From: Oscillospiraceae bacterium
Lineage (GTDB): Bacteria > Bacillota > Clostridia > Oscillospirales > SIG627
Direction of reading: 5' to 3'
Assembly: GCA_015065085.1 (NCBI GenBank)
Contig: SVQW01000007.1
Span: 991-64,990 of the forward strand
DNA length: 64,000 nt
Made by a program: the position numbers and the translations under genes. Within the stretch, counting starts at the first letter, position 1, and each line of letters starts with the position of its first letter. The notes below the pieces were generated by a model. It was not told where the DNA came from. It saw only the letters and a list, made by a program, of their open reading frames with translations, and made no database searches. Positions 1 through 64,000 of the stretch are shown here, piece by piece.

Positions 1-1
1 A

Positions 2-421
2 ACTCTGGGCTCTACCAAGGAAGCGGGTCCCGTTGCAGTGCGTATGGATGAAAATCTGCGTGCCGACCGTACAGGAACCATTGAGGATTCACATGGCGGT
101 ATCAATGAGGACGAAATCTGGATGAAGCGCTCCTTCTTCTGCGATTACTACGGCAAAACCACAAACGGATTTACCTACGGTGTTGCTCTGCTTGATAATC
201 CCGACAACGACACTTACCCCTCCTACTGGCACTCCCGTAACTACGGTCTGTATGCCCCCAATAACTTCTATATCGGCGGTGACAGAGTGATAAAAGATGG
301 CGAAAGCATGACCTTTAAGTACCGTTGCATTGTTCACCGCGGTACTACTGCGGAGGCAGGAATTCAGGATCAGTTCAACTACTACGTTGCAGGTCCCAAG
401 TGCGAGTTTGTACCCGACTGA
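2..421 (+). CDS. C-terminal part of a PmoA-family (DUF6807-like) protein; 5' end outside the window
   Basis: The frame is open from nt 2 (no stop before the listed Met at 38), with the stop at 419-421. The motif YPSYWHSRNYGLYAPNNF resembles the W-H-x-R-x-Y-G-L-x-A-x-N core I recall for Pfam PmoA (PF14100). The family call is from memory only. Confidence 0.4.
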   Translation, partial: TLGSTKEAGPVAVRMDENLRADRTGTIEDSHGGINEDEIWMKRSFFCDYYGKTTNGFTYGVALLDNPDNDTYPSYWHSRNYGLYAPNNFYIGGDRVIKDGESMTFKYRCIVHRGTTAEAGIQDQFNYYVAGPKCEFVPD

Positions 422-571
422 CTGACAAAGGCGTTCAGCTCAATAAGGTCATTTTTTAAAAGCAAATAAAAATTGCAGGAGCTTAAAGAGCAGGGTTGCT
501 AAGGACAGTTATCTTTAATATAAACGAAATTTGGCACACAAAATTCCTGCTTGCAACAGTATACGACAAAA

Positions 572-620
572 CTACCCGAAGAAGAGAAAACAAAGCTCTT
601 TTCCGGGTAGTATTTTTTTA
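572..620 (+). terminator. Rho-independent terminator candidate downstream of the PmoA-like gene
   Basis: CTACCCG (572-578) pairs with CGGGTAG (604-610). The stem extends through AGAAGAG/CTCTTTT with one mismatch and is followed by TATTTTTTTA (611-620). Confidence 0.55.
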
Positions 621-624
621 TATC

Positions 625-808
625 GTGATATTCTGTGCCTTTCGCACAGAGTGATATTTCCCATTCGGGAAGTGATATTGAAATCTTGCGATTTCAGTGT
701 TATTTTATTCGCCATAAACTGCCGGAGGCAATATCTATCACTGCGAAGCAATAAAACTCGCCGTAAGGCGAATAAAACTGCCCAAGTGTCCTTGAGAACA
801 CTTGGGCA
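625..808. repeat. Array of six different short hairpins punctuated by conserved linkers (GTGATATT x3, GTGTTATT x1, ATAAAAC x2)
   Basis: GTGATATT occurs at 625, 651 and 672, and GTGTTATT at 697. The first three octamers are each followed directly by a different self-complementary insert: CTGTGC/GCACAG, TCCC/GGGA and GAAATC/GATTTC. After the variant octamer come TGCC-GGA-GGCA (720-730), then ATAAAAC at 751 and 772, each followed by a hairpin. Confidence 0.6.
771..808 (-). terminator. Rho-independent terminator candidate for the 12-gene minus-strand operon
   Basis: An 11-bp stem, TGCCCAAGTGT (779-789) / ACACTTGGGCA (798-808), lies 27 nt after the transporter stop. On the minus strand it is followed by GTTTTATT. 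Confidence 0.55.
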
Positions 809-834
809 ACTCCTGCAATTTTTTTATTTTTAAA

Positions 835-2076
835 TCAGAACAATATTATTAAGAACTGTGAAACCAACACCACCGCGATAAGTGCGATGGGATAGGTTGC
901 GGCATAAGCCGCGGCAACGTCCTCGGTACCTGCGACATTGATAAGTGTGCCCAGTGCGGGAGTACTTGTCATACCGCCGGTGATAGAGCCCAAATTGTTG
1001 AAAAGGCTGAGCTTGAGCACATATTTTGCAAAGATAAAACCGATAATCATGGGGAATATGGTCATTATCGCGCCGTAGATAAAGTACATGGGGTCAAAGT
1101 ATTCAATGAACTTTGCACCGCCTGCAACACCTGCGCCGATAAGGAACAGCATAAGACCCAATTCACGGAACACCTTGAGAGTGTGCTCGTCGGGCATAAG
1201 GCTTATTTTGCCTATTCTGCCGAAGTGACCGAATATAAGGGCAACCAAAAGACATCCGCCTGTGGTGGTAAGGCTGAAGGTAGTGCCGGAAAGGCCGTTT
1301 GCGGTAAGGGGGATTTTGATCATACCCACAAATATACCTACAATAGCCGCAAGTGCAAATGCGCAAAATCCGAAGCCGTCAAGGTGAATGAGCTTGCCTG
1401 CGTATGCTTTCTTTTCGGCACCGTCGCTGGCGATGGTGAGTTTTTCACGCTCTTCTGCCATGTTTGCACGGCAGAACTTGGGGACCAGCTGTACAAAGAG
1501 AACAACACCCAATACACCGAAAATGTAGGCTATGCCGTGTCCTACCGAAACCGCATTTTCATAAATGGGGTTAACAGTGTCCTTTGCTGCACTGAATGCC
1601 GGGGTGGAGGTAAGGGAGCCCGACAAAAGACCTACTACCATAGCGGTGAATTCCTCGTGATTTGCTTCACCCAATGCGCGTCCTGCGTAAATACATCCGA
1701 CAGCCGAGATACCGCCTGCTATAATGATGATAAGACCCAGAAGAACATAGGATTTGAAGTTTTTCTTCATGTTGCTGAAGAACTTGGGACCTGCAATGAA
1801 GCCTACCGAGGTAACAAACAGGATAAGTCCCAGGTTTTCAATTATTTTAAGAGCATTGGTGGTGTAAGAAACGGAGCTTGTAACAAGCTGTGCATCAAGC
1901 TGCTTGTAGAAAAGGCATCCGAAAACAAGGGCAACGATAAATACGCCCGCAGTACCGAGCGAGACACCTTTTATGGTGATTCTTCCTAATGCATAGCCTG
2001 CCGCTGCAATGGCAAGCACGCAGAACATCAGAAAAGAAATGCCGGTTATGGAGATTACTCCGCCGAATAAAGTCAT
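835..2076 (-). CDS. AAE-family (AspT/YidE/YbjL/SucE-type) transporter, short form without RCK_C domains; putative dicarboxylate exporter
   Basis: A polytopic membrane protein made of two homologous halves, with the C-terminal motif GSITGGMTSTPALG. I placed the start at the internal Met (MTLFGGVISITG) because AAGGGGGAAATCATA precedes the ATG at 2076 and the upstream gene ends at 2090. Confidence 0.7.
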   Translation of the reverse strand: MTLFGGVISITGISFLMFCVLAIAAAGYALGRITIKGVSLGTAGVFIVALVFGCLFYKQLDAQLVTSSVSYTTNALKIIENLGLILFVTSVGFIAGPKFFSNMKKNFKSYVLLGLIIIIAGGISAVGCIYAGRALGEANHEEFTAMVVGLLSGSLTSTPAFSAAKDTVNPIYENAVSVGHGIAYIFGVLGVVLFVQLVPKFCRANMAEEREKLTIASDGAEKKAYAGKLIHLDGFGFCAFALAAIVGIFVGMIKIPLTANGLSGTTFSLTTTGGCLLVALIFGHFGRIGKISLMPDEHTLKVFRELGLMLFLIGAGVAGGAKFIEYFDPMYFIYGAIMTIFPMIIGFIFAKYVLKLSLFNNLGSITGGMTSTPALGTLINVAGTEDVAAAYAATYPIALIAVVLVSQFLIILF

Positions 2077-2089
2077 TATGATTTCCCCC

Positions 2090-3688
2090 TTAGTGTTTTC
2101 TGGTGTAATCGGGGAGAAGCTTGGGAGATACGGCGTCGGTAGCGATGCCTGCGCTCTCGATTTCTGCCTCGAACTTAGCAATGTGGTCAAGTGTGAGCTT
2201 GCCTACCTTAACATCCTTGCACTTAGCCGCCGCGCTCTTACCTGCACCGCGTCCGAATACGATGATGTCAAGAAGCGAGTTACCCATCAGACGGTTTCTG
2301 CCGTGGATACCGCCCACAGCCTCACCTGCTACAAACAGATTTTCAACATTGGTGGTCATGCCGTCGGGAGTGATGTCAAGACCGCCGTTCTGGTAGTGCA
2401 GAGTGGGGTATACGATGATAGGCTCTTTGCGGATGTCGATACCGTATTTGCCGAACATACGCATCATTGCGGGGATTCTCTTTTCGATAGTGCCTTCGCC
2501 ACCTATCTTTTCAATCATGGGAGTGTCCAGCCATACACCCAGGCCGCTTCCTGTTTCAACGCCGTTTTTACGGTCGTTGCACTCGCGGATAATGGAAGCC
2601 GCCGCAACGTCACGGGTTTCAAGGGGATGAACGAAAACCTCGCCCTTGCAGTTTATAAGCTTTGCGCCCAGAGAACGAACCTTTTCGGTAACCAGTGCAC
2701 CGAAAATCTGCTCGGGGTATGCCGCACCTGTGGGATGATACTGCAGAGTTTCAGCATAAAGCAGAGAAGCACCTGCTCTGTAACCCAGCACCAATCCGTC
2801 GGCGGTTGCACCGTAGTGGTTGGAGGTGGGGAAGCCCTGGTAGTGCATACGTCCTGCACCGCCGGTAGCGATTATAACGGTTTTAGCCTTTGCTACCATA
2901 AGCTCTTTTGTTTCCATATTCATAAGCACTGCGCCTGCCGCCTTGCCGTTTTCGTCAAGTATAAGCTCGATTGCCGCAGTGAAATCTACAACGGGAATTT
3001 CGCGGTTTAAAACCTCGTCGCGCAGGGTACGCATGATTTCCGCACCGGAATAGTCCTTTGCGGCATGCATACGCTTGCGGGATGTACCGCCGCCATGGGT
3101 GGTAATCATGTTGCCCTCGGCGTCCTTGTCAAACTCAACACCCAATTCGCTCAGCCATGCGATTGCATCGGGAGCGTCACAAACCAGCTTGGAAAGCAGG
3201 TCACGCTTTGCGGCAAAGTGACCGCCGCCGAAAGCGTCTACAAAATGGATTGCGGGAGAGTCATTGGGCTTGTCAGCCGCCTGAATACCGCCCTCCGCCA
3301 TCATTGTATTGGCATCGCCTATGCGAAGCTTTGTAACTATCATAACATTTGCGCCTGCTTCGTGAGCCTCAATGGCTGCGGAAGAGCCTGCACCGCCTCC
3401 GCCGATGATGAGTACGTCAACATCGTAGGTGGGACTTGAAAGGTCGATGTCCTCTGCCTTTATGCGGGCATGAGCCTGCAGCATTTCTGCCAGTTCCTTG
3501 GGCACCTTCTGACCCTTGTTGGGACCGATTTTGAGTTCTTCAAACTCGTCTGCCTTGTAGTCGGGGTGATAAGCCTTAAGAAGGTCTTCCTTCTGCTGAG
3601 CCGTCATGCGCTGAGGCTCGTAAGCAATATTGGCATCTCTTGCGGCTTCAACCGCTTTGAGGGAATCCATCAGATTTTCAGAATACAT
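2090..3688 (-). CDS. Fumarate reductase/succinate dehydrogenase-type flavoprotein (FrdA/TfrA-like, soluble, non-covalent FAD predicted)
   Basis: GxGxxG (VLIIGGGGAGSSAA) follows an N-terminal extension of about 95 aa. FrdA/SdhA-like motifs are present: TSNHYGATADG, LVTEKVRSLGA, LQYHPTG and GRNRLMGNSLLDIIVFGR. The position of the covalent-FAD His reads N-T. RBS AAGGAGG. Confidence 0.8.
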   Translation of the reverse strand: MYSENLMDSLKAVEAARDANIAYEPQRMTAQQKEDLLKAYHPDYKADEFEELKIGPNKGQKVPKELAEMLQAHARIKAEDIDLSSPTYDVDVLIIGGGGAGSSAAIEAHEAGANVMIVTKLRIGDANTMMAEGGIQAADKPNDSPAIHFVDAFGGGHFAAKRDLLSKLVCDAPDAIAWLSELGVEFDKDAEGNMITTHGGGTSRKRMHAAKDYSGAEIMRTLRDEVLNREIPVVDFTAAIELILDENGKAAGAVLMNMETKELMVAKAKTVIIATGGAGRMHYQGFPTSNHYGATADGLVLGYRAGASLLYAETLQYHPTGAAYPEQIFGALVTEKVRSLGAKLINCKGEVFVHPLETRDVAAASIIRECNDRKNGVETGSGLGVWLDTPMIEKIGGEGTIEKRIPAMMRMFGKYGIDIRKEPIIVYPTLHYQNGGLDITPDGMTTNVENLFVAGEAVGGIHGRNRLMGNSLLDIIVFGRGAGKSAAAKCKDVKVGKLTLDHIAKFEAEIESAGIATDAVSPKLLPDYTRKH

Positions 3689-3702
3689 TGTCAGCCGCCT
3701 CC

Positions 3703-4377
3703 TTATTTCTCAATCTCTCTGGTGTTGTAAAGCTCTTTGATTTCGTCAATGGGCTTTTGCATAAGCGCTTCGATAAGCTCGGTAAAGGTACCGTCCTTGA
3801 TTTCCTTTACGCGGTCCTCGAGGTGGTCGCACTTGGGAGCAAGGTATTTACCGTTGAGACGGCGGGCAAGCATTGCAACCTGGGGATGAGAAATACCCGC
3901 AGGGCATCTGGCGGAGCAAACACCGCACATTACGCAGTCAAAGGATTCCTCGGCGCACTTTTCGTATTCACCGCGCTGAGCGTAAGCGATGTACTGCATT
4001 ACATTAAGCTCCTGAGTACAGCTCTTGGTGCAGGCGTTACAGCCGATACAAGCGTAAATCTCAGGGTAAAGCTGCATCATTATCTGCTCGGTGGGCTTGA
4101 TTTTTTCCATATCGTAAACCTGTTTTACCAGCGGGAAGAAGGGCAGGGTTGCGATATACATATCGTTTTCAACCTTGGTCTGGCAGGCAAGACAGCTCTT
4201 TAATTCTCTGTCGCCCTTGATTCTGTAAATGGTGGCACATGCACCGCAGAAGCCGTTACGGCATCCGCAGCCGCGAACCAGCTGATAGCCGGCATATTCC
4301 ATCGCGTTCATTATAGTCAGATTGTCCGGAACTTCATATTTTTTTCCGAACAGAAATATATTAACCATATTTTCCAT
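3703..4377 (-). CDS. FrdB/SdhB-like iron-sulfur protein ([2Fe-2S] N-domain plus two Cys-cluster motifs)
   Basis: GCGCRNGFCGACA...C at the N-terminus is plant-type 2Fe-2S-like. It is followed by CIGCNACTKSC and CVMCGVCSARCP. RBS AAGGGGGAA. Confidence 0.75.
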   Translation of the reverse strand: MENMVNIFLFGKKYEVPDNLTIMNAMEYAGYQLVRGCGCRNGFCGACATIYRIKGDRELKSCLACQTKVENDMYIATLPFFPLVKQVYDMEKIKPTEQIMMQLYPEIYACIGCNACTKSCTQELNVMQYIAYAQRGEYEKCAEESFDCVMCGVCSARCPAGISHPQVAMLARRLNGKYLAPKCDHLEDRVKEIKDGTFTELIEALMQKPIDEIKELYNTREIEK

Positions 4378-4394
4378 GTTAATTTCCCCCTTTA

Positions 4395-5228
4395 TTAATA
4401 TTCGTCAGGAAGCTCTTCCAGCTCATCGCATCTGAATACAGGACCATCCTTGCAAACATACTTTGCACCGATGTTGCATCTTCCGCACTTGCCGATACCG
4501 CATTTCATTTTCAGCTCCATGGTGGTGTAAACCTGGGTTTTGTCGAAGCCCAGTGACATAAGACCGTCCAAGGTGAACTTAATCATAATGGGAGGTCCGC
4601 ATATGATGGCGGTTTTGGTGGTGTCAAAGCCCAGCTCCTTGACGTAGTTGGGAACAAAGCCTACATGGCCGTCCCAGCCCTCCTGCTCGCGGTCGATGGT
4701 GAGGTGAACGTCAATTCCATCATCCTTGAGCCACTCATTGAGTATCTCATCGTAATCCACGAGGTCGTCCTTGCTTCTGGAGCCGTAAACTATATCGATT
4801 TTGCCGTAGCGGTCGCGGTAGTGACGGCAGTAGTTAATTACAGAGCGAAGCGGTGCAAGACCGATACCGCCCGCGATGAATAACAGGTCTTTTCCTGCAA
4901 AAACGTCATCAACGGGGAAGTTTTTGCCGTAAGGTCCGCGGATGGTTATCTGCTGACCGACTGTCGCCTGATGTAACCATTCGGTGACACATCCGCATTT
5001 TTTGATGGAAAATTCCATAAATTCCGTATTGGTGGGAGATGAGGTTATGGAGAACATCGCCTCGCCTACGCCGGGGATGGAAAGCATTGCACACTGACCG
5101 GGCATATGCTCAAACGCCTTTTTTCCGTCGGGTGTTACCACGCGGAAGGTCTTGACATCGGGAGTGTCCATGCGTATGTCGGTGATAACGCCGACTTTGG
5201 GAATGAGTGCTTCGGTGCGGTTATTCAT
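4395..5228 (-). CDS. FAD/NAD(P)-binding oxidoreductase with C-terminal [2Fe-2S] (AsrB / sulfhydrogenase-gamma / FlxA-like)
   Basis: It has the ferredoxin-reductase-type layout, with GLAPL in the NAD-binding region and the C-terminal motif CGIGKCGRCNIG...C. It overlaps the upstream gene by 8 nt. Confidence 0.75.
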   Translation of the reverse strand: MNNRTEALIPKVGVITDIRMDTPDVKTFRVVTPDGKKAFEHMPGQCAMLSIPGVGEAMFSITSSPTNTEFMEFSIKKCGCVTEWLHQATVGQQITIRGPYGKNFPVDDVFAGKDLLFIAGGIGLAPLRSVINYCRHYRDRYGKIDIVYGSRSKDDLVDYDEILNEWLKDDGIDVHLTIDREQEGWDGHVGFVPNYVKELGFDTTKTAIICGPPIMIKFTLDGLMSLGFDKTQVYTTMELKMKCGIGKCGRCNIGAKYVCKDGPVFRCDELEELPDEY

Positions 5229-6246
5229 CAGCCTTACCTCCTAATTTCTTCATAACCTTGACAATGTTCATGGAAATGGGGCATTTATTCAGACAACGTC
5301 CGCAGCCCACACAGCTGAACATGCCGTCATTGTTTTCGGGGTAGTAAACCAGCTTGTGCATAAAGCGCTGACGGAAGCGTTCAAGCTGAGAGTTTCGGGA
5401 GTTGCCGTGTGCCATTTTGGTGAAATCGGAGTACATGCAGGAATCCCAGCAACGGTATCTGATTACGCCCTTACCCGTTTTGAAGTCCTTTATATCGTAG
5501 CACTGGCAGGTGGGGCATACAAATGTACATGTACCGCATCCCAGACAGCTTTCGCTCAGCTCCTTCCACTCGGGAGCATTAAAGAATTTATCCGTCTTGC
5601 CTGCACCGAAAGCATCGGCTTTCAGGTCTGCAAGAGGAAGCTTTTTCATTATTTCACGGGTTTTTGCCTGACTTTCCTTAACGGCACTGTCATCTGCCGT
5701 CTCGGTAACGCTTTCTATAAGCGCCAATGCCTTTTCACCCTTTTCGGTGTTGGCGTTGAAGTACATATATCCGTCACATTTCCACATGGAAACATCGCCC
5801 ATGGGGTTTGCCGCATCAATTCCGAAGGTCTGACAGAAGCAGGTTTCTCCGGGACGGCTGCACGCCAGAGAGAAGATTATGCCGTGCTCACGGCGGGTGG
5901 CGTAGTAGCTGTCGTAAGGCTCGGTGAGGAATACGCGATCAAGTACGTCAAAGCTCTTTACATCGCAGGCGCGTACGCCGAATACGATGAAGTCCTCGCT
6001 TTCCTTACGGGTGTCTATAATTTCTATGTTTGTACCCTCGGTTTTGAATTCCATCAGGTTTTCGCTCTGGGGGAAGAAGAAATCCTTGGGGCTGCGGTTG
6101 GTGTTGAGCGCCCCCGACATTTGAGTGCCTTTTTCCCACTGTTTATATTCCGCGCCTGCCTCAGCGTCTACGGGGAGATACAGCGTCATGGCGTCACTGA
6201 GCTTTTCAAAAACCGCTTCAAGAGATGTGAGTGAACACTTACGCAT
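5221..6246 (-). CDS. 4Fe-4S protein of the AsrA / sulfhydrogenase-beta / FlxB-like type
   Basis: Motifs CLGCGTCTFVCPTCQCYD...RCWDSC...CVGCGRCLNKCP. I chose the start at the ATG at 6246 (9 nt after AAGGAGAG). The ATG at 6252 is an alternative, and the longer ORF-track start at 6336 lies inside the upstream gene. Confidence 0.7.
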   Translation of the reverse strand: MRKCSLTSLEAVFEKLSDAMTLYLPVDAEAGAEYKQWEKGTQMSGALNTNRSPKDFFFPQSENLMEFKTEGTNIEIIDTRKESEDFIVFGVRACDVKSFDVLDRVFLTEPYDSYYATRREHGIIFSLACSRPGETCFCQTFGIDAANPMGDVSMWKCDGYMYFNANTEKGEKALALIESVTETADDSAVKESQAKTREIMKKLPLADLKADAFGAGKTDKFFNAPEWKELSESCLGCGTCTFVCPTCQCYDIKDFKTGKGVIRYRCWDSCMYSDFTKMAHGNSRNSQLERFRQRFMHKLVYYPENNDGMFSCVGCGRCLNKCPISMNIVKVMKKLGGKADE

Positions 6247-7234
6247 TTTCATTCTCTCCTTTCGCAAGGGCATCTGCCGCTTCAATGTCGTTAAGGGTGT
6301 AATCGATAAGCGGTGCACGGCTTCCTGCCTCGGCACCTGCCTGATAGTCGCCGTAGAAGGAATTGATGTCCTTTATGAACTTGCGGTTGAGAAGATGCAG
6401 AGGAATGGACTGGGGACAAACGCGGGAGCATTCTCCGCAGTCGGTACATCTTCCCGCAACGTGGAATGCGCGTATAATATGGAACATTTTTTCTTCAAAG
6501 CTGTCGGAAATCGCCTTGTTTTCAACACCCGATTCGGGGTTGTCAAATACGCACTTTTCGCAGGTGCAGGCAGGACATACGTTACGGCAGGCGTTGCAAC
6601 GGATGCAACGGGATAATTCGTTCTGCCAGAATGCGAATTTTTCGTCGGGGGTCAGCTTTTCAAGACGTGCCACCTCGTCAAAGCGCGCACTGTCAATAAC
6701 CTCGCCGTCCTCGCCTATCAGCTCGTCGTATGCCACATGCTTTTTGCTCTTGCACACACGGCATCTTTCGGCGATAACGTCACTGAACTTCACGGTTTTT
6801 ACACCGTCGTAAAGAGTTTCGATGTTGAGATTTTCGCCCTCACAGGTGATTTTCACAATACCGTCGGCAAGCTTTTTAACCGTTTCGGTATCAGCCATGC
6901 CCTCGCAGGGGATACCCACGATGTATACCTTTTCACGGGGGATTCTGTGCTCGGTTACAAGCTGATTGAAGCTGTATGTATCGCAGGGCTTGAGGAACAC
7001 AAGGATTTTGCCCTCAACCTTCGAGGTGAGATTTATAAGGTATTTTGAAAGGTTTGCACCGCAGAAATCTCCGAATACAAAATCCTTCTTTATTTCGTCA
7101 CAGCTCTCGAAAAAGCCGGGAGTGACATCATATGCAAACTCACCGTTTTTCCAGCCCACAACACACTGAACAGTGCCGTTTTCCATAAGCTCGCAGGCTT
7201 TAGCTATGAGCATATCGGTTGTTATTTTTTGCAT
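6239..7234 (-). CDS. Iron-sulfur protein (FlxC / FrhB-related, 4Fe-4S dicluster)
   Basis: Motifs CIRCNACRNVCPACTCEKC and CTDCGECSRVCP. It sits between MvhD-like and AsrA-like genes and overlaps both neighbours. Confidence 0.6.
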   Translation of the reverse strand: MQKITTDMLIAKACELMENGTVQCVVGWKNGEFAYDVTPGFFESCDEIKKDFVFGDFCGANLSKYLINLTSKVEGKILVFLKPCDTYSFNQLVTEHRIPREKVYIVGIPCEGMADTETVKKLADGIVKITCEGENLNIETLYDGVKTVKFSDVIAERCRVCKSKKHVAYDELIGEDGEVIDSARFDEVARLEKLTPDEKFAFWQNELSRCIRCNACRNVCPACTCEKCVFDNPESGVENKAISDSFEEKMFHIIRAFHVAGRCTDCGECSRVCPQSIPLHLLNRKFIKDINSFYGDYQAGAEAGSRAPLIDYTLNDIEAADALAKGENENA

Positions 7235-7659
7235 CTTAAGTCCTCCAATCTCTTGTTTTCACCCAGTGCGGCAACAGCCTCGGTAAACTCGTTCATGGTC
7301 GCCGCGAATTTAGCACCCTCGGCGGCAGAGACCCATTCCACACGGGTACGCTCTTTTTCTATGCCCAGATATTCAAGCATGGAGAACAAAAGAGCCATTC
7401 TTCGTCTTGTATAGTAGTTGCCGGAGGTGTAGTGGCAGTCACCGGGATGGCATCCGCAAAGAATTACGCCGTCGGCACCGCGCTGAAATGCGCGAAGTAT
7501 AAACATGGGGTTTACGCGGCAGGAGCAGGGAACTTTTATGATTTTGACATTTTCGGGATAAGCCAGTCGGTTGTTTCCCGCAAGGTCAGCGCCTGCGTAA
7601 GAGCACCAGTTACAGCAGAAAGCCACAATCAGAGGCTTGTATTCACCGTTTATTTGCAT
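7222..7659 (-). CDS. MvhD/FlxD-type hydrogenase-delta-like iron-sulfur protein
   Basis: FCCNWCSYAGADLAG...VPCSCRV...CGCHPGDCHY is the pattern I recognise for the MvhD/FlpD family. It overlaps the hdrA stop by 10 nt. Confidence 0.85.
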   Translation of the reverse strand: MQINGEYKPLIVAFCCNWCSYAGADLAGNNRLAYPENVKIIKVPCSCRVNPMFILRAFQRGADGVILCGCHPGDCHYTSGNYYTRRRMALLFSMLEYLGIEKERTRVEWVSAAEGAKFAATMNEFTEAVAALGENKRLEDLRCKK

Positions 7660-9644
7660 ATTGCATCTACCTCCGCCATGATTTGTTTGTTTAAGAAGCC
7701 CTTAAGGTCCATAGCACCCGACGGGCATGCAACGGTACAGCATCCGCAGCCCTGACATACCGCTTCGTTGACAGATGCAACGCGGCGTATCTTGGTGGTT
7801 CTGTCGGGCATACGGAATTCCTTGTCCACGTAGGTGATTGCGCCGTAGGGACATACCTTTTCGCAGGAGGAGCAGCCGTTACACATAGCCTCGTTACTGG
7901 AAGCAACACAGGGGTTGCCTGTCAACTTGTCCTTAGCCAGAAGTCCGATAACCTTGGATGCCGCCGCACCTGCCTGAGCAACGGTTTCGGGGATATCCTT
8001 GGGGCCCTGGCAGGTACCCGAAAGGAACACACCTGCTGTGGGGCTTTCAACGGGACGCAGCTTGGGATGGGCTTCGGTAAAGAAGTCGTTGGTGTCCATG
8101 CTGGCGGTCAGCATGGTAGCAAGAGGTCTGGCAGACTTGTCAGGCTCGATAGCCGCCGCAAGTACCACCAGGTCTGCGGCAATGGTAAGCTGTTTGTTGT
8201 CAATAAGGTCGGAAGCCTTTACAATAAGCTTGTCGCCCTCGGGTGCAACCTTACCTACCATACCTTTTATATAGTGTACGCCGTATTCCTCAACTGCACG
8301 GCGGTAGAACTCGTCAAAGTTCTTGCCGGGGGTACGCACGTCGATGTAGAATACGTATACGTCGGTGTCGGGATATTTATCTCTTGTAAGCATTGCGTGC
8401 TTAGCGGTGTACATACAGCATATCTTGGAGCAGTACTCCTTGCCTTTTTCGGCACATGCGGCACATCTGGAGCCTACGCACTGTACAAACACGATGGTGT
8501 GGGGGTGCTTGCCATCGGAGGGACGAAGAAGCTTGCCCGCAGAGGGACCTGCCGCGTTGGTGAGACGCTCAAATTCCAGAGAGGTTATAACGTCCTTGGA
8601 CTGATTATAAGCGTATTCGTCAAATTTCTCCATGCTGATGGGATTGAAGCCGGTAGCCGCAACGATTGCGCCGTACTTTTCTTCTATTATCTCATCCTTC
8701 TGGGTGTAATCGATAGCACCTGCGGTACATACCTTGGAGCAGATACCGCACTTGCCTGTTTTGAGCATGGTACAATAGTCCGCATCGATGGTTGCAACCT
8801 TGGGAACAGCCTGAGCGAAGGGAATGTAGATTGCACGTCTGTTGTCCATGCCGAGATTGAACTCGTTGGGCACCTTCTTCTGAGGACATTTTTCGGTACA
8901 CAGACCGCAGCCGGTACATACATCCTCTTTTACAAAGCGTGCTTTTTTCTTTATTTTAACGTCGAAGTTACCCACAAAGCCCTTGATTTCGGTAACCTCG
9001 CTGTATGAGAAAATTCTTATCTTATCGTTCTGAGCCACATCCACCATTTTAGGTGTCAGGATACAAGCCGCACAGTCCAACGTGGGGAAGGTTTTATCAA
9101 GCTGAGCCATTTTACCGCCGATGGTGGGCTTGATTTCCACGATGTCAACCGGGAAGCCGGCATCTGCGATGTCGAGGGCTGTCTGGATACCTGCGATACC
9201 GCCGCCGATAACAAGCGCACGCTTGGTAACGGGGCTTTCACCGGGGGTAAGAGGAGCGTTGAGGTTAACCTTTGCAACCGCCGCCTTGCCCAGAATAATT
9301 GCTTTTTCGGTACCTGTTGCCATGTCCTTATGTACCCAGGAGCACTGCTCGCGGATGTTTGCAATCTCTACCATGTAGGGATTTAAGCCTGCCGCCGCCG
9401 CTGTCTTGCGGAAGGTGGCCTCGTGCATTCTGGGGGAGCAGGAGCATACTACTATACCTGTGAGCTTGTGCTCTTTAACGGCGTCCTTGATAATATCCTG
9501 ACCTGCCTGGGAGCACATATACTGATAATTTGTGGAAAAGACAACGCCCGGCTCATTTTTAAGAGCTTCGGAAACTGCCTGTACATCCACCGTGCCGGCG
9601 ATATTGCTTCCGCACCAGCACACGAAAACGCCTATTCTCTGCAT
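7650..9644 (-). CDS. hdrA: HdrA-like FAD/Fe-S subunit (heterodisulfide reductase A family)
   Basis: 664 aa. The N-terminus is Cys-rich (VFVCWCGSN), followed by a GGGIAG dinucleotide fold, internal ferredoxin-type CxxCxxCxxxCP motifs and a C-terminal 2x[4Fe-4S] domain. Confidence 0.85.
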   Translation of the reverse strand: MQRIGVFVCWCGSNIAGTVDVQAVSEALKNEPGVVFSTNYQYMCSQAGQDIIKDAVKEHKLTGIVVCSCSPRMHEATFRKTAAAAGLNPYMVEIANIREQCSWVHKDMATGTEKAIILGKAAVAKVNLNAPLTPGESPVTKRALVIGGGIAGIQTALDIADAGFPVDIVEIKPTIGGKMAQLDKTFPTLDCAACILTPKMVDVAQNDKIRIFSYSEVTEIKGFVGNFDVKIKKKARFVKEDVCTGCGLCTEKCPQKKVPNEFNLGMDNRRAIYIPFAQAVPKVATIDADYCTMLKTGKCGICSKVCTAGAIDYTQKDEIIEEKYGAIVAATGFNPISMEKFDEYAYNQSKDVITSLEFERLTNAAGPSAGKLLRPSDGKHPHTIVFVQCVGSRCAACAEKGKEYCSKICCMYTAKHAMLTRDKYPDTDVYVFYIDVRTPGKNFDEFYRRAVEEYGVHYIKGMVGKVAPEGDKLIVKASDLIDNKQLTIAADLVVLAAAIEPDKSARPLATMLTASMDTNDFFTEAHPKLRPVESPTAGVFLSGTCQGPKDIPETVAQAGAAASKVIGLLAKDKLTGNPCVASSNEAMCNGCSSCEKVCPYGAITYVDKEFRMPDRTTKIRRVASVNEAVCQGCGCCTVACPSGAMDLKGFLNKQIMAEVDAICK

Positions 9645-9659
9645 TATGTCTTTTCCTCC

Positions 9660-10049
9660 TTATTTATTATATTTTCTCAAAGCGCTGACAATAGCCTGCT
9701 GAGGCATTTCCTCGTCCAGAAGCGCGGGAATATCGTCGGGCTTGAGGTGGTTTGCGCCCTGCTTGCGTACTGCCGCAAGACGTACCGCTTCCACCAGCTT
9801 GGCAGGCTCAACGGCACGGGGGCAACGCTCAACACAGGCAAAGCAGGTAAGGCACTGATATATGGATTTTGAGTTGAGAAGCGGCTCAATGTCGCCGTTT
9901 TCAACCATGTAAACAAACTGATGGGGATGATATTCCATCTCGTTGTAGGCGGGACAGGTGGCGGAGCACTTGCCGCAACGCATACACTTGCGGGGATTTA
10001 CACCGCTCATGCGGATAATTTCATCCTTAAGACCGTTTTTATTGTGCAT
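9660..10049 (-). CDS. hdrC: HdrC-like 4Fe-4S subunit
   Basis: Motifs CMRCGKCSATCP and CLTCFACVERCP. The start is set at the ATG at 10049, preceded by AAGGAGGAACAAG. The ORF-track start at 10082 lies inside hdrB. Confidence 0.8.
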   Translation of the reverse strand: MHNKNGLKDEIIRMSGVNPRKCMRCGKCSATCPAYNEMEYHPHQFVYMVENGDIEPLLNSKSIYQCLTCFACVERCPRAVEPAKLVEAVRLAAVRKQGANHLKPDDIPALLDEEMPQQAIVSALRKYNK

Positions 10050-10836
10050 CTTGTTCCTCCTTGACACCCAGTGCCTCGGCAAGAAGCTCTGTGAAATATA
10101 CTACGGGAACGGTGGAGCCGTTCTTTTCAAGGTTGTACTTGCAAAGGGGGCAGGCGGTAACGATGATATCTGCACCGTGGCTTTGTGCACTGCCGAAAAC
10201 CTTACTGCTGCGCGCCTTGGCGCTGTCGGCATTCTCCAGTGCTATGTAACCGCCGCAGCATTCGTTGCGGAAAGGATATATAACGGGCTCACCGCCCAGA
10301 GCGCGGATAAGGTTTTCCATAATCGTGGGGTTTTCGGGGTCGTCCATCTTCATGACACCGCTGGGGCGGAGAAGCAGACAGCCGTAATATGCACCGATTT
10401 TTTTGCCCTCAAGGGGCTTTACAACCGCTTCTTTTACCTTGTCAAAACCGATTTCGTCACGGATCAGCTCCAAAAGATGAAGCACCTGTGTGGTGCCGTC
10501 GTAGGGTCCGTCTGCGCCCATGTAGTTATTGACATGGGAACTGAACTCGGCATCGTTTTGCATGGCGTGATTGGTTTGCTTTATAACATTGTGGCAGGCG
10601 GAGCACACACTGACAAGGGGCTGACCTTTATCCTGTGCCGCCTTGAGCGCTCTGACAGAGGAGAGCTTTGTTGCAATTTCGTCACGCGAAGTGGTGAAAA
10701 CGCCGCCACAGCACTGCCAGTTTTCTATTTCTTCAAGACATACACCCAGCTTTTCCATGCTTTTTCTGGCGTATATGTCAAGCATTTTGGCTTTTGTCTT
10801 TAAAGTACAGCCGGGAAAGTAGGATACTGTTTTCAT
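10039..10836 (-). CDS. hdrB: HdrB-like subunit with two CCG domains
   Basis: The N-terminus YFPGC and two CCGG/CCGGV motifs give the duplicated Cys-rich domain. The start is ambiguous: the ATG at 10836 is 13 nt from AGGAGG, and the ATG at 10848 is 1 nt from it. Confidence 0.8.
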   Translation of the reverse strand: MKTVSYFPGCTLKTKAKMLDIYARKSMEKLGVCLEEIENWQCCGGVFTTSRDEIATKLSSVRALKAAQDKGQPLVSVCSACHNVIKQTNHAMQNDAEFSSHVNNYMGADGPYDGTTQVLHLLELIRDEIGFDKVKEAVVKPLEGKKIGAYYGCLLLRPSGVMKMDDPENPTIMENLIRALGGEPVIYPFRNECCGGYIALENADSAKARSSKVFGSAQSHGADIIVTACPLCKYNLEKNGSTVPVVYFTELLAEALGVKEEQDAQ

Positions 10837-10864
10837 ACTTCCTTTCATACCTCCTGATAGTAAT

Positions 10865-10899
10865 TTGCAAATTGCAATTTGCAATTTGCAATGCGCAAT
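10865..10899. repeat. Heptamer tandem repeat (TTGCAAA TTGCAAT TTGCAAT TTGCAAT GCGCAAT) just upstream of the hdrB RBS
   Basis: Read directly from the sequence: five 7-bp units. TTGCAA is itself a palindrome. Confidence 0.9.
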
Positions 10900-10998
10900 T
10901 ATGGAAGATTTTTCTTTTCAAAATCTATTGTTGAAATTCTTCGCGTGCATGATGTTTATGTTACGCTTGGCACGCGAATTGGCTCGGCGCTTACGCCG

Positions 10999-12375
<1,377 letters not shown>

Positions 12376-12403
12376 TTATATTTCCTCCGATTTGTAATTC
12401 GAT

Positions 12404-13348
12404 TTATATTTCAACGCTTTTTAAAGTTTCCTTAAGCTTTTGTGCGCTGGCGCGGAAGTAGACTATTTCTTCGTCATTGAGAGGCATCATAATCTTATTG
12501 CGTATTACCATGTTGCCCATGTTGCACAGAGTGCTCAGACATACATCCTCAATACCGTATTCGCCGTGGAACATGGTTGAAACCGTCATGGTAGTACCTA
12601 CCGCACCCATAAGTGCCTTGCAGATGTGGCACACGGAGGCGGAAACGGCATAGAAGGTTGCACCCTTGTTGGCAATAACGGTAGCACCGGATTTTCTTAC
12701 GTAATCCTCTACCTCGGGATAGTTAAGCTCGGGCAGAACCTTGTCGTTCCTTGCGAATGCCTTGCCGCATTCCTGAATGGGAATGTTGGAAATGTTGGCA
12801 AGAGACCAGGGCACAAAGGAGGAATCCCCGTGCTCGCCCAGTACATAAGCATGGATGTTGTTCTGGTTTATTGCGTAGTATTCAGACAGGTAGGAACGCA
12901 GTCTTGCAGAATCAAGAAGCGTACCCGAGCCGATGATACGGTTTTCGGGAATACCCGAATACTTGGTGAATACATAGGTCAGTATGTCAACAGGGTTGCT
13001 GACGATTATGTAAGAGGCTTCGGGGGCGTATTTGGTTATTTTGGGAGTGATGTCCTTGATAATGTTGATGTTTGTCTGTGCCAGCTCCAGACGGGTCTGG
13101 CCGGGCTTTCTCGCCACACCGGAGGTGATTATTACAATATCGCTTCCCGACGCGTCGTGATATTCTCCCGAGTAAATGGAGCAGGGACTGCAGAAGGAAA
13201 CGCCCTGGCGGATATCCATTGCCTCGCCGAACGCCTTGTTTTCGTTGATATCAATCATAACAATTTCGGATGCTATGCCTGCAACCGTGAGAGTATATGC
13301 GATGGTGGAGCCAACATTGCCGGCACCGATGACGGTGATCTTGCTCAT
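12404..13348 (-). CDS. LDH/MDH-superfamily 2-hydroxyacid dehydrogenase; Arg at the substrate-specificity position suggests malate dehydrogenase
   Basis: GAGNVGS NAD fold, catalytic region GEHGDS, NPVDILT. ITSGVARKPGQTRLEL aligns with ITAGANQKPGETRLDL of B. stearothermophilus LDH, so Gln102 is replaced by Arg. Confidence 0.8.
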   Translation of the reverse strand: MSKITVIGAGNVGSTIAYTLTVAGIASEIVMIDINENKAFGEAMDIRQGVSFCSPCSIYSGEYHDASGSDIVIITSGVARKPGQTRLELAQTNINIIKDITPKITKYAPEASYIIVSNPVDILTYVFTKYSGIPENRIIGSGTLLDSARLRSYLSEYYAINQNNIHAYVLGEHGDSSFVPWSLANISNIPIQECGKAFARNDKVLPELNYPEVEDYVRKSGATVIANKGATFYAVSASVCHICKALMGAVGTTMTVSTMFHGEYGIEDVCLSTLCNMGNMVIRNKIMMPLNDEEIVYFRASAQKLKETLKSVEI

Positions 13349-13426
13349 GGTGAATACCTCTTCTTAATCGAACCTTTAAAGGCCCTGTATTTTTTTCAAT
13401 CTATAAATAGGAAATTTCGCCGCGAA

Positions 13427-13444
13427 TTGTCTAAAAATTAACAA
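13427..13444 (-). promoter_or_regulatory. Rex-like operator candidate upstream of the mdh-fumC-hdr-flx-frd operon
   Basis: On the operon strand it reads TTGTTAATTTTTAGACAA, against the Clostridial Rex consensus TTGTTAAnnnnTTAACAA (12 of 14 specified positions). It lies about 80 nt upstream of the start codon and overlaps a TAGACA -35-like hexamer. Confidence 0.35.
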
Positions 13445-13923
13445 TCTTTTGACGAACAAACAGGCAGTACCGCACAATGCGCGTCCCAACGGCACTACAC
13501 AGCCTTGCCTGAAAGACATATTTCCCCGCCGAAGAAAATCCTCGGCACTATAAAACATTATACTATATTTATAGGAGAATATCAAGTACTTTTTCAAAAA
13601 ATGTGGAATCTTTTTTTAGATTATTTTACATATTTTTTACTCGCTCTTGTGCAATGTAAACAAAACAGCATTTTTTGTCAGAAAAAAAGGATTTTGCAAG
13701 AGCGCTTTGCTGTTCTTGCAATACGCTGTGTGCCGTAAAATGTTACGGCAAAAAACTCGAATGGCAAACATTGGAAAATATGTGAATTTATATTTTTGTT
13801 TACGACTAATTCATAATTCTGTGATACAATACACAATTGTGTTTGCAGGAAAATGCAAAAAAATCAATAAAAATGTAAAAAATCTGCTTAATTATACAAC
13901 TATTTTAGTAGAGGAAAACGTAA

Positions 13924-15186
13924 ATGGAATCAGTAATATACTTGAACTTTGCTATTTCGGTTATATTTACGCTGTGTTATTTTTATCAGTTTGTTTATGT
14001 GTTTATTGGACTTATCACAAAGCCGAAAAAATTTACCGCCAAAAAAAATCACCGCTATGCCGTTGTCATTTCTGCAAGAAATGAAGCCTGCGTTATAGGA
14101 AATCTGATACAGAGCGTCAAGGAGCAAAGTTATCCTTCGGAGCTTGTTGACGTATTTGTGGTTGCGGATAACTGCACCGACAACACGGCGGATGCCGCGC
14201 GCAGTGCAGGTGCCATTGTGTATGAGCGCTTCAATAAAGAGTACGTGGGCAAGGGCTATGCACTGGACTGGCTGTTCACAAATATTAAGAATGATTATGC
14301 ACACAAAAATTTTGAGGCTTACATAATTTTTGATGCCGACAACATTCTTGAGCACGATTACATTGAAAATATGAATAAGGTCTTTGATAACGGATACCGC
14401 ATAATCACCAGCTACCGCAACTCCAAGAATTATGGTGACAACTGGCTTACTGCAGGATATTCACTGTGGTTCCTGCGCGAAGCACGCTATCTCAACAATG
14501 CCAGAATGAAGCTGGGCAACAGCTGTGCCGTGTCGGGCACGGGCTTTCTCGTAAGTGCTGATGTTATTGAAGAAAACGGCGGCTGGGTGCACCATCTTCT
14601 CACCGAGGATATCGAATTTACTGCCGACAGCATTATCAAGGGCGAAAAAATCGGCTATTGCGCCGATGCTGTGCTTTACGACGAACAGCCCTCCAGCTTC
14701 TGCGTTTCCTATAAGCAGAGACTGCGCTGGGCAAAGGGCTTTTATCAGGTGCTTTACCATTACGGATGGAAGCTTTTTAAGGGTATTTTCAAGGGCAGCT
14801 TTTCCTGCTACGATATGCTTATGATGCTCAGCCCCGCAATGCTTCTTACGATTTCCAGTGTGCTTATCAACATCGGCGCCATTGCGATATCTGCGTTCAT
14901 CGCTCCCGCATATATCCCCATGCTTTTTGAGGTACTTGCCAAAACGGTACTCAGCTTTTACTTTATGTTTTTTGCGCTGGGTGCGGTTACCATTATCACC
15001 GAATGGAACAAGATAAATTGTAAAAACAGTAAAAAAATACTGCATCTTTTCACTTTTCCCCTGTTCCTTCTGACCTACGCCCCCATCGCCATTATCGCCC
15101 TGTTCAAGCGTGTAAAATGGGAGCCTATCCGCCACTCGGTTACCAAGACTATTGATGACATCGAGCATGAATTTGTCAGAAAATAA
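13924..15186 (+). CDS. Family 2 glycosyltransferase, processive type (D,D,D,QxxRW), integral membrane
   Basis: Motifs VVISARNE, VVADNCTDNT, FDADN, TEDIEFT and QRLRWAKG, with TM helices at the N-terminus and in the C-terminal part. Confidence 0.8.
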   Translation: MESVIYLNFAISVIFTLCYFYQFVYVFIGLITKPKKFTAKKNHRYAVVISARNEACVIGNLIQSVKEQSYPSELVDVFVVADNCTDNTADAARSAGAIVYERFNKEYVGKGYALDWLFTNIKNDYAHKNFEAYIIFDADNILEHDYIENMNKVFDNGYRIITSYRNSKNYGDNWLTAGYSLWFLREARYLNNARMKLGNSCAVSGTGFLVSADVIEENGGWVHHLLTEDIEFTADSIIKGEKIGYCADAVLYDEQPSSFCVSYKQRLRWAKGFYQVLYHYGWKLFKGIFKGSFSCYDMLMMLSPAMLLTISSVLINIGAIAISAFIAPAYIPMLFEVLAKTVLSFYFMFFALGAVTIITEWNKINCKNSKKILHLFTFPLFLLTYAPIAIIALFKRVKWEPIRHSVTKTIDDIEHEFVRK

Positions 15187-15195
15187 TAAGACTGT

Positions 15196-15231
15196 AAAAA
15201 ATCAAGTCCGCGTGAGCGGACTTGATTTTTT
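15196..15231. terminator. Bidirectional rho-independent terminator
   Basis: AAAAA-ATCAAGTCCGC-GTGA-GCGGACTTGAT-TTTTT, lying between the GT2 gene (+) and a convergent small ORF (-). Confidence 0.8.
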
Positions 15232-15254
15232 AATTCGCAAAAAGCTTTCCGGCT

Positions 15255-15410
15255 TTACAGGTCATCTGCATCCTGTGTGGGGACTTCGCCCGGGTCGGCG
15301 GGAACGCCGGTATAGCTTCCCAGCGGGTCTGTGGAGGACGGCGGATTTGAGATTTTTTGCTGAGGGGAAGAGTCTTTTCTTTCGTTTTGGATTTTTTTCT
15401 TTTTGTCCAT
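15255..15410 (-). CDS. Small hypothetical protein (51 aa), below the ORF-track cutoff
   Basis: My translation is MDKKKKIQNERKDSSPQQKISNPPSSTDPLGSYTGVPADPGEVPTQDADDL. AAAGG lies 8 nt upstream of the ATG, and the stop is 24 nt before the bidirectional terminator. Confidence 0.4.
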   Translation of the reverse strand: MDKKKKIQNERKDSSPQQKISNPPSSTDPLGSYTGVPADPGEVPTQDADDL

Positions 15411-15498
15411 ATGCAAGCCTTTCGTTAATAAATTTTCTATTTACAAATAGTATTAAGTGTGATATAATTAAATATACTCTCAACATAAGGAGAATTTT

Positions 15499-16614
15499 AT
15501 GATAAAAATTGATTTTTGCGGTAATATGGTTTCCCGTCTGGGCTTCGGTGCGATGCGTCTGCCCGTAAAAGAGGATCAGACAATAAATTTTGAAAAAGCC
15601 GAGGCGCTTTTTGACTATGCAATGGCCAACGGAGTGAATTATTTTGACACCGCTTTCGGCTATCATAACGGCAAATCCGCCGAGTTTGTGGGCAAATGCC
15701 TGTCAAAATATGACCGTTCGAGCTACTATGTGGCAAACAAAATGCCCGCATGGAACTTAAAAGCTCCCGGGGATTTGCACACTATTTTTGAAAAGCAATT
15801 AAGTGACCTTAAAACCGATTACATCGACTATTACCTGCTTCATTCCATGACACCGGACACCTGGAAAACCTTTAAGGCTATGGGCGCTTATGAATTCTGC
15901 CTTGATAAAAAGAAAAAGGGTATAATAAAAAATCTGGGCTTTTCGTTCCACGGCACGCCTGAGCTGCTTAAAGAGCTGCTGGACTTTGCCGAGTGGGATT
16001 TCGTGCAGATACAGTTTAATTATCTTGATTATTATTCTGCAAATGCCAAGCTTGAATATGATATGATAACCGCCCGCGGTATACCCGTAATCGTCATGGA
16101 GCCGGTACGCGGCGGAAAATTGGCTGACATTTCCCCGCGCGCACGGGCGGAGATAGATAAGGTGTCGCCTGATACGTCCTCTGCCGCCATGGCATTGAGA
16201 TTTGCAGGTAGCTTTGAAAATGTTTCCGTGATACTCAGCGGTATGTCAAACGAGGCGCAGGTAAAGGAAAATATAGAGCTGTTTTCATCCGAACTCTCCC
16301 TTGGCGAAAAAGAAATGACGGCACTGTATAATGCCGCCAACGAAATGCGCCGTATTGAAACCATCCCATGCACCGCCTGCAGCTATTGCACCGAGGTGTG
16401 CCCAATGGGAATTGATATCCCCTTTATTTTCGATGCATATAATAAGTATCTGGAAACCAAGGATATGGGTGAGTTCAAAAATGCTTATGCCGAAAAATGC
16501 TCCGAGGGAAAACGTGCTCCGGATTGTATAAAATGTGAAGCCTGCGTTGCAAAATGCCCCCAGAGTATAAGCATCCCGGACATACTGGCGCTTATGCCAA
16601 AGCTTGATAAATAA
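15499..16614 (+). CDS. Aldo/keto reductase fused to a C-terminal 2x[4Fe-4S] ferredoxin domain
   Basis: AKR N-terminus (LGFGAMRLP, YFDTAFGYHNGKSE-like), with C-terminal CTACSYCTEVCP and CIKCEACVAKCP. RBS AAGGAG. Confidence 0.8.
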   Translation: MIKIDFCGNMVSRLGFGAMRLPVKEDQTINFEKAEALFDYAMANGVNYFDTAFGYHNGKSAEFVGKCLSKYDRSSYYVANKMPAWNLKAPGDLHTIFEKQLSDLKTDYIDYYLLHSMTPDTWKTFKAMGAYEFCLDKKKKGIIKNLGFSFHGTPELLKELLDFAEWDFVQIQFNYLDYYSANAKLEYDMITARGIPVIVMEPVRGGKLADISPRARAEIDKVSPDTSSAAMALRFAGSFENVSVILSGMSNEAQVKENIELFSSELSLGEKEMTALYNAANEMRRIETIPCTACSYCTEVCPMGIDIPFIFDAYNKYLETKDMGEFKNAYAEKCSEGKRAPDCIKCEACVAKCPQSISIPDILALMPKLDK

Positions 16615-16620
16615 TATTTT

Positions 16621-16668
16621 CCCCGCTTTTTTGCATTTTTGACAAAAAAGCGGGGACACTGTTTTTTT
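16621..16668 (+). terminator. Terminator candidate after the AKR gene
   Basis: A 13-bp stem, CCCCGCTTTTTTG / CAAAAAAGCGGGG, is followed a few nt later by TTTTTTT. Confidence 0.55.
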
Positions 16669-16712
16669 GCGGTAGTCACTTGTGCCAAAATTGATTTTTT
16701 TGGAAAAAAGTA

Positions 16713-16741
16713 TTGACAAAACAGAAATAGTGTGCTAAAAT
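16713..16741 (+). promoter_or_regulatory. Sigma-A type promoter for feoA
   Basis: TTGACA (16713-16718), a 17-nt spacer, then TAAAAT (16736-16741). Confidence 0.55.
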
Positions 16742-16751
16742 ATGCACGTAG

Positions 16752-16765
16752 TTAGCCGAGGCTAA
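16752..16765. promoter_or_regulatory. Palindromic operator TTAGCC-GA-GGCTAA (metalloregulator site candidate, DtxR/IdeR-like half-sites)
   Basis: A perfect 6+2+6 palindrome 10 nt downstream of the -10 hexamer. Confidence 0.5.
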
Positions 16766-16785
16766 TCGTTTTTTTCGCTCCTCGG

Positions 16786-16799
16786 TTAGCCAATGCTAA
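16786..16799. promoter_or_regulatory. Second copy of the operator (TTAGCC-AA-TGCTAA, one mismatch)
   Basis: Read directly. It starts 34 nt after the start of site 1. Confidence 0.4.
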
Positions 16800-16822
16800 T
16801 TGCATAAGAACGGGTGATTGTA

Positions 16823-17035
16823 ATGAATCTGAAAGAAGCGCAAGAGGGAAAAGAATATATCATTAAAGCTATCGACACCGATGACGAGGAAATGGATGCG
16901 TTTTTGTTTTCTCTCGGCTGTTACAGCGGCGAGGCTATTACCGTTATTTCCCACCTGAAAGGCGGCTGTATTGTTTCCATCAAGGATGGCAGATACAATA
17001 TTGACAATCAGCTTGCAAGCGCCATTATAGTATAA
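16823..17035 (+). CDS. feoA: FeoA family protein
   Basis: A 70-aa SH3-like FeoA pattern (EGKEYIIKAI...GCIVSIKDGRYNID), immediately upstream of feoB. Confidence 0.85.
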   Translation: MNLKEAQEGKEYIIKAIDTDDEEMDAFLFSLGCYSGEAITVISHLKGGCIVSIKDGRYNIDNQLASAIIV

Positions 17036-17040
17036 AAATA

Positions 17041-17071
17041 AAATATATCGCGCAAGCCGATATATTTTTTT
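17041..17071 (+). terminator. Hairpin plus T-run between feoA and feoB (attenuator or terminator)
   Basis: AAATATATCG-CGCAAGC-CGATATATTT followed by TTTT. Confidence 0.45.
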
Positions 17072-17080
17072 ACCGGTCGG

Positions 17081-17094
17081 TTAGCCACGGCTAA
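17081..17094. promoter_or_regulatory. Third copy of the operator (TTAGCC-AC-GGCTAA), inside the longer palindrome TCGGTTAGCCACGGCTAACCGA
   Basis: Read directly. It lies 59 nt upstream of the feoB start. Confidence 0.45.
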
Positions 17095-17152
17095 CCGACG
17101 CAAAATGTAAATTTATCCGCAAGGATTTTTATATTAAGGAGGAACATTACCT

Positions 17153-19156
17153 ATGAGAATTGCTCTCGCAGGAAACCCCAATTCCGGTAAAACCACAATG
17201 TACAATGCCCTGACCGGCAGTAATGAAAAGGTGGGCAACTGGGCGGGTGTTACCGTAGACAAAAAGGAACGCCCCATCAAAAAAGCCTACATAAACGGCA
17301 GTAATGAGCTTATCGCGGTAGACCTTCCCGGCGCTTATTCCATGTCCCCCTTTACATCCGAGGAGAGCATTACCAGCGCCTATGTCAAGAATGAAAACCC
17401 CGATGCAATCATCAATATTGTTGATGCCACCAACCTCAGCCGAAGCCTGTTCTTCACGACACAGCTTATGGAGCTGGGTGTGCCGGTGGTGGTTGCGCTT
17501 AACAAGAGTGATATAAATTCCAAAAAGCAAACTAAAATAGACGTTGCGGCGCTTTCTGAAAGTCTGGGCTGTCCCGTTGTTGAAACCGTTTCCACCTCGG
17601 CAGACGGTCTTAAGGAAGTGGTAAAGGCGGCTGAGGAAGCGGCAGGAAAGGGTCAGAAGGCTCCATATGTTCAGGGCGAAACAGACCTTACAAGCAAAGA
17701 GGCGGTTGTGGCGGCTGACCGCAAGCGCTTTGAGTTTGTAAAAGGCATTGTCAAAAAGGTTGAAACCCGTAAGGTTCTTACAAAGGACAGAAACTTCGGC
17801 GATAAAATAGATGCTGTTCTCACCAACAAATGGCTGGGTATACCGATATTTGCAGTTGTTATGTGGCTGGTTTTCCAGATTTCCCAGGTATGGGTGGGCA
17901 CTCCCGTTGCAGACCTTCTGGTAGGCTGGCTTGAAAGCTTCCAGGGCTGGGTGGGCGAGCTTCTGGCAGATGCTTCTCCTCTGCTTTACGCATTGCTTGT
18001 TGACGGTGTCATCGGCGGTGTTATCGCGGTAATCGGATTTTTACCGCTGGTAATGGTAATGTACTTCCTCATCGCACTGCTGGAGGATTGCGGATATATG
18101 TCCCGTGTGGCAGTAGTGCTGGACCCCATTTTCAAAAAGGTCGGTCTTTCGGGTAAATCCGTTATTCCCTTTGTTATCACCATCGGTTGTGCCGTTCCCG
18201 GTATTATGGCGAGCCGTACCATCAGAAACGAGCGTGAACGCAGAGCAACAGCAATGCTTTCTCCCTTTATGCCCTGCGGTGCCAAAATTCCAGTAATCGC
18301 ACTTTTTGCAGGCGCGTTCTTTGATGACGCAGGTTGGGTAAGCACTGTTATGTATCTCAGCGGTATCGTACTCATATTCATAGGCGCACTGCTGGTAAAC
18401 GCAATAACAGGTGCGCGAAAACGCAAATCCTATTTTATTATCGAGCTTCCCGAATATAAAGTCCCCTCTTTCTGGGGCGCATTCAAATCCATGTGCGGAC
18501 GCGGCTGGGCTTACATAGTCAAGGCGGCTACCATCATTCTGCTGTGTAATACCGCAGTTCAGATAATGCAGAGCTTCACCTGGTCCTTTGCCGTTGCCGA
18601 GACATCGGATGTATCCATTCTTGCCTGGGTTGCACGTCCCTTCGCATATATCCTTGTTCCCATCGTGGGTGTTCTTTCCTGGCAGCTTGCCGCGGCGGCG
18701 GTTACGGGCTTTATTGCCAAGGAAAACGTTGTAGGCACACTGGCGGTATGCTTTGTAGGTCTTGAAAATCTCATTAATGCAGATGAGCTGGCTCTCGTTG
18801 AGGGCGCGGGTGCGCAGGCGGCAGGCATTATGGCAATCACCAAGGTTGCGGCGCTGGCTTACCTGATGTTCAACCTGTATACACCTCCCTGCTTTGCGGC
18901 AATCGGCGCTATGAATGCCGAAATGAAGAGCGCAAAGTGGCTGTGGGGCGGTATAGGTCTCCAGATGGGCGTGGGATATACCGTGTCATATTTCGTTTAC
19001 ACCATCGGAACCCTCATTACCGATGCACAGAGCCTTAACATAGGCACTGCACTGGGCGGTCTTTTGGTTGTGGCGGTATTTGTTATAATAATTGTATCAC
19101 TCATCAATTCCACCAACAAGAAAATCAAAGAGGAATACGCACTCAAAAAAGCGTAA
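17153..19156 (+). CDS. feoB: Ferrous iron transporter FeoB
   Basis: N-terminal G-domain (GNPNSGKTT, DLPG, NKSD), followed by a polytopic membrane domain. 667 aa. Confidence 0.95.
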   Translation: MRIALAGNPNSGKTTMYNALTGSNEKVGNWAGVTVDKKERPIKKAYINGSNELIAVDLPGAYSMSPFTSEESITSAYVKNENPDAIINIVDATNLSRSLFFTTQLMELGVPVVVALNKSDINSKKQTKIDVAALSESLGCPVVETVSTSADGLKEVVKAAEEAAGKGQKAPYVQGETDLTSKEAVVAADRKRFEFVKGIVKKVETRKVLTKDRNFGDKIDAVLTNKWLGIPIFAVVMWLVFQISQVWVGTPVADLLVGWLESFQGWVGELLADASPLLYALLVDGVIGGVIAVIGFLPLVMVMYFLIALLEDCGYMSRVAVVLDPIFKKVGLSGKSVIPFVITIGCAVPGIMASRTIRNERERRATAMLSPFMPCGAKIPVIALFAGAFFDDAGWVSTVMYLSGIVLIFIGALLVNAITGARKRKSYFIIELPEYKVPSFWGAFKSMCGRGWAYIVKAATIILLCNTAVQIMQSFTWSFAVAETSDVSILAWVARPFAYILVPIVGVLSWQLAAAAVTGFIAKENVVGTLAVCFVGLENLINADELALVEGAGAQAAGIMAITKVAALAYLMFNLYTPPCFAAIGAMNAEMKSAKWLWGGIGLQMGVGYTVSYFVYTIGTLITDAQSLNIGTALGGLLVVAVFVIIIVSLINSTNKKIKEEYALKKA

Positions 19157-19162
19157 AAAGCT

Positions 19163-19318
19163 ATGTCAGATTTGATTATTATTGCAGTATTATTACTTAT
19201 TCTGGGCGGTGCGGCGTTTTACGTATACCGCTCCAAAAAACGCGGACAGACCTGCATAGGCTGTCCCCATGCCAAAACCTGCGGCAGTAAGAGCTGCAGC
19301 TGCGGCAGTAAAAAATGA
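19163..19318 (+). CDS. FeoB-associated Cys-rich small membrane protein (51 aa), below the ORF-track cutoff
   Basis: My translation is MSDLIIIAVLLLILGGAAFYVYRSKKRGQTCIGCPHAKTCGSKSCSCGSKK: one TM helix plus a Cys-rich tail. It starts 6 nt after the feoB stop. Confidence 0.7.
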   Translation: MSDLIIIAVLLLILGGAAFYVYRSKKRGQTCIGCPHAKTCGSKSCSCGSKK

Positions 19319-19346
19319 TAATCCTCCATACATCTCTTTTCGTATG

Positions 19347-19384
19347 AAAAATTCCGTGTGCGAAAATGCACACGGAATTTTTTT
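19347..19384 (+). terminator. Rho-independent terminator of the feo operon
   Basis: ATTCCGTGTGC-GAAAAT-GCACACGGAAT followed by TTTTTTT. Confidence 0.85.
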
Positions 19385-19402
19385 GTTTGAGTATGCCAAG
19401 GG

Positions 19403-19431
19403 TTGAAAAATTCACAAAAATGTACTATAAT
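19403..19431 (+). promoter_or_regulatory. Sigma-A type promoter for coaX
   Basis: TTGAAA, a 17-nt spacer, then TATAAT. Confidence 0.55.
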
Positions 19432-19462
19432 AAGACAAACGATGTAAAGAGAGGCGAAGCCT

Positions 19463-20227
19463 GTGATACTTACAATAGATATCGGAAATTCAAATATATC
19501 TCTTGGCGGCTTTGAAGGCGACCTGCTTTGCTTTGTGGTTCGTATTTCCACCGAAGCGAAAAAGACTGCCGATGAGTTTGCAACTAAAATACTCGGTGTT
19601 CTTTCACTGCACGGTATCGATAAGCAATGTATAGATGGCTGTATAATCTCTTCGGTAGTTCCCACGCTTAATCTTGTTATGAAGGATGCCGTCAGAATTA
19701 TTTGGGGCATAGACTCTCTGATGGTGGGGCCCGGAATAAAGACCGGCATCAACATCCACTGCGACACTCCCTCCTCGGTGGGAGCGGATATTATATGCGC
19801 CTGCGTTGCGGCAAACGGCATTTACGGCTGTCCCGCGCTGATTGTGGATATGGGAACTGCCACAAAAATGGCAGTTGTAAATGATAAGGGTGCCTTTATC
19901 GGTGTTTCCATTATACCCGGCGTACTTATGGGGCTTAACTCACTGTCGGAGGACACGGCTCAGCTTCCCGAGGTGGAGCTTGAAGCGCCCAGATTTGTTG
20001 TAGGAAAAAATACCTCGGACAGTATGCGCTCGGGCGTTGTTTTCGGAAATGCATCAATGATAGACGGTATGATTGACCGTATTTGCGACGAAATTGGCTC
20101 GGATATCCCCGTATACGCAACGGGAGGAGTAGCGCATCTTATTATTCCGCACTGCAAGCATGATATTGTGATTGACGAAACACTCGTTCTTAAGGGGCTT
20201 AATATTCTTTACAGTAAAAATAACTGA
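19463..20227 (+). CDS. coaX: Type III pantothenate kinase
   Basis: The N-terminus ILTIDIGNSN, plus VDMGTAT and ATGG motifs typical of the CoaX/Baf family. GTG start. Confidence 0.85.
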   Translation: MILTIDIGNSNISLGGFEGDLLCFVVRISTEAKKTADEFATKILGVLSLHGIDKQCIDGCIISSVVPTLNLVMKDAVRIIWGIDSLMVGPGIKTGINIHCDTPSSVGADIICACVAANGIYGCPALIVDMGTATKMAVVNDKGAFIGVSIIPGVLMGLNSLSEDTAQLPEVELEAPRFVVGKNTSDSMRSGVVFGNASMIDGMIDRICDEIGSDIPVYATGGVAHLIIPHCKHDIVIDETLVLKGLNILYSKNN

Positions 20228-20322
20228 ATACGGTTTGTATATTAATTTCTCCAAAGGAGAGGTAATATAAATTTTATATGCGTTGTACCGCAAAAAGCGG
20301 ACGACAGCAAGGAGGAAATCTT

Positions 20323-20916
20323 ATGGAAAACACAAACAGAAAAAGACAGCACACCAGAACGCTGGTACTGCTCGCGTTGCTTTCGGCGATTGTGGCGGTT
20401 CTGGCATACTACGGCGGGTTTATCAAAATCGGCGGATTTGCGTCCATTTCACTGACCCTCATACCCGTAGTCATCGGCTCAGCTTTGTGCGGCCCGTACG
20501 CAGGTGCGTGGCTTGGAGCTGTGGCAGGTGTTATATTCTTTGCTACACCCGACGCGGCATTCTGGCTGGGACTCAGTGTACACGGAACAATCATTACCGT
20601 AATGGTAAAGGGTATTCTGGCGGGCTTGTGTGCAGGACTTGTATATAAGCTTCTTGAAAAATTCAACCGCTATGTTGCGCTTGTTGTAAGTGCTGTTGTA
20701 TGCCCCGTGGTGAATACGGGAATATTCCTTTTGGGCTCGCTTATTTTCTTTATGGATGCAGTGAGTTCAGGTGCAACGGCAGAGGGAATGTCGGTAGGAA
20801 TGTATCTTATTGTATTCTTTGTGGGACTGAACTTCGTTTTTGAGCTTATCACCAACATTATTCTCAGCCCCGCAATCGTAAGAATACTTGATGCGGCAAA
20901 AAGGAAGAATATATAA
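20323..20916 (+). CDS. ECF-transporter S-component-like membrane protein (possibly pantothenate-specific, given coaX linkage)
   Basis: About six TM helices in 197 aa. The start is the ATG at 20323 after AAGGAGGAAATCTT. Substrate is inferred from context only. Confidence 0.55.
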   Translation: MENTNRKRQHTRTLVLLALLSAIVAVLAYYGGFIKIGGFASISLTLIPVVIGSALCGPYAGAWLGAVAGVIFFATPDAAFWLGLSVHGTIITVMVKGILAGLCAGLVYKLLEKFNRYVALVVSAVVCPVVNTGIFLLGSLIFFMDAVSSGATAEGMSVGMYLIVFFVGLNFVFELITNIILSPAIVRILDAAKRKNI

Positions 20917-20994
20917 GAAAAATATATAAAAAGAACATATAATTTGAAATCGGGGATGTAAAAGGTCAAAACGGATTTTTACATCCCCTCGCTC

Positions 20995-21023
20995 TTGACA
21001 AACCCAAAAAGTTATGTTATAAT
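20995..21023 (+). promoter_or_regulatory. Sigma-A type promoter of the LacI-family regulator gene
   Basis: TTGACA (20995-21000), a 17-nt spacer, then TATAAT (21018-21023). Confidence 0.6.
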
Positions 21024-21030
21024 GGTGCAA

Positions 21031-21045
21031 GGAAAACGTTTCTCC
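21031..21045. promoter_or_regulatory. LacI-type operator half-matched copy (GGAAAACGTTTCTCC)
   Basis: Its AAACGTTT core is shared with the perfect palindrome at 22178. It lies 8 nt downstream of the -10, suggesting autoregulation. Confidence 0.5.
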
Positions 21046-21066
21046 CGGAAAGGAGTTGCCCAAAGA

Positions 21067-22107
21067 ATGAAAAGTGTTTCGGTTAAGGATATTGCACGCG
21101 AACTGAATATTTCTCTTTCCACTGTTCACAAGGCGCTTACGGGTAAGCCGGGTGTTGGCGAACAGCGCCGTAAACAGGTGCTTGAAACGGCTCAGAGACT
21201 GGGATACAGCGTTAATGCCGTAGCACAGTCCCTTTCACGAAAGGATATAACACTGGGAATTTTCATGCCATCAAACTGGCAGAATTACTTTGAAAGCATG
21301 CAGGAGGGTATTCAGAAAGAGATAGACAGCCTGGCTAAATACAAGGTGCGCGGTCTGTTTTACCATATTTCCTCCGATTTTTCCGATTCCGACACTCAGA
21401 GCGCTCTTTTGTGGCTTAAGGAAAACCGTATTGACGCGCTTATTTATTGTCCGTCCATGTACAATCTGAACGACACGTTTGTGACGGCGCTTAAAAAATC
21501 CTCTCTTCCCGTGTTTATTGCAGGCGGAGATGTGGGTGAAATAGAGAGCATCACCGCTGTTGTTACGCATGCTGTTTCCGCAGGCAAGCTTGCGGCGGAC
21601 TTTTTGCATTGTGTTCACGGCAAGAAGCTTAATGCCGTTATGTTTACCGGCTCACTGCGTGTCGATTCCCACCGCGAAAAAACCGATGCTTTCCGCAAAA
21701 GAGTGGAAAAATTCGGCGGTAAGGTATGCGATGTCTATGAAACGGAGGATAACACACAAAAGGCTTACGAGTGCGCAAAGCGTATGCTCGTCGAGCATAG
21801 TGATGTGAATGCGGTTTACGTTTCCACGGCTACCTCCGAGCCTGTCTGCCGTTACATTGAGCAGATGGGGTACAGCGGTAAAATAACGCTGGTATGCACT
21901 GATATTTTTGATGAACTCAGAAATTATATGAAAAATAACACTGTTCAGGCAACGGTATATCAGAACCAGAAAAAGGTGGGAAGCCTTTGCGTGAGAAAGG
22001 CGTATGAGTACCTGGTTGAAAAAAACAGTTATCATACCGGGGAAAAATCCACCGTTCATACGGTGTATGTGCGTCCTGCACTGTATCTTTTGACGGACGT
22101 GGAATGA
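21067..22107 (+). CDS. LacI family transcriptional regulator
   Basis: The N-terminal HTH is VSVKDIARELNISLSTVHKALTGKPGV, followed by a periplasmic-binding-protein-like sugar-binding domain. The start is the ATG at 21067 after GGAAAGGAG. Confidence 0.85.
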   Translation: MKSVSVKDIARELNISLSTVHKALTGKPGVGEQRRKQVLETAQRLGYSVNAVAQSLSRKDITLGIFMPSNWQNYFESMQEGIQKEIDSLAKYKVRGLFYHISSDFSDSDTQSALLWLKENRIDALIYCPSMYNLNDTFVTALKKSSLPVFIAGGDVGEIESITAVVTHAVSAGKLAADFLHCVHGKKLNAVMFTGSLRVDSHREKTDAFRKRVEKFGGKVCDVYETEDNTQKAYECAKRMLVEHSDVNAVYVSTATSEPVCRYIEQMGYSGKITLVCTDIFDELRNYMKNNTVQATVYQNQKKVGSLCVRKAYEYLVEKNSYHTGEKSTVHTVYVRPALYLLTDVE

Positions 22108-22177
22108 TAGTCCTTGCGGGGAGAGGTAATCTCCCTGCAAAAAACAAGATTATTAAAATAATATTTTTTTATGAATT

Positions 22178-22195
22178 TAGAGAAACGTTTCTCTA
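22178..22195. promoter_or_regulatory. Perfect 18-bp palindrome TAGAGAAACGTTTCTCTA, operator candidate for the SDR/transketolase operon
   Basis: Read directly. It lies 20 nt upstream of the SDR start codon. Confidence 0.6.
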
Positions 22196-22214
22196 AACGC
22201 GAAAGGAGAAAATC

Positions 22215-22982
22215 ATGTTACTCAAAGACAAAATTGCCGTTATCACCGGAGGAGCATCCGGAATAGGTGAAGCAGGAACACGTCTTTTCTGCTCCGAGGG
22301 AGCGACGGTTGTAATGCTGGACGTGAATGTTACGGCAGGCGAAAAGCTGGAAAAGGAAATGCTGGAAAAGGGCTTTAAGGCAAAGTTCATAAAGACCGAT
22401 ATTTCCGATTCCGACCAGGTAATATCCGCCATGAACGAAATCGACCGTCTTTACGGCAGAGTGGACATTCTCTATAACAATGCCTCGGTATTCCTGGGCG
22501 GACGTGACAACATTGTGTCGGAGTTGCCGCTTGACATCTGGCACAAGATAATTTCCATCAATCTCAACGGCATGTTCTACTGCACAAAGTTTGCCATTCC
22601 TCTCATGCGTAAGGCAGGGGGCGGAGCTATTGTCAACACCTCGTCTTCGGCAGGTGTTATCGGTATACCCGAGTGCGATGCATACACCGCAACAAAGGGT
22701 GCCACTGTTTCCATGACAAAATCCATGGCGGTGGAGTACGGTCCCGAGAATATTCGTGTAAACTGCATTGCTCCTGCGGCTATCCGCACAGAAATGGTAA
22801 AAGAGTCAAACCTCAACGACCCCAAATTCGACGAACAGCATTTTCTTACCAAGGGCACACCCCTGCGCCGTTGGGGGCTTCCTGAGGAAATTGCGAAAAC
22901 CGCACTGTTTCTTGCCGGTGAGCAGTCGTCCTATATCAACGGCGCTATTATCGTTGCCGACGGCGGCATAACCATAATGTAA
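22215..22982 (+). CDS. Short-chain dehydrogenase/reductase (SDR)
   Basis: TGGASGIG, NNAS and a YxxxK (YTATK) catalytic motif. Confidence 0.85.
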   Translation: MLLKDKIAVITGGASGIGEAGTRLFCSEGATVVMLDVNVTAGEKLEKEMLEKGFKAKFIKTDISDSDQVISAMNEIDRLYGRVDILYNNASVFLGGRDNIVSELPLDIWHKIISINLNGMFYCTKFAIPLMRKAGGGAIVNTSSSAGVIGIPECDAYTATKGATVSMTKSMAVEYGPENIRVNCIAPAAIRTEMVKESNLNDPKFDEQHFLTKGTPLRRWGLPEEIAKTALFLAGEQSSYINGAIIVADGGITIM

Positions 22983-23002
22983 TTTATCAAAGGAGAAATA
23001 AA

Positions 23003-23812
23003 ATGGAAAAATGCAGAGAAATTGCCCGTCAGATACGCGTTGATTCGGTATATATGACAAACAAGGCGCAGAGCGGTCACGTGGGAAGTATGCTTTCCAT
23101 GGCGGATATGATTGCCGTTCTTTATGAAAAAATACTTAAAGTAGACCCCAAAAACCCCGATATGCCCGACCGCGACCGTTTCATACTCAGCAAGGGTCAT
23201 GCGGCGGCGGCAGTATATTCCGTACTGGCGCAGAAGGGCTTTATTCCCCGCGAATGGCTGGACCTTTATTACTGCGACGACGGTAAATTAATGGGTCACA
23301 TCAGCCACAAGGTGCCGGGCGTTGAGTTTTCCACCGGCTCGCTGGGTCACGGTCTGCCGGTTGCGGTAGGTATGGCGATTGCCGCAAGATACGCAAAAAG
23401 CGACCGCCGTATTATATGTATGTCCAGCGACGGCGATATGAACGAAGGCTCCACCTGGGAGGCAATTATGTTTGCCGCACAGGAAAAGCTTTCCAATCTT
23501 ACTCTTATTGTGGACTACAATCAGGTTCAGGCGCTGGGTCATTCCGAAACCATCATCGACCTGAGAAAGCTCACCGAAAAGCTGCAATGCTTCGGCTGGA
23601 ATGCCGTGGAGATAGACGGTCATAACTGTGAGGAGATATATGAGACTCTTTCAAAAATTCCTTTCTCAAGCGACAAGCCCTCGGCAATAATTGCCAACAC
23701 AATAAAATGCAAGGGCATCCCCGAATTTGAGGACACCGTAAAATCCCACTACAAGTACGTTGCCGATGAAGATATGGAACGTGTTATCAATGCAATAAAG
23801 GAGGAAGCGTAA
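23003..23812 (+). CDS. Transketolase, N-terminal (TPP-binding) subunit of a split enzyme
   Basis: SGHVGSMLSMADM, GSLGHGLPVAVG and SDGDMNEGSTWEA motifs. Confidence 0.85.
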   Translation: MEKCREIARQIRVDSVYMTNKAQSGHVGSMLSMADMIAVLYEKILKVDPKNPDMPDRDRFILSKGHAAAAVYSVLAQKGFIPREWLDLYYCDDGKLMGHISHKVPGVEFSTGSLGHGLPVAVGMAIAARYAKSDRRIICMSSDGDMNEGSTWEAIMFAAQEKLSNLTLIVDYNQVQALGHSETIIDLRKLTEKLQCFGWNAVEIDGHNCEEIYETLSKIPFSSDKPSAIIANTIKCKGIPEFEDTVKSHYKYVADEDMERVINAIKEEA

Positions 23813-24736
23813 ATGAGAGCCGTATTTAATAAAACTCTGCTTGAAATAGCTAAAAAAGATCCCCGTATACATATGGTGCTGGCGGATATCGGCTACGGCG
23901 AAATTGAGCCTTTCCGCGACACCTTCCCCGACAGATACTATAATGTGGGCGTTGCCGAGCAGAACATGACGGGCGTTGCCTGCGGTATTGCCATGGAGGG
24001 CAACATTGCTGTTACATATTCCATTGCGAATTTCCCTACACTGCGTTGCCTTGAGCAGATAAGAAATGACGTTTGCTACCACAACGCAAATGTGAAAATC
24101 GTTATCATCGGCGGCGGTGTTTCCTACGGACCTCTGGGTATGTCCCACCACTCTACCGAGGATATTGCCATTATGCGCGCACTGCCCAATATGGTAGTGG
24201 TTGTTCCCTGCGATAACTACGAGGCAGAGGCGGCAACTCACGCAATGATAGAATACAACGGTCCTTTTTACTACCGTTGCGGCTATAAGGGCGAAAAGGA
24301 TATTCACTCAGGCCCTGTTGATTTTAAAATAGGAAAAGCCATCACTGTACGCGAGGGTAAGGATGTAACTCTTATGTTCGCAGGCCCTATCGGTATAAAC
24401 GTACTTCATGCGGCGGATATTCTTGAAGCGCAGGGTATCTCCTGCCGCGTTGTAAGCATGCATACCATCAAGCCCATTGACAAAGAAGCCATTATTGATG
24501 CGGCAAAGAATACCGGCGGTATCGTTACCATCGAGGAGCACAACCTTTCGGGCGGTTTGGGCAGTGCTGTTTCGGAGGTTATCTGCGATACTCAGGTATA
24601 CCCCAAGGCATTTAAGCGCATTGCTTTGCCGGACGTAAACGTAGCGCTTATCGGTCATCAGCAGTGGATTCGCACTCAGTACGGTATGTCGGATGAGGGC
24701 ATCGCACAGCAGATAAAGGAAACAATAGGAAAATAA
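23813..24736 (+). CDS. Transketolase, C-terminal (pyrimidine-binding) subunit
   Basis: Its ATG directly abuts the previous stop codon. GVAEQNM, HHSTEDIAIMRALPNM and the C-terminal domain are present. Confidence 0.85.
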   Translation: MRAVFNKTLLEIAKKDPRIHMVLADIGYGEIEPFRDTFPDRYYNVGVAEQNMTGVACGIAMEGNIAVTYSIANFPTLRCLEQIRNDVCYHNANVKIVIIGGGVSYGPLGMSHHSTEDIAIMRALPNMVVVVPCDNYEAEAATHAMIEYNGPFYYRCGYKGEKDIHSGPVDFKIGKAITVREGKDVTLMFAGPIGINVLHAADILEAQGISCRVVSMHTIKPIDKEAIIDAAKNTGGIVTIEEHNLSGGLGSAVSEVICDTQVYPKAFKRIALPDVNVALIGHQQWIRTQYGMSDEGIAQQIKETIGK

Positions 24737-24743
24737 TAAAACA

Positions 24744-24785
24744 AAACAGGATGCGGAAAAAATTTCTCCGCATCCTGTTTTTTTG
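24744..24785 (+). terminator. Rho-independent terminator
   Basis: AAACAGGATGCGGA-loop-TCCGCATCCTGTTT followed by a T-run. Confidence 0.85.
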
Positions 24786-24872
24786 TTGTGCAAAATGTAA
24801 TAAAATGTTAAGTTCTGATAAAAATTACACGTTAATATCAAGGGAAAATCACACTTTTTGTAAAATTAACAC

Positions 24873-24901
24873 TTGACAGATGTTATTATTTGTGTTACAA
24901 T
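24873..24901 (+). promoter_or_regulatory. Sigma-A type promoter for ppa
   Basis: TTGACA, a 17-nt spacer, then TACAAT. Confidence 0.55.
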
Positions 24902-24933
24902 GTTGACACCAAAAAGTGAAAGGAAGAATGTGA

Positions 24934-25467
24934 ATGTCTAACATCTGGCACGATATATCACCCAAGCGTATTCATCCCGACGATTTTATGTGTGTTGTGG
25001 AAATTTCCAAGGGCAGTAAAAAGAAATATGAGCTGGATAAGGAAACCGGCTTTCTGATGCTTGACCGAATTTTATATACATCCACCCATTATCCGGCAAA
25101 CTACGGCTTCATTCCCCGTACCTACGGCGACGATAACGACCCGCTGGATGTGCTTCTCATATGCTCGGAAACCATCGAGCCCATGACGCTGGTGCGTGCT
25201 TATCCTATCGGCGTTATCTCCATGATAGATAACGGCAGACATGACGAAAAAATTGTTGCAATTCCCTTTAACGAGCCCAATTACAATTTCTATACCGACA
25301 TCGAACAGCTCCCCAAGCATCTTTTTGACGAAATGAGCCATTTCTTCTCGGTATATAAGGCGCTGGAAAATAAGACCACCGACGTCAACGAGGTTCAGAA
25401 CCGCGAAAGTGCCGAAAAAATTATCGCCGCGGCAATCGAAAACTACGTGGAAAAATTCTGTAAATAA
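24934..25467 (+). CDS. ppa: Family I inorganic pyrophosphatase
   Basis: EISKGSKKKYELD, YPANYGFIP and DGDPLDVL-like (DNDPLDVL) motifs. Confidence 0.9.
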   Translation: MSNIWHDISPKRIHPDDFMCVVEISKGSKKKYELDKETGFLMLDRILYTSTHYPANYGFIPRTYGDDNDPLDVLLICSETIEPMTLVRAYPIGVISMIDNGRHDEKIVAIPFNEPNYNFYTDIEQLPKHLFDEMSHFFSVYKALENKTTDVNEVQNRESAEKIIAAAIENYVEKFCK

Positions 25468-25517
25468 TAAATTGTGATATACCCGCATCGTCCTCTGCAA
25501 TTTGATACAACAAAAGG

Positions 25518-25552
25518 ACAAAACAGACCTTCAGGTCTGTTTTGTTCTTTTT
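25518..25552 (+). terminator. Rho-independent terminator
   Basis: ACAAAACAGACC-TTCA-GGTCTGTTTTGT followed by TCTTTTT. Confidence 0.8.
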
Positions 25553-25598
25553 GCGGTAGTATCCGCATATTATATAAAAAAACGAAAGGGAGAATTAT

Positions 25599-26780
25599 AT
25601 GAAGCGGATTTTTTCATTTTTGATTATTATATGCGTTTTATGTTGCCCGTCATTTGCGGAAATGCTGCCCGAGGATTACGTTTTTGAGAGTGATACTGCC
25701 GTTGTAAGCGATGTTACCGACGGGGGACTTGCGCCCAACTGCCGTGCGGCGCTTCTCATGGAGGCGTCAAGCGGTAAGGTGCTGTACGAAAAGAATATTG
25801 ACGAAAAATTGCCCATTGCTTCGGTTACAAAGGTTATGACACTGCTTCTTGTGATGGAAGCCATCGATAACGGCGCACTTAGTCTTGATGACATTGTCAC
25901 GGTCAGCGAAAACGCCGCATCCATGGGCGGAAGCCAGGCTTATATGGAGCCGGGCGAGCAGATGAGTGTTAATGATATGCTTAAAGCAGTGGTGGTTTCC
26001 AGCGCCAATGACGGCGCCGTGGCATTGGGAGAGCACATAGCGGGAAGCGAGGCGGCATTTGTGGCAAAAATGAATGAGCGCGCCGTTCAGCTCGGAATGA
26101 CGGGCACGGAATTTGTAAACGCTACGGGTCTTGATAACACTCAGGTGCATTATTCCACCGCCCGCGATGTGGCAATCATGTCACGCGAGCTTATAAAGCA
26201 CCCCACTATTTTTAACTACACAACTATTTGGATAGATACCATCCGCGACGGCAAATTCGGGCTTTCCAACACCAACAAGCTCATACGGTTTTATCCCGGT
26301 GCCAACGGTCTTAAGACGGGCTCCACCTCAAAAGCAAAGTTTTGTATTTCTGCCACGGCAAAAAAGGACGATATGCAGCTTATTGCGGTAATTCTGGGCT
26401 CACCCTCAAGCGATGACCGCTTTGCCACCGCAAAACAGCTTTTTAACTACGGCTTCGCCGGTTATGCGGTGTATACACCGCCTGCGGAGGAAATTGAGCC
26501 TGTCCGTGTGAGTGCGGGTAAGTCGGATTTTTGCCCCGTGGGCTTTGAGGGAAGCGAACAGCTCCTTGTGTTGAAGGGTCAGGAGAAAAAGATTCAGCGC
26601 GAGGTGAGCATTATGCCGTCGTTGTGTGCACCCGTGGAAAAAGGGCAGACGGTGGGCAAAATCACCTACACTCTTGACGGCGAGATAATTGCTCAAAAGG
26701 ATATTGTAACACTGGAATCGGTACAAAGAGTGGGTATCGGTGACATTTTCATGAAGCTTCTTGAAAAGGTGCTGATGTGA
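25599..26780 (+). CDS. Serine-type D-Ala-D-Ala carboxypeptidase (PBP5/DacB-like, S11)
   Basis: Signal peptide, SxxK (SVTKVMT), SxN (SSAND), KTG (LKTGST) and the C-terminal PBP5_C-like domain. Confidence 0.85.
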   Translation: MKRIFSFLIIICVLCCPSFAEMLPEDYVFESDTAVVSDVTDGGLAPNCRAALLMEASSGKVLYEKNIDEKLPIASVTKVMTLLLVMEAIDNGALSLDDIVTVSENAASMGGSQAYMEPGEQMSVNDMLKAVVVSSANDGAVALGEHIAGSEAAFVAKMNERAVQLGMTGTEFVNATGLDNTQVHYSTARDVAIMSRELIKHPTIFNYTTIWIDTIRDGKFGLSNTNKLIRFYPGANGLKTGSTSKAKFCISATAKKDDMQLIAVILGSPSSDDRFATAKQLFNYGFAGYAVYTPPAEEIEPVRVSAGKSDFCPVGFEGSEQLLVLKGQEKKIQREVSIMPSLCAPVEKGQTVGKITYTLDGEIIAQKDIVTLESVQRVGIGDIFMKLLEKVLM

Positions 26781-26785
26781 AAAAA

Positions 26786-26808
26786 ACGTGGGTTTATTAA
26801 ACCCACGT
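26786..26808. repeat. Palindromic unit ACGTGGGTTTATTAAACCCACGT (copy 1), preceded by A7
   Basis: Read directly. With the A-run it looks like a minus-strand terminator. Confidence 0.7.
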
Positions 26809-26811
26809 CCG

Positions 26812-26981
26812 GTGTGTCGATAAACCTATCGACACACTGAAAGACTTTCGAAAAGTCAGGGATATTTTGCTGATTCAAGCCTGTCGGCGTACAAAGGTAC
26901 GATAAGGCTTGAAGCGGCAAAAAGCGACAAACAGCAGGTGATATTCGATGTATCACCTGCTGTTAATTTGTTTTTTGATTT
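26812..26981 (+). ncRNA. Candidate small structured transcript (unknown family) ending in a strong terminator
   Basis: Local hairpins: GTGTGTCGATA/TATCGACACAC (26812-26837); GACTTT/AAAGTC; and TTCAAGCC...GGCTTGAA enclosing CGTAC/GTACG. The terminator is AACAGCAGGTGATA-TTCGATG-TATCACCTGCTGTT plus TTTGTTTTTTG (26930-26981). There is no credible ORF or RBS, and I did not identify a promoter. Confidence 0.25.
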
Positions 26982-27045
26982 ATTTTCGTCTTTTTGAAAT
27001 ATATTTTATTACCGTCGCGGTATCACGACTTTCTCGAGAGTCCGA

Positions 27046-27068
27046 ACGCGGGTTTGTTAAACCCACGT
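27046..27068. repeat. Palindromic unit ACGCGGGTTTGTTAAACCCACGT (copy 2), followed by T5
   Basis: It matches copy 1 at 21 of 23 positions in the same orientation. With the T-run it looks like a plus-strand terminator. Confidence 0.7.
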
Positions 27069-27073
27069 TTTTG

Positions 27074-27967
27074 TTATTCAAAGCTAAGCGTATACACCTT
27101 ACCGCGGATGTCGCTGTAATACAGCTTACCGTCGTAATAACAGATGAATTCGGGTTCATGGTCAAGACCTATGGGATACAGGTCGAAAAAGGCGAACTGC
27201 TTTCTGTTTACTGCGTCGGCAATGAGAAGACGCGGCATAAAGGGAAAATTCTTTCGCTTTTCCTCATCCTGCGGAACGGTTCCGCCCTCGACGGAAAATA
27301 TCTTTCCGTCATAATAGCATGCGCCCTGAAGCAGAGAGGAATACTCACAGTCAAACTGATTTATAATGTCCTCTTCATTAAGGGTTAATACGTTTGCACC
27401 GTATATACCGCTGTATGTGCCGGCAGTATATTCGGGCAAGTCGAACTCGAAAAATCTTGTGACCTTTTCCTTATCGCGCATTACAAATCCGTAATACTTT
27501 TTCCGGTCGGTATCTACCACAAAATTGCCGTAGGGACGCAGGTCGCGGTTATTTTCGAGGGATTTCCACAAATCCAGATTTTCCGTAAAGCCGATTTTTA
27601 TTATCTGAACGAGCTTTGAAGAAAATTCCTTGCCCTCGTTGGTGATGCGGTATACACAGCACACACCCTCCATGCGGTCGCGCTCATTCATATAACTGTT
27701 GTAAACATTTGCATATAACAGCGGAAAGCTGTCCTTTTCGTCGTAAAAATCACTGCCGAAGCACACAGCGTTGCAGTGAGCCGTGATTAAGTCGGATTTA
27801 TCAAGTCGGAAAGCGGAAATTTCCTTGTATGTATCCATGGCAAAAACACGGCAGCTTCCGTCATGGTCAAAGCGGAACATATATCCGCCGTAAATTGCGC
27901 CGTCCTGACCGTTGGCAGTGTCGCAAACGAAGGCTTGGGTTATTTTTTCGGCTGAAATTTTCATCAT
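27074..27967 (-). CDS. Hypothetical protein (297 aa), no family recognised
   Basis: A long ORF that overlaps the upstream membrane-protein gene by 4 nt. The composition is consistent with a coding region. Confidence 0.6.
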   Translation of the reverse strand: MMKISAEKITQAFVCDTANGQDGAIYGGYMFRFDHDGSCRVFAMDTYKEISAFRLDKSDLITAHCNAVCFGSDFYDEKDSFPLLYANVYNSYMNERDRMEGVCCVYRITNEGKEFSSKLVQIIKIGFTENLDLWKSLENNRDLRPYGNFVVDTDRKKYYGFVMRDKEKVTRFFEFDLPEYTAGTYSGIYGANVLTLNEEDIINQFDCEYSSLLQGACYYDGKIFSVEGGTVPQDEEKRKNFPFMPRLLIADAVNRKQFAFFDLYPIGLDHEPEFICYYDGKLYYSDIRGKVYTLSFE

Positions 27968-28347
27968 TTTTCTCCTTTATCAGAAAAAAGGTTTTTTGCT
28001 GCGGCACAGATACCTATAATTACCCAGTAGATTATCATAAATATAAGCAGAGAGGCAAAAATCATGCGGAAATCATTTCCATAGGGAAGTGTTGCAATGA
28101 CCAGACAGAAATCTGCACACAGCACTATGAAGTGTAAAATGCGTGCAACGCTTTTCGGCATTTTATTTATGCCGTGAATGAGCCCCGCAAGCCCCAGAAT
28201 AATCGAAAATATGAGAAAACGGCTCATGCTTTCAAAGGTGAGCACAAAGGTTGAAGTATCGCTTACACGCACAAACAGCGACATAAGGTAGGTTATCAGT
28301 GTAAAGCTCAGTGTTGCGGAAAAAATGACGTTTTTGAGTTTTTTCAT
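27964..28347 (-). CDS. Small integral membrane protein (4 predicted TM helices)
   Basis: The hydrophobic segment pattern. RBS AAAGGAGAAAAAAC precedes the ATG. Confidence 0.6.
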   Translation of the reverse strand: MKKLKNVIFSATLSFTLITYLMSLFVRVSDTSTFVLTFESMSRFLIFSIILGLAGLIHGINKMPKSVARILHFIVLCADFCLVIATLPYGNDFRMIFASLLIFMIIYWVIIGICAAAKNLFSDKGEK

Positions 28348-28403
28348 GTTTTTTCTCCTTTATAAGTGACACAAAATTCAGATACAGTCTTTTCGGTGCA
28401 CCG

Positions 28404-29009
28404 CTACGAACGTCTTATACGCTGTGTTACCATAACGTAAGGCGGGTCGGTTTTGTTGCAAAGAGCGTATTTGAGTACGTTGAAGTCATGGTTTGACAAC
28501 GCCGAAAGGTATTTTTCGATAAGCTCGCCCTCAATTTTGCCCTCAGGATGACCCGGATAAATGGTAACGGTAAGAATACCGCCGACGGTGAGCTTGTTTA
28601 CCGCCTTTTCAATGGCTTCAAGGGTGGTGGTGCGCAGTGTGGTAACCGATTTGTCGCCGCCGGGCAGATAGCCCAGATTGAACATTCCGCACGCCATTTC
28701 GCCCTCTTTTGGAACGTACTTGTCCAACTCGGAGTGGGAATCGTTAATCAGTGTGTAATTTTCATCGGCACCGCTCTTTTTAAGAAATGCCGAGGTGGAC
28801 TCCAGCGCCGCCGCCTGAATGTCAAAGGCATACACATTTATTCCGTACTGTGCCGCCAGACGGGACATAAACAGCGTATCGTTGCCGTTGCCCATGGTGA
28901 AATCGCACAGGTAAAGCGCCGAAAAGTCATCGGCTTTTTTGTCGTGATGGCATTCAGCCAGCGCACGGGTGATAAGGTCGTGAGCAAATTCAATATTATT
29001 TATCAGCAT
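28404..29009 (-). CDS. mnmM: Class I SAM-dependent methyltransferase of the YtqB/MnmM type
   Basis: The motif DFTMGNGNDTLFM resembles the D-x-T-x-G-N-G-x-D-T motif of YtqB-like methylases. It is paired with a ytqA-like gene as in B. subtilis. Confidence 0.6.
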   Translation of the reverse strand: MLINNIEFAHDLITRALAECHHDKKADDFSALYLCDFTMGNGNDTLFMSRLAAQYGINVYAFDIQAAALESTSAFLKKSGADENYTLINDSHSELDKYVPKEGEMACGMFNLGYLPGGDKSVTTLRTTTLEAIEKAVNKLTVGGILTVTIYPGHPEGKIEGELIEKYLSALSNHDFNVLKYALCNKTDPPYVMVTQRIRRS

Positions 29010-29931
29010 ATATTCCCTGGTAAGTGTCCCTTCTTACAAATTCTTTGTCGATTTCGTTAAGCACGCAAAACTTTTTCAGACTCCACATGGGGGCTGTGAG
29101 AAATTCTGCGGGCGCATCTCCCGTCAGCCTGCCCACCACAATTTCGGCAGGCAGAAGCTCCAGCTGACTGACGGTTATGTCTACGTATTGCTCTCGGCTC
29201 AATGCCGAAAGCTCACCTGTTTCGAGCATTTTCGCGATGGGTGTGTAGCTGAGGATATACAGAAGATGAAGCTTCACGCTGTGGGGAGCAAGCCTTGCCA
29301 CCTGACGGATGCTTTCCAGCATCATGTCTTTATTCTCGTGCGGCAGACCGTTTATAAGGTGAACGCAGATATTTATTCCGCGCTCCTTTAAAAGCCCGTA
29401 GCCCTTTAAAAAGTCCTCAAAGGTGTGACCGCGGTTTATAAGGCGGGCAGTGCTGTCGTGCACCGTCTGTAAGCCCAGCTCCACCGTCAGATACGTCCTT
29501 TTTGATATGTCATAAAAATAATCTGCTATCTCCTCGGTTATGCAGTCGGCACGTGTTGCCACGGCAAATCCGCATACATCGGGAAGAACAAGACATTTTT
29601 CATACAGCTCACGAAGCTTTTCCATGGGGGCGTAGGTGTTGGTATGAGCCTGAAGATATGGAATAAAACGGGCACTGTCCCACTTTTTTGCCATCCTTTC
29701 ACGCATGGCAAAGTATTGCTCTTCGATTGATAAAAGCGGGGACTGGGTAAAATCACCGCTTCCTCTGTCGGAGCAGTAGATGCATCCGCCCACACCGCAT
29801 TTCCCGTCAATATTGGGACAGGTAAAGCCCCCGTCCAGCGGTATTCGCACGGTTTTGCCGCCAAAGGTACGGCGCAGGTGATAATTCAGTGTGTGGTAAC
29901 GCTTGTTGTCGTCCGAATAAGGGAATTTCAT
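28996..29931 (-). CDS. ytqA: TIGR01212-type radical SAM protein (YtqA-like)
   Basis: The N-terminus is YHTLNYHLRRTFGGKTVRIPLDGGFTCPNIDGKCGVGGCIYCS. Confidence 0.75.
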   Translation of the reverse strand: MKFPYSDDNKRYHTLNYHLRRTFGGKTVRIPLDGGFTCPNIDGKCGVGGCIYCSDRGSGDFTQSPLLSIEEQYFAMRERMAKKWDSARFIPYLQAHTNTYAPMEKLRELYEKCLVLPDVCGFAVATRADCITEEIADYFYDISKRTYLTVELGLQTVHDSTARLINRGHTFEDFLKGYGLLKERGINICVHLINGLPHENKDMMLESIRQVARLAPHSVKLHLLYILSYTPIAKMLETGELSALSREQYVDITVSQLELLPAEIVVGRLTGDAPAEFLTAPMWSLKKFCVLNEIDKEFVRRDTYQGIYADK

Positions 29932-30941
29932 TTCAATTTATTCTTGCTTGTGGCGTATATCGCTTGAATGATTTCAAGTGAAACGATTGCGTCCTCTATG
30001 TCGCAGTACAAAGCGTCATTCCCTTTGACTGCCTCGTAAAAGTTGCCTATCATAATGGCGTGACCGTGACCCCATACGGATTTACCTACCGCAAGACTGC
30101 TGTTTTCGGAAACCTTTTCCAGCGAGCCGTCCTGATGGTTACGGCGGTAAAGTGTGTTTTCGCGGATAAGAAGCGAGCCTTTTTCGCCCACTATTTCTAT
30201 TTCAACAGGTGAGGACATGGCATGGCAGTTGGTAGCGTAGAATATGGCAGTGGCGCCGTTTTCGTACCAGAATGTCGCTTCAGCCGTATCCTCTACCTCG
30301 ATGGTTCCTTTGTTTTTGCGCAAAGCGACCGAGCCTTCGACACGCTCTATTTTTCCGCCCAGATAGTAAAGCAGGTCGATGGTGTGGATGGATTGATTCA
30401 TAAGCACACCGCCGCCCTCTTTTTCCCAGGTCCCGCGCCAGCCGCTTTCGGTATAGTACGCACCGCCTCTGTCCCAGGTGACAATACCCTTAAGACCCAG
30501 AAGCTTTCCGATTTCACCGCTTTCGATTATGCTCTTGGCGCTGACGGTGGAGTTTATAAGTCTGTTCTGGAAGGAAACGCACACTTTTTTGCCTGTTTCA
30601 CGGCTTACCTTAAGAATGTTGCGCGCACCCTCGGGGAGCATTGCGGCAGGCTTTTCAAGGTACACATCGTGACCTGCACGCATGGCGGCAATAGCCATTT
30701 CCTCGTGAAGATAGTGAGGTGTGCAGATGTGCACTACGTCGCAATCCACCTTTTCAAGAAGCTCTTTATAGTCCGAAAAGGTTTCTGCCTCGGGACAAAG
30801 AGCCGCGTTTGAAGCAAGACGGTCTTCACGTATGTCACACAGTGCCACAATATCGGCAAGGTCGTTCTTTTTAATGGCATCGATGTGGGTTTTGGAAATT
30901 CCACCGCATCCCAGAATAGCGGCTTTTAATAGAGTACTCAT
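29928..30941 (-). CDS. Gfo/Idh/MocA family oxidoreductase
   Basis: N-terminal Rossmann fold (AAILGCGGISKTH) and an EKP motif (YLEKPAA). Confidence 0.8.
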   Translation of the reverse strand: MSTLLKAAILGCGGISKTHIDAIKKNDLADIVALCDIREDRLASNAALCPEAETFSDYKELLEKVDCDVVHICTPHYLHEEMAIAAMRAGHDVYLEKPAAMLPEGARNILKVSRETGKKVCVSFQNRLINSTVSAKSIIESGEIGKLLGLKGIVTWDRGGAYYTESGWRGTWEKEGGGVLMNQSIHTIDLLYYLGGKIERVEGSVALRKNKGTIEVEDTAEATFWYENGATAIFYATNCHAMSSPVEIEIVGEKGSLLIRENTLYRRNHQDGSLEKVSENSSLAVGKSVWGHGHAIMIGNFYEAVKGNDALYCDIEDAIVSLEIIQAIYATSKNKLK

Positions 30942-30961
30942 AATATTGCCTTTCTTTGATT

Positions 30962-31600
30962 TTACTGATTTAATTCAAGAATATCCGTTTCACACAGATA
31001 TATTACGTCGTTTTCGGTGAGTGCACGCACAATACGTTTTTTTCCACACGCAGTGCAGGTGATGACTACGTTCACACGGTTTATGTCAACTCTTAATTTT
31101 TCCATTCCCGGGAAGCCTCCGCAGTCGCAATGAATTCTGCCGTCGGTGATAAAGTCCCTCAGCAGTAAAAGCACATCGTTCATGACCATAGGGTTTTCGT
31201 ACATGTCGTACGCTTCCTTGAGTACGTCCTCTTCGGCTTCGCCCTTTTCCTGCGCGAAGGTTTCCTCAAGGTACTTTTTGTTTTCCGCCATGGCCTTTTC
31301 GACCTTTTCTCGCTGACCGATATAGCATATGTCCAGAGCGGTGTAGGGACACTGCACGGTGAACAGCTCACGGCTGAAAAACGAAGCACTTGAGAGACGG
31401 GTGGTATGGTTGTCGGGGCAGGCAAGGCAGGGCACGGACAGAGTTATCTTTCTGTCATGAGACACCTTGATGTTAAGAGCCTCTCCGCAACGGCAGGCAA
31501 CGTCATGTCCGCCGGAAAGAGAAAAAATGTTTATGTCCTCCGTAACGGTTGAACCGCAGGCAGGGCAGATATATGCGATTGTAGTGGTCTGTAAATCCAT
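30962..31600 (-). CDS. Cys-rich hypothetical protein with N- and C-terminal zinc-ribbon-like pairs
   Basis: CPACG...CRCG, CLACP, and CDCG...CTACG. No family recognised. Confidence 0.55.
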   Translation of the reverse strand: MDLQTTTIAYICPACGSTVTEDINIFSLSGGHDVACRCGEALNIKVSHDRKITLSVPCLACPDNHTTRLSSASFFSRELFTVQCPYTALDICYIGQREKVEKAMAENKKYLEETFAQEKGEAEEDVLKEAYDMYENPMVMNDVLLLLRDFITDGRIHCDCGGFPGMEKLRVDINRVNVVITCTACGKKRIVRALTENDVIYLCETDILELNQ

Positions 31601-31614
31601 AATTTCCTCGTTTT

Positions 31615-32463
31615 CTATATTTTTATGCCGTTTACAACATATCGTTCATAGTAAAACAGGTATTGCTGAGCAATTCCCGCATACTGTCCGAAGTCGGGGA
31701 TTTTGCCGTCGAAGTATTTGGCAAGTATCTTTTTCACCCACACATCAACGGGAAAGCTGTCTGTCTTGTGATAGGCAAACAGCAGTACACAGGCGGCGAC
31801 CTTGTCGCCCACACCCTTTATCTGCTTAAGGTACTCCGAGGCATCGGCAGTGTTCATAGCGTACACGGCATCAAGGTCTATGTCGCCTAAGGTCACCTTT
31901 TTTGCCGCGTCGTATATGTATTTTGCACGGAAGCCCGTTTTGTATGAAAATATTTCTTCCTCGCCGGCCTCAAAAAGTCGCTTTGCGGTGGGGAAGGAGT
32001 AAAACTCACGTCCGTCGGGGGAATATATTTTTTCGCCGTAAGAACGGCTGAGATTTTCGATTATTTTTTTGATTCTGGGAATGTTGTTGTTTTGAGAAAT
32101 AATAAAGGAGCACAGCGCTTCCCATGGGTCCTGACGGAGAATACGGATTCCTTTTCCGATTTCCGCCGCCTCCTTCATAACACCGCCCATAGCCGAAAAA
32201 GCATCTGACAGTGCCTTGTAGTCGGTGTCCATATCCAGAAAACTGCGCCAGACGGAATCGTAGTCGCCCTTGTCGGCACCGTACAGCAGTATTTTGCCGT
32301 TTTTGTCCTTTTCTGCCCGCAGGTATTTGGAAAACGCCACACCCTCATAGGAGCCGTCGGAGCAGCGTTCAAACCGGAAGCACTGACCGCAGTTGAAAAT
32401 TTTGTCGGGCACGAAGTGGCTGTCTGCACCGACAGTGTATATTTTGCGTGTTGTAAGCATCAT
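31615..32463 (-). CDS. ogg: 8-oxoguanine DNA glycosylase / HhH-GPD family (Ogg1-type)
   Basis: HhH-GPD region GVGDKVAACVLLFAY...FPVDVWV, with an OGG_N-like N-terminus. Confidence 0.7.
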   Translation of the reverse strand: MMLTTRKIYTVGADSHFVPDKIFNCGQCFRFERCSDGSYEGVAFSKYLRAEKDKNGKILLYGADKGDYDSVWRSFLDMDTDYKALSDAFSAMGGVMKEAAEIGKGIRILRQDPWEALCSFIISQNNNIPRIKKIIENLSRSYGEKIYSPDGREFYSFPTAKRLFEAGEEEIFSYKTGFRAKYIYDAAKKVTLGDIDLDAVYAMNTADASEYLKQIKGVGDKVAACVLLFAYHKTDSFPVDVWVKKILAKYFDGKIPDFGQYAGIAQQYLFYYERYVVNGIKI

Positions 32464-32485
32464 AATTTTTACCTTGAAAGGGGAT

Positions 32486-32521
32486 TCAAAAATTAAAGCC
32501 TGCCCGACGGGCAGGCTTTAA
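32486..32521 (-). terminator. Rho-independent terminator after the DUF4430-like gene
   Basis: AAAGCCTGCCC-GAC-GGGCAGGCTTT, followed by AATTTTTG on the minus strand. Confidence 0.75.
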
Positions 32522-32530
32522 TATAAGTTT

Positions 32531-32944
32531 TTAGTCAGCGTTTGCGTAGGGGTTCTTCTTGCAGTATACGGTAAGTACGTCCTGGTCCCAAACAAGCTCT
32601 GCCGCCATGCCCATTTCGGGGTCTTTGCCGTTGATCTTGAAGGTCCAGAAGTATTCGCTGTCGGAATCGCTGTTGTCCACATCGCCTATAACAGCAAGGC
32701 TGTTGCCGTAGGAGTCCTCAGCAAAGGGAATGTCCTGCTCCTGAAGGAACTGCTCGATTGCCATAAGTACGGTGGGATCGGTATCTTCAACGGTTACAAT
32801 ACCGTTTGCCATGACATCGCCGTTACGGTCGGTGATTTTGATGGTTACGCCTGCAATACGCTTCTGAACTCTGTTACAGGAAGCGAAAACGCCCACGATG
32901 GCAACAAGTGCGAGAAGAAGAGCGATAATTCTTGTCTTTTTCAT
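32531..32944 (-). CDS. Lipoprotein, DUF4430-like
   Basis: Signal peptide with lipobox VFASC. The FWTFKINGK segment recalls DUF4430 (from memory). Confidence 0.5.
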   Translation of the reverse strand: MKKTRIIALLLALVAIVGVFASCNRVQKRIAGVTIKITDRNGDVMANGIVTVEDTDPTVLMAIEQFLQEQDIPFAEDSYGNSLAVIGDVDNSDSDSEYFWTFKINGKDPEMGMAAELVWDQDVLTVYCKKNPYANAD

Positions 32945-33072
32945 GATAGTTCTCCTTTATATATAGTTTAACTGAATTATATCAAAAAAACGTTTGTTTG
33001 TCAATAGTTTCTTCAAAAAATATGGTTCTTCCATATGTTACAGCAATTTTGCATTGAAATTGAGCTGAGGAT

Positions 33073-33090
33073 GTGTTATGATATTAACCG
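33073..33090. promoter_or_regulatory. Weak Rex-like site upstream of adhE
   Basis: GTGTTATGATATTAACCG against TTGTTAAnnnnTTAACAA gives 10 of 14 specified positions. This is low confidence. Confidence 0.2.
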
Positions 33091-33185
33091 TAAAAGATAA
33101 ACTTCGTTTTCGTGAAATATAAAAGTATATGCTTTTTTGTTTCGGGAAAAAATATAGTAAAAATATTTTCCGAAAGGAGAAAAAC

Positions 33186-35771
33186 ATGCACGAAAACGTA
33201 AATGATGCAAAAAGCCTTGAAAAAGCACTTGAAGGGCTGAAAAACGCACAGAAAATATATTCCTCGTATACGCAGGAACAGGTTGACGGGATTTTTGCCG
33301 CCGCGGCAAAAGCGGCAAACAATGCACGTATACCTCTTGCGAGAATGGCGTTTGAGGAAACGGGAATGGGTGTGGTTGAGGATAAGACAATAAAAAACCA
33401 CTATGCTTCCGAGTATGTATATAACGCCTACAAAAATACCCTTACCTGCGGAATAATCGAGCGCGACAGCGCGGGCGGAATAATAAAAACCGCTCATCCG
33501 ATAGGCGTTATTGCCGCGGTTATCCCCACAACAAACCCCACCTCTACCGCGATTTTCAAGTGCCTTCTGGCACTAAAAACACGTAATGCAATTATGCTCA
33601 GCGCTCATCCCCGTGCAAAGAATTGCACTGCCGAGGCGGCGCGGATTGTACTGGAGGCGGCGGTTAAGGCGGGCGCACCCGAGGGTATAATCGACTGGAT
33701 AGACACCCCCTCGGCACAGCTTACCGAAGCTCTTATGAAATCCTGCGATATGATACTTGCCACGGGCGGACCGGGAATGGTCAAGGCTGCATACTCAAGC
33801 GGTAAACCCGCTGTGGGCGTAGGCGCGGGAAACACTCCCGCACTGATTGACGAAAGCGCCGATATAGCTATGGCGGTCAACCATATCATAATTTCCAAAA
33901 CCTTTGATAACGGCATGATTTGCGCTTCCGAGCAGGCGGCAGTTGTGTGCAAGGGCATTGCGGATAAAGTGAAACTGGAATTTGAAAAAAGAGGATGTGT
34001 TTTTACCGCGCCCCAAGAAACTCAAATGCTGGCTGACACACTTTTCAAGGAGGAAAATCTCAATCCTGCTGTTGTGGGAAAATCAGCTCATGAAATTGCC
34101 CGAATGGCAGGCTTTGAGGTACCTGAAAGCACAAGAATTTTAATTTGCCCCACTGACGGAATAGGTCATTCCTATCCTCTTTCCCGTGAAAAGCTGTGCC
34201 CTGTTCTGGCATTTTATGAAGCCGAAAGCTTTGAAGAAGCGGTTGAAAAGTCGGAAAAGCTGGTGCAGAACGGGGGAGCGGGTCACACCGCTTCGCTGTT
34301 TATCGACCCGTCGCACAGAGAAAGGCTTGAGAGCTTTTCAAACCGTTTGACGGCATGCCGTATAATTGTTAATTCGCCCGCCTCTCACGGAGCCATCGGC
34401 GATATTTTCAATTTCCGCCTTGCGCCCTCTCTTACACTGGGCTGTGGCTCATGGGGCGGAAACAGTGTGGCGGAAAATGTAGGAGTAAAACAACTTCTGA
34501 ACATCAAGACCGTTGCCGAAAGGAGAGAAAACATGCTGTGGTTCCGTACTCCCCAAAAGATATTTTTAAAGCGCGGATGTCTTGGCTCGGCACTTGAGGA
34601 GCTGAAGAACAAAAAGAGAATATTCGTAGTGACGGATGAATTTCTTTTTAAAAACGGTTTTCTTGATGCCGTTACCAAAAAGCTATCCGAAATGGGCATT
34701 TCAACGGCGGTTTTCAGCGATGTGCAGCCTGATCCCACACTTGCGAGTGCACGGGAGGGCGCACGCAGTATGACCGCCTTTGAACCTGATGCGGTTATAG
34801 CCTTCGGCGGCGGAAGTGCCATGGATGCGGCAAAGATTATGTGGCTTTTGTACGAGCATCCCGACACCGACTTCGGCGACCTTGCAATGCGCTTTTTCGA
34901 TATCAGAAAACGCGTGTATTCTTTCCCTGAAATGGGCGGAAAGGCTGATTTTATCGCTATTCCCACCACGGCGGGCACGGGAAGCGAGGTTACACCCTTC
35001 GCGGTTATTACCGACAGCGAAAACGGCGGAATCAAGTATCCTCTTGCGGATTATGAATTGATGCCCGACATGGCGATAGTGGATGCCGACCTGCAGATGA
35101 AAGCCCCCAAAAGTCTTACTGCCGCTTCGGGCATAGATGCCTTAACCCATGCGCTTGAGGCGTATGTGTCTATGGTTGCCACCGACTATACAGATGCTCT
35201 TGCGCTTAAATCGCTGAAAACCGTGTTTGAATTTCTGCCCCGCGCTTTTGAGCATGGCGAAAACGACCCCGAGGCGCGGGAAAAAATGGCGGATGCGGCA
35301 ACAATGGCGGGCATGGCATTTGCCAACGCTTTTCTGGGCATATGCCACTCCATGGCGCATAAGCTGGGAAGCTTCTTTCACTTGCCCCATGGTGTTTCCA
35401 ACGCATTGCTCATCACTCATGTTATGCGTTACAACGCGTCTGAAAAACCGGTAAAGCCCGGTGTTTTTCCTCAGTATAAGTATCCCTCGGCACTCAGACG
35501 TTACGGTGAGATAGCGTCGGCACTGGGGCTTGAGGGACAGAATGATTGCCAAAAGCTGGAAAAGCTCATTGAAGCGGTGGATAACCTGAAAGAAAAGATA
35601 GGAGTAAAGCATTGCATCCGCGACTACGGCGTAGACGAAAAAGAGTTTGCCGATGTCCTTGACAAGCTGTGCGAAATGGCGTTTGACGACCAGTGCACAG
35701 GCGCAAATCCGCGTTACCCGCTGATGAGTGAAATGAAAGAGATATATCTGAAAGCATATTATGGAGAGTAG
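33186..35771 (+). CDS. adhE: Bifunctional acetaldehyde-CoA/alcohol dehydrogenase
   Basis: 861 aa, with an N-terminal ALDH domain and a C-terminal Fe-ADH domain (GGGSAMDAAK, HxxxH region). The start is the ATG at 33186 after AAAGGAGAAAAAC. Confidence 0.95.
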   Translation: MHENVNDAKSLEKALEGLKNAQKIYSSYTQEQVDGIFAAAAKAANNARIPLARMAFEETGMGVVEDKTIKNHYASEYVYNAYKNTLTCGIIERDSAGGIIKTAHPIGVIAAVIPTTNPTSTAIFKCLLALKTRNAIMLSAHPRAKNCTAEAARIVLEAAVKAGAPEGIIDWIDTPSAQLTEALMKSCDMILATGGPGMVKAAYSSGKPAVGVGAGNTPALIDESADIAMAVNHIIISKTFDNGMICASEQAAVVCKGIADKVKLEFEKRGCVFTAPQETQMLADTLFKEENLNPAVVGKSAHEIARMAGFEVPESTRILICPTDGIGHSYPLSREKLCPVLAFYEAESFEEAVEKSEKLVQNGGAGHTASLFIDPSHRERLESFSNRLTACRIIVNSPASHGAIGDIFNFRLAPSLTLGCGSWGGNSVAENVGVKQLLNIKTVAERRENMLWFRTPQKIFLKRGCLGSALEELKNKKRIFVVTDEFLFKNGFLDAVTKKLSEMGISTAVFSDVQPDPTLASAREGARSMTAFEPDAVIAFGGGSAMDAAKIMWLLYEHPDTDFGDLAMRFFDIRKRVYSFPEMGGKADFIAIPTTAGTGSEVTPFAVITDSENGGIKYPLADYELMPDMAIVDADLQMKAPKSLTAASGIDALTHALEAYVSMVATDYTDALALKSLKTVFEFLPRAFEHGENDPEAREKMADAATMAGMAFANAFLGICHSMAHKLGSFFHLPHGVSNALLITHVMRYNASEKPVKPGVFPQYKYPSALRRYGEIASALGLEGQNDCQKLEKLIEAVDNLKEKIGVKHCIRDYGVDEKEFADVLDKLCEMAFDDQCTGANPRYPLMSEMKEIYLKAYYGE

Positions 35772-35782
35772 TATGCAGTCAA

Positions 35783-35810
35783 TGCGAAATTTACAATTCG
35801 CAATTCGCAA
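35783..35810. repeat. Heptamer repeat (TGCGAAA TTTACAA TTCGCAA TTCGCAA) related to the one at 10865
   Basis: Read directly. It starts 12 nt after the adhE stop and lies before the terminator. Confidence 0.8.
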
Positions 35811-35818
35811 TTATTGTT

Positions 35819-35842
35819 GAAAAACGCTTTGCGTTTTTCTTC
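35819..35842 (+). terminator. Terminator candidate for adhE
   Basis: GAAAAACGC-TTT-GCGTTTTTC followed by TTCC. Confidence 0.5.
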
Positions 35843-36370
35843 CATCTTGTAATTCTGAGAAGTACCGGCGCGAAAAAGCCTCCCCTGTGCAAGGGGAGGT
35901 GCCCGGAAGGGCGGAGTGTTGTCCTGCCCGCTTACTCATACGAGGAGGACGGTTGAGTATAAAAACAAGTAAATTTTACGGCAGTTTTACATATGAACAC
36001 AAAATTTAAAAAATATGACTTTAAAAATTAACATTTTTGTAGGATAATTTATATGTCAAATGCACCGTACAGAATGGTGGTCGTTTGACGTGAAAATCGC
36101 GAAAAACCGCATAAAAAGCCGTTTTTCGCCGTACAATACGTTTTTTTGCCTGTGTGAGTGTTTTGCAGTCACAAGGGTTTTTGCGCCTATTTGCAGACGG
36201 CACCCATCAACGGGTTTGAAAAACGAGAATTGAAATTATGCAAAAACGGGTCTGTGAACTGCCTGACGGCACTGCTTTTGCATAAAAGTACGTTAAAACT
36301 TTCACATACATTTAGGCTTTAATAAAAAAATCACTATAAATAAAGCAAATACGAAAGAAGGATGAGGATT

Positions 36371-36847
36371 ATGAACGAAAAATTCGATTATTCGGCGGTT
36401 GATGCTATCCTTACCGCCAATGCAAACAATCCTAAGGCAATAATCTCCATACTGCAGGAAATTCAGGAGCATTATCACTATCTGCCCCGCGAAGTATTCC
36501 CCTATATGGCGAAGAAGCTCGGTATCAGCGAGGCTAAGGCTTACAGCGTTGCTACCTTTTACGAGAACTTCTCTCTTGAACCCAAGGGTAAGTTCGTTAT
36601 CAAGGTGTGCGACGGCACTGCATGCCACGTAAGACGCTCCATTCCGATTCTGGAAAGACTTCAGAGCGAGCTGGGTCTTACCGACGGCAAAAAGACCACC
36701 GATGACCTCAACTTCACTGTTGAGACCGTATCCTGTCTGGGTGCTTGCGGTCTGGCTCCCGTTCTCACAGTAAACGACAAGGTTTACCCTGAGATGACTC
36801 CCGATAAGGCGAGCGAACTTTTAAAGAAACTCAAGGAGGAATTATAA
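36371..36847 (+). CDS. hydC: [FeFe]-hydrogenase small subunit, NuoE/HydC-like thioredoxin-fold [2Fe-2S] protein
   Basis: VCDGTACHVRRS...CLGACGLAP motif. The start at 36371 is preferred over 36362 on RBS spacing. Confidence 0.85.
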   Translation: MNEKFDYSAVDAILTANANNPKAIISILQEIQEHYHYLPREVFPYMAKKLGISEAKAYSVATFYENFSLEPKGKFVIKVCDGTACHVRRSIPILERLQSELGLTDGKKTTDDLNFTVETVSCLGACGLAPVLTVNDKVYPEMTPDKASELLKKLKEEL

Positions 36848-36850
36848 GCC

Positions 36851-38719
36851 GTGATTAAGAACAGAAACGAGCTTCAGGCGCTGAGAGCTGAGCTTAAGGG
36901 CGCTCTGGATAAGCAAACTAAAAAAATTCTCGTATGTGCCGGTACAGGCTGTATCGCCGGCGGTTCTCTCCAGATATATGACCGTCTGTGCGAACTCATG
37001 AAGGAAAGAAATCTTCCTTACACAGTAGAACTCGAAGTTGACCCTCATGATGATTCCGTAGGTGTTAAGAAGTGCGGATGCCACGGCTTCTGCGAAATGG
37101 GACCCCTGCTCAGAATCGACCCCATGGGCTGGCTGTACACCAAGGTTAAGCTTGAGGACTGCGAAGAAATCATTGAAAAGACCATCATAAACGATGAGCT
37201 TGTTGAGCGTCTTGCTTACAAGAAGAACGGTGAAATTTATCCTAAGCAGGATGAAATTCCCTTCTACAAGAAGCAGACCCGTGTTGTTCTTGAACACTGC
37301 GGACACATCAACGCAGACTCTATCAAAGAATATATCGCAATCGGCGGTTACACCGCATTTGAAAAAGCACTGTTCGATGTTGACGGCGGCGAAATCGTAA
37401 AGACCGTTAAGGATTCCGGTCTTCGCGGACGCGGCGGTGCGGGCTTCCCCGCAGGTATCAAGTGGGAAACCGTAAGAAATACTCCCGCTGACAAGAAATA
37501 CATCCTGTGCAACGGTGACGAGGGCGACCCCGGCGCGTTCATGGACAGAAGTATTATGGAGGGTGACCCCCACAGAGTACTCGAGGGTATGATGATAGCA
37601 GGTGTTGCTACCGGTGCCAACGACGGTTACATATACGTTCGTGCCGAATACCCCATGGCAGTTGCACGTCTTAAGAACGCTATCGCACAGGCAGAGGAAA
37701 TGGGACTTCTGGGTGACAACATCCTGGGCACAGACTTCTCCTTCCACATGCACATCAACCGCGGTGCAGGCGCATTCGTATGCGGCGAGGAAACCGCACT
37801 TATCGCTTCCATTGAGGGCGAAAGAGGCTTCCCCAGAGTACGTCCCCCGTTGACCGTTATCAAGGGTCTGTTCGGCAAGCCCACCGTTCCCAACAACGTT
37901 GAAACCTATGCCAACGTTCCCGAAATCATCAACAAGGGCGCTGAATGGTATCAGTCCCTGGGTACCGCAGGCAATGCCGGAACAAAGGCATTTGCTCTTA
38001 CCGGTAACATTGAAAACACCGGTCTTATCGAAGTTCCCATGGGAACCACACTTCGTGAGATCATTTATGATATAGGCGGCGGCTGCCGCGGCGGCGCTGA
38101 GTTCAAGGCAGTTCAGATAGGCGGTCCCTCCGGCGGATGTCTTACCAACGAGCATATGGATCTGCCCCTCGACTTCGACTCTCTCAAAACCGTTGGCGCT
38201 ATCATCGGTTCGGGCGGTCTGGTTGTTATGGACGAGCACACCTGTATGGTTGAGGTTGCCCGCTTCTTCATGAACTTCACTCAGAACGAATCCTGCGGTA
38301 AATGTATCCCCTGCCGTGAGGGTACCAAGCGCATGCTTGAAATCCTTGAAAGAATCGTTGCAGGCCAGGGCAAGGAAGAGGATATCGAAACCCTTTCCGA
38401 GCTTTCTGATATGATTATCAACACCGCTCTCTGCGGTCTGGGTAAAACTGCTCCTAACCCCGTTCGCAGCACCCTTAAGTACTTCAGAGACGAGTATGTT
38501 GCTCACATCAACGGCACCTGCCCCACCGGCAACTGCAAGAAACTCAAGAAAATTGTTATTGATCCTGACCTTTGTAAGGGTTGCTCCAAGTGCTCCAGAG
38601 CTTGTCCTGTCGGCGCAATTTCCGGTAAGATTAAAGAACCGTTTGTTATCGACCAGGATAAATGTATCAAGTGCGGCGCTTGCGTAAGCACATGTCCCTT
38701 CAAGGCTATCAAGGATTAA
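36851..38719 (+). CDS. hydB: [FeFe]-hydrogenase NADH-binding subunit, NuoF/HydB-like
   Basis: N-terminal 2Fe-2S-like (CAGTGCIAGG), GLRGRGGAGFP FMN/NADH site, ESCGKCIPCREG, and C-terminal 2x CxxCxxCxxxCP. GTG start. Confidence 0.9.
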   Translation: MIKNRNELQALRAELKGALDKQTKKILVCAGTGCIAGGSLQIYDRLCELMKERNLPYTVELEVDPHDDSVGVKKCGCHGFCEMGPLLRIDPMGWLYTKVKLEDCEEIIEKTIINDELVERLAYKKNGEIYPKQDEIPFYKKQTRVVLEHCGHINADSIKEYIAIGGYTAFEKALFDVDGGEIVKTVKDSGLRGRGGAGFPAGIKWETVRNTPADKKYILCNGDEGDPGAFMDRSIMEGDPHRVLEGMMIAGVATGANDGYIYVRAEYPMAVARLKNAIAQAEEMGLLGDNILGTDFSFHMHINRGAGAFVCGEETALIASIEGERGFPRVRPPLTVIKGLFGKPTVPNNVETYANVPEIINKGAEWYQSLGTAGNAGTKAFALTGNIENTGLIEVPMGTTLREIIYDIGGGCRGGAEFKAVQIGGPSGGCLTNEHMDLPLDFDSLKTVGAIIGSGGLVVMDEHTCMVEVARFFMNFTQNESCGKCIPCREGTKRMLEILERIVAGQGKEEDIETLSELSDMIINTALCGLGKTAPNPVRSTLKYFRDEYVAHINGTCPTGNCKKLKKIVIDPDLCKGCSKCSRACPVGAISGKIKEPFVIDQDKCIKCGACVSTCPFKAIKD

Positions 38720-38734
38720 GGAGGCGTAATCAGA

Positions 38735-40435
38735 ATGAGCAATTTTGTTAAAATAGACGGAATTCCCGTTGAAATAGAAAACGAAAAAAATCTGCTTCAG
38801 GTAATCCGTAAAGCAGGCATTAAGATGCCCACCTTCTGCTATCACACCGAGCTTTCCGTTTACGGTGCTTGCCGTATGTGTATGGTAGAAAACGAAAGAG
38901 GCATGCTGGAAGCAGCTTGCTCCACTCCCCCCAGAGCAGGCGGTGCTTACCTCACCAACACCCCCAGACTCAGAAAATACCGCAAGATGATTCTTGAACT
39001 TCTGCTTGCTAACCACTGCCGCGATTGTACCACTTGTGAGGACAACGGCGCTTGTAAGCTGCAGGCTCTTGCAAAAACATATCACATCGAAGGCGTTCGC
39101 TTCCCCAACACCAACGAGCATCCCAAGGAAGACCGTTCCTCCGTTTCCATCGTTAAAGACAGCGCTAAATGTATCCTTTGCGGCGACTGTGTACGTATGT
39201 GTAACGAAATTCAGAACGTTGGCGCTATCGACTTTGCTCACCGCGGCTCCAAGCTGACCATCAGCACCGCGTTTGACAAACCCATCTCCGAGTCTCCCTG
39301 TGTAGGCTGCGGTCAGTGTGCTGCTGTCTGCCCCACCGGTGCTATCGTTGTTAAGAACGATACCAAGAAGGTTTGGGCTGCTCTGGGTGATGAAAATATC
39401 AGAACCTCCGTTCAGGTTGCTCCCGCTGTTCGTGTTGCTATCGGTAAGGAGCTTCACCTCAAGGACGGCGATAACAGCATGGGCAAAATCGTTGCTGCTC
39501 TGCGCCGTATGGGCTTTGACGAAATTTATGACACCACCGTTGGTGCTGACCTTACAGTTCTTGAAGAGTCCAAGGAATTCCTCGAAAGAATTGAAAAGGG
39601 CGAAAATATTCCTCTGTTCACCTCTTGCTGCCCCGGTTGGATCCGTTACGCAGAAAAGAGACATCCCGAGCTTCTCAAGAACATTTCTACCTGCCGCAGC
39701 CCCATGCAGATGTTCGCTTCTCTTATCAAGGAGCAGAACAAGGGCGCTGAAAAGAAGATGTTCCACGTTGCAATCATGCCCTGTACCGCTAAGAAGTTCG
39801 AAGGCGAACGCGAAGAGTTCATGATGGACGGCGAGCTGAATGTTGATGCAGTTCTCACAACTCAGGAGCTTATCCGCATGATTAAGGAATCCGGCGTTAT
39901 CTTCGAAGAGCTTGAACCCGAGGCTTGCGATATGCCTTTCGGCACTATCTCCGGCGCAGGTGTAATCTTCGGTGTTACCGGCGGTGTTACTGAAGCGGTT
40001 CTCAGAAGAGTTTCCGCAGACAAGTCCAGAGCAAATCTGCTTGACGTTGCTAAGATCGGCGTACGCGGAACCGAGGGCATCAAGGAATTCGACGTTCCCG
40101 CAGGCGATGCAACTCTTAAAATCGCTGTTGTCAGCGGTTTGAAAAATGCAGAAACCGTTATCCAGCGCATCCAGGCAGGCGAACACTTCGACCTTGTTGA
40201 AGTTATGGCTTGTCCCGGCGGTTGTGTAAACGGCGGCGGTCAGCCCTTCGTTGACTCGGATACCAAGACCAAGCGCGGCAAGGGTCTGTATACTGCGGAC
40301 AATATGTCTCCCATCCGTCGTTCTGAGGATAACCCCGTTATGGACGCTATCTACAAAGAAATCGTTAAGGGCAGAGAGCACGAGCTTCTCCATGTTCACT
40401 ACAAGCCCGCTTGCACCTGCTGCGACTGCGAATAA
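38735..40435 (+). CDS. hydA: [FeFe]-hydrogenase catalytic subunit
   Basis: H-cluster motifs TSCCPGW, MPCTAKKFE and VMACPGGCVNGGGQP, with an N-terminal 2Fe-2S and accessory 4Fe-4S domains. Confidence 0.95.
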   Translation: MSNFVKIDGIPVEIENEKNLLQVIRKAGIKMPTFCYHTELSVYGACRMCMVENERGMLEAACSTPPRAGGAYLTNTPRLRKYRKMILELLLANHCRDCTTCEDNGACKLQALAKTYHIEGVRFPNTNEHPKEDRSSVSIVKDSAKCILCGDCVRMCNEIQNVGAIDFAHRGSKLTISTAFDKPISESPCVGCGQCAAVCPTGAIVVKNDTKKVWAALGDENIRTSVQVAPAVRVAIGKELHLKDGDNSMGKIVAALRRMGFDEIYDTTVGADLTVLEESKEFLERIEKGENIPLFTSCCPGWIRYAEKRHPELLKNISTCRSPMQMFASLIKEQNKGAEKKMFHVAIMPCTAKKFEGEREEFMMDGELNVDAVLTTQELIRMIKESGVIFEELEPEACDMPFGTISGAGVIFGVTGGVTEAVLRRVSADKSRANLLDVAKIGVRGTEGIKEFDVPAGDATLKIAVVSGLKNAETVIQRIQAGEHFDLVEVMACPGGCVNGGGQPFVDSDTKTKRGKGLYTADNMSPIRRSEDNPVMDAIYKEIVKGREHELLHVHYKPACTCCDCE

Positions 40436-40498
40436 TACAATAGCTTATACGCAGCGATAATAATGTCACGTTATTATCACTGTAATGTAAAAGCAATA

Positions 40499-40528
40499 AA
40501 CGGAGCGCTTCGGCGCTCCGTTGTTTTT
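40499..40528 (+). terminator. Rho-independent terminator of the hydrogenase operon
   Basis: AACGGAGCGC-TTCG-GCGCTCCGTT followed by GTTTTT. Confidence 0.85.
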
Positions 40529-40535
40529 ACAAATA

Positions 40536-40582
40536 AAATCCGAAATAAAACAACAGCCGATGGAATAATTCCATCGGCTGTT
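40536..40582 (-). terminator. Rho-independent terminator downstream of the SASP gene fragment
   Basis: AACAGCCGATGGAA-TAA-TTCCATCGGCTGTT, followed by GTTTTATTT on the minus strand. Confidence 0.8.
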
Positions 40583-40619
40583 TGCTGGTTATACGTTAAA
40601 AAGCGTAATTCAACTTAAA

Positions 40620-40775
40620 TTACTGCTGGTAGCCGTTCTTCATTGCATTCTCGGCGTTCTGAATCATCTTTTTAACCATCTGACCGCCAACGGAACCTGC
40701 CTGCTTGGAGGTAAGATCGCCGTTGTAGCCCTGCTTGAGGTTAACGCCTACTTCTGTGGGTGTTCCCGGACCATA
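40620..40775 (-). pseudogene. 5'-truncated (or split) alpha/beta-type small acid-soluble spore protein gene
   Basis: My translation is ...GPGTPTEVGVNLKQGYNGDLTSKQAGSVGGQMVKKMIQNAENAMKNGYQQ*. It has the conserved SASP C-terminal block (GYNGDLTS.Q.GSVGG.M.K.M). There is no start codon, and an in-frame TAA at 40776-40778 closes the frame. The recombinase stop codon lies 13 nt beyond that TAA. Confidence 0.75.
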
Positions 40776-40790
40776 TTAAAATAGTTTTTT

Positions 40791-42452
40791 TCAGCCGATT
40801 TGTCGCATTTCTTCATCGGCTATATTTCCTATGAATTTGTAATAGATTTTTATTTCCTGTGAATAGCTTTGGTTTCTGTGTGTTACCGTTTTTGTTCCCG
40901 GCGGAAGAATTTTTTCGCCGATTTCGATTTTTTCAATAAAGGTTGTAAGAGTTTCTCTGTCAAGAGTTTCAATGTTTGAATATCGCTTTGCCGCAGAAAA
41001 GAATTTGTCAAAGCTGTCCTTGATTTTTTCTTCGTGGTTTGCCGCCTCTGCCTGCGCAAGTGTTTCCTTGATTTGTGAGGCTTCCTTTTCGTGTTCGCTT
41101 ACCATTGTAAAAAGCCGCTCGTCAGAAAGTCTGCCCTCGGCGTTGTCGGTGTAAAGCTTTGTGATAATTCTGTTTATGGTGTCAAGCCGTTCGATCAGCT
41201 TTCGCTTTTGCACCGCAGAATTGACAACTCCGCTTTTCGCATTTTCACGCCTTATAAGCTCGCTTGCAATTTCGTTCACTTCTTCATCGGAAAGTGTCAA
41301 TAGTTCATTTAGATCCCGCCGTACCACTTCAAGCAAATCTGCATAGCGTATTCTCGTGCCGCTGCAAGGCTCTGTGATGTCCTTACGCTTGTTGATACAG
41401 GAAAGATACCAGTACTTCTCTCGCTCTCCTTTATACACCGTTCCTGCCGAGCATAGAGCGTGTCCGCACTTCTTGCAGTAGACAATCCCCGAAAAAATGC
41501 TCTTTCGCACATTGTCATAGCTTTCGTGCGTCATTGTGCCTTTTCCCATATTGATTTTTGCCTGCTCGAAAACAGCTTCGGAAACAAGCGGCTCGTGAGT
41601 GCTCTCGGTTATCGCCCATTCCTTTTTTGGAGCTGCCATCTTCTTTTTGGATTTAAGGCTGACTTTTTTTGTTTTTCCGAGAATTGTGTGACCGAGATAA
41701 ACGGGATTTTTCAGTATTCGCTTGACGGTAGTGTAGTTCCACAAGTCAGATGCTCTTGCCGCACCTGCTTCGCTGAAGTCATCACGGTATAAAACTCTGT
41801 ACTTTAACGGCGGTATTATGCCGTCACTGTTCAAGTCCATTGCAATCTTCCTTGAAGAATCACCATTTGCTGCCGCCGCAAAAATACGCTTTACGACCGG
41901 AGCTGTTATTTCGTCGGGAACAAGCTTGTTTTTGTCCGCATCACTCTTTTTGTAGCCGTATGGCGGACAAGCACAGTATTGTCCGTGCTCACGCTTGTTC
42001 TTTAAAACCTCTTTGATTTTCTTTGAGCCGTCACGGATATAAACATCGTTCATTGCGTACATAAACGGTGCATAAACGAATGCATCTTCCGTGTTGAAGT
42101 TGTCAACAACCGTTACAAGCTGAACTCCCATTTCGGGCAAAATCTGCTCGGCATAATCGCTAGCTCCGTTCATTTCTCGTCCGAATCGGGATAAATCCTT
42201 TGTGACAACGGTGTTGGCAAGCCCTTTCTTCAGTTGTGAAATCATTTCCTGAAACGCAGGTCTTTCAAAGCTTCCGCCCGACCAGCCGTCGTCAACAAAC
42301 TCGCGTACAAGTGTAATTCCGTTTCTTTCGCAAAAATCCTGAATAATCACTCTTTGGTTCTGAATACTCGACGATTCAGAGCCGTTTTTGCTTTCTTCTC
42401 TTGACAGTCGCAGATAGGCAAATGCTATCCTTGTTTTATTATCGGTTTGCAT
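40791..42452 (-). CDS. Large serine recombinase (TnpX/TndX-like, with DUF4368-like C-terminus)
   Basis: N-terminal resolvase domain (IAFAYLRLSRE with the catalytic Ser), recombinase domain, zinc ribbon (CKKCGHALC...YWYLSC), coiled coil, and the C-terminal motif IEKIEIGEK...IKIYYKFIG. Confidence 0.9.
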   Translation of the reverse strand: MQTDNKTRIAFAYLRLSREESKNGSESSSIQNQRVIIQDFCERNGITLVREFVDDGWSGGSFERPAFQEMISQLKKGLANTVVTKDLSRFGREMNGASDYAEQILPEMGVQLVTVVDNFNTEDAFVYAPFMYAMNDVYIRDGSKKIKEVLKNKREHGQYCACPPYGYKKSDADKNKLVPDEITAPVVKRIFAAAANGDSSRKIAMDLNSDGIIPPLKYRVLYRDDFSEAGAARASDLWNYTTVKRILKNPVYLGHTILGKTKKVSLKSKKKMAAPKKEWAITESTHEPLVSEAVFEQAKINMGKGTMTHESYDNVRKSIFSGIVYCKKCGHALCSAGTVYKGEREKYWYLSCINKRKDITEPCSGTRIRYADLLEVVRRDLNELLTLSDEEVNEIASELIRRENAKSGVVNSAVQKRKLIERLDTINRIITKLYTDNAEGRLSDERLFTMVSEHEKEASQIKETLAQAEAANHEEKIKDSFDKFFSAAKRYSNIETLDRETLTTFIEKIEIGEKILPPGTKTVTHRNQSYSQEIKIYYKFIGNIADEEMRQIG

Positions 42453-42651
42453 TCATGTCCTCCCCAACCGACCCATCTATATTATACATTACATTCGCAC
42501 TTGTTGTCAACAAAGGCTCGTAATTTCCGTTATTTTCCTTTGCTATGCTTTCTGTTATGAGTTGCTTTACAGTGTTTTTTCCATAACATCTTTCAACCGT
42601 ATAAAGTACAGGACTGAACTCGTAATTCTTTTTTGTCAAATAAATCACCAC
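42439..42651 (-). CDS. Small hypothetical protein overlapping the recombinase start (possible accessory or directionality factor)
   Basis: A 70-aa ORF with a GTG start and a weak RBS (AGAAAG). It overlaps the recombinase gene by 14 nt. No family recognised. Confidence 0.35.
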   Translation of the reverse strand: MVIYLTKKNYEFSPVLYTVERCYGKNTVKQLITESIAKENNGNYEPLLTTSANVMYNIDGSVGEDMNANR

Positions 42652-43426
42652 GCTTTCTTTTTGTGATTCTCAATAAGGGGCTTGCCCCGTCATTCAACGT
42701 GGCAAGGTGCGGTTTTGCCGCACTGAAATCAGCGGAGGATTGTACTCCTGCTGATTTCATAATGTCACCTGCGTGACATCTTGCCTAAGTTATGTTACCC
42801 AAATTTTTGGCAAATTATCAGAATTGAAGAAGCAAAGGAAAAAGGAGCGAAGAAAACAAAAAACACACATAGGTATCCCGTAGATACAAAATGTGTGTTT
42901 AAAATCCAATAAATATTTTAGTTCCTGTAATTAGTTTTGCCTCAAAAGAGCATAGCTCTCCCAAGGCTTTAAAAAATCGTTTCATTCCTGCGAAGGCATA
43001 TGCCTCCCAGGAAAGCCCAAAAATCGTTGATGCCTTTCGGCATCGACTGCTTTCCATTTTGAACACCCGATCCCATGCGTATCGAGCTGCCGGGAATTCG
43101 ACCGTCCACGCAGTCAAAGACACTGTCAAACCCTGTTCGATGAAATATTTCCCATCTCACGACTATATTATACCACAAGCAAAAATCATTTACAAGAGGT
43201 GGAGCTGTAAAAGTTGAATTTTTTAAATTTTGAATTGAAAACCCTTGTGCCACAAGGGTTTCAGAGGGGTAGAGGTGGAGAAATCGATGTTTTTTTGAGG
43301 CGAAAATTTTAAAAATTTTTCGAAAAACGCTCCCGGTACTTTTGTTTCAATATAAGGTTTTCTCAAAAGTTCTGACGGTTTGGCGGGGCTTCTTAAAACA
43401 ATTAAATTTATTAAAACCTAGAAATC

Positions 43427-43501
43427 TTGTTGACTTTAATCATAATTTAATTGTAAATATTTTCGGAATGATTACTTGAGCCTGTTGACTTAAATCATAA
43501 T
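43427..43501. repeat. Two direct copies of T-GTTGACTT-(T/A)-AATCATAAT, 55 bp apart, in the abiE promoter (operator candidates)
   Basis: TTGTTGACTTTAATCATAAT (43427-43446) and CTGTTGACTTAAATCATAAT (43482-43501) match at 18 of 20 positions. Confidence 0.7.
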
Positions 43502-43513
43502 ACTGTGTATAAT
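43485..43513 (+). promoter_or_regulatory. Sigma-A type promoter for abiEi-abiEii
   Basis: TTGACT, a 17-nt spacer, then TATAAT. It overlaps repeat copy 2. Confidence 0.55.
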
Positions 43514-43544
43514 ATTATTGGATTATTATTGTCGAGGTGAGTTT

Positions 43545-44138
43545 ATGGATTATATGAGTGAACTTGCCGCTATTGCAAAAATGCATGGCGGAATTATTGA
43601 AACGAAAATAGCAGCGCAGCAAGGCATCTCTAAGACAATGCTTTATAAGCTGTGCAAAGAAGATAAAATCCACCGCATTGTTAAAGGTCAGTACATTCTT
43701 CCGGATGATATACAGGATGAATTATTGGCAATCAGCAACCGTTCAGAAAGAATCATTTTTTCTCACGAAACAGCTCTTTACCTTCACGGAATTTCTGATC
43801 GTACTCCATTTGAGCATACGGTTACTGCACCGTCTGGCTGTATTCCTTCTGCGGCAATTAAATCTGAATGCAAGGTGTATTACATCAAGCCTGAGTTGTT
43901 TGAACTGGGCAAAACAACGCTGAGAACACCTGCCGGAAATGATGTTCCTGCATATGATCTTGAACGCACAATCTGTGATGTAATTCGCAGTCGAAACAAA
44001 TTGGGAACAGAAACTTTCCTTGCGGCATTAAAGCTGTATGCGGCGAGCCACAAAAAAGATTTGAATAAACTAAACTCTTGCGCAAAAAAAATGCGTGTTG
44101 ATAAAGTATTGCGTCAATATTTGGAGGTACTCCTATGA
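43545..44138 (+). CDS. abiEi: AbiEi-family antitoxin (type IV TA)
   Basis: N-terminal winged-helix region (GIIETKIAAQQGISKTMLYKLCKEDKIHRIVKGQY) and the AbiEi C-domain. The start is the ATG at 43545 after GAGGTGAG. Confidence 0.8.
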   Translation: MDYMSELAAIAKMHGGIIETKIAAQQGISKTMLYKLCKEDKIHRIVKGQYILPDDIQDELLAISNRSERIIFSHETALYLHGISDRTPFEHTVTAPSGCIPSAAIKSECKVYYIKPELFELGKTTLRTPAGNDVPAYDLERTICDVIRSRNKLGTETFLAALKLYAASHKKDLNKLNSCAKKMRVDKVLRQYLEVLL

Positions 44139-44959
44139 GCAAAGCAATGAGTCTGAAAGCGAAAATTCGCAATATTGCCAAGCAGAAAAATATTCCTGCA
44201 CAGGTCATTCTGCAAAACTATATGTTTGAACGTTTGCTTGTCCGTTTGTCTGCTTCTGAATACAAAGAGAAGTTTGTATTAAAGGGAGGTATGTTGGTAG
44301 CCGCCATTGTCGGACTGGACAACCGTGCAACAATGGATATGGACACCACGCTCAAAAATCTCCCTCTTACACCGGAAGCGATTCGCGGTGCGTTGGAGGA
44401 TGTCTGCAACATCGCATTTGATGACGGAGTTGAGTTTGAGATTGGCACGATATCTCCCATACGTGAAGATGATATTTACGGCGGTTATCGTGTCATGTTG
44501 AATGCAAAATTTGATACTCTGCTGACGCCACTCAGTATTGATGTATCCACTGGTGATGCAATTACACCTCATGCAGTACAGTACAATTTCTCTGAAATTT
44601 TTGATGATGAGAAATCATATGAACTGTGGGCATACAACATAGAAACCGTTATGGCTGAAAAGGTGGAAACCATTTTGCGACGCGGCGTGTTTAATACTCG
44701 CCCAAGAGATTTCTATGATGCCTATATACTGACCACAACACAGAACTTCGATAAGGCTGTGTTTGCGGATGCATTAAAAGCAACGGCAAATCACCGGGGA
44801 ACTACAGAGCAGATTGCGGATATTTCCGATATTCTTCATAACATCGAAGAAAGCCCGGAACTTAAAACAATGTGGGACAAGTATCGCAAGCAGTTTGCGT
44901 ATGCTGCGGATATTGAGTATGGTCAGATTATGGATGTGCTGAAAATGTTGATAGAATAA
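44135..44959 (+). CDS. abiEii: AbiEii/AbiGii-family nucleotidyltransferase toxin (DUF1814)
   Basis: The N-terminus is LKAKIRNIAKQKNIPAQVILQNYMFERLLVRLS...FVLKGG, with DMD in the NTase core. There is a 4-nt ATGA overlap with abiEi. Confidence 0.85.
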   Translation: MSKAMSLKAKIRNIAKQKNIPAQVILQNYMFERLLVRLSASEYKEKFVLKGGMLVAAIVGLDNRATMDMDTTLKNLPLTPEAIRGALEDVCNIAFDDGVEFEIGTISPIREDDIYGGYRVMLNAKFDTLLTPLSIDVSTGDAITPHAVQYNFSEIFDDEKSYELWAYNIETVMAEKVETILRRGVFNTRPRDFYDAYILTTTQNFDKAVFADALKATANHRGTTEQIADISDILHNIEESPELKTMWDKYRKQFAYAADIEYGQIMDVLKMLIE

Positions 44960-45038
44960 CAGCCCGGACAAAATACAGAGGTATAGATATCATTTACAAA
45001 CAACACTCATAAAAATTTCAGAAAATGGAGTAAAACAC

Positions 45039-47603
45039 ATGAAAAATAATACGTATTTGACCGAAGCAGATGTCGAAACAAAGTTTATTTATGCATATTT
45101 AATTGGTGAAGTTTTGGAGGTCAGCGGTAAAAATGTCAGTTTTCATGTCCCCGTAAAAATTACTCAGGGACGAAAAACTGTAACCAAAGAAGCTGATGTT
45201 CTCATAAAGAACGACAAAGGCGAAAATGTGGTAGTCATTGACTCGAAAGCTCCAGACGAAAAGCTTGAGCCATACTTTGATCAAATAGATTCTTATGCAT
45301 TTAGGTTGGAAACTCCTATCTCAATTCTTTCAAATTACTACAGAACAGTTGTTAGGGTATATTTGTCTGGAAACAAAAAGGAAATCATTTTCGACCAAAC
45401 GATAGAGGAAATGGAAGCAGATAGTTTCAAGGAATTAATAGAAATTGTAAAAAAATATATGGAAACACCTTCCGCTACTTTTGATGGTAAAAAAATGGAT
45501 GCAGAAAAAAGTAAAATAGTTGATTATAGACGTTTGTTTAGACAAATACATACAAAAATCAGATCGATTGACAAATTAGATCCGTCTGCATCATTTGATG
45601 AATTCTCCAAAATACTGTTTATCAAAATAATCAATGATAAAATCTCTGCCGAAGAACGCTTAACTCCTGAACGTATTAAAGTGTTTGGCACAACCAAAGA
45701 GCAATCCAATTATGTTGACACTTGGTTCCAAAAGAAAGTTAAGGAGCATTACCCTGGTATTTTTGCAAATAATGTGAAAATATCCGCATCGTCAACTGCA
45801 TTGATCGCTATATTGGAAACATTGGATGGACGATTTGATTTAAAGGATTCATTAAACGATATTAAGGGTAGAGCTTTTGAAGAATTCCTTCCTAGCCAGT
45901 TAAGGGGAAAGGGCCTTGGACAGTTCTTCACTCCAAGATCTGTCGTTGAATTTATGATAGAGTTGGCTGATATATCTATAACTGATAAGGTTTTGGATTT
46001 CGCATCCGGCTCAGGTGGATTCCTTATTAAAGCTTTTGACAGAAAAAGAAAATTAATAGAAGAAACACAACAACAATATTTAGATTTAATAGGAAAAAAT
46101 CGAGAGCAGCTATTGGAAGATACCAAGACTCAAATTTTCGGTATTGATGCTGAACCTAGAGCTGTAAGAACAGCAAAGATGAACATGCTGTTATGGGGTG
46201 ACGGAAAGCAGATCCAACACGGAAACGGATTGGATACCAAAGACTACACAGGAACTCCATATTTTGCGAAGGAGTACAACGAATCCGATCCTTCTACCGG
46301 AGTAGATATCATACTCGCTAATCCACCATTCGGTTCTACAGAAGAAGATCAGAATATTTTGGCAAAGTACACACTTTCCAAAAAGATCAAAAAGAAAGAC
46401 GAGAGTGGAAGAGAGTATATTGTTAATCAAAAGGAAAAGACAGAGCATCTGTTTATCGAGAAAGCATTCAAAATGTTAAGACCAAACGGCAAACTCTTAA
46501 TTGTTTTACCAGAAGGAATCTTTAGTAATAATGATTCTAAAGTTAGGGATTACATTCTGAGCCATTTTGTCATTGATACTATTGTGAAATTACCCAAGCA
46601 TACGTTTGTCATGTCTGGTGTAGACACAATAAACACCGTAATTTTGATTGCTAGAAAGAACACTGCTGAGCGAATGAAGAAAATCAAATTTTCAGATAAA
46701 AAAACTTGGATTAACTCAGCTGAAATTATGACAATCAATTTTGCTTCTGTTAACCAAACGGGATTTGAACCTTCTGGCAAAGCAATAAACGGAGGATATA
46801 CAAATAGTGATCTGAAAATATTAGCAAACAAAATCACAAATGGTGACTTTAGCCAAATTTTAGCGGATCCTATCGAATACGCTGATCTTGCATTTAGCGA
46901 TGACAACAAGAACGAAGTTTGGAAAGAATCTATGGTCAAGTTTTTAACTATAGGTTTTACAAGTGTCCCTAAAAGATTGGATCCGACATATTATTTCTTT
47001 AGCGAAGAAACCAAAGATATTATGAAATCTTTTATTGGACTGGATATTACAGAAGATAATTTAGGCAGAAATCGCCTCACGGAGCAAGAACTTATCGAAG
47101 ATGTTGAAAAGACATACACATATGTTTCGGTTGTAAAAACCATTGATGGTTCAATCACAACGACAGAAGAAAAAACAGTTGATGAGCTATTAGCAACTGA
47201 TTTGCCACAAAAACTTCAATATGGGGATATTGTGTTTAACCCGTACAGAATAAACACAGGATCAATAATCTTGATTGATTCGCGTGAAAAAAACTTGGTA
47301 ACAAGTCCAGCTTATGTTGTAGTTAGAGATTTAAAAATTGATTCAAAATATTTCGTTCAATTATTGAAAACTCCGTTTATGAAATATCAGATACAAGTAC
47401 TGGCATCAGGATCTGTAAGAGATAATTTTTCGGGTTCCAATTTGTATGAATTGAAAATCCCTAATATTGATTCATATGAGCAAAAAGATCTCGTGTTAAG
47501 CATTAATAAAATGCTTAAGAAAATCAAAAAACATTCTCAAGCAATAGACCAAGACATTAATTCTATAAATGCACTACTCAGCAATTTTGGCGGCTTAGAT
47601 TAA
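45039..47603 (+). CDS. Single-polypeptide restriction-modification enzyme candidate: HsdR_N/PD-(D/E)xK-like N-terminus + gamma-class N6-adenine methyltransferase + one HsdS-like TRD (Type IIG/IIL-like)
   Basis: Nuclease-fold pattern EADVLI...VVVIDSKAP. MTase motifs GQFFTPRSVV, DFASGSGGFL and ILANPPFGS. The C-terminal TRD-like region ends in ...LASGSVRDNFSGSNLYELKIP. No separate hsdR or hsdS gene is nearby. Confidence 0.75.
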   Translation: MKNNTYLTEADVETKFIYAYLIGEVLEVSGKNVSFHVPVKITQGRKTVTKEADVLIKNDKGENVVVIDSKAPDEKLEPYFDQIDSYAFRLETPISILSNYYRTVVRVYLSGNKKEIIFDQTIEEMEADSFKELIEIVKKYMETPSATFDGKKMDAEKSKIVDYRRLFRQIHTKIRSIDKLDPSASFDEFSKILFIKIINDKISAEERLTPERIKVFGTTKEQSNYVDTWFQKKVKEHYPGIFANNVKISASSTALIAILETLDGRFDLKDSLNDIKGRAFEEFLPSQLRGKGLGQFFTPRSVVEFMIELADISITDKVLDFASGSGGFLIKAFDRKRKLIEETQQQYLDLIGKNREQLLEDTKTQIFGIDAEPRAVRTAKMNMLLWGDGKQIQHGNGLDTKDYTGTPYFAKEYNESDPSTGVDIILANPPFGSTEEDQNILAKYTLSKKIKKKDESGREYIVNQKEKTEHLFIEKAFKMLRPNGKLLIVLPEGIFSNNDSKVRDYILSHFVIDTIVKLPKHTFVMSGVDTINTVILIARKNTAERMKKIKFSDKKTWINSAEIMTINFASVNQTGFEPSGKAINGGYTNSDLKILANKITNGDFSQILADPIEYADLAFSDDNKNEVWKESMVKFLTIGFTSVPKRLDPTYYFFSEETKDIMKSFIGLDITEDNLGRNRLTEQELIEDVEKTYTYVSVVKTIDGSITTTEEKTVDELLATDLPQKLQYGDIVFNPYRINTGSIILIDSREKNLVTSPAYVVVRDLKIDSKYFVQLLKTPFMKYQIQVLASGSVRDNFSGSNLYELKIPNIDSYEQKDLVLSINKMLKKIKKHSQAIDQDINSINALLSNFGGLD

Positions 47604-47692
47604 TTTTGGATTGTTGATGCAGTACCTAAATATTTGGCAATCAAGGCGTAGGTAACATACTGCCCTGCTTGATTTTTAATCAAACATTTAAC

Positions 47693-47729
47693 AATAGGAC
47701 TTGTACTCGATTCGAGCACAAGTCCTATT
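47693..47729. terminator. Strong hairpin after the RM gene (terminator or element-end structure)
   Basis: AATAGGACTTGTACTCG-ATT-CGAGCACAAGTCCTATT: a 16-bp stem with one mismatch, and no clean T-run on either side. Confidence 0.45.
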
Positions 47730-47969
47730 GCCGTCTATTTGGTTATTTATTCCATTACTTCCAACATTATTTTTGCTTCCAGCTTACCATAAAATCCAAG
47801 TTAATCGACACCCGAAAGGTCAAACTCAGACGGATTTTCAATTATGGATATTTCAGAATAAGTGGCGCACATACCTTTTGTGTAAGAGAAATCGTTGTTC
47901 CTGTCAATGAAAAAACATACAGAGGGTGTGACTTGAAGCTTAGGGGACAAATACCCAAAGTCTCGGGTA

Positions 47970-48089
47970 TAGCCACCCATTTCCCATACTTTTTCCCATA
48001 CCTTTGAATTAAAATTCAAAATATTTTTTTGTTTTTCCTAAACTTTTAAGTGTTTGGTCGGGGGACAAATTTCAAAAAAAATATATAAT
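47970..48089 (+). promoter_or_regulatory. Promoter module copy 1, upstream of the zinc-ribbon/TPM operon
   Basis: A 36-nt block, TAGCCACCCATTTCCCATACTTTTTCCCATACCTTT (direct repeat TTCCCATAC x2), then TTTTCCTAAACTTT, then GTGTTTGGTCGGGGGACAAAT. GGGACA (48062-48067), a 16-nt spacer, then TATAAT (48084-48089). Confidence 0.6.
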
Positions 48090-48234
48090 TATACTTACAA
48101 GAACAGAAGCGATAGGATATTATTTTTGCGTTCTAAGGATAACAAGGGGCATGCAAACACTTGTATATGAACTTCACCAACGGATGCGTAAAAAACTCTG
48201 TTATTCTAACGCGTTTCCGAAGGGAGGATAGCCT

Positions 48235-48597
48235 ATGCAAAAAAAAATGGCAAAGCACAGATTGATTACCGACAGCGAAGGAAAATTACGTTATCAGTTT
48301 TTCTGCGATTTATCGGGATCGCTTGAGTATACGTCAAGCTCCATAAATGCAGATTCCGAGGAGGAACTTGAACGTGTATGGAATAAAAACGCAAAAGAGC
48401 ACTTCAATCTATGTCACAAATGTGGGATTTATGTAAGCTCTGAAATGTTTAACGCCGAGGTTTTTGAGTGTGTAGCTTGTGCTCCGTGGGAGGAGGCTCC
48501 GAAATATTGTCCTCATTGCGGACAAAAGGTTAATGGTTCGGGAAACAACTGCAGCTATTGTGAAAAGAAACTGCGTTATGAGGGGGGAGAGGTATGA
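48235..48597 (+). CDS. Small protein with two zinc-ribbon motifs
   Basis: CHKCG...CVAC and CPHCG...CSYC. RBS GGGAGG 8 nt upstream. Confidence 0.65.
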   Translation: MQKKMAKHRLITDSEGKLRYQFFCDLSGSLEYTSSSINADSEEELERVWNKNAKEHFNLCHKCGIYVSSEMFNAEVFECVACAPWEEAPKYCPHCGQKVNGSGNNCSYCEKKLRYEGGEV

Positions 48598-48601
48598 AAC
48601 T

Positions 48602-48874
48602 ATGACAGCACCTTATGAAAAAATACGTCTTGAGAATATGAAGCACTATGGCTTCGGTCCCGAGGTAATGAAAAGAATAAAGGTTTGCAAGGAATGCGGT
48701 GCAAAAGCTGATTCGGAGCTTCTCTTTTGTCCCGATTGTGACAGACCTCTTCCGACGGAAACTCTCTATACGCTGTATGTGCATAGCCATTTTGTATGTA
48801 CAAAGTGCAAAACGGTAGTATCGGCAAAATATAAATTCTGTCCACAGTGTGGTAAAAAACTTATTTTTGAATAA
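48602..48874 (+). CDS. Double zinc-ribbon protein (90 aa)
   Basis: CKECG...CPDC and CTKC...CPQCG. The start is set at the ATG at 48602 (MTAPYEK), 4 nt after the previous stop. The longer ORF-track start overlaps the upstream gene. Confidence 0.6.
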   Translation: MTAPYEKIRLENMKHYGFGPEVMKRIKVCKECGAKADSELLFCPDCDRPLPTETLYTLYVHSHFVCTKCKTVVSAKYKFCPQCGKKLIFE

Positions 48875-48923
48875 TCAGATAATAAAACAAAAACAAAAAA
48901 ATACATTTACGGAGGTATTTATT

Positions 48924-49682
48924 ATGGCAAAGAACACATGTGCAATATGCGGAGCAGAAGTTAATCTGTTTACAGGACAGCAGCTGGCGGATAAGACATA
49001 TATCTGCCGTAAGGTATGTGCAAAGAAGTGTCTTAAAATCTTCGATTTTGTTCCCGCAACTCTTGACGAGGTAAAATCACACATTGAGCAGGTTGAAAAG
49101 GGTACAAAAGTATGGAATCAGATTTTTGTTCCTTTGCAGAAAACAAAGGTCAAGGAAGAAAAGCTGAAGAGATTTGGTGCCCCCCTTTATGTGTCACCCT
49201 CAACAGGACTTATGGCACTTGTTGAAACAAGATATAAGTTCATTGTTTTCGGCAAAAGCCAGCTTGCCTGCGTTTACAGAATAGCAGATCTCGCTTCCTA
49301 TGAATATGAGGAAGAGTCGGTGAAAAATTCCGAGGGCAAGATAGAAAAGAAGGAATTTTGCCGTATGTTCTTCCACAATACGGCAGGTCTTTACAGCTTC
49401 CGCTTTGAGATAAGCAACAGCCTTGAATTTAAGTCGCTTGAAAAGTATTTTGATACTCTCTTCGGTATTCAGAAAACTCTTGGCAACTCCATAAACAACG
49501 CAAAAAAGCAGTGGGCAGCAATCAAGGATGTTGCAGGTGCGGTAAAGGCTGCGGCTTCAGGTGACGAAAATGTCGAAGAAAAAGCGGCAGCGGCGGCAGA
49601 AAGTCTCGGTACATATCTTGAGGGTGACAGAACAGAGCTTATCGCAAAGGCTGATGCGGCTCTTGCAGGTGTTCAGTATTGA
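48924..49682 (+). CDS. N-terminal zinc-ribbon protein with a central beta-rich (PH-like?) domain and an Ala-rich helical tail
   Basis: CAICG...C.KVCAKKC at the N-terminus. The start is the ATG at 48924 after GGAGGT. The domain guesses come from sequence texture only. Confidence 0.6.
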   Translation: MAKNTCAICGAEVNLFTGQQLADKTYICRKVCAKKCLKIFDFVPATLDEVKSHIEQVEKGTKVWNQIFVPLQKTKVKEEKLKRFGAPLYVSPSTGLMALVETRYKFIVFGKSQLACVYRIADLASYEYEEESVKNSEGKIEKKEFCRMFFHNTAGLYSFRFEISNSLEFKSLEKYFDTLFGIQKTLGNSINNAKKQWAAIKDVAGAVKAAASGDENVEEKAAAAAESLGTYLEGDRTELIAKADAALAGVQY

Positions 49683-51091
49683 CGGCGGTGATAACATTGA
49701 AGAAAATAATATCATTGTTGCTTGTTTTTACACTTTGTGCGATGCTGTTTGTTTCCTGCACTCAAGAGAACGATAAGCCTGATGTGAAAAACAATAACGA
49801 TGTAACAGAAACTGATGACAGTCAAGGTGACAAAACAACATCAAAACCTGATAAATCAGAAAAGGAAGACGAGTTACTTACAGAACTCAGAAAGCAGATA
49901 TCCGACAGCGGTGCAAAGCTGGGTGTTGCATATCTCGGATACTTTGTTGAAACATTTGATGACACAAAAGATTATTTTAAATATTTAGGACTGTATGAAG
50001 ACTATCCCTTTGTTGAAGAAATGGAGCTTGGTGACCTTATCGTAAACGAAAACAACGAGATGTATCTTGTTGTACCTGCCGATAGTACAGAAACAGTCAA
50101 GGTATACGACGCAGTACCTGATGAAGAAACCTATGAGCTTGAAAAGGGTGAGCTTTTAGGCGAATCGGCAAATGGAAAACCGTTCCTTCTTCTTTGCAAT
50201 GTCAGCGAAATAATACCAAATGTGATCATAAGCACAAGCACCCTTGAATACAGTCCCTGTCTTTCGGGCGAGGACGGAGAGCTTGTAGAGAATCAAGATA
50301 TTTACGATTTTTCGCCTTATGAGAAAATAAAAGAGTATTATGACATTCAGAACGGTCTTGCAGATGGAGCAGATCCCATATTCTGCGGAAGCTGGTTCGG
50401 AGAATCGGAAAACGGCGACTACGAGCTTATGTCAATGAGCCTTGAACTTTACGTAGACGGAACAGCAACCTACGTATACGGCGTTGGAAACAGCGAGCCT
50501 GTAGAGTGGTTTATGGGCGAATGGAGCTTTGATGCCGAGCGTGATATGATCATTCTTGATATGTACGGTGGACCGCCAAACGACTATGAAGATTCCGATG
50601 AATTGTTTATAGACCCGTATGAACTGAAGTGCGGTTTTAAGTGGGATATGGATTACCGTGATGACGGAACTTATCTCATTCTTACACACGAAGAGGGCGA
50701 TCCCATACTGTGGGGCAAGAACGGTGCAACATTTGAGTTTGCAGAGGCTTCCGGGCCCGAGGAAGAGGAAGATTACTCTTACCTTATCGGCTCATGGGGA
50801 ATAATCTCTGAAAAATCAGAAACATACCTTGAGTTGTTTCCCGATGGCTCGGCGCACTATTATGTAACAAGGGACGATGTGACAGAAAAAGACCTTCGCG
50901 GCTCATGGCATGCCGAAGCTCTTACATTGTACCTTACACTCGGCGAAAATGAAGCTTTGACGGGAGCTTACGGTATTATGTATGACGGTGAGCTGCTTAT
51001 TCTGTCCATTCTCGATGATTTCGCCGAACCGCTGACGGCTTTTATGGCAGAAAACGGATATGACAGCTTTATACTTTGCGGTGTAGGCTGA
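49679..51091 (+). CDS. Acidic secreted lipoprotein with repeated G-x-W lipocalin-like modules
   Basis: Signal peptide KKIISLLLVFTLCAMLFVSC (lipobox). Non-ATG start candidates lie at 49679 (TTG), 49688 (GTG) and 49697 (TTG). Repeated GSWFGE/GEWSFD/GSWGII/GSWHAE segments. Confidence 0.65.
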   Translation: MTAVITLKKIISLLLVFTLCAMLFVSCTQENDKPDVKNNNDVTETDDSQGDKTTSKPDKSEKEDELLTELRKQISDSGAKLGVAYLGYFVETFDDTKDYFKYLGLYEDYPFVEEMELGDLIVNENNEMYLVVPADSTETVKVYDAVPDEETYELEKGELLGESANGKPFLLLCNVSEIIPNVIISTSTLEYSPCLSGEDGELVENQDIYDFSPYEKIKEYYDIQNGLADGADPIFCGSWFGESENGDYELMSMSLELYVDGTATYVYGVGNSEPVEWFMGEWSFDAERDMIILDMYGGPPNDYEDSDELFIDPYELKCGFKWDMDYRDDGTYLILTHEEGDPILWGKNGATFEFAEASGPEEEEDYSYLIGSWGIISEKSETYLELFPDGSAHYYVTRDDVTEKDLRGSWHAEALTLYLTLGENEALTGAYGIMYDGELLILSILDDFAEPLTAFMAENGYDSFILCGVG

Positions 51092-51120
51092 TAATACAGT
51101 AATTTGAAAGGAGTGTTTAT

Positions 51121-52206
51121 ATGGCTACTTTACAAGAATACAAATGCCCGTGCTGTGACGGTGCGATAGCGTTTGACGCAGAATCTCAGAAAATGAAATG
51201 TCCTTTCTGCGGCAACGAATTTGAAATGGAAACCCTTGCTTCCTATGACAGTGAGCTTCAGAACGACTCGGAAAGCAACATGCAGTGGGAAACGAATGCA
51301 GGTTCCGAGTGGCAGGAAGGAGAAGCAGACGGCCTTCGTACATACCGGTGTAACTCCTGCGGAGGCGAAATTGTAGGCGATGATACGCTGGCAGCTTCAA
51401 AATGCCCCTATTGCGGAAATCAGGTTGTTATGATGGGACAGTTCTCAGGTGCTCTGAAGCCTGACTTTGTTATTCCATTTAAGCTTGATAAGAAAGCTGC
51501 GAAGGAAGCGCTCCTTAACCACTATAAAGGCAAGAGGTTCCTTCCTAAAGTTTTCAGAGACCAGAATCATATTGAAGAAATCAAGGGCGTTTACGTTCCT
51601 TTCTGGCTCTTTGATGCAGAGGCCGATGCCAACATCAGATACAGAGCAACACGTATTCGCCATTGGAGTGATTCGAGGTACGAATACACCGAAACAAGCT
51701 TTTATAATGTAACTCGTCAAGGCTCACTCGGCTTTGAAAAAGTTCCCGTTGACGGCTCGACAAAGATGGCAGATGACCTTATGGAATCAATTGAACCCTT
51801 TGACTTTTCACAGGCTGTCGATTTCCAAACAGCATATCTTGCAGGCTATATTGCTGACAAATATGACGTTGACGCCGAAACAAGTATTGAAAGAGCAAAT
51901 GAAAGAATCAAGAAGAGCACCGAAGATGCTTTTGCCTCAACAGTTGACGGTTACACTACCGTAACACCCGTAATGTCAAGTATAAATCTTGAAAACGGCA
52001 CTTCAAAGTATGCCCTTTTCCCCGTGTGGCTTCTCAACACCGATTGGAACGGTCAGAAATACACCTTTGCAATGAACGGTCAGACAGGCAAGCTTGTGGG
52101 CGATCTCCCTCTTGACAAGGGTGCATACAAGAGATGGCTTTTCGGACTTACAGGTGTGATAAGTGCAGTATGTCTCGGCATATCTTATCTGCTCTGGTTA
52201 ATTTGA
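51121..52206 (+). CDS. Two-zinc-ribbon protein with a C-terminal TM anchor (YdjG-like architecture)
   Basis: CPCCDG...CPFCG and CNSCGG...CPYCG, a soluble domain of about 230 aa, and the C-terminal helix WLFGLTGVISAVCLGISYLLWLI. Confidence 0.7.
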   Translation: MATLQEYKCPCCDGAIAFDAESQKMKCPFCGNEFEMETLASYDSELQNDSESNMQWETNAGSEWQEGEADGLRTYRCNSCGGEIVGDDTLAASKCPYCGNQVVMMGQFSGALKPDFVIPFKLDKKAAKEALLNHYKGKRFLPKVFRDQNHIEEIKGVYVPFWLFDAEADANIRYRATRIRHWSDSRYEYTETSFYNVTRQGSLGFEKVPVDGSTKMADDLMESIEPFDFSQAVDFQTAYLAGYIADKYDVDAETSIERANERIKKSTEDAFASTVDGYTTVTPVMSSINLENGTSKYALFPVWLLNTDWNGQKYTFAMNGQTGKLVGDLPLDKGAYKRWLFGLTGVISAVCLGISYLLWLI

Positions 52207-52219
52207 GGGGGTGTGAATT

Positions 52220-53017
52220 ATGAAAAACAGAATATTTACACTGCTTGTTGCAATATTGTCGGTTATAATGCTGACAGTAGGCGTTGCTGCCGAAGATGAG
52301 TATTATCGTTTGCAGGATTTAACAGAAGTACCGCTTCTTACCGAAAGCGAAAACGCTGAAATTCTTGCTCTTCTTGATGAAGTAAGCGAGAGACAAGGAA
52401 TGGATATTGCCATTCTCACGGTAGATGCTGTGGAAGAAGGTCTTACCGTTGAAGAGGATGCTACCGAATGGTATGAGTATCTCGGTTACGGCGACGACGG
52501 TGCAATGCTGTATATCAGCATGGAAGAAAGTGACTGGTATTATCTCACAAAGGGCTTCGGAATTACCGCAATGACAGATGCGGGAATAGATTACATATCC
52601 GAAAAGTTCCTTCCTGCTCTTTCCGACGGTGACTATGCAGGTGCATTCAGAGCATATATCCAGTATACCGACGAGTTTATAACACAGGCAAAAACAGGCA
52701 AACCCTACGACGTGGGAAATATGCCAAAAGAGCCCTATGACTTGCCGATGAGCCTTCTCGTTTCAGTAGGCATTGGTCTTTTGGTTTCTCTTATAATAAC
52801 AAGCATATGGAAAGGTCAGCTCAAGAGCGTTGCGTTCAAGACACAGGCGACAAGTTACTTGAAGCCCGGAAGCCTTAGCATCGCAAACTCCCGTGACTTC
52901 TTCCTATACAGAACAGTTGACCGCAGAGAAAAAGAAAATGAATCATCATCCGGTGGTTCTTCAACACACAAGTCATCTTCCGGTGGAACATATGGCGGAA
53001 AAGGCGGAAAATTCTAA
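52220..53017 (+). CDS. TPM-domain membrane protein (YgcG/YdjH-like) with a Gly/Ser-rich tail
   Basis: Signal/TM helix, TPM-like region (LLTESENAEILALLDEVSERQGMDIAILTV), a second TM helix, and the tail SSSGGSSTHKSSSGGTYGGKGGKF. Confidence 0.7.
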   Translation: MKNRIFTLLVAILSVIMLTVGVAAEDEYYRLQDLTEVPLLTESENAEILALLDEVSERQGMDIAILTVDAVEEGLTVEEDATEWYEYLGYGDDGAMLYISMEESDWYYLTKGFGITAMTDAGIDYISEKFLPALSDGDYAGAFRAYIQYTDEFITQAKTGKPYDVGNMPKEPYDLPMSLLVSVGIGLLVSLIITSIWKGQLKSVAFKTQATSYLKPGSLSIANSRDFFLYRTVDRREKENESSSGGSSTHKSSSGGTYGGKGGKF

Positions 53018-53032
53018 AAAAAGGAGTTTGCC

Positions 53033-53428
53033 ATGAGTATTGTAGGAAATTGGAAAGTTAAAAAGATTATACACTTCGAAGGAGATGAGCCAAAGCTTAT
53101 CACCATTGATGAGTTTAATGCTATTCCGGAAGAACAGAAAGACGAAGAACAGGCTCAAATGGCAAGCTTGGTGCTTGATATTACCGAGGACGGAAAACTC
53201 ACAATGATGATTCCCATTCCGGCTCAAGCAATTGAAGAAGCAAGAGCAGAAGGAGCTGAGGTTACAGACGACGGCTTTGTAATTGCAGACAAATTCGAGT
53301 GGCTTAAAAGAGATGACAAGTATTTCTGCCATAACGAAAGCATGGGCACAGATCCAATGCCTCTTGAGTTCGATGATGACGGCTGTCTTGAATTTATGGG
53401 TGGAATGCTGATTTTTGAAAAAATTTAA
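53033..53428 (+). CDS. Small cytoplasmic hypothetical protein (lipocalin-like GNWKV start)
   Basis: A 131-aa ORF with RBS AAGGAG and no signal peptide. Confidence 0.55.
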   Translation: MSIVGNWKVKKIIHFEGDEPKLITIDEFNAIPEEQKDEEQAQMASLVLDITEDGKLTMMIPIPAQAIEEARAEGAEVTDDGFVIADKFEWLKRDDKYFCHNESMGTDPMPLEFDDDGCLEFMGGMLIFEKI

Positions 53429-53502
53429 CCAATTATCGAAGATATAGCCGATTGTTTCCGTCTGATTATAGTTAAAATATAAAATTAAAAGGAGAAGCTG
53501 TT

Positions 53503-54765
53503 ATGAAAAAGTTTTTGGTATTAATGTTAGCAGCACTTATGTGTATTTTCCTTGCCGCTTGCGGTGGCGATAAAACTCCCACACAGAATCCGGAGAATAA
53601 TAACACGGAAGTAAATACACCCGAAACACCCGATGAACCGGAAGTCCCCGCAGAAAAGAGCTTTGAAGAATTAAAGGCTGAATTTATGTCAAAAACAGCA
53701 GAAGACCTTGTAAAGGAATATTTTGCAGATGCGGCAAATCCCACAGCACAGGAATTTGCAAAGCTTTATGAAAATTATGCATTCCTTGATACAAAGGATG
53801 ACTATGAATTTGACAACGATAATACTATCGTCGCAGCTGTAAAGCTTATAAAGGACAGCGGTGCAAATACTGTAAATGCAGCTAATCAGGAAGTAATAAG
53901 CTATCTTATCGGCAGTAAGTATGACCTTGCAAGAGCTTATGCTTACAGACAGCAGTCTACCAACAATATTAGCTCGGATGCCGAAATCTATGCACCTCTT
54001 CTCGAAAAGGCTCTTTCCGAAACAGAACCCAAGGTGGTTTATGCAGTGCTTAAGGGACTTCCTCAGTCCTACGGTAACAATGATGAATTCTGGGCATTTG
54101 CACTTCCTTTCGCAAAGAGCGAAGATGCAAACCTAAGAAGAGCAGTTACCACTGCATTTGACAGATTTGATATTGAAAGTAAGGATGCGGCACTTGAAGC
54201 AGCGATCGCACTTATGAACGATGCGGATGATACAGTAAAGGGAAGTGCTTTAAGATACGCAGGAGAGATCGGCGACGACAGACTTGTGGAAAACTACAAA
54301 ACGGTTCTTATGGATGAATCTCTTGCAAAGAAGTTCCACGGCAATGCTCTTCTCGGACTTACCGATATCTGGTATGCATATCCTACGCATGATAATACCT
54401 CCGAAGCAGCTTACAAGCTCACAATGGAATATTACACAATGAACACAACAAACCCCGACATTCCTTCATGGAACGGTCTTACAGGCATCAAAATGAAGGG
54501 TTCGCAGGCAAAATATGATGAATGGAGAGCAAGTGCCGACTACTTTGATGAAAGAGAAGTTGTTAATGCAATGCTTGCTATCGTTGCTGACGCAGAGGCT
54601 TCAAAGAATGTAAAGTCAAGTGCCATCGATAACATAGCTTCCTGGGGTACACTTGAGGATGCACAGGCTGCAAAGGCAACAGTTGAAGCATTCCCCGACG
54701 ACAATAAGGACAAAGCAAGCCTTATCACCAAGTGCGACAGCGCAATCACCAAGCTTTCCAAGTAA
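53503..54765 (+). CDS. Lipoprotein with HEAT/armadillo-like helical repeats
   Basis: Lipobox FLAAC. Repeated NLRRAV...DADDTVKGSALRYAGEIGD-type helical repeat segments. Confidence 0.6.
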   Translation: MKKFLVLMLAALMCIFLAACGGDKTPTQNPENNNTEVNTPETPDEPEVPAEKSFEELKAEFMSKTAEDLVKEYFADAANPTAQEFAKLYENYAFLDTKDDYEFDNDNTIVAAVKLIKDSGANTVNAANQEVISYLIGSKYDLARAYAYRQQSTNNISSDAEIYAPLLEKALSETEPKVVYAVLKGLPQSYGNNDEFWAFALPFAKSEDANLRRAVTTAFDRFDIESKDAALEAAIALMNDADDTVKGSALRYAGEIGDDRLVENYKTVLMDESLAKKFHGNALLGLTDIWYAYPTHDNTSEAAYKLTMEYYTMNTTNPDIPSWNGLTGIKMKGSQAKYDEWRASADYFDEREVVNAMLAIVADAEASKNVKSSAIDNIASWGTLEDAQAAKATVEAFPDDNKDKASLITKCDSAITKLSK

Positions 54766-55530
54766 ATGAAAAAAGCGATGAAGATAATAGTTATAGTCGC
54801 CGCAGCTGCCGTAGGTGTTGCAGCGTTATTCGGAGCACTGACTTCCTCAGGCGGTGAAAAATACAGAATGGAATACGACAGTAAGGATCTGTACCGCGGA
54901 GCAAAGGACAGCTACAAGGCAGGGCAAAAGGTAACGCTCCACTTTCCGTACGTTGCAACCGACACAAGCTATAGATTTTACCTCAGCGGAAAGGCAATAG
55001 ATGCGACCTATTCCGATTTCGGCGGATATAAGTTAGAGTTTGTTATGCCTCCGTATGATGCGAAGCTTGAATGTGTGACAAAAAATGACATGGTGTACAC
55101 TCCTCCTGAAGAAGGCATAAAAGAAACACTTCTTTATGAGTATTACCGTGCAACTTCAGCCGTTGCTGACGGTCACCCCGAAACGTATACCATAGCTCTC
55201 TACTATATATCCGAAACAGACGCCGAGGGCAATCAGGAGGACAGAACAGAGCTTCGTGTAACAGAGGTAAAATCCGACGGAACAAAAACAGAAAATGTCT
55301 ATGATGCAAGGCTCTACGGCTCATATGAGTGTGACCTTATTGCCGACGAATATCATATGCACGGCTGGAACACTATGAGAAATACAATCTCCGAGGATGG
55401 CTTGCTCGTTGCAGTAAAATTCAAAACCGGCACAGGATATATCAGAGTATCCAATGAGTGTATGCCCGAAAACGGCAGGGAAGGCATGGGAAAGATCCGT
55501 AAGATTCTCGAAGGTTATATGACAGAATAA
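54766..55530 (+). CDS. N-terminally membrane-anchored hypothetical protein
   Basis: The ATG abuts the previous TAA. It has one N-terminal TM helix (IIVIVAAAAVGVAALFGAL). Confidence 0.55.
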   Translation: MKKAMKIIVIVAAAAVGVAALFGALTSSGGEKYRMEYDSKDLYRGAKDSYKAGQKVTLHFPYVATDTSYRFYLSGKAIDATYSDFGGYKLEFVMPPYDAKLECVTKNDMVYTPPEEGIKETLLYEYYRATSAVADGHPETYTIALYYISETDAEGNQEDRTELRVTEVKSDGTKTENVYDARLYGSYECDLIADEYHMHGWNTMRNTISEDGLLVAVKFKTGTGYIRVSNECMPENGREGMGKIRKILEGYMTE

Positions 55531-55546
55531 TTACATATCCAAACAA

Positions 55547-55576
55547 AAAAGTCCTCGGATTGCTCCGGGGACTTTT
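55547..55576. terminator. Bidirectional terminator between convergent operons
   Basis: AAAA-GTCCTCGGA-TTGC-TCCGGGGAC-TTTT. Confidence 0.75.
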
Positions 55577-55587
55577 GTTATATACAT

Positions 55588-56625
55588 TCAATTTTCCGAT
55601 ACTTCGGTTTCGTTTGAGAGATTGGCATAGTAAAGAAGCTGTTTTCTTGATGAAACACCGAGCTTCTGATAAATATTCTTGTTGTGGAATTTAAGGGTGT
55701 TTTCCTTTATGCCTACAGCTTCTGCCGTTTCCGCAGTGCTTTTTCCCGAAACGTAGAGGTCGAATATTTTTCTCTCGGTTACCGTAAGAAGCGAAATACC
55801 GTCGCAGAAACGCTTATACTCGTCTATCGGCTCTTCGGTTGTTTCTTCTGTTTCTGTATTTGCGGTCGTAGTTTCCGCTGCTTCTGTTTCTTTTACAGCT
55901 TGAGGAACAGGTATCTGTTTCGTTTTGAGCGAAGCCTCCGATTCTGTATTCGCCGTATGCTCCTGTACCTGAAGCATTATGTACAGCATAAGTAAAAACA
56001 GCTCGGTTATTATATAAGTGATGGAAAGAAACTCAAATTCAATGTCAATGATCTGTTCGATTCCCCATACGGCGATGTTGCCGAGTGTAACAGACGCAAG
56101 AAGCGTTGCATGGGAAGCCGAGGTTATTCTTCTCTTGATCATTGCATATATGATAATTCCTATCATTATTGCAAAATACAAAAGCAGATACAGCGCATAG
56201 ACTCTGTGAAGCGGACCGTATTCCTTGACAAGCGTTGTAAGACCGTCGGTTATGTCTATTGTTACCGATTTGTAATAGCAATTAAGGTAGCCCGGTGTTG
56301 CCGCAATAAGAAAGACGATGCAGGTTATGGGTAAAAGGGTTGCCGTTGCAATCTTTCTATATCCTGTCTTGCACACGTTCATTATTGTCATAAGCATACA
56401 TAGCGGCAGAAATGCCGAACCGAGGTATGCTATTCTGTTGGCAAGAAGAGCTTCGCCGAGCGTTTTTGAAATAGACAGACATAAATATCCGCCGTTTATT
56501 ATGAATACCGAAAAATACAGAAGTAACATCCATATTTCCTTTTTCTTCATTGCACAGCAGTATCCTATCGCAATAATAAGCGACAATACGGTGGTTGCCG
56601 CATAAATGATTGATATACTTGACAT
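55588..56625 (-). CDS. Seven-TM membrane sensor fused to a C-terminal LuxR/GerE-type HTH
   Basis: Seven hydrophobic segments, a T/E-rich linker, then the HTH (LTVTERKIFDLYVSGKSTAETAEAVGIKENTLKFHNKNIYQKLGVSSRKQL). The start is the ATG at 56625 after AAAGGTGAAACA. The ORF-track start overlaps the XRE gene. Confidence 0.75.
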   Translation of the reverse strand: MSSISIIYAATTVLSLIIAIGYCCAMKKKEIWMLLLYFSVFIINGGYLCLSISKTLGEALLANRIAYLGSAFLPLCMLMTIMNVCKTGYRKIATATLLPITCIVFLIAATPGYLNCYYKSVTIDITDGLTTLVKEYGPLHRVYALYLLLYFAIMIGIIIYAMIKRRITSASHATLLASVTLGNIAVWGIEQIIDIEFEFLSITYIITELFLLMLYIMLQVQEHTANTESEASLKTKQIPVPQAVKETEAAETTTANTETEETTEEPIDEYKRFCDGISLLTVTERKIFDLYVSGKSTAETAEAVGIKENTLKFHNKNIYQKLGVSSRKQLLYYANLSNETEVSEN

Positions 56626-56635
56626 TGTTTCACCT

Positions 56636-56857
56636 TTAGTTTTCTCCGTTAAGTACCCATTTTTCGTCATAGCCGAATTCAAGGGCAATAAGCTTTGCCA
56701 GGACAGGAGATATTTTTTTGTTGGCATTCTCACGGGAACGCCCATTTGTCGTGAGAATATATATATAGTTTTCGGTAACACCGAGACGGGCTGCAAATTC
56801 ACGCTTTGTGATTTTTTGTTCGCTTATTATTTTGTTCAGTCGGTCGGCAAGTGTCAT
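56636..56857 (-). CDS. XRE-family helix-turn-helix protein (73 aa)
   Basis: HTH region LNKIISEQKITKREFAARLGVTENYIYIL. Its start shares the TAATG junction with the upstream LuxR gene's stop. Confidence 0.75.
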   Translation of the reverse strand: MTLADRLNKIISEQKITKREFAARLGVTENYIYILTTNGRSRENANKKISPVLAKLIALEFGYDEKWVLNGEN

Positions 56858-58473
56858 TATATTTTACCTCCGTTATCCTGAGTATAAAGTGCGGCGTACC
56901 TTAACATTTGCTTTCTTGAGGAAACACCAAGCTTTTCGTAAATGTTGCCATTGTGAAATTTAAGTGTACTTTCCTTAATGCCCGTTATTTCAATAATTTC
57001 TTTAGCTGTTTTCCCTGCAAGATACATTTCAAAAATATTACGTTCAGATTTGGTCAGTGTCTTAATGCCTATGGCAAAATTTTCGTAATCCTCGGGATTT
57101 ATCTCGTTTTTGCGAGAATATGACAATTTTTCAATTTCGCCCTGTACCCTTGCAAGCTCGGTTTCGGCTTTTTCCTTTTCCTCCGAAAGCTCCTCGTAGG
57201 CGATTTCGTATTCCTTGTCCTTATCCGAAAGAAAACCAAAAAGGTCGCTGATTTCCAAAAATCTTGAATCGGATTGGGAATGTTCAAACCTTCTTATTTG
57301 TTCAAGGCCTTCCATTATCGGCTTCATAAAACGTTTGCTTAAGATACGGCATAGCGATATGGCGAAAGAGGAAAGAAGTATTAAGAATACAACAATCTGT
57401 ACAGCATTTGTGGAGACAGCCTTGTCAAAATCCTTTTTCGGCATCATGACAAGAAGCACATTTTTGCCCTCTGTGTCATACTCGGGTGAGCCTGCAAGCC
57501 CTATATATATTTCGTTTTCTGTTTCGAACACCAAAAGTCCGTCATCAGCCTTACTGATTTTTATATTACCTGCAGGAGGAAGAAAATATCCGTCCTCGGT
57601 TCCGCAAATCATCGCATTGTCGGCACTGATGTTGTCTCTTGATGTCAGCCACAGACACATTAGATGCTCAAGAATTGTAGACTGTGCGTGCTTCATTTTG
57701 AAGGCGTGCTCGCTTATCTCAAAGCCGCATACTCCAACAACATTACCGCCGGTTCCGAGAATCGGTACCGTCAGCAAAGTCGCATTTTCGCTTGTTCCGG
57801 GAATAGTTACAATATCTGTGAAATTGTATGCTGCTTCAAGGGGAACATCCGGAGCAATTTTAAGTATCTCTTCGTAATCAGGAAACAACCTCGTATCAAA
57901 TTCAAGCTGCCATTTTCTGTGAGGCATAACCGATGCTTCTTTTCCTATAGCGGCATCACCTCTGAAAAGAAGAAGTGTTTCGTCGGATAAGTTCTGTGAG
58001 CCTCGCTGAACATAAAGACCGGATCTTGAATGTCCATCCTTGTTTGAATTGCTGTTTACGGTAGTATCCAGCATAATGAAAATGCCCGAGCTTTCCGATT
58101 TGAGAATTTCATCTTTTAAAAGATCAAGAAGCAATCTTTGTATATCTGCAATATGCTCGGGAGAGTCATCAAGATCTTCGAAATCCAGTCCATTTGTTCT
58201 CAGATAGTGTGACAGTATTCTTGAGGCTTCTGATGAAAGGTTTGCAGCTCTCATTGCAAGCTCCTCGTGATGTGAGGTGATTTCCTTTTCAAAAACCTCC
58301 ATCTGAAGCTTTAAAGTATTTGCAAAAGTATCAGAGGGCTTTGCAAAGGTTCCGAGCATAATCATTCCAAAGGCGATTACAACGAGTATTACGACAGTCA
58401 GAATCATCATATATACGAACAGACTGTCTCTCATTTTCAGCTTCCCTTTGGAAAGAAACCTGGAAAAACGCAT
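56857..58473 (-). CDS. Membrane-tethered one-component regulator: TM, extracytoplasmic sensor domain of about 310 aa, TM, coiled coil, LuxR/GerE HTH
   Basis: Two TM segments (about residues 20-42 and 355-377). The C-terminal HTH is LTKSERNIFEMYLAGKTAKEIIEITGIKESTLKFHNGNIYEKLGVSSRKQM. RBS GGAGGAG. Confidence 0.75.
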   Translation of the reverse strand: MRFSRFLSKGKLKMRDSLFVYMMILTVVILVVIAFGMIMLGTFAKPSDTFANTLKLQMEVFEKEITSHHEELAMRAANLSSEASRILSHYLRTNGLDFEDLDDSPEHIADIQRLLLDLLKDEILKSESSGIFIMLDTTVNSNSNKDGHSRSGLYVQRGSQNLSDETLLLFRGDAAIGKEASVMPHRKWQLEFDTRLFPDYEEILKIAPDVPLEAAYNFTDIVTIPGTSENATLLTVPILGTGGNVVGVCGFEISEHAFKMKHAQSTILEHLMCLWLTSRDNISADNAMICGTEDGYFLPPAGNIKISKADDGLLVFETENEIYIGLAGSPEYDTEGKNVLLVMMPKKDFDKAVSTNAVQIVVFLILLSSFAISLCRILSKRFMKPIMEGLEQIRRFEHSQSDSRFLEISDLFGFLSDKDKEYEIAYEELSEEKEKAETELARVQGEIEKLSYSRKNEINPEDYENFAIGIKTLTKSERNIFEMYLAGKTAKEIIEITGIKESTLKFHNGNIYEKLGVSSRKQMLRYAALYTQDNGGKI

Positions 58474-58499
58474 ATTCTCCTCCGTTTAATCTACCGAAT

Positions 58500-59813
58500 T
58501 TAATTTACCGAAGTAAACATTTTCCATATCGCTTCGGCAAGGGCTTCGGAATTTTCATATAAATCGGGATTACGCTGTCCGATACGGACATCACCGTAAA
58601 AATCATACACCTTAGTGTAATAATCGGGGAAATTGGGCTCGGTTACCGCAGTGCAATTCTCTGCTGTATGTCCGAGTGCTTCATAAAGACTTTTGTATCC
58701 CTCATCCTTGAATTCGTAAGCTTTAATCTTATTAAAGGCGTCCTTTTTTATCGGCATATATCCTGTTTCCGAAACGAAAGCGAGATTTCTGTCGCTCTCT
58801 GTGAGCCATTTCACAAAAACTGATGCAGCTTCAGCCTTTTGAGTGGTGGTTTTGCAGCAAGCAAGTCCTACACCTGCCTGGGTAACAAGATTCTTGCCGT
58901 TTCCTGCCTGCGGAAGAGGAAGTACCTTAAGATTCATAGGCTCGTTTGTATTGTCGGGGTATGTGATTGTATCATTATAGTAAAGAATTGAAGCGCTTGA
59001 GCCGATACCGCAGGCAACCTCGCCCGTCATGACCTGGGTGTTTGAATAAAGATCGGATACCATAATGTGTCCCTTGGATATGGATGAAGCAAACTTCATA
59101 AAGCAGTCCTTAAAGGTTTCATTTGAGTAGTCGTACCAGCCGTCCTTATAAAAATCGTCAGCGCCTTGCGACATTGCGTAAAGCTCGATACAGCGCAAAG
59201 GATAGTCTACCGCACAAAAAGCCTTGCCGCCCGACCATTCATGATATTTTTCCGCCGCTTCAAAGAAGCCGTCCCATGTGGAAAGAGTTTCGTATGTAAC
59301 ACCGGTGTCAGCAGAAAAACGCCCGAATACACCGTCTGCCATAAAGAGAAGATGTGTGGATTTTGATACCGGGAATACCGCAAGGCTGTCGTCAACCATT
59401 CCGTCCGCCAGAAACTCCGGTACGATCTGTGAAAGCTCTTCCTGCGTGAACCGCTCGTTCCAGTTTACAAGGTTATCCTTGCCGAGAGCCTCTGCGTTGT
59501 TATTGTGACAGAAGAACAAATCGGGCATTTCCGGAGCACCGGGATGACCGGTCTGTGCATCAAGTAATTCCGGTCCTACTTCGGATGCGTTTGTCATAGA
59601 AGTAACATTTATGATTATTCCTTTTTCGCGACCTACTGTCTGATTGAACTCATTTACAAGCAGGTTCATTGGTGAGCTTGCCTGCTCGCCGTATACATGC
59701 CACAAGGTAAGAGTTACAGGATCATTAGGTGACAGCTCTGACTTTTCACCGCAACCTGTTATGCATCCGAGCATTGTCAAAGAAAGCATTAAAACTGCAA
59801 GTATTTTCTTCAT
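58500..59813 (-). CDS. Family-1 extracellular solute-binding lipoprotein (sugar-type ABC SBP) with no adjacent permease or ATPase genes
   Basis: Lipobox LGCITGC and an SBP_bac_1-like sequence throughout. The start is the ATG at 59813 after GAAGGAGGAAAA. The ORF-track GTG at 59840 lies in the shared promoter module. Confidence 0.8.
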   Translation of the reverse strand: MKKILAVLMLSLTMLGCITGCGEKSELSPNDPVTLTLWHVYGEQASSPMNLLVNEFNQTVGREKGIIINVTSMTNASEVGPELLDAQTGHPGAPEMPDLFFCHNNNAEALGKDNLVNWNERFTQEELSQIVPEFLADGMVDDSLAVFPVSKSTHLLFMADGVFGRFSADTGVTYETLSTWDGFFEAAEKYHEWSGGKAFCAVDYPLRCIELYAMSQGADDFYKDGWYDYSNETFKDCFMKFASSISKGHIMVSDLYSNTQVMTGEVACGIGSSASILYYNDTITYPDNTNEPMNLKVLPLPQAGNGKNLVTQAGVGLACCKTTTQKAEAASVFVKWLTESDRNLAFVSETGYMPIKKDAFNKIKAYEFKDEGYKSLYEALGHTAENCTAVTEPNFPDYYTKVYDFYGDVRIGQRNPDLYENSEALAEAIWKMFTSVN

Positions 59814-59833
59814 TTTTCCTCCTTCGGGCAGTG

Positions 59834-59953
59834 TAGCCACCCATTTCCCATACTTTTTCCCATACCTTTTTTCAAAAAAACAAAATTATTTTTATATTTT
59901 CCTAAACTTTCTGGTGTTTAGTCGGGGGACAAATCCGAGAAAATATATATAAT
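59834..59953 (+). promoter_or_regulatory. Promoter module copy 2, upstream of the SLH-protein operon and abutting the divergent SBP gene
   Basis: The same 36-nt block is identical to 47970-48005. It also has TTTTCCTAAACTTT and GTGTTTAGTCGGGGGACAAAT. GGGACA (59926-59931), a 16-nt spacer, then TATAAT (59948-59953). The internal spacings equal those of copy 1. Confidence 0.6.
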
Positions 59954-60182
59954 TACAATTGAAAGAATGCATAAGGGAGGGAACACATCTTGATTTCAGA
60001 TAGTAAGAGCCGAGAGGGGCTTGCATGATATGTAATATCATACAAAGGAATATCACTTTGGCGCTTCTGCTATTTCTTAGTATTATATCACATTATTTTG
60101 ATTTAGTCAAGACAAGCGCTACGCAAACATTTGTAAAACTTTTTTGTGAAAAAGATAAAATAAACGAAAAGGAGATTTCATT

Positions 60183-63100
60183 ATGAAAAAAACAAGCAAA
60201 ATACTTGCGGTTATTATCGCAGTAATTTCAATCACCTGCCTTATGGCGATATCGGCAAGTGCGGCGATTAGCTGTTCATCCTATTATGTTTTTATGAATG
60301 AAACCGAAAACTATAAGGTCGGACAGATTGCCAATATTCCGGCATCGCGTTACACGGCAGATCTTGCATCAAGCGATTATGGCGTACAGAATACTTACAC
60401 ATATTCTTTTAGCGATTCGTCAATGGTTAAAGTAAGTGGTGAAAAGGTTACCTTTGTAAAAGAAGGCACGCTGACTCTTACTATCAAGCACAACCAAAAG
60501 TTTGAAAGAACCGGCAAAACTTCATCACATACCGATACAATAAAAATAAATGTATCAACGGAGCCTATTCAGACAACCAACATCAAGCTTGATTCCGGTG
60601 CGTTCTCAGGCGGCAAGGAATTTCCTGCATTTACAGTTGTAAATGTTGAAAACTGCTATGTTGAGGAAGCAACCTTCTACAAGGAAATGGCTGACTACTA
60701 CGTTGGCGACAAGCTTCCCAGCTATCGTGCAGGAACAACTATTGATTTAGTCCGTATCACGCTTAAGCCAAAGGAAGGATATTTCTTCGGTTGGGGCGGT
60801 ACAAACGACGGCAAGAGCTATGAAAGCAATGTTTACACGATTGAGTATAAGGGCAAAAAGTATAAACCCTATGTAGTACACGATCAATCAAAGAGTGAAA
60901 TGGAAGTATATGTCTCGGTTACCTTCGAAGAAGGTGAAATCTACGCAACAACCTTCAAGGACCTTGACGCACCTTATCACTGCGGTCCGCTCGACAAGAC
61001 CGTTACGACAAATAGCGATGTTGAGCTCGTAAGCGTAAAATATACAATGTTCAACAAAGAGCTTACAGAGTTTAAAAAAGGTGACACGGTTGGAATTACC
61101 GTAAGAGTAAAGTCTAAGGATCCGAAAAACACCTTTAATGCAAACGGCTACGCATACTGGATGGAACAGAAGATGAACAGCGTAAACACAAAGCTCATCA
61201 GTTCCACAGAAGCGGAATACACCTTCACATACAAGGTTGACGCGATTGACAGTCAAACAATCAAATGGGCTGATTTCACAATGCCCGGCGTATTTGCAGG
61301 CGAACCTCTTCCGACAAACGCGTTTTCCGCAACAGACGGTATCGTAGTAAAATCAGTTACATGGACACCGAATGATGCAAAAGCCGATGCAAACAAGGAA
61401 TATACAGTAAAAATTGAGTTTGGCAAGAAAGATGAATTCGTATATGCCGATGATTTTGCAGAACAGGGCGTTGTAAGCATAAACGGAGAAAGAGCAAAAT
61501 TTGTGAATGAAACATCATCTGGCGGCGGCGTAAAAGGAAAGTTTGAAACAAAAAAGTATTATGCAGAAGCAACTTTCAAGCCTACGGTTGTGGTAAACGC
61601 AGGAACAACAGGCACGACAACCGAAACCGTAACCGGAACTGTAAACGGTACGTATGTATCCGGAACAGTCGTATCCGGTACAACAACCCCCGAATTCAGA
61701 ATCGACATAACTTACAATAACAAAGAGGTCACAGCCGAAAAGGGCGAAAAGGTGATCCTTGACTTCACACACAATATGGATCTTATGCTTTGCAGCAACA
61801 TCAATTATCAGTGGTACAAGGCAGAGGGACCCGTTTACGGCACAGGCGAAATGGTTGAGGGCGGTCACGAGAAGCAGCTTGAAGCTCACACCTACGAGGT
61901 GGGCACAGATTACTATTACTGCATTATGACCTGCAAATTTGATGATTCAGAGTACACCTCCGATTTCTCGGAGTCTCCCATTGTAAAGGTAACCGTAACC
62001 GAAAGTACGGCAAAGGACTTCAAGGTATTTCCCGTGGGCGAAACGGAAATTGTAACAAAGGACGGCGACTTCACTCTCAAGCTCGGCGTTGAAGGACAGG
62101 GTAAGCAGGATGTAACTTATGTATGGCGTCCCTGCAACGAAGACGGAAGCTTTGATGCAGAGGATTACAAATATTACGTGATAGGCGAAACCGATACTCT
62201 TAACTATTACATAAATGTCAACGAGGTAAACGTTCCCCACTACTTCCTCGGTGCGGCAAGCATCTACGGCGGCGACGGCAGCGTAATATTCAAGGTTACC
62301 TACGTTCCCGAATATGAAGAAGACGATGAAGAATATCCCGAAGAAAAGTTTAACCTTGTTGCAGACGGCAAACAGGAAATCATAATTTACTCATGGGAAG
62401 AAAAGGTTACGCTTAAGGCAAAGGTAACAGGAACAGAGAAGCTCGCAGACTTCCAGTGGTTCAGATGCGACAAGGAAGGAAAAACAATCGGAGCACCGTT
62501 AAGCATGGGTGATAGCGTCACAGTAGGTCCTATCCCCAAGGAAGATATGATGACACCCTATTATTACAGATGTACTGCAATGATAGGTAATACGGCAAAG
62601 TCTATTATCTTTGAAGTGCTCCTTGCTCCCAAAGGTGTTGAAGAAGAATATGTATTCCCGTTCACAGATGTAAAGGAGACAGATTGGTTCTACGATGCAG
62701 TTGCAGGTGCAAACCAGATGGGACTTATTAACGGTAAGTCTGCTACAATATATGCACCCGAGGATAATATGACATACGCCGAAGCAGTAAAGCTTGCAGT
62801 GTGTATGAACATTCTTTACAACGGAGGAAATCCTGCAGAAGATATAAAGAACGGTACAGATGTATGGTTCAGCACATATATGACGTATGCACTCGACAAC
62901 GGCATCATCGATGAGGACCTTACACCTAAGGCAGACGAAAATATAACGAGAAAAGAATACGCTTATATTTTCTCAAAGGCACTTCCCGCAGAAGCGTTTG
63001 CGGAAAAGAACGAGATTCCTTCAGGCTCTATCCCCGATGTAAAAGAAGAAAAGCTTGCGCAGGATAAGGCAATTTACACCTTTTACAGAGCAGGTATCCT

Positions 63101-63230
63101 TGCAGGCGTTGATGTAAAAGGAACGTTCAAGCCTTCCGACAACATTAAGAGAAGCGAGGTTGCCGCAATTCTTATTCGTATGATGGATCCAAGTGCAAGA
63201 GTTTCAGCTCCCAAGGAGCTTGGCAAATAA
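60183..63230 (+). CDS. Large secreted cell-surface protein with Ig-like repeats and three C-terminal SLH domains
   Basis: Signal peptide, repetitive beta-rich body and a T/G/V-rich linker. The C-terminal SLH-like segments are FTDVKETDWFYDAVAGANQMGLINGKS..., ITRKEYAYIFSKAL... and FKPSDNIKRSEVAAILIRM. Confidence 0.8.
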   Translation: MKKTSKILAVIIAVISITCLMAISASAAISCSSYYVFMNETENYKVGQIANIPASRYTADLASSDYGVQNTYTYSFSDSSMVKVSGEKVTFVKEGTLTLTIKHNQKFERTGKTSSHTDTIKINVSTEPIQTTNIKLDSGAFSGGKEFPAFTVVNVENCYVEEATFYKEMADYYVGDKLPSYRAGTTIDLVRITLKPKEGYFFGWGGTNDGKSYESNVYTIEYKGKKYKPYVVHDQSKSEMEVYVSVTFEEGEIYATTFKDLDAPYHCGPLDKTVTTNSDVELVSVKYTMFNKELTEFKKGDTVGITVRVKSKDPKNTFNANGYAYWMEQKMNSVNTKLISSTEAEYTFTYKVDAIDSQTIKWADFTMPGVFAGEPLPTNAFSATDGIVVKSVTWTPNDAKADANKEYTVKIEFGKKDEFVYADDFAEQGVVSINGERAKFVNETSSGGGVKGKFETKKYYAEATFKPTVVVNAGTTGTTTETVTGTVNGTYVSGTVVSGTTTPEFRIDITYNNKEVTAEKGEKVILDFTHNMDLMLCSNINYQWYKAEGPVYGTGEMVEGGHEKQLEAHTYEVGTDYYYCIMTCKFDDSEYTSDFSESPIVKVTVTESTAKDFKVFPVGETEIVTKDGDFTLKLGVEGQGKQDVTYVWRPCNEDGSFDAEDYKYYVIGETDTLNYYINVNEVNVPHYFLGAASIYGGDGSVIFKVTYVPEYEEDDEEYPEEKFNLVADGKQEIIIYSWEEKVTLKAKVTGTEKLADFQWFRCDKEGKTIGAPLSMGDSVTVGPIPKEDMMTPYYYRCTAMIGNTAKSIIFEVLLAPKGVEEEYVFPFTDVKETDWFYDAVAGANQMGLINGKSATIYAPEDNMTYAEAVKLAVCMNILYNGGNPAEDIKNGTDVWFSTYMTYALDNGIIDEDLTPKADENITRKEYAYIFSKALPAEAFAEKNEIPSGSIPDVKEEKLAQDKAIYTFYRAGILAGVDVKGTFKPSDNIKRSEVAAILIRMMDPSARVSAPKELGK

Positions 63231-63253
63231 ATCTGTTTAAGGAGGAAAAATTT

Positions 63254-63832
63254 ATGTCAATTTTTGATAAGCTGTTTAACAAGGCTGCAAATGCCGCAAC
63301 AGGTGCTGTAAAAAGTGCCGTAAGTAACGCAGGAAACAAAAAGGAAGAGTTTACATTTGCAAAGCTCCCCGAAAGTCTTGACGAGCTTAAGGCTCTTCCG
63401 GAGGCAAAGCTTGATGATCCTTACAAGACAGCCGCGCTAACAGTAGTTGCACTTTGCGTATACGCGGCAGACAAGAACATCGGTATCGAGATGCTCAACT
63501 TCCTTAAAGGTCCGAGACCTCTTTCCAATTACGAAATCTCGTTCATTGACGACAGACTTCGTGACAAAAAGACCTACGTTCCTTTCTCTTATTTCAAAGG
63601 TGCAACACCGGAAAATGACTATACACCCGATGAGCCCTATTCTATTACTGTAGAAAGCAATCCCTACTCGGATGCAAATCAGGGTTACAAGAAGCTGATA
63701 ATCAAAAGCAGTGGTGCTGATACACCCAGAGAAGTACAGCTCAGAATGAAGGGCGACGGTCAGTGGCTTTTGTGGGAGCAGTTCTTGCTTCCCGACATCC
63801 GCAAGCCAAAATCCGCAGACCCCTGGGCATAA
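63254..63832 (+). CDS. Hypothetical protein (192 aa)
   Basis: RBS AAGGAGGAAAAATTT precedes the ATG. It is co-oriented 23 nt after the SLH gene. No family recognised. Confidence 0.6.
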   Translation: MSIFDKLFNKAANAATGAVKSAVSNAGNKKEEFTFAKLPESLDELKALPEAKLDDPYKTAALTVVALCVYAADKNIGIEMLNFLKGPRPLSNYEISFIDDRLRDKKTYVPFSYFKGATPENDYTPDEPYSITVESNPYSDANQGYKKLIIKSSGADTPREVQLRMKGDGQWLLWEQFLLPDIRKPKSADPWA

Positions 63833-63856
63833 CCTCGGATCAAAGGTGATTGATTT

Positions 63857-64000
63857 ATGAAAAGAATCGGCAATTTCTTCGCCTGCCTGCTTTTCAATAT
63901 GTTGATCAACTTAGAATGGACAATCCCGGCGTGGATTTTACTTGCAATGCACTTTATTTTCGGCTGGAAACTGCTTTGGTTCTGGATAGCACTCGGTGTC
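63857..64000 (+). CDS. Hypothetical membrane protein, N-terminal fragment (continues beyond the window)
   Basis: AAAGGTGA lies upstream of the ATG at 63857. The N-terminus is hydrophobic (FFACLLFNMLINLEWTIPAWILLAMHFIFGW), and the frame is open to the window end. Confidence 0.5.
   Translation, partial: MKRIGNFFACLLFNMLINLEWTIPAWILLAMHFIFGWKLLWFWIALGV

Follow-up and report, generated by a model that had tools for sequence, protein, structure and literature searches.

A nine-gene cluster built around a YdjG/YdjH-type pair in an Oscillospiraceae bacterium, read as an SPFH-less variant of an envelope-stress module

Organization of the locus

The window, that is, the whole 64-kb stretch of DNA that was analysed, contains nine co-oriented open reading frames on the + strand, here called g1 to g9, which together span positions 48235–55530. 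Their intergenic gaps are, in order, 4, 49, −4, 29, 13, 15, 74, and 0 nt, and the last gene is followed by a bidirectional intrinsic terminator (about 55542–55578; fold −20.1 kcal/mol, z = −5.9), whose hairpin is preceded by an A-run, followed by a U-run, and common to g1–g9 and a convergent regulator operon. The tight spacing and the single strong terminator suggest that g1–g9 are probably one transcription unit. The coordinates, sizes, and spacers of the nine genes given in the initial annotation of this DNA were all reproduced, as were its bidirectional terminator and its domain calls, namely zinc ribbons in g1, g2, g3, and g5, a TPM domain and Gly-rich tail in g6, lipoboxes in g4 and g8, HEAT-like repeats in g8, and a membrane anchor in g9. 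One spacer is open to revision, however, as the 4-nt overlap between g3 and g4 becomes a 14-nt spacer if g4 starts at 49697.

The g5–g6 pair and its usual SPFH partner

Judging from sequence, the core of the cluster is a recognisable relative of the YdjG/YdjH (SamG/SamH) pair of Bacillus subtilis. The g5 gene (51121–52206, +) encodes a protein of 361 aa in which two zinc ribbons and a conserved central domain are followed by a TM anchor at the C-terminus; it is 35% identical to B. subtilis YdjG over its full length (E 5e-81), with all eight zinc-ribbon cysteines invariant. Topology prediction describes it as tail-anchored, with both zinc ribbons and the central domain on the cytoplasmic side. 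The g6 product (52220–53017, +; 265 aa) begins with a signal/TM segment and ends in a Gly/Ser-rich tail; between these lie a TPM domain (E 3.8e-21) and a further TM helix, such that the TPM domain is predicted to lie between two hydrophobic segments and the tail in the cytoplasm. In addition to a pairwise comparison with YdjH, the g6 family was aligned to it by hhalign, with a probability of 98.6% and an E value of 1.2e-15 over 219 columns that include the segment after the TM helix.

This pair is by no means restricted to our organism. In a comparison set of 80 species-representative Clostridia loci carrying g5–g6, g6 lies directly after g5 in 79–80 of the 80. The YdjG family comprises 1,669 clusters (50% identity) at E ≤ 1e-30, and a relative is encoded in at least 560 of the 600 pattern-matched stretches listed from a species-representative genome collection. 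Given these numbers and the fact that the domain architecture of YdjG, YdjH, and YdjI has already been published (PMC11237479), the word “novel” that had been applied to the system was an overstatement.

In B. subtilis, YdjG and YdjH anchor PspA and the SPFH protein YdjI (SamI) at the membrane (PMC8581546), and SamG/SamH have been proposed to form a membrane or envelope stress-sensor complex; the phenotype of a samI deletion is suppressed by deleting samH, which points to signalling by SamGH (bioRxiv 10.64898/2026.02.06.704340). The locus described here resembles the B. subtilis pspA-ydjGHI (pspA-samGHI) operon in that the two homologues are adjacent and in the same order, with the same layouts of two zinc ribbons, central domain, and TM helix in one protein and TPM domain, TM helix, and low-complexity tail in the other (PMC11237479). 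The cytoplasmic partner of the B. subtilis pair, YdjI, has zinc ribbons too, a double one at its C-terminus. There are also differences. Neither pspA nor an SPFH ydjI/samI gene is found, be it within the operon or in the rest of the window; the outputs best documented for B. subtilis are therefore absent from this stretch, although homologues could be encoded elsewhere in the genome. Seven additional genes (g1–g4 and g7–g9) surround the pair here. Furthermore, the promoter is not annotated as a SigW-type promoter but is a duplicated module beside LuxR-type regulators, and the host is an uncultured rumen/gut member of the Oscillospiraceae.

The missing SPFH gene is a departure from the usual clostridial arrangement as well. 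An SPFH gene of the Band_7_1 family occurs near the pair in 64 of the 80 loci, and in 25 of the 30 with full flanks. In the 44 loci where YdjI itself detected it, this gene shares the strand of the pair without exception, almost always lies upstream, and is mostly within 35–330 nt. Clostridial SPFH-ydjG-ydjH clusters such as L038 (Acetatifactor), L087, and L014 share with our locus the ydjG-ydjH core, at 65–86% identity, together with DUF4428, g1/g2-like, g4-like, g7-like, and DUF6935 families and divergent LuxR-type regulator and substrate-binding protein (SBP) genes; they differ from it in that most of them (the 64 just mentioned) have a gene for Band_7_1 plus DZR, while their accessory gene content and order vary from locus to locus. 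We found no relevant paper on such extended ydjGH clusters for either DUF4428 or DUF6935 and, to our knowledge, they were previously undescribed. In our judgement, g1–g9 are an SPFH-less version of an envelope-stress module that is already known, though poorly understood.

Accessory genes

Three small or medium-sized zinc-ribbon proteins are encoded at the start of the cluster. The first, g1 (48235–48597, +; 120 aa), is a predicted cytoplasmic protein in which topology prediction found no TM segment; it has two CxxC...CxxC zinc ribbons and a DZR match (E 7e-4) under the Pfam cut-off. The second, g2 (48602–48874, +; 90 aa), is a double zinc-ribbon protein (DZR E 3.8e-11) that is similar to the C-terminal DZR of clostridial Band_7_1 (SamI-like) proteins (E 5.5e-5 and 0.008). 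Homologues of g1 are paired with g2-like genes in L001/L002/L008, which are apparently a single species, and in L007, L089, L014, and L048.

The third, g3 (48924–49682, +; 252 aa), combines a DUF4428 zinc ribbon with a long helix, a beta-sandwich, and a helical Ala-rich tail. DUF4428 or g3-like genes occur in 19 of the 80 loci, and in several other genomes such a homologue directly precedes the ydjG-like gene. In the structural model, the sandwich has seven strands and a capping helix, and it may tentatively be called PH-like, the best Foldseek match to a PH-like fold having an E value of 0.05 and none reaching 0.001. Both domain types are known from homologues of the membrane nuclease SNIPE that lack TM helices, in which DUF4428 and PH domains stand where the membrane anchor would be. 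By analogy with this replacement, the architecture of g3 suggests peripheral membrane targeting, although g3, in contrast to those homologues, carries neither a nuclease nor any other effector domain, and its PH-like assignment is a tentative one.

An acidic lipoprotein (pI 4.1) of 470 aa is encoded by g4 (49679–51091, +); besides a lipobox signal peptide and a disordered linker, it has an alpha/beta domain and two beta-barrels resembling lipocalins, which the predicted structure places in tandem. Translation likely starts at the second TTG, at 49697 (MKKIISLL...), since the database twin of this protein is 464 aa long. Its N-terminal half is homologous to lipoproteins adjoining the SPFH gene in other clusters. 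The acidic, cytoplasmic 131-aa product of g7 (53033–53428, +), in which we recognised no known fold and no similarity to g4, occupies a variable slot; homologues with 28–35% identity are found near ydjGH in 16 of the 80 loci, usually after a DUF6935 gene. Next comes g8 (53503–54765, +), a 420-aa lipoprotein with a lipobox signal peptide and HEAT-like repeats (E 1e-12 to alphaRep proteins), and finally g9 (54766–55530, +), which encodes 254 aa with a predicted N-terminal membrane anchor and matched no recognisable family in domain searches. A DUF6935 gene lies outside the nine, at 63254–63832 (+), and is a recurrent ydjGH neighbour, with a homologue within 10 kb of ydjG in 25 of the 80 loci, often directly after ydjH.

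The description of a nine-gene system went too far, as g5–g6 alone are constant. One could argue that the pair is the sole functional unit and that its seven companions are unrelated passengers, specific to the lineage and co-transcribed by chance. For instance, g8 and g9 are limited to close relatives (L007, L089, and L090 for g8; L001/L002/L008 and L089 for g9), a DUF5067 gene takes the place of g7 in L089 and g7 is absent from L008, g1 and g2 are each found in only 4 of the 80 loci, and g4 belongs to a family of 29 members, with g4-like genes in 10 of the 80; moreover, L088 has g3, DUF6935, and small genes with no ydjGH nearby. Nevertheless, g1–g4 and g7 do recur, if patchily, across the 80 loci, and g1 plus g2, DUF4428, lipoprotein, g7-like, and DUF6935 genes are found no more than 10 kb from ydjGH in divergent genomes whose flanking regions differ (L014, L038, L044, L048, and L087). 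In the long co-oriented clusters L038, L014, and L087, zinc-ribbon proteins and lipoproteins again surround ydjGH. Together with the tight gaps and single terminator in the window, these observations make us doubt that the seven genes are passengers.

The adjacent defence genes

The initial annotation, noting recombinase, AbiE, and restriction-modification (RM) genes upstream, had suggested an envelope-associated stress or anti-phage system. The envelope-stress half of this proposal is sustained by the homology of g5 and g6 and not by the neighbourhood, while the anti-phage half is not sustained. One might suspect that the cluster is a novel anti-phage or abortive-infection system by which phage attack is sensed at the envelope, given that AbiE and a type IIG RM enzyme adjoin the cluster in this strain, that DUF4428 and PH domains occur in SNIPE homologues, and that g2, g3, and g5 have weak PHROG matches to zinc-ribbon families. 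However, DNA homology with the relatives L089, L007, and L008 begins exactly at 47966, and the recombinase-AbiE-RM block upstream of this point is absent from all three, L089 having TrkH/TrkA in its place. Because the defence genes lie on a serine-recombinase mobile island that is outside the conserved block and present in this strain only, their adjacency is incidental. No AbiEii or RM homologue was found in any of the 80 related loci, PADLOC families gave no match to the nine proteins beyond zinc-ribbon noise, and none of the nine carries an effector-like domain (nuclease, NTPase, pore, or protease). Since the core pair is, in addition, as widespread as described above, we consider an anti-phage function highly improbable.

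Promoter module and regulators

Upstream of g1 lies a 137-nt promoter or regulatory module (47967–48103, +) that contains TCCCATAC-N4-TCCCATAC, TTTTCCTAAACTTT, GTCGGGGGACAAAT, and then TATAAT, the latter being part of a −35/−10-like site, GGGACA-16-TATAAT, at 48062–48089. The module had been regarded as dedicated to the cluster; it is real, but a second, 81% identical copy is found at 59831–59967 (+), upstream of an S-layer-homology (SLH) domain gene (60183–63230). In L089 and L008, both are conserved. Between the two copies lies the convergent operon (55588–59813, −), encoding an SBP (58500–59813), a LuxR/GerE regulator with two TM helices (56857–58473), a small HTH protein (56636–56857), and a 7TM-LuxR/GerE regulator (55588–56670), all on the − strand. 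This operon is syntenic in L001/L008/L089, and homologues of the LuxR-type regulators and SBP adjoin ydjGH clusters in other genomes. The earlier link between the cluster and nearby sensor-regulators thus gains from this recurrence and from the shared promoter module, and from its position and the duplicated module we infer that the convergent operon regulates g1–g9. The duplication of the module before the SLH gene also suggests that both units are driven by the regulators between them.

A possible mechanism

The logic that we envisage resembles that of the E. coli Psp system (PspBC sensor, PspA brake/effector), in which a small membrane sensor is combined with a restraining peripheral cytoplasmic partner, an analogy drawn by the authors of the SamGHI study (bioRxiv 10.64898/2026.02.06.704340). 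There is, however, no sequence relationship between the two, and the locus has no PspA, PspB, PspC, or PspF and no AAA+ activator. An analogy with lipoprotein sensing by NlpE/Cpx could also be drawn for g4, a lipoprotein with two beta-barrels for which NlpE is a weak structural match (probability 0.41), but APCDD1, BFA1, and lipocalins match better, there is no Cpx-like two-component system, and we are dealing with a Gram-positive organism.

Our preferred reading, to which we give a probability of about 0.55, is that g1–g9 form a unit around a SamG/SamH-type pair acting as a stress sensor and docking platform, with accessory partners, within an envelope regulon driven by LuxR-type regulators. 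By analogy with B. subtilis, g5–g6 would be the membrane-embedded sensor of envelope stress and the platform itself; the cytoplasmic g1, g2, and g3 would likely serve on the inner face, where SamI is missing here, as partners that dock or restrain; and g4, g8, and g9 would be partners or cargo specific to the lineage, located on the outer face beside the TPM domain. The roles of g1–g4 and g7–g9 are inferred from co-location. Transcription would proceed from an activator-type promoter, with the membrane-bound LuxR-type regulators and the SBP probably driving both g1–g9 and the SLH gene. The two units would then form a small cell-envelope regulon.

It is also conceivable that, instead of sensing stress, the TPM protein and the lipoproteins help to fold, insert, or anchor surface proteins, for example the co-regulated SLH protein. 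Proteins with a TPM domain have been connected with assembling or repairing membrane complexes, and Ravi et al. suggest that TPM proteins and band-7 partners act in a chaperone-like manner (PMC11237479). Likewise, the operon and the SLH gene have the promoter module in common, the tandem barrels of g4 resemble the ATP-synthase assembly factor BFA1 (E 2e-3), and some related clusters, such as L048, contain large secreted proteins. Nevertheless, the suppression of the samI phenotype in B. subtilis favours signalling by SamGH, SLH genes are found near ydjGH in only 2 of the 80 loci, and there is no direct evidence of client proteins, so that an assembly or chaperone function seems quite unlikely to us.

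The SamG/SamH core

The nine plus-strand genes at window positions 48235-55530 (g1 to g9) are an SPFH-less, accessory-rich variant of the SamG/SamH (YdjG/YdjH) envelope-stress module. To our knowledge, this module is widespread in Firmicutes and has so far been studied solely in Bacillus subtilis, together with its SPFH partner SamI and PspA. A natural variant without the SPFH partner would bear on what the SamG/SamH pair does alone and on what it docks. Our confidence in the overall mechanistic reading of the cluster is moderate (about 0.55), because the roles of the seven genes other than g5 and g6 are deduced from recurrent co-location alone.

That g5 and g6 are SamG and SamH is, by comparison with this overall reading, near certain. 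The lead came from a related locus (L003), where a Band_7_1 gene precedes the g5-TPM pair by two genes, a position that pointed to the pspA-ydjGHI operon of B. subtilis, which was retrieved by exact DNA matching to a published ydjG primer. The g5 protein (51121-52206) matches B. subtilis YdjG over its whole length in BLASTP (35% identity over 339 aligned positions, E 5e-81), including the central region, and its eight cysteines (C9, C12, C27, C30, C77, C80, C95, and C98), which form two N-terminal CxxC...CxxC zinc ribbons, are all invariant in an alignment that contains YdjG. Pfam and NCBIfam place zinc-ribbon matches at residues 6-36 and 73-104, and hydropathy analysis identifies the hydrophobic segment 339-361 as a C-terminal TM helix. 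The g6 protein (52220-53017) carries a TPM_phosphatase match at residues 39-150 (E 3.8e-21), with hydrophobic segments on either side (1-27 and 173-199), and a Ser/Gly-rich tail ending in GGKF, for which the YdjH counterpart ends in RGSF. Pairwise alignment of g6 and YdjH is collinear, and a profile of g6 homologues matches YdjH in hhalign with 98.6% probability (E 1.2e-15, 219 columns), covering the TM and post-TM segments. Searches for solved structures found no relative of either the YdjG family or g6. As for topology, g5 is cytoplasmic and tail-anchored, and g6 is a TPM protein that is probably exposed outside.

Ravi et al. (PMC11237479) described YdjG as consisting of two zinc ribbons, a YpeB-related NTF2-like domain, and a TM helix, and YdjH as a TPM domain with a low-complexity segment. 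Scholz et al. (PMC8581546) found that the two proteins interact and that both are needed to bring the SPFH protein YdjI and PspA to the membrane. More recently, a 2026 preprint renamed YdjG/H/I as SamG/H/I and proposed that SamI restrains a stress-sensor complex formed by SamGH (bioRxiv 10.64898/2026.02.06.704340).

The initial annotation had proposed a novel envelope-associated stress or anti-phage system. Its envelope-stress part and the involvement of regulators hold, but the anti-phage function does not, and neither does the orphan novelty, given the homology of g5 and g6 to YdjG and YdjH and the size of the YdjG family (at 50% identity, 1,669 clusters reach E <= 1e-30 and 4,793 reach E <= 1e-10). 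Over 8,000 close relatives of g5 are present in the databases, from Oscillospiraceae, Ruminococcaceae, and related MAGs. The cluster is not a new kind of system; its moderate interest lies in envelope-stress biology and in the annotation of several DUF families.

Variation in the gene neighbourhood

A pattern scan using one genome per species yielded at least 600 stretches, at least 560 of which encode a g5 relative. The best 80 of these loci, from Oscillospiraceae, Lachnospiraceae, Ruminococcus, Acutalibacteraceae, and others, were analysed, and gene families were counted by tblastn with window proteins, B. subtilis proteins, and clostridial queries. As in the window, g6 directly follows g5 in 79 to 80 of the 80 loci. 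The next most frequent neighbours, after the SPFH gene, are DUF6935 (25 loci), g3-like DUF4428 proteins (19), g7-like proteins (16), and the g4-like lipoprotein (10); LuxR-TM regulators and SBP genes appear in six loci each, g1 and g2 in four each, and g8 and g9 in one each. This locus-to-locus variation in content means that the nine genes are not a single conserved unit. They are one version of a variable neighbourhood around a fixed ydjG-ydjH core, with the g5-g6 pair alone constant.

Long co-oriented clusters of zinc-ribbon proteins and lipoproteins around ydjGH do recur, with differing members. For example, one cluster (L038) encodes a lipoprotein, a Band_7_1 protein with a DZR domain, a TM protein, a DUF4428 protein with DZR, another lipoprotein, a g3-like protein, YdjG, YdjH, DUF6935, and a g7-like protein. 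A second (L014) combines g1-like and g2-like genes, a DUF4428-like zinc-ribbon protein, several lipoproteins, DUF6935, an SPFH gene, YdjG, and YdjH, and in a third (L087), divergent GerE regulator and SBP genes are followed by DUF6935, Band_7_1, DUF4428, YdjG, TPM, and DUF4428. These settings provide a first functional context for the DUF4428, DUF6935, g7-like, and lipocalin-like lipoprotein families.

The 80 g5 relatives share 65-86% identity with g5, and their g6 partners share 26-80%, mostly 30-50%. For g5, such identity between Lachnospiraceae and Oscillospiraceae is strikingly high, which suggests either very strong constraint or horizontal spread. The window has its own DUF6935 gene at 63254-63832 (Pfam E 2.8e-60); 25 of the 80 genomes have a homologue no more than 10 kb from ydjG, often right after ydjH and ahead of a g7-like gene, and a literature search found no paper naming DUF6935. 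At another locus (L088:3535-5718), DUF6935 is accompanied by two small genes (135 and 125 aa) and a g3-like DUF4428 gene with no ydjGH within 8 kb. The DUF6935/DUF4428 sub-module is thus able to occur independently of the SamGH pair.

A variant without SPFH and PspA partners

A complete PspA-SamGHI system encodes the SPFH protein SamI and PspA together with the pair, whereas the window operon lacks both, a statement that applies to 64 kb and is compatible with a divergent PspA elsewhere in the genome. B. subtilis YdjI and a pair of clostridial Band_7_1 proteins, used as tblastn queries, revealed no SPFH/Band_7_1 gene in the 64-kb window, the sole similarity being to the zinc ribbon of g2. Full-length B. 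subtilis PspA gave no tblastn match in the window or in any clostridial locus, and the PspA Pfam domain is absent from the listings of neighbouring genes. Among the related loci, an SPFH Band_7_1 gene lies near the pair in 64 of 80, and in 25 of the 30 that have at least 8 kb on both sides. In the 44 loci where this gene is detectable with B. subtilis YdjI, it is always on the same strand, almost always upstream, and mostly 35-330 nt from g5. The window, the near-identical contig L090, and the close relatives L089, L007, and L001/L008 (L001 and L008 apparently being one species) thus form an SPFH-less minority. What this variant has instead are free zinc-ribbon and tentatively PH-like proteins, its own LuxR-type regulators, and a duplicated promoter.

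The accessory proteins

Scans of the nine proteins against Pfam, NCBIfam, PADLOC, and PHROGs returned nothing for g7 and g9 and generic zinc-ribbon matches alone for g1, g2, and g5. The domains named in the initial annotation were recovered with Pfam: DZR in g2 (48602-48874; E 3.8e-11) and weakly in g1 (48235-48597), DUF4428 in g3, TPM in g6, and, weakly, HEAT_2 in g8. The g2 protein is also similar to the double zinc ribbon found at the C-terminus of clostridial SPFH proteins (E 5.5e-5 and 0.008). Hydropathy analysis bears out the proposed topologies, with no hydrophobic segments in g1, g2, g3, and g7, lipobox signal peptides in g4 and g8, and an N-terminal anchor in g9.

The g3 protein (48924-49682) belongs to a family of 717 members for which no solved-structure relative was found. 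Its model (mean pLDDT 74) has an N-terminal zinc ribbon, a long helix, a seven-strand sandwich with a helix cap (82-179), and a helical, Ala-rich tail, one segment of which is modelled with low confidence. Foldseek returned no PDB matches at E <= 0.001, and the sub-threshold list consists mostly of PH/PTB proteins (TENC1 PTB with a probability of 0.84, Brag2, GEP100, neurofibromin, Avo1, and Vps36), so that the modelled sandwich may tentatively be called PH-like. A preprint on the SNIPE membrane nuclease reports that homologues without TM helices bear N-terminal PH or DUF4428 domains, and a peripheral-membrane role for g3 would fit this placement by analogy.

The family of the g4 lipoprotein (49679-51091) has 29 members. 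Its model (mean pLDDT 77) contains a signal peptide, a disordered linker, an alpha/beta domain, and two beta-barrels that match APCDD1 (E 1.5e-4), BFA1, and lipocalin-like proteins with probabilities of 0.99-1.0. Given these barrel matches, the G-x-W modules reported for g4 probably represent the lipocalin-type first strands of the two barrels. The repeats of g8 (53503-54765) match alphaRep HEAT-like repeat proteins (E 1e-12), and g9 (54766-55530) has neither family matches nor solved-structure relatives in our searches.

The possibility that g7 (53033-53428) is a free-standing copy of the g4 lipocalin-like module, which shares its G-x-W motif, was rejected (BLASTP E 2.6, hhalign probability 0.2%), and a profile search of the PDB with g7 returned no matches. 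The slot between g6 and g8 varies among close relatives: it holds g7 (131 aa) in the window and a 346-aa DUF5067 protein in L089 (11941-12981), and both g7 and g8 are missing in L008.

The upstream island and the question of defence

The anti-phage proposal had been built on proximity to a recombinase, AbiE, and RM genes. These lie on a mobile island at 40791-47603, which has the lowest G+C in the window (35-40%) and comprises a large serine recombinase with DUF4368 (40791-42452, minus strand), AbiEi/AbiEii (43518-44959), and an 854-aa type IIG RM enzyme (45039-47603), with a terminator hairpin downstream of the latter (47677-47745). DNA homology to L007 and L089 begins with the first base of the promoter module (47966), which fixes the right boundary of the island; it is broken only at the g7 slot and runs at least to the 62.9-kb position in L089 and to the contig end inside g8 in L007. 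The island is shared solely by L090 (99.98% identity) and is absent from L089, L007, and L008. Upstream of the block there are TrkH/TrkA genes in L089 and other genes with a DUF4368 fragment in L008. None of the upstream genes of L089, L007, or L008 has a counterpart in the window, so synteny with these relatives did not locate the left end of the island.

Since relatives that share the block lack the island, the proximity of defence genes is particular to this strain and carries no information about the operon. In the 80 related loci, there is no recurrent association with defence islands (AbiEii and RM in none, a serine recombinase in two). In PADLOC-DB, g2 has one match at the zinc-ribbon level (E 4e-4) and g5 has three at E >= 0.014, with no known or candidate defence family otherwise. 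Together, these results speak against an anti-phage function. More generally, a strain-specific island can create proximity to defence genes, and such proximity should be compared against island-free relatives. The DUF4368/TnpW fragment of L008 sits at the place equivalent to the island, a hint that the region upstream of the operon may be an integration hotspot.

Operon layout, promoter module, and regulators

The sizes and spacers proposed for the nine open reading frames were reproduced in the sequence, except for the start of g4. This frame opens at a TTG at 49679, and its database twin has 464 aa, matching a second TTG at 49697; the latter is the likely start, as it would give a canonical MKK... 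lipoprotein signal peptide (MKKIISLL...) and leave a 14-nt gap after g3 rather than a 4-nt overlap. The terminator hairpin at about 55542-55578 (-20.1 kcal/mol, z = -5.9) has an A-run on one side and a U-run on the other. No riboswitch or leader RNA was found with Rfam, either in the whole window at gathering thresholds or in 47600-48300 at E <= 1. The sole promoter type found is sigma-70-like, a putative GGGACA-16-TATAAT site at 48062-48089 with a weak -35. In B. subtilis, the induction of pspA-SamGHI by envelope stress is SigW-dependent.

A 137-nt segment at 47967-48103 is repeated at 59831-59967 with 81% identity, upstream of a gene for an SLH-domain protein (60183). This promoter module consists of the blocks TCCCATAC-N4-TCCCATAC, TTTTCCTAAACTTT, GTCGGGGGACAAAT, and TATAAT, which are absent from the rest of the window and would not be expected to arise by chance. 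Both copies are kept at the same two positions in L089 and, in a more diverged form, in L008; outside this close lineage, no copy was found. Between them lies a convergent operon encoding an SBP, a two-TM LuxR/GerE regulator, a small HTH protein, and a 7TM-LuxR/GerE regulator. Close relatives keep this operon in synteny, and regulator and SBP pairs adjoin other ydjGH clusters as well. From this arrangement, we infer that the regulators of the convergent operon may drive both promoters, with the two module copies as a candidate binding region for the LuxR-type proteins encoded between them.

A wider and rather doubtful possibility is that gut and rumen Clostridia harbour an undescribed modular "SamGH supercluster", in which a fixed SamG/SamH pair would be combined with interchangeable cytoplasmic zinc-ribbon adaptors (SPFH-DZR, free DZR, and DUF4428-PH-like proteins), DUF6935 proteins, and diverse lipoproteins. 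In the SPFH-less version found in the window, g1 to g3 might take over the brake or adaptor role of SamI, and the whole unit, together with an S-layer-anchored protein, could form an envelope regulon under membrane-bound LuxR-type one-component sensors acting on the duplicated promoter module.

The SLH protein gene (60183-63230), with the second module copy in its promoter, encodes 1,015 aa in which SLH is the sole recognisable domain (best Pfam stretch at residues 826-868). The protein is 55% identical in L008, and in L001/L008 its gene is preceded by a Metallophos/5'-nucleotidase gene.
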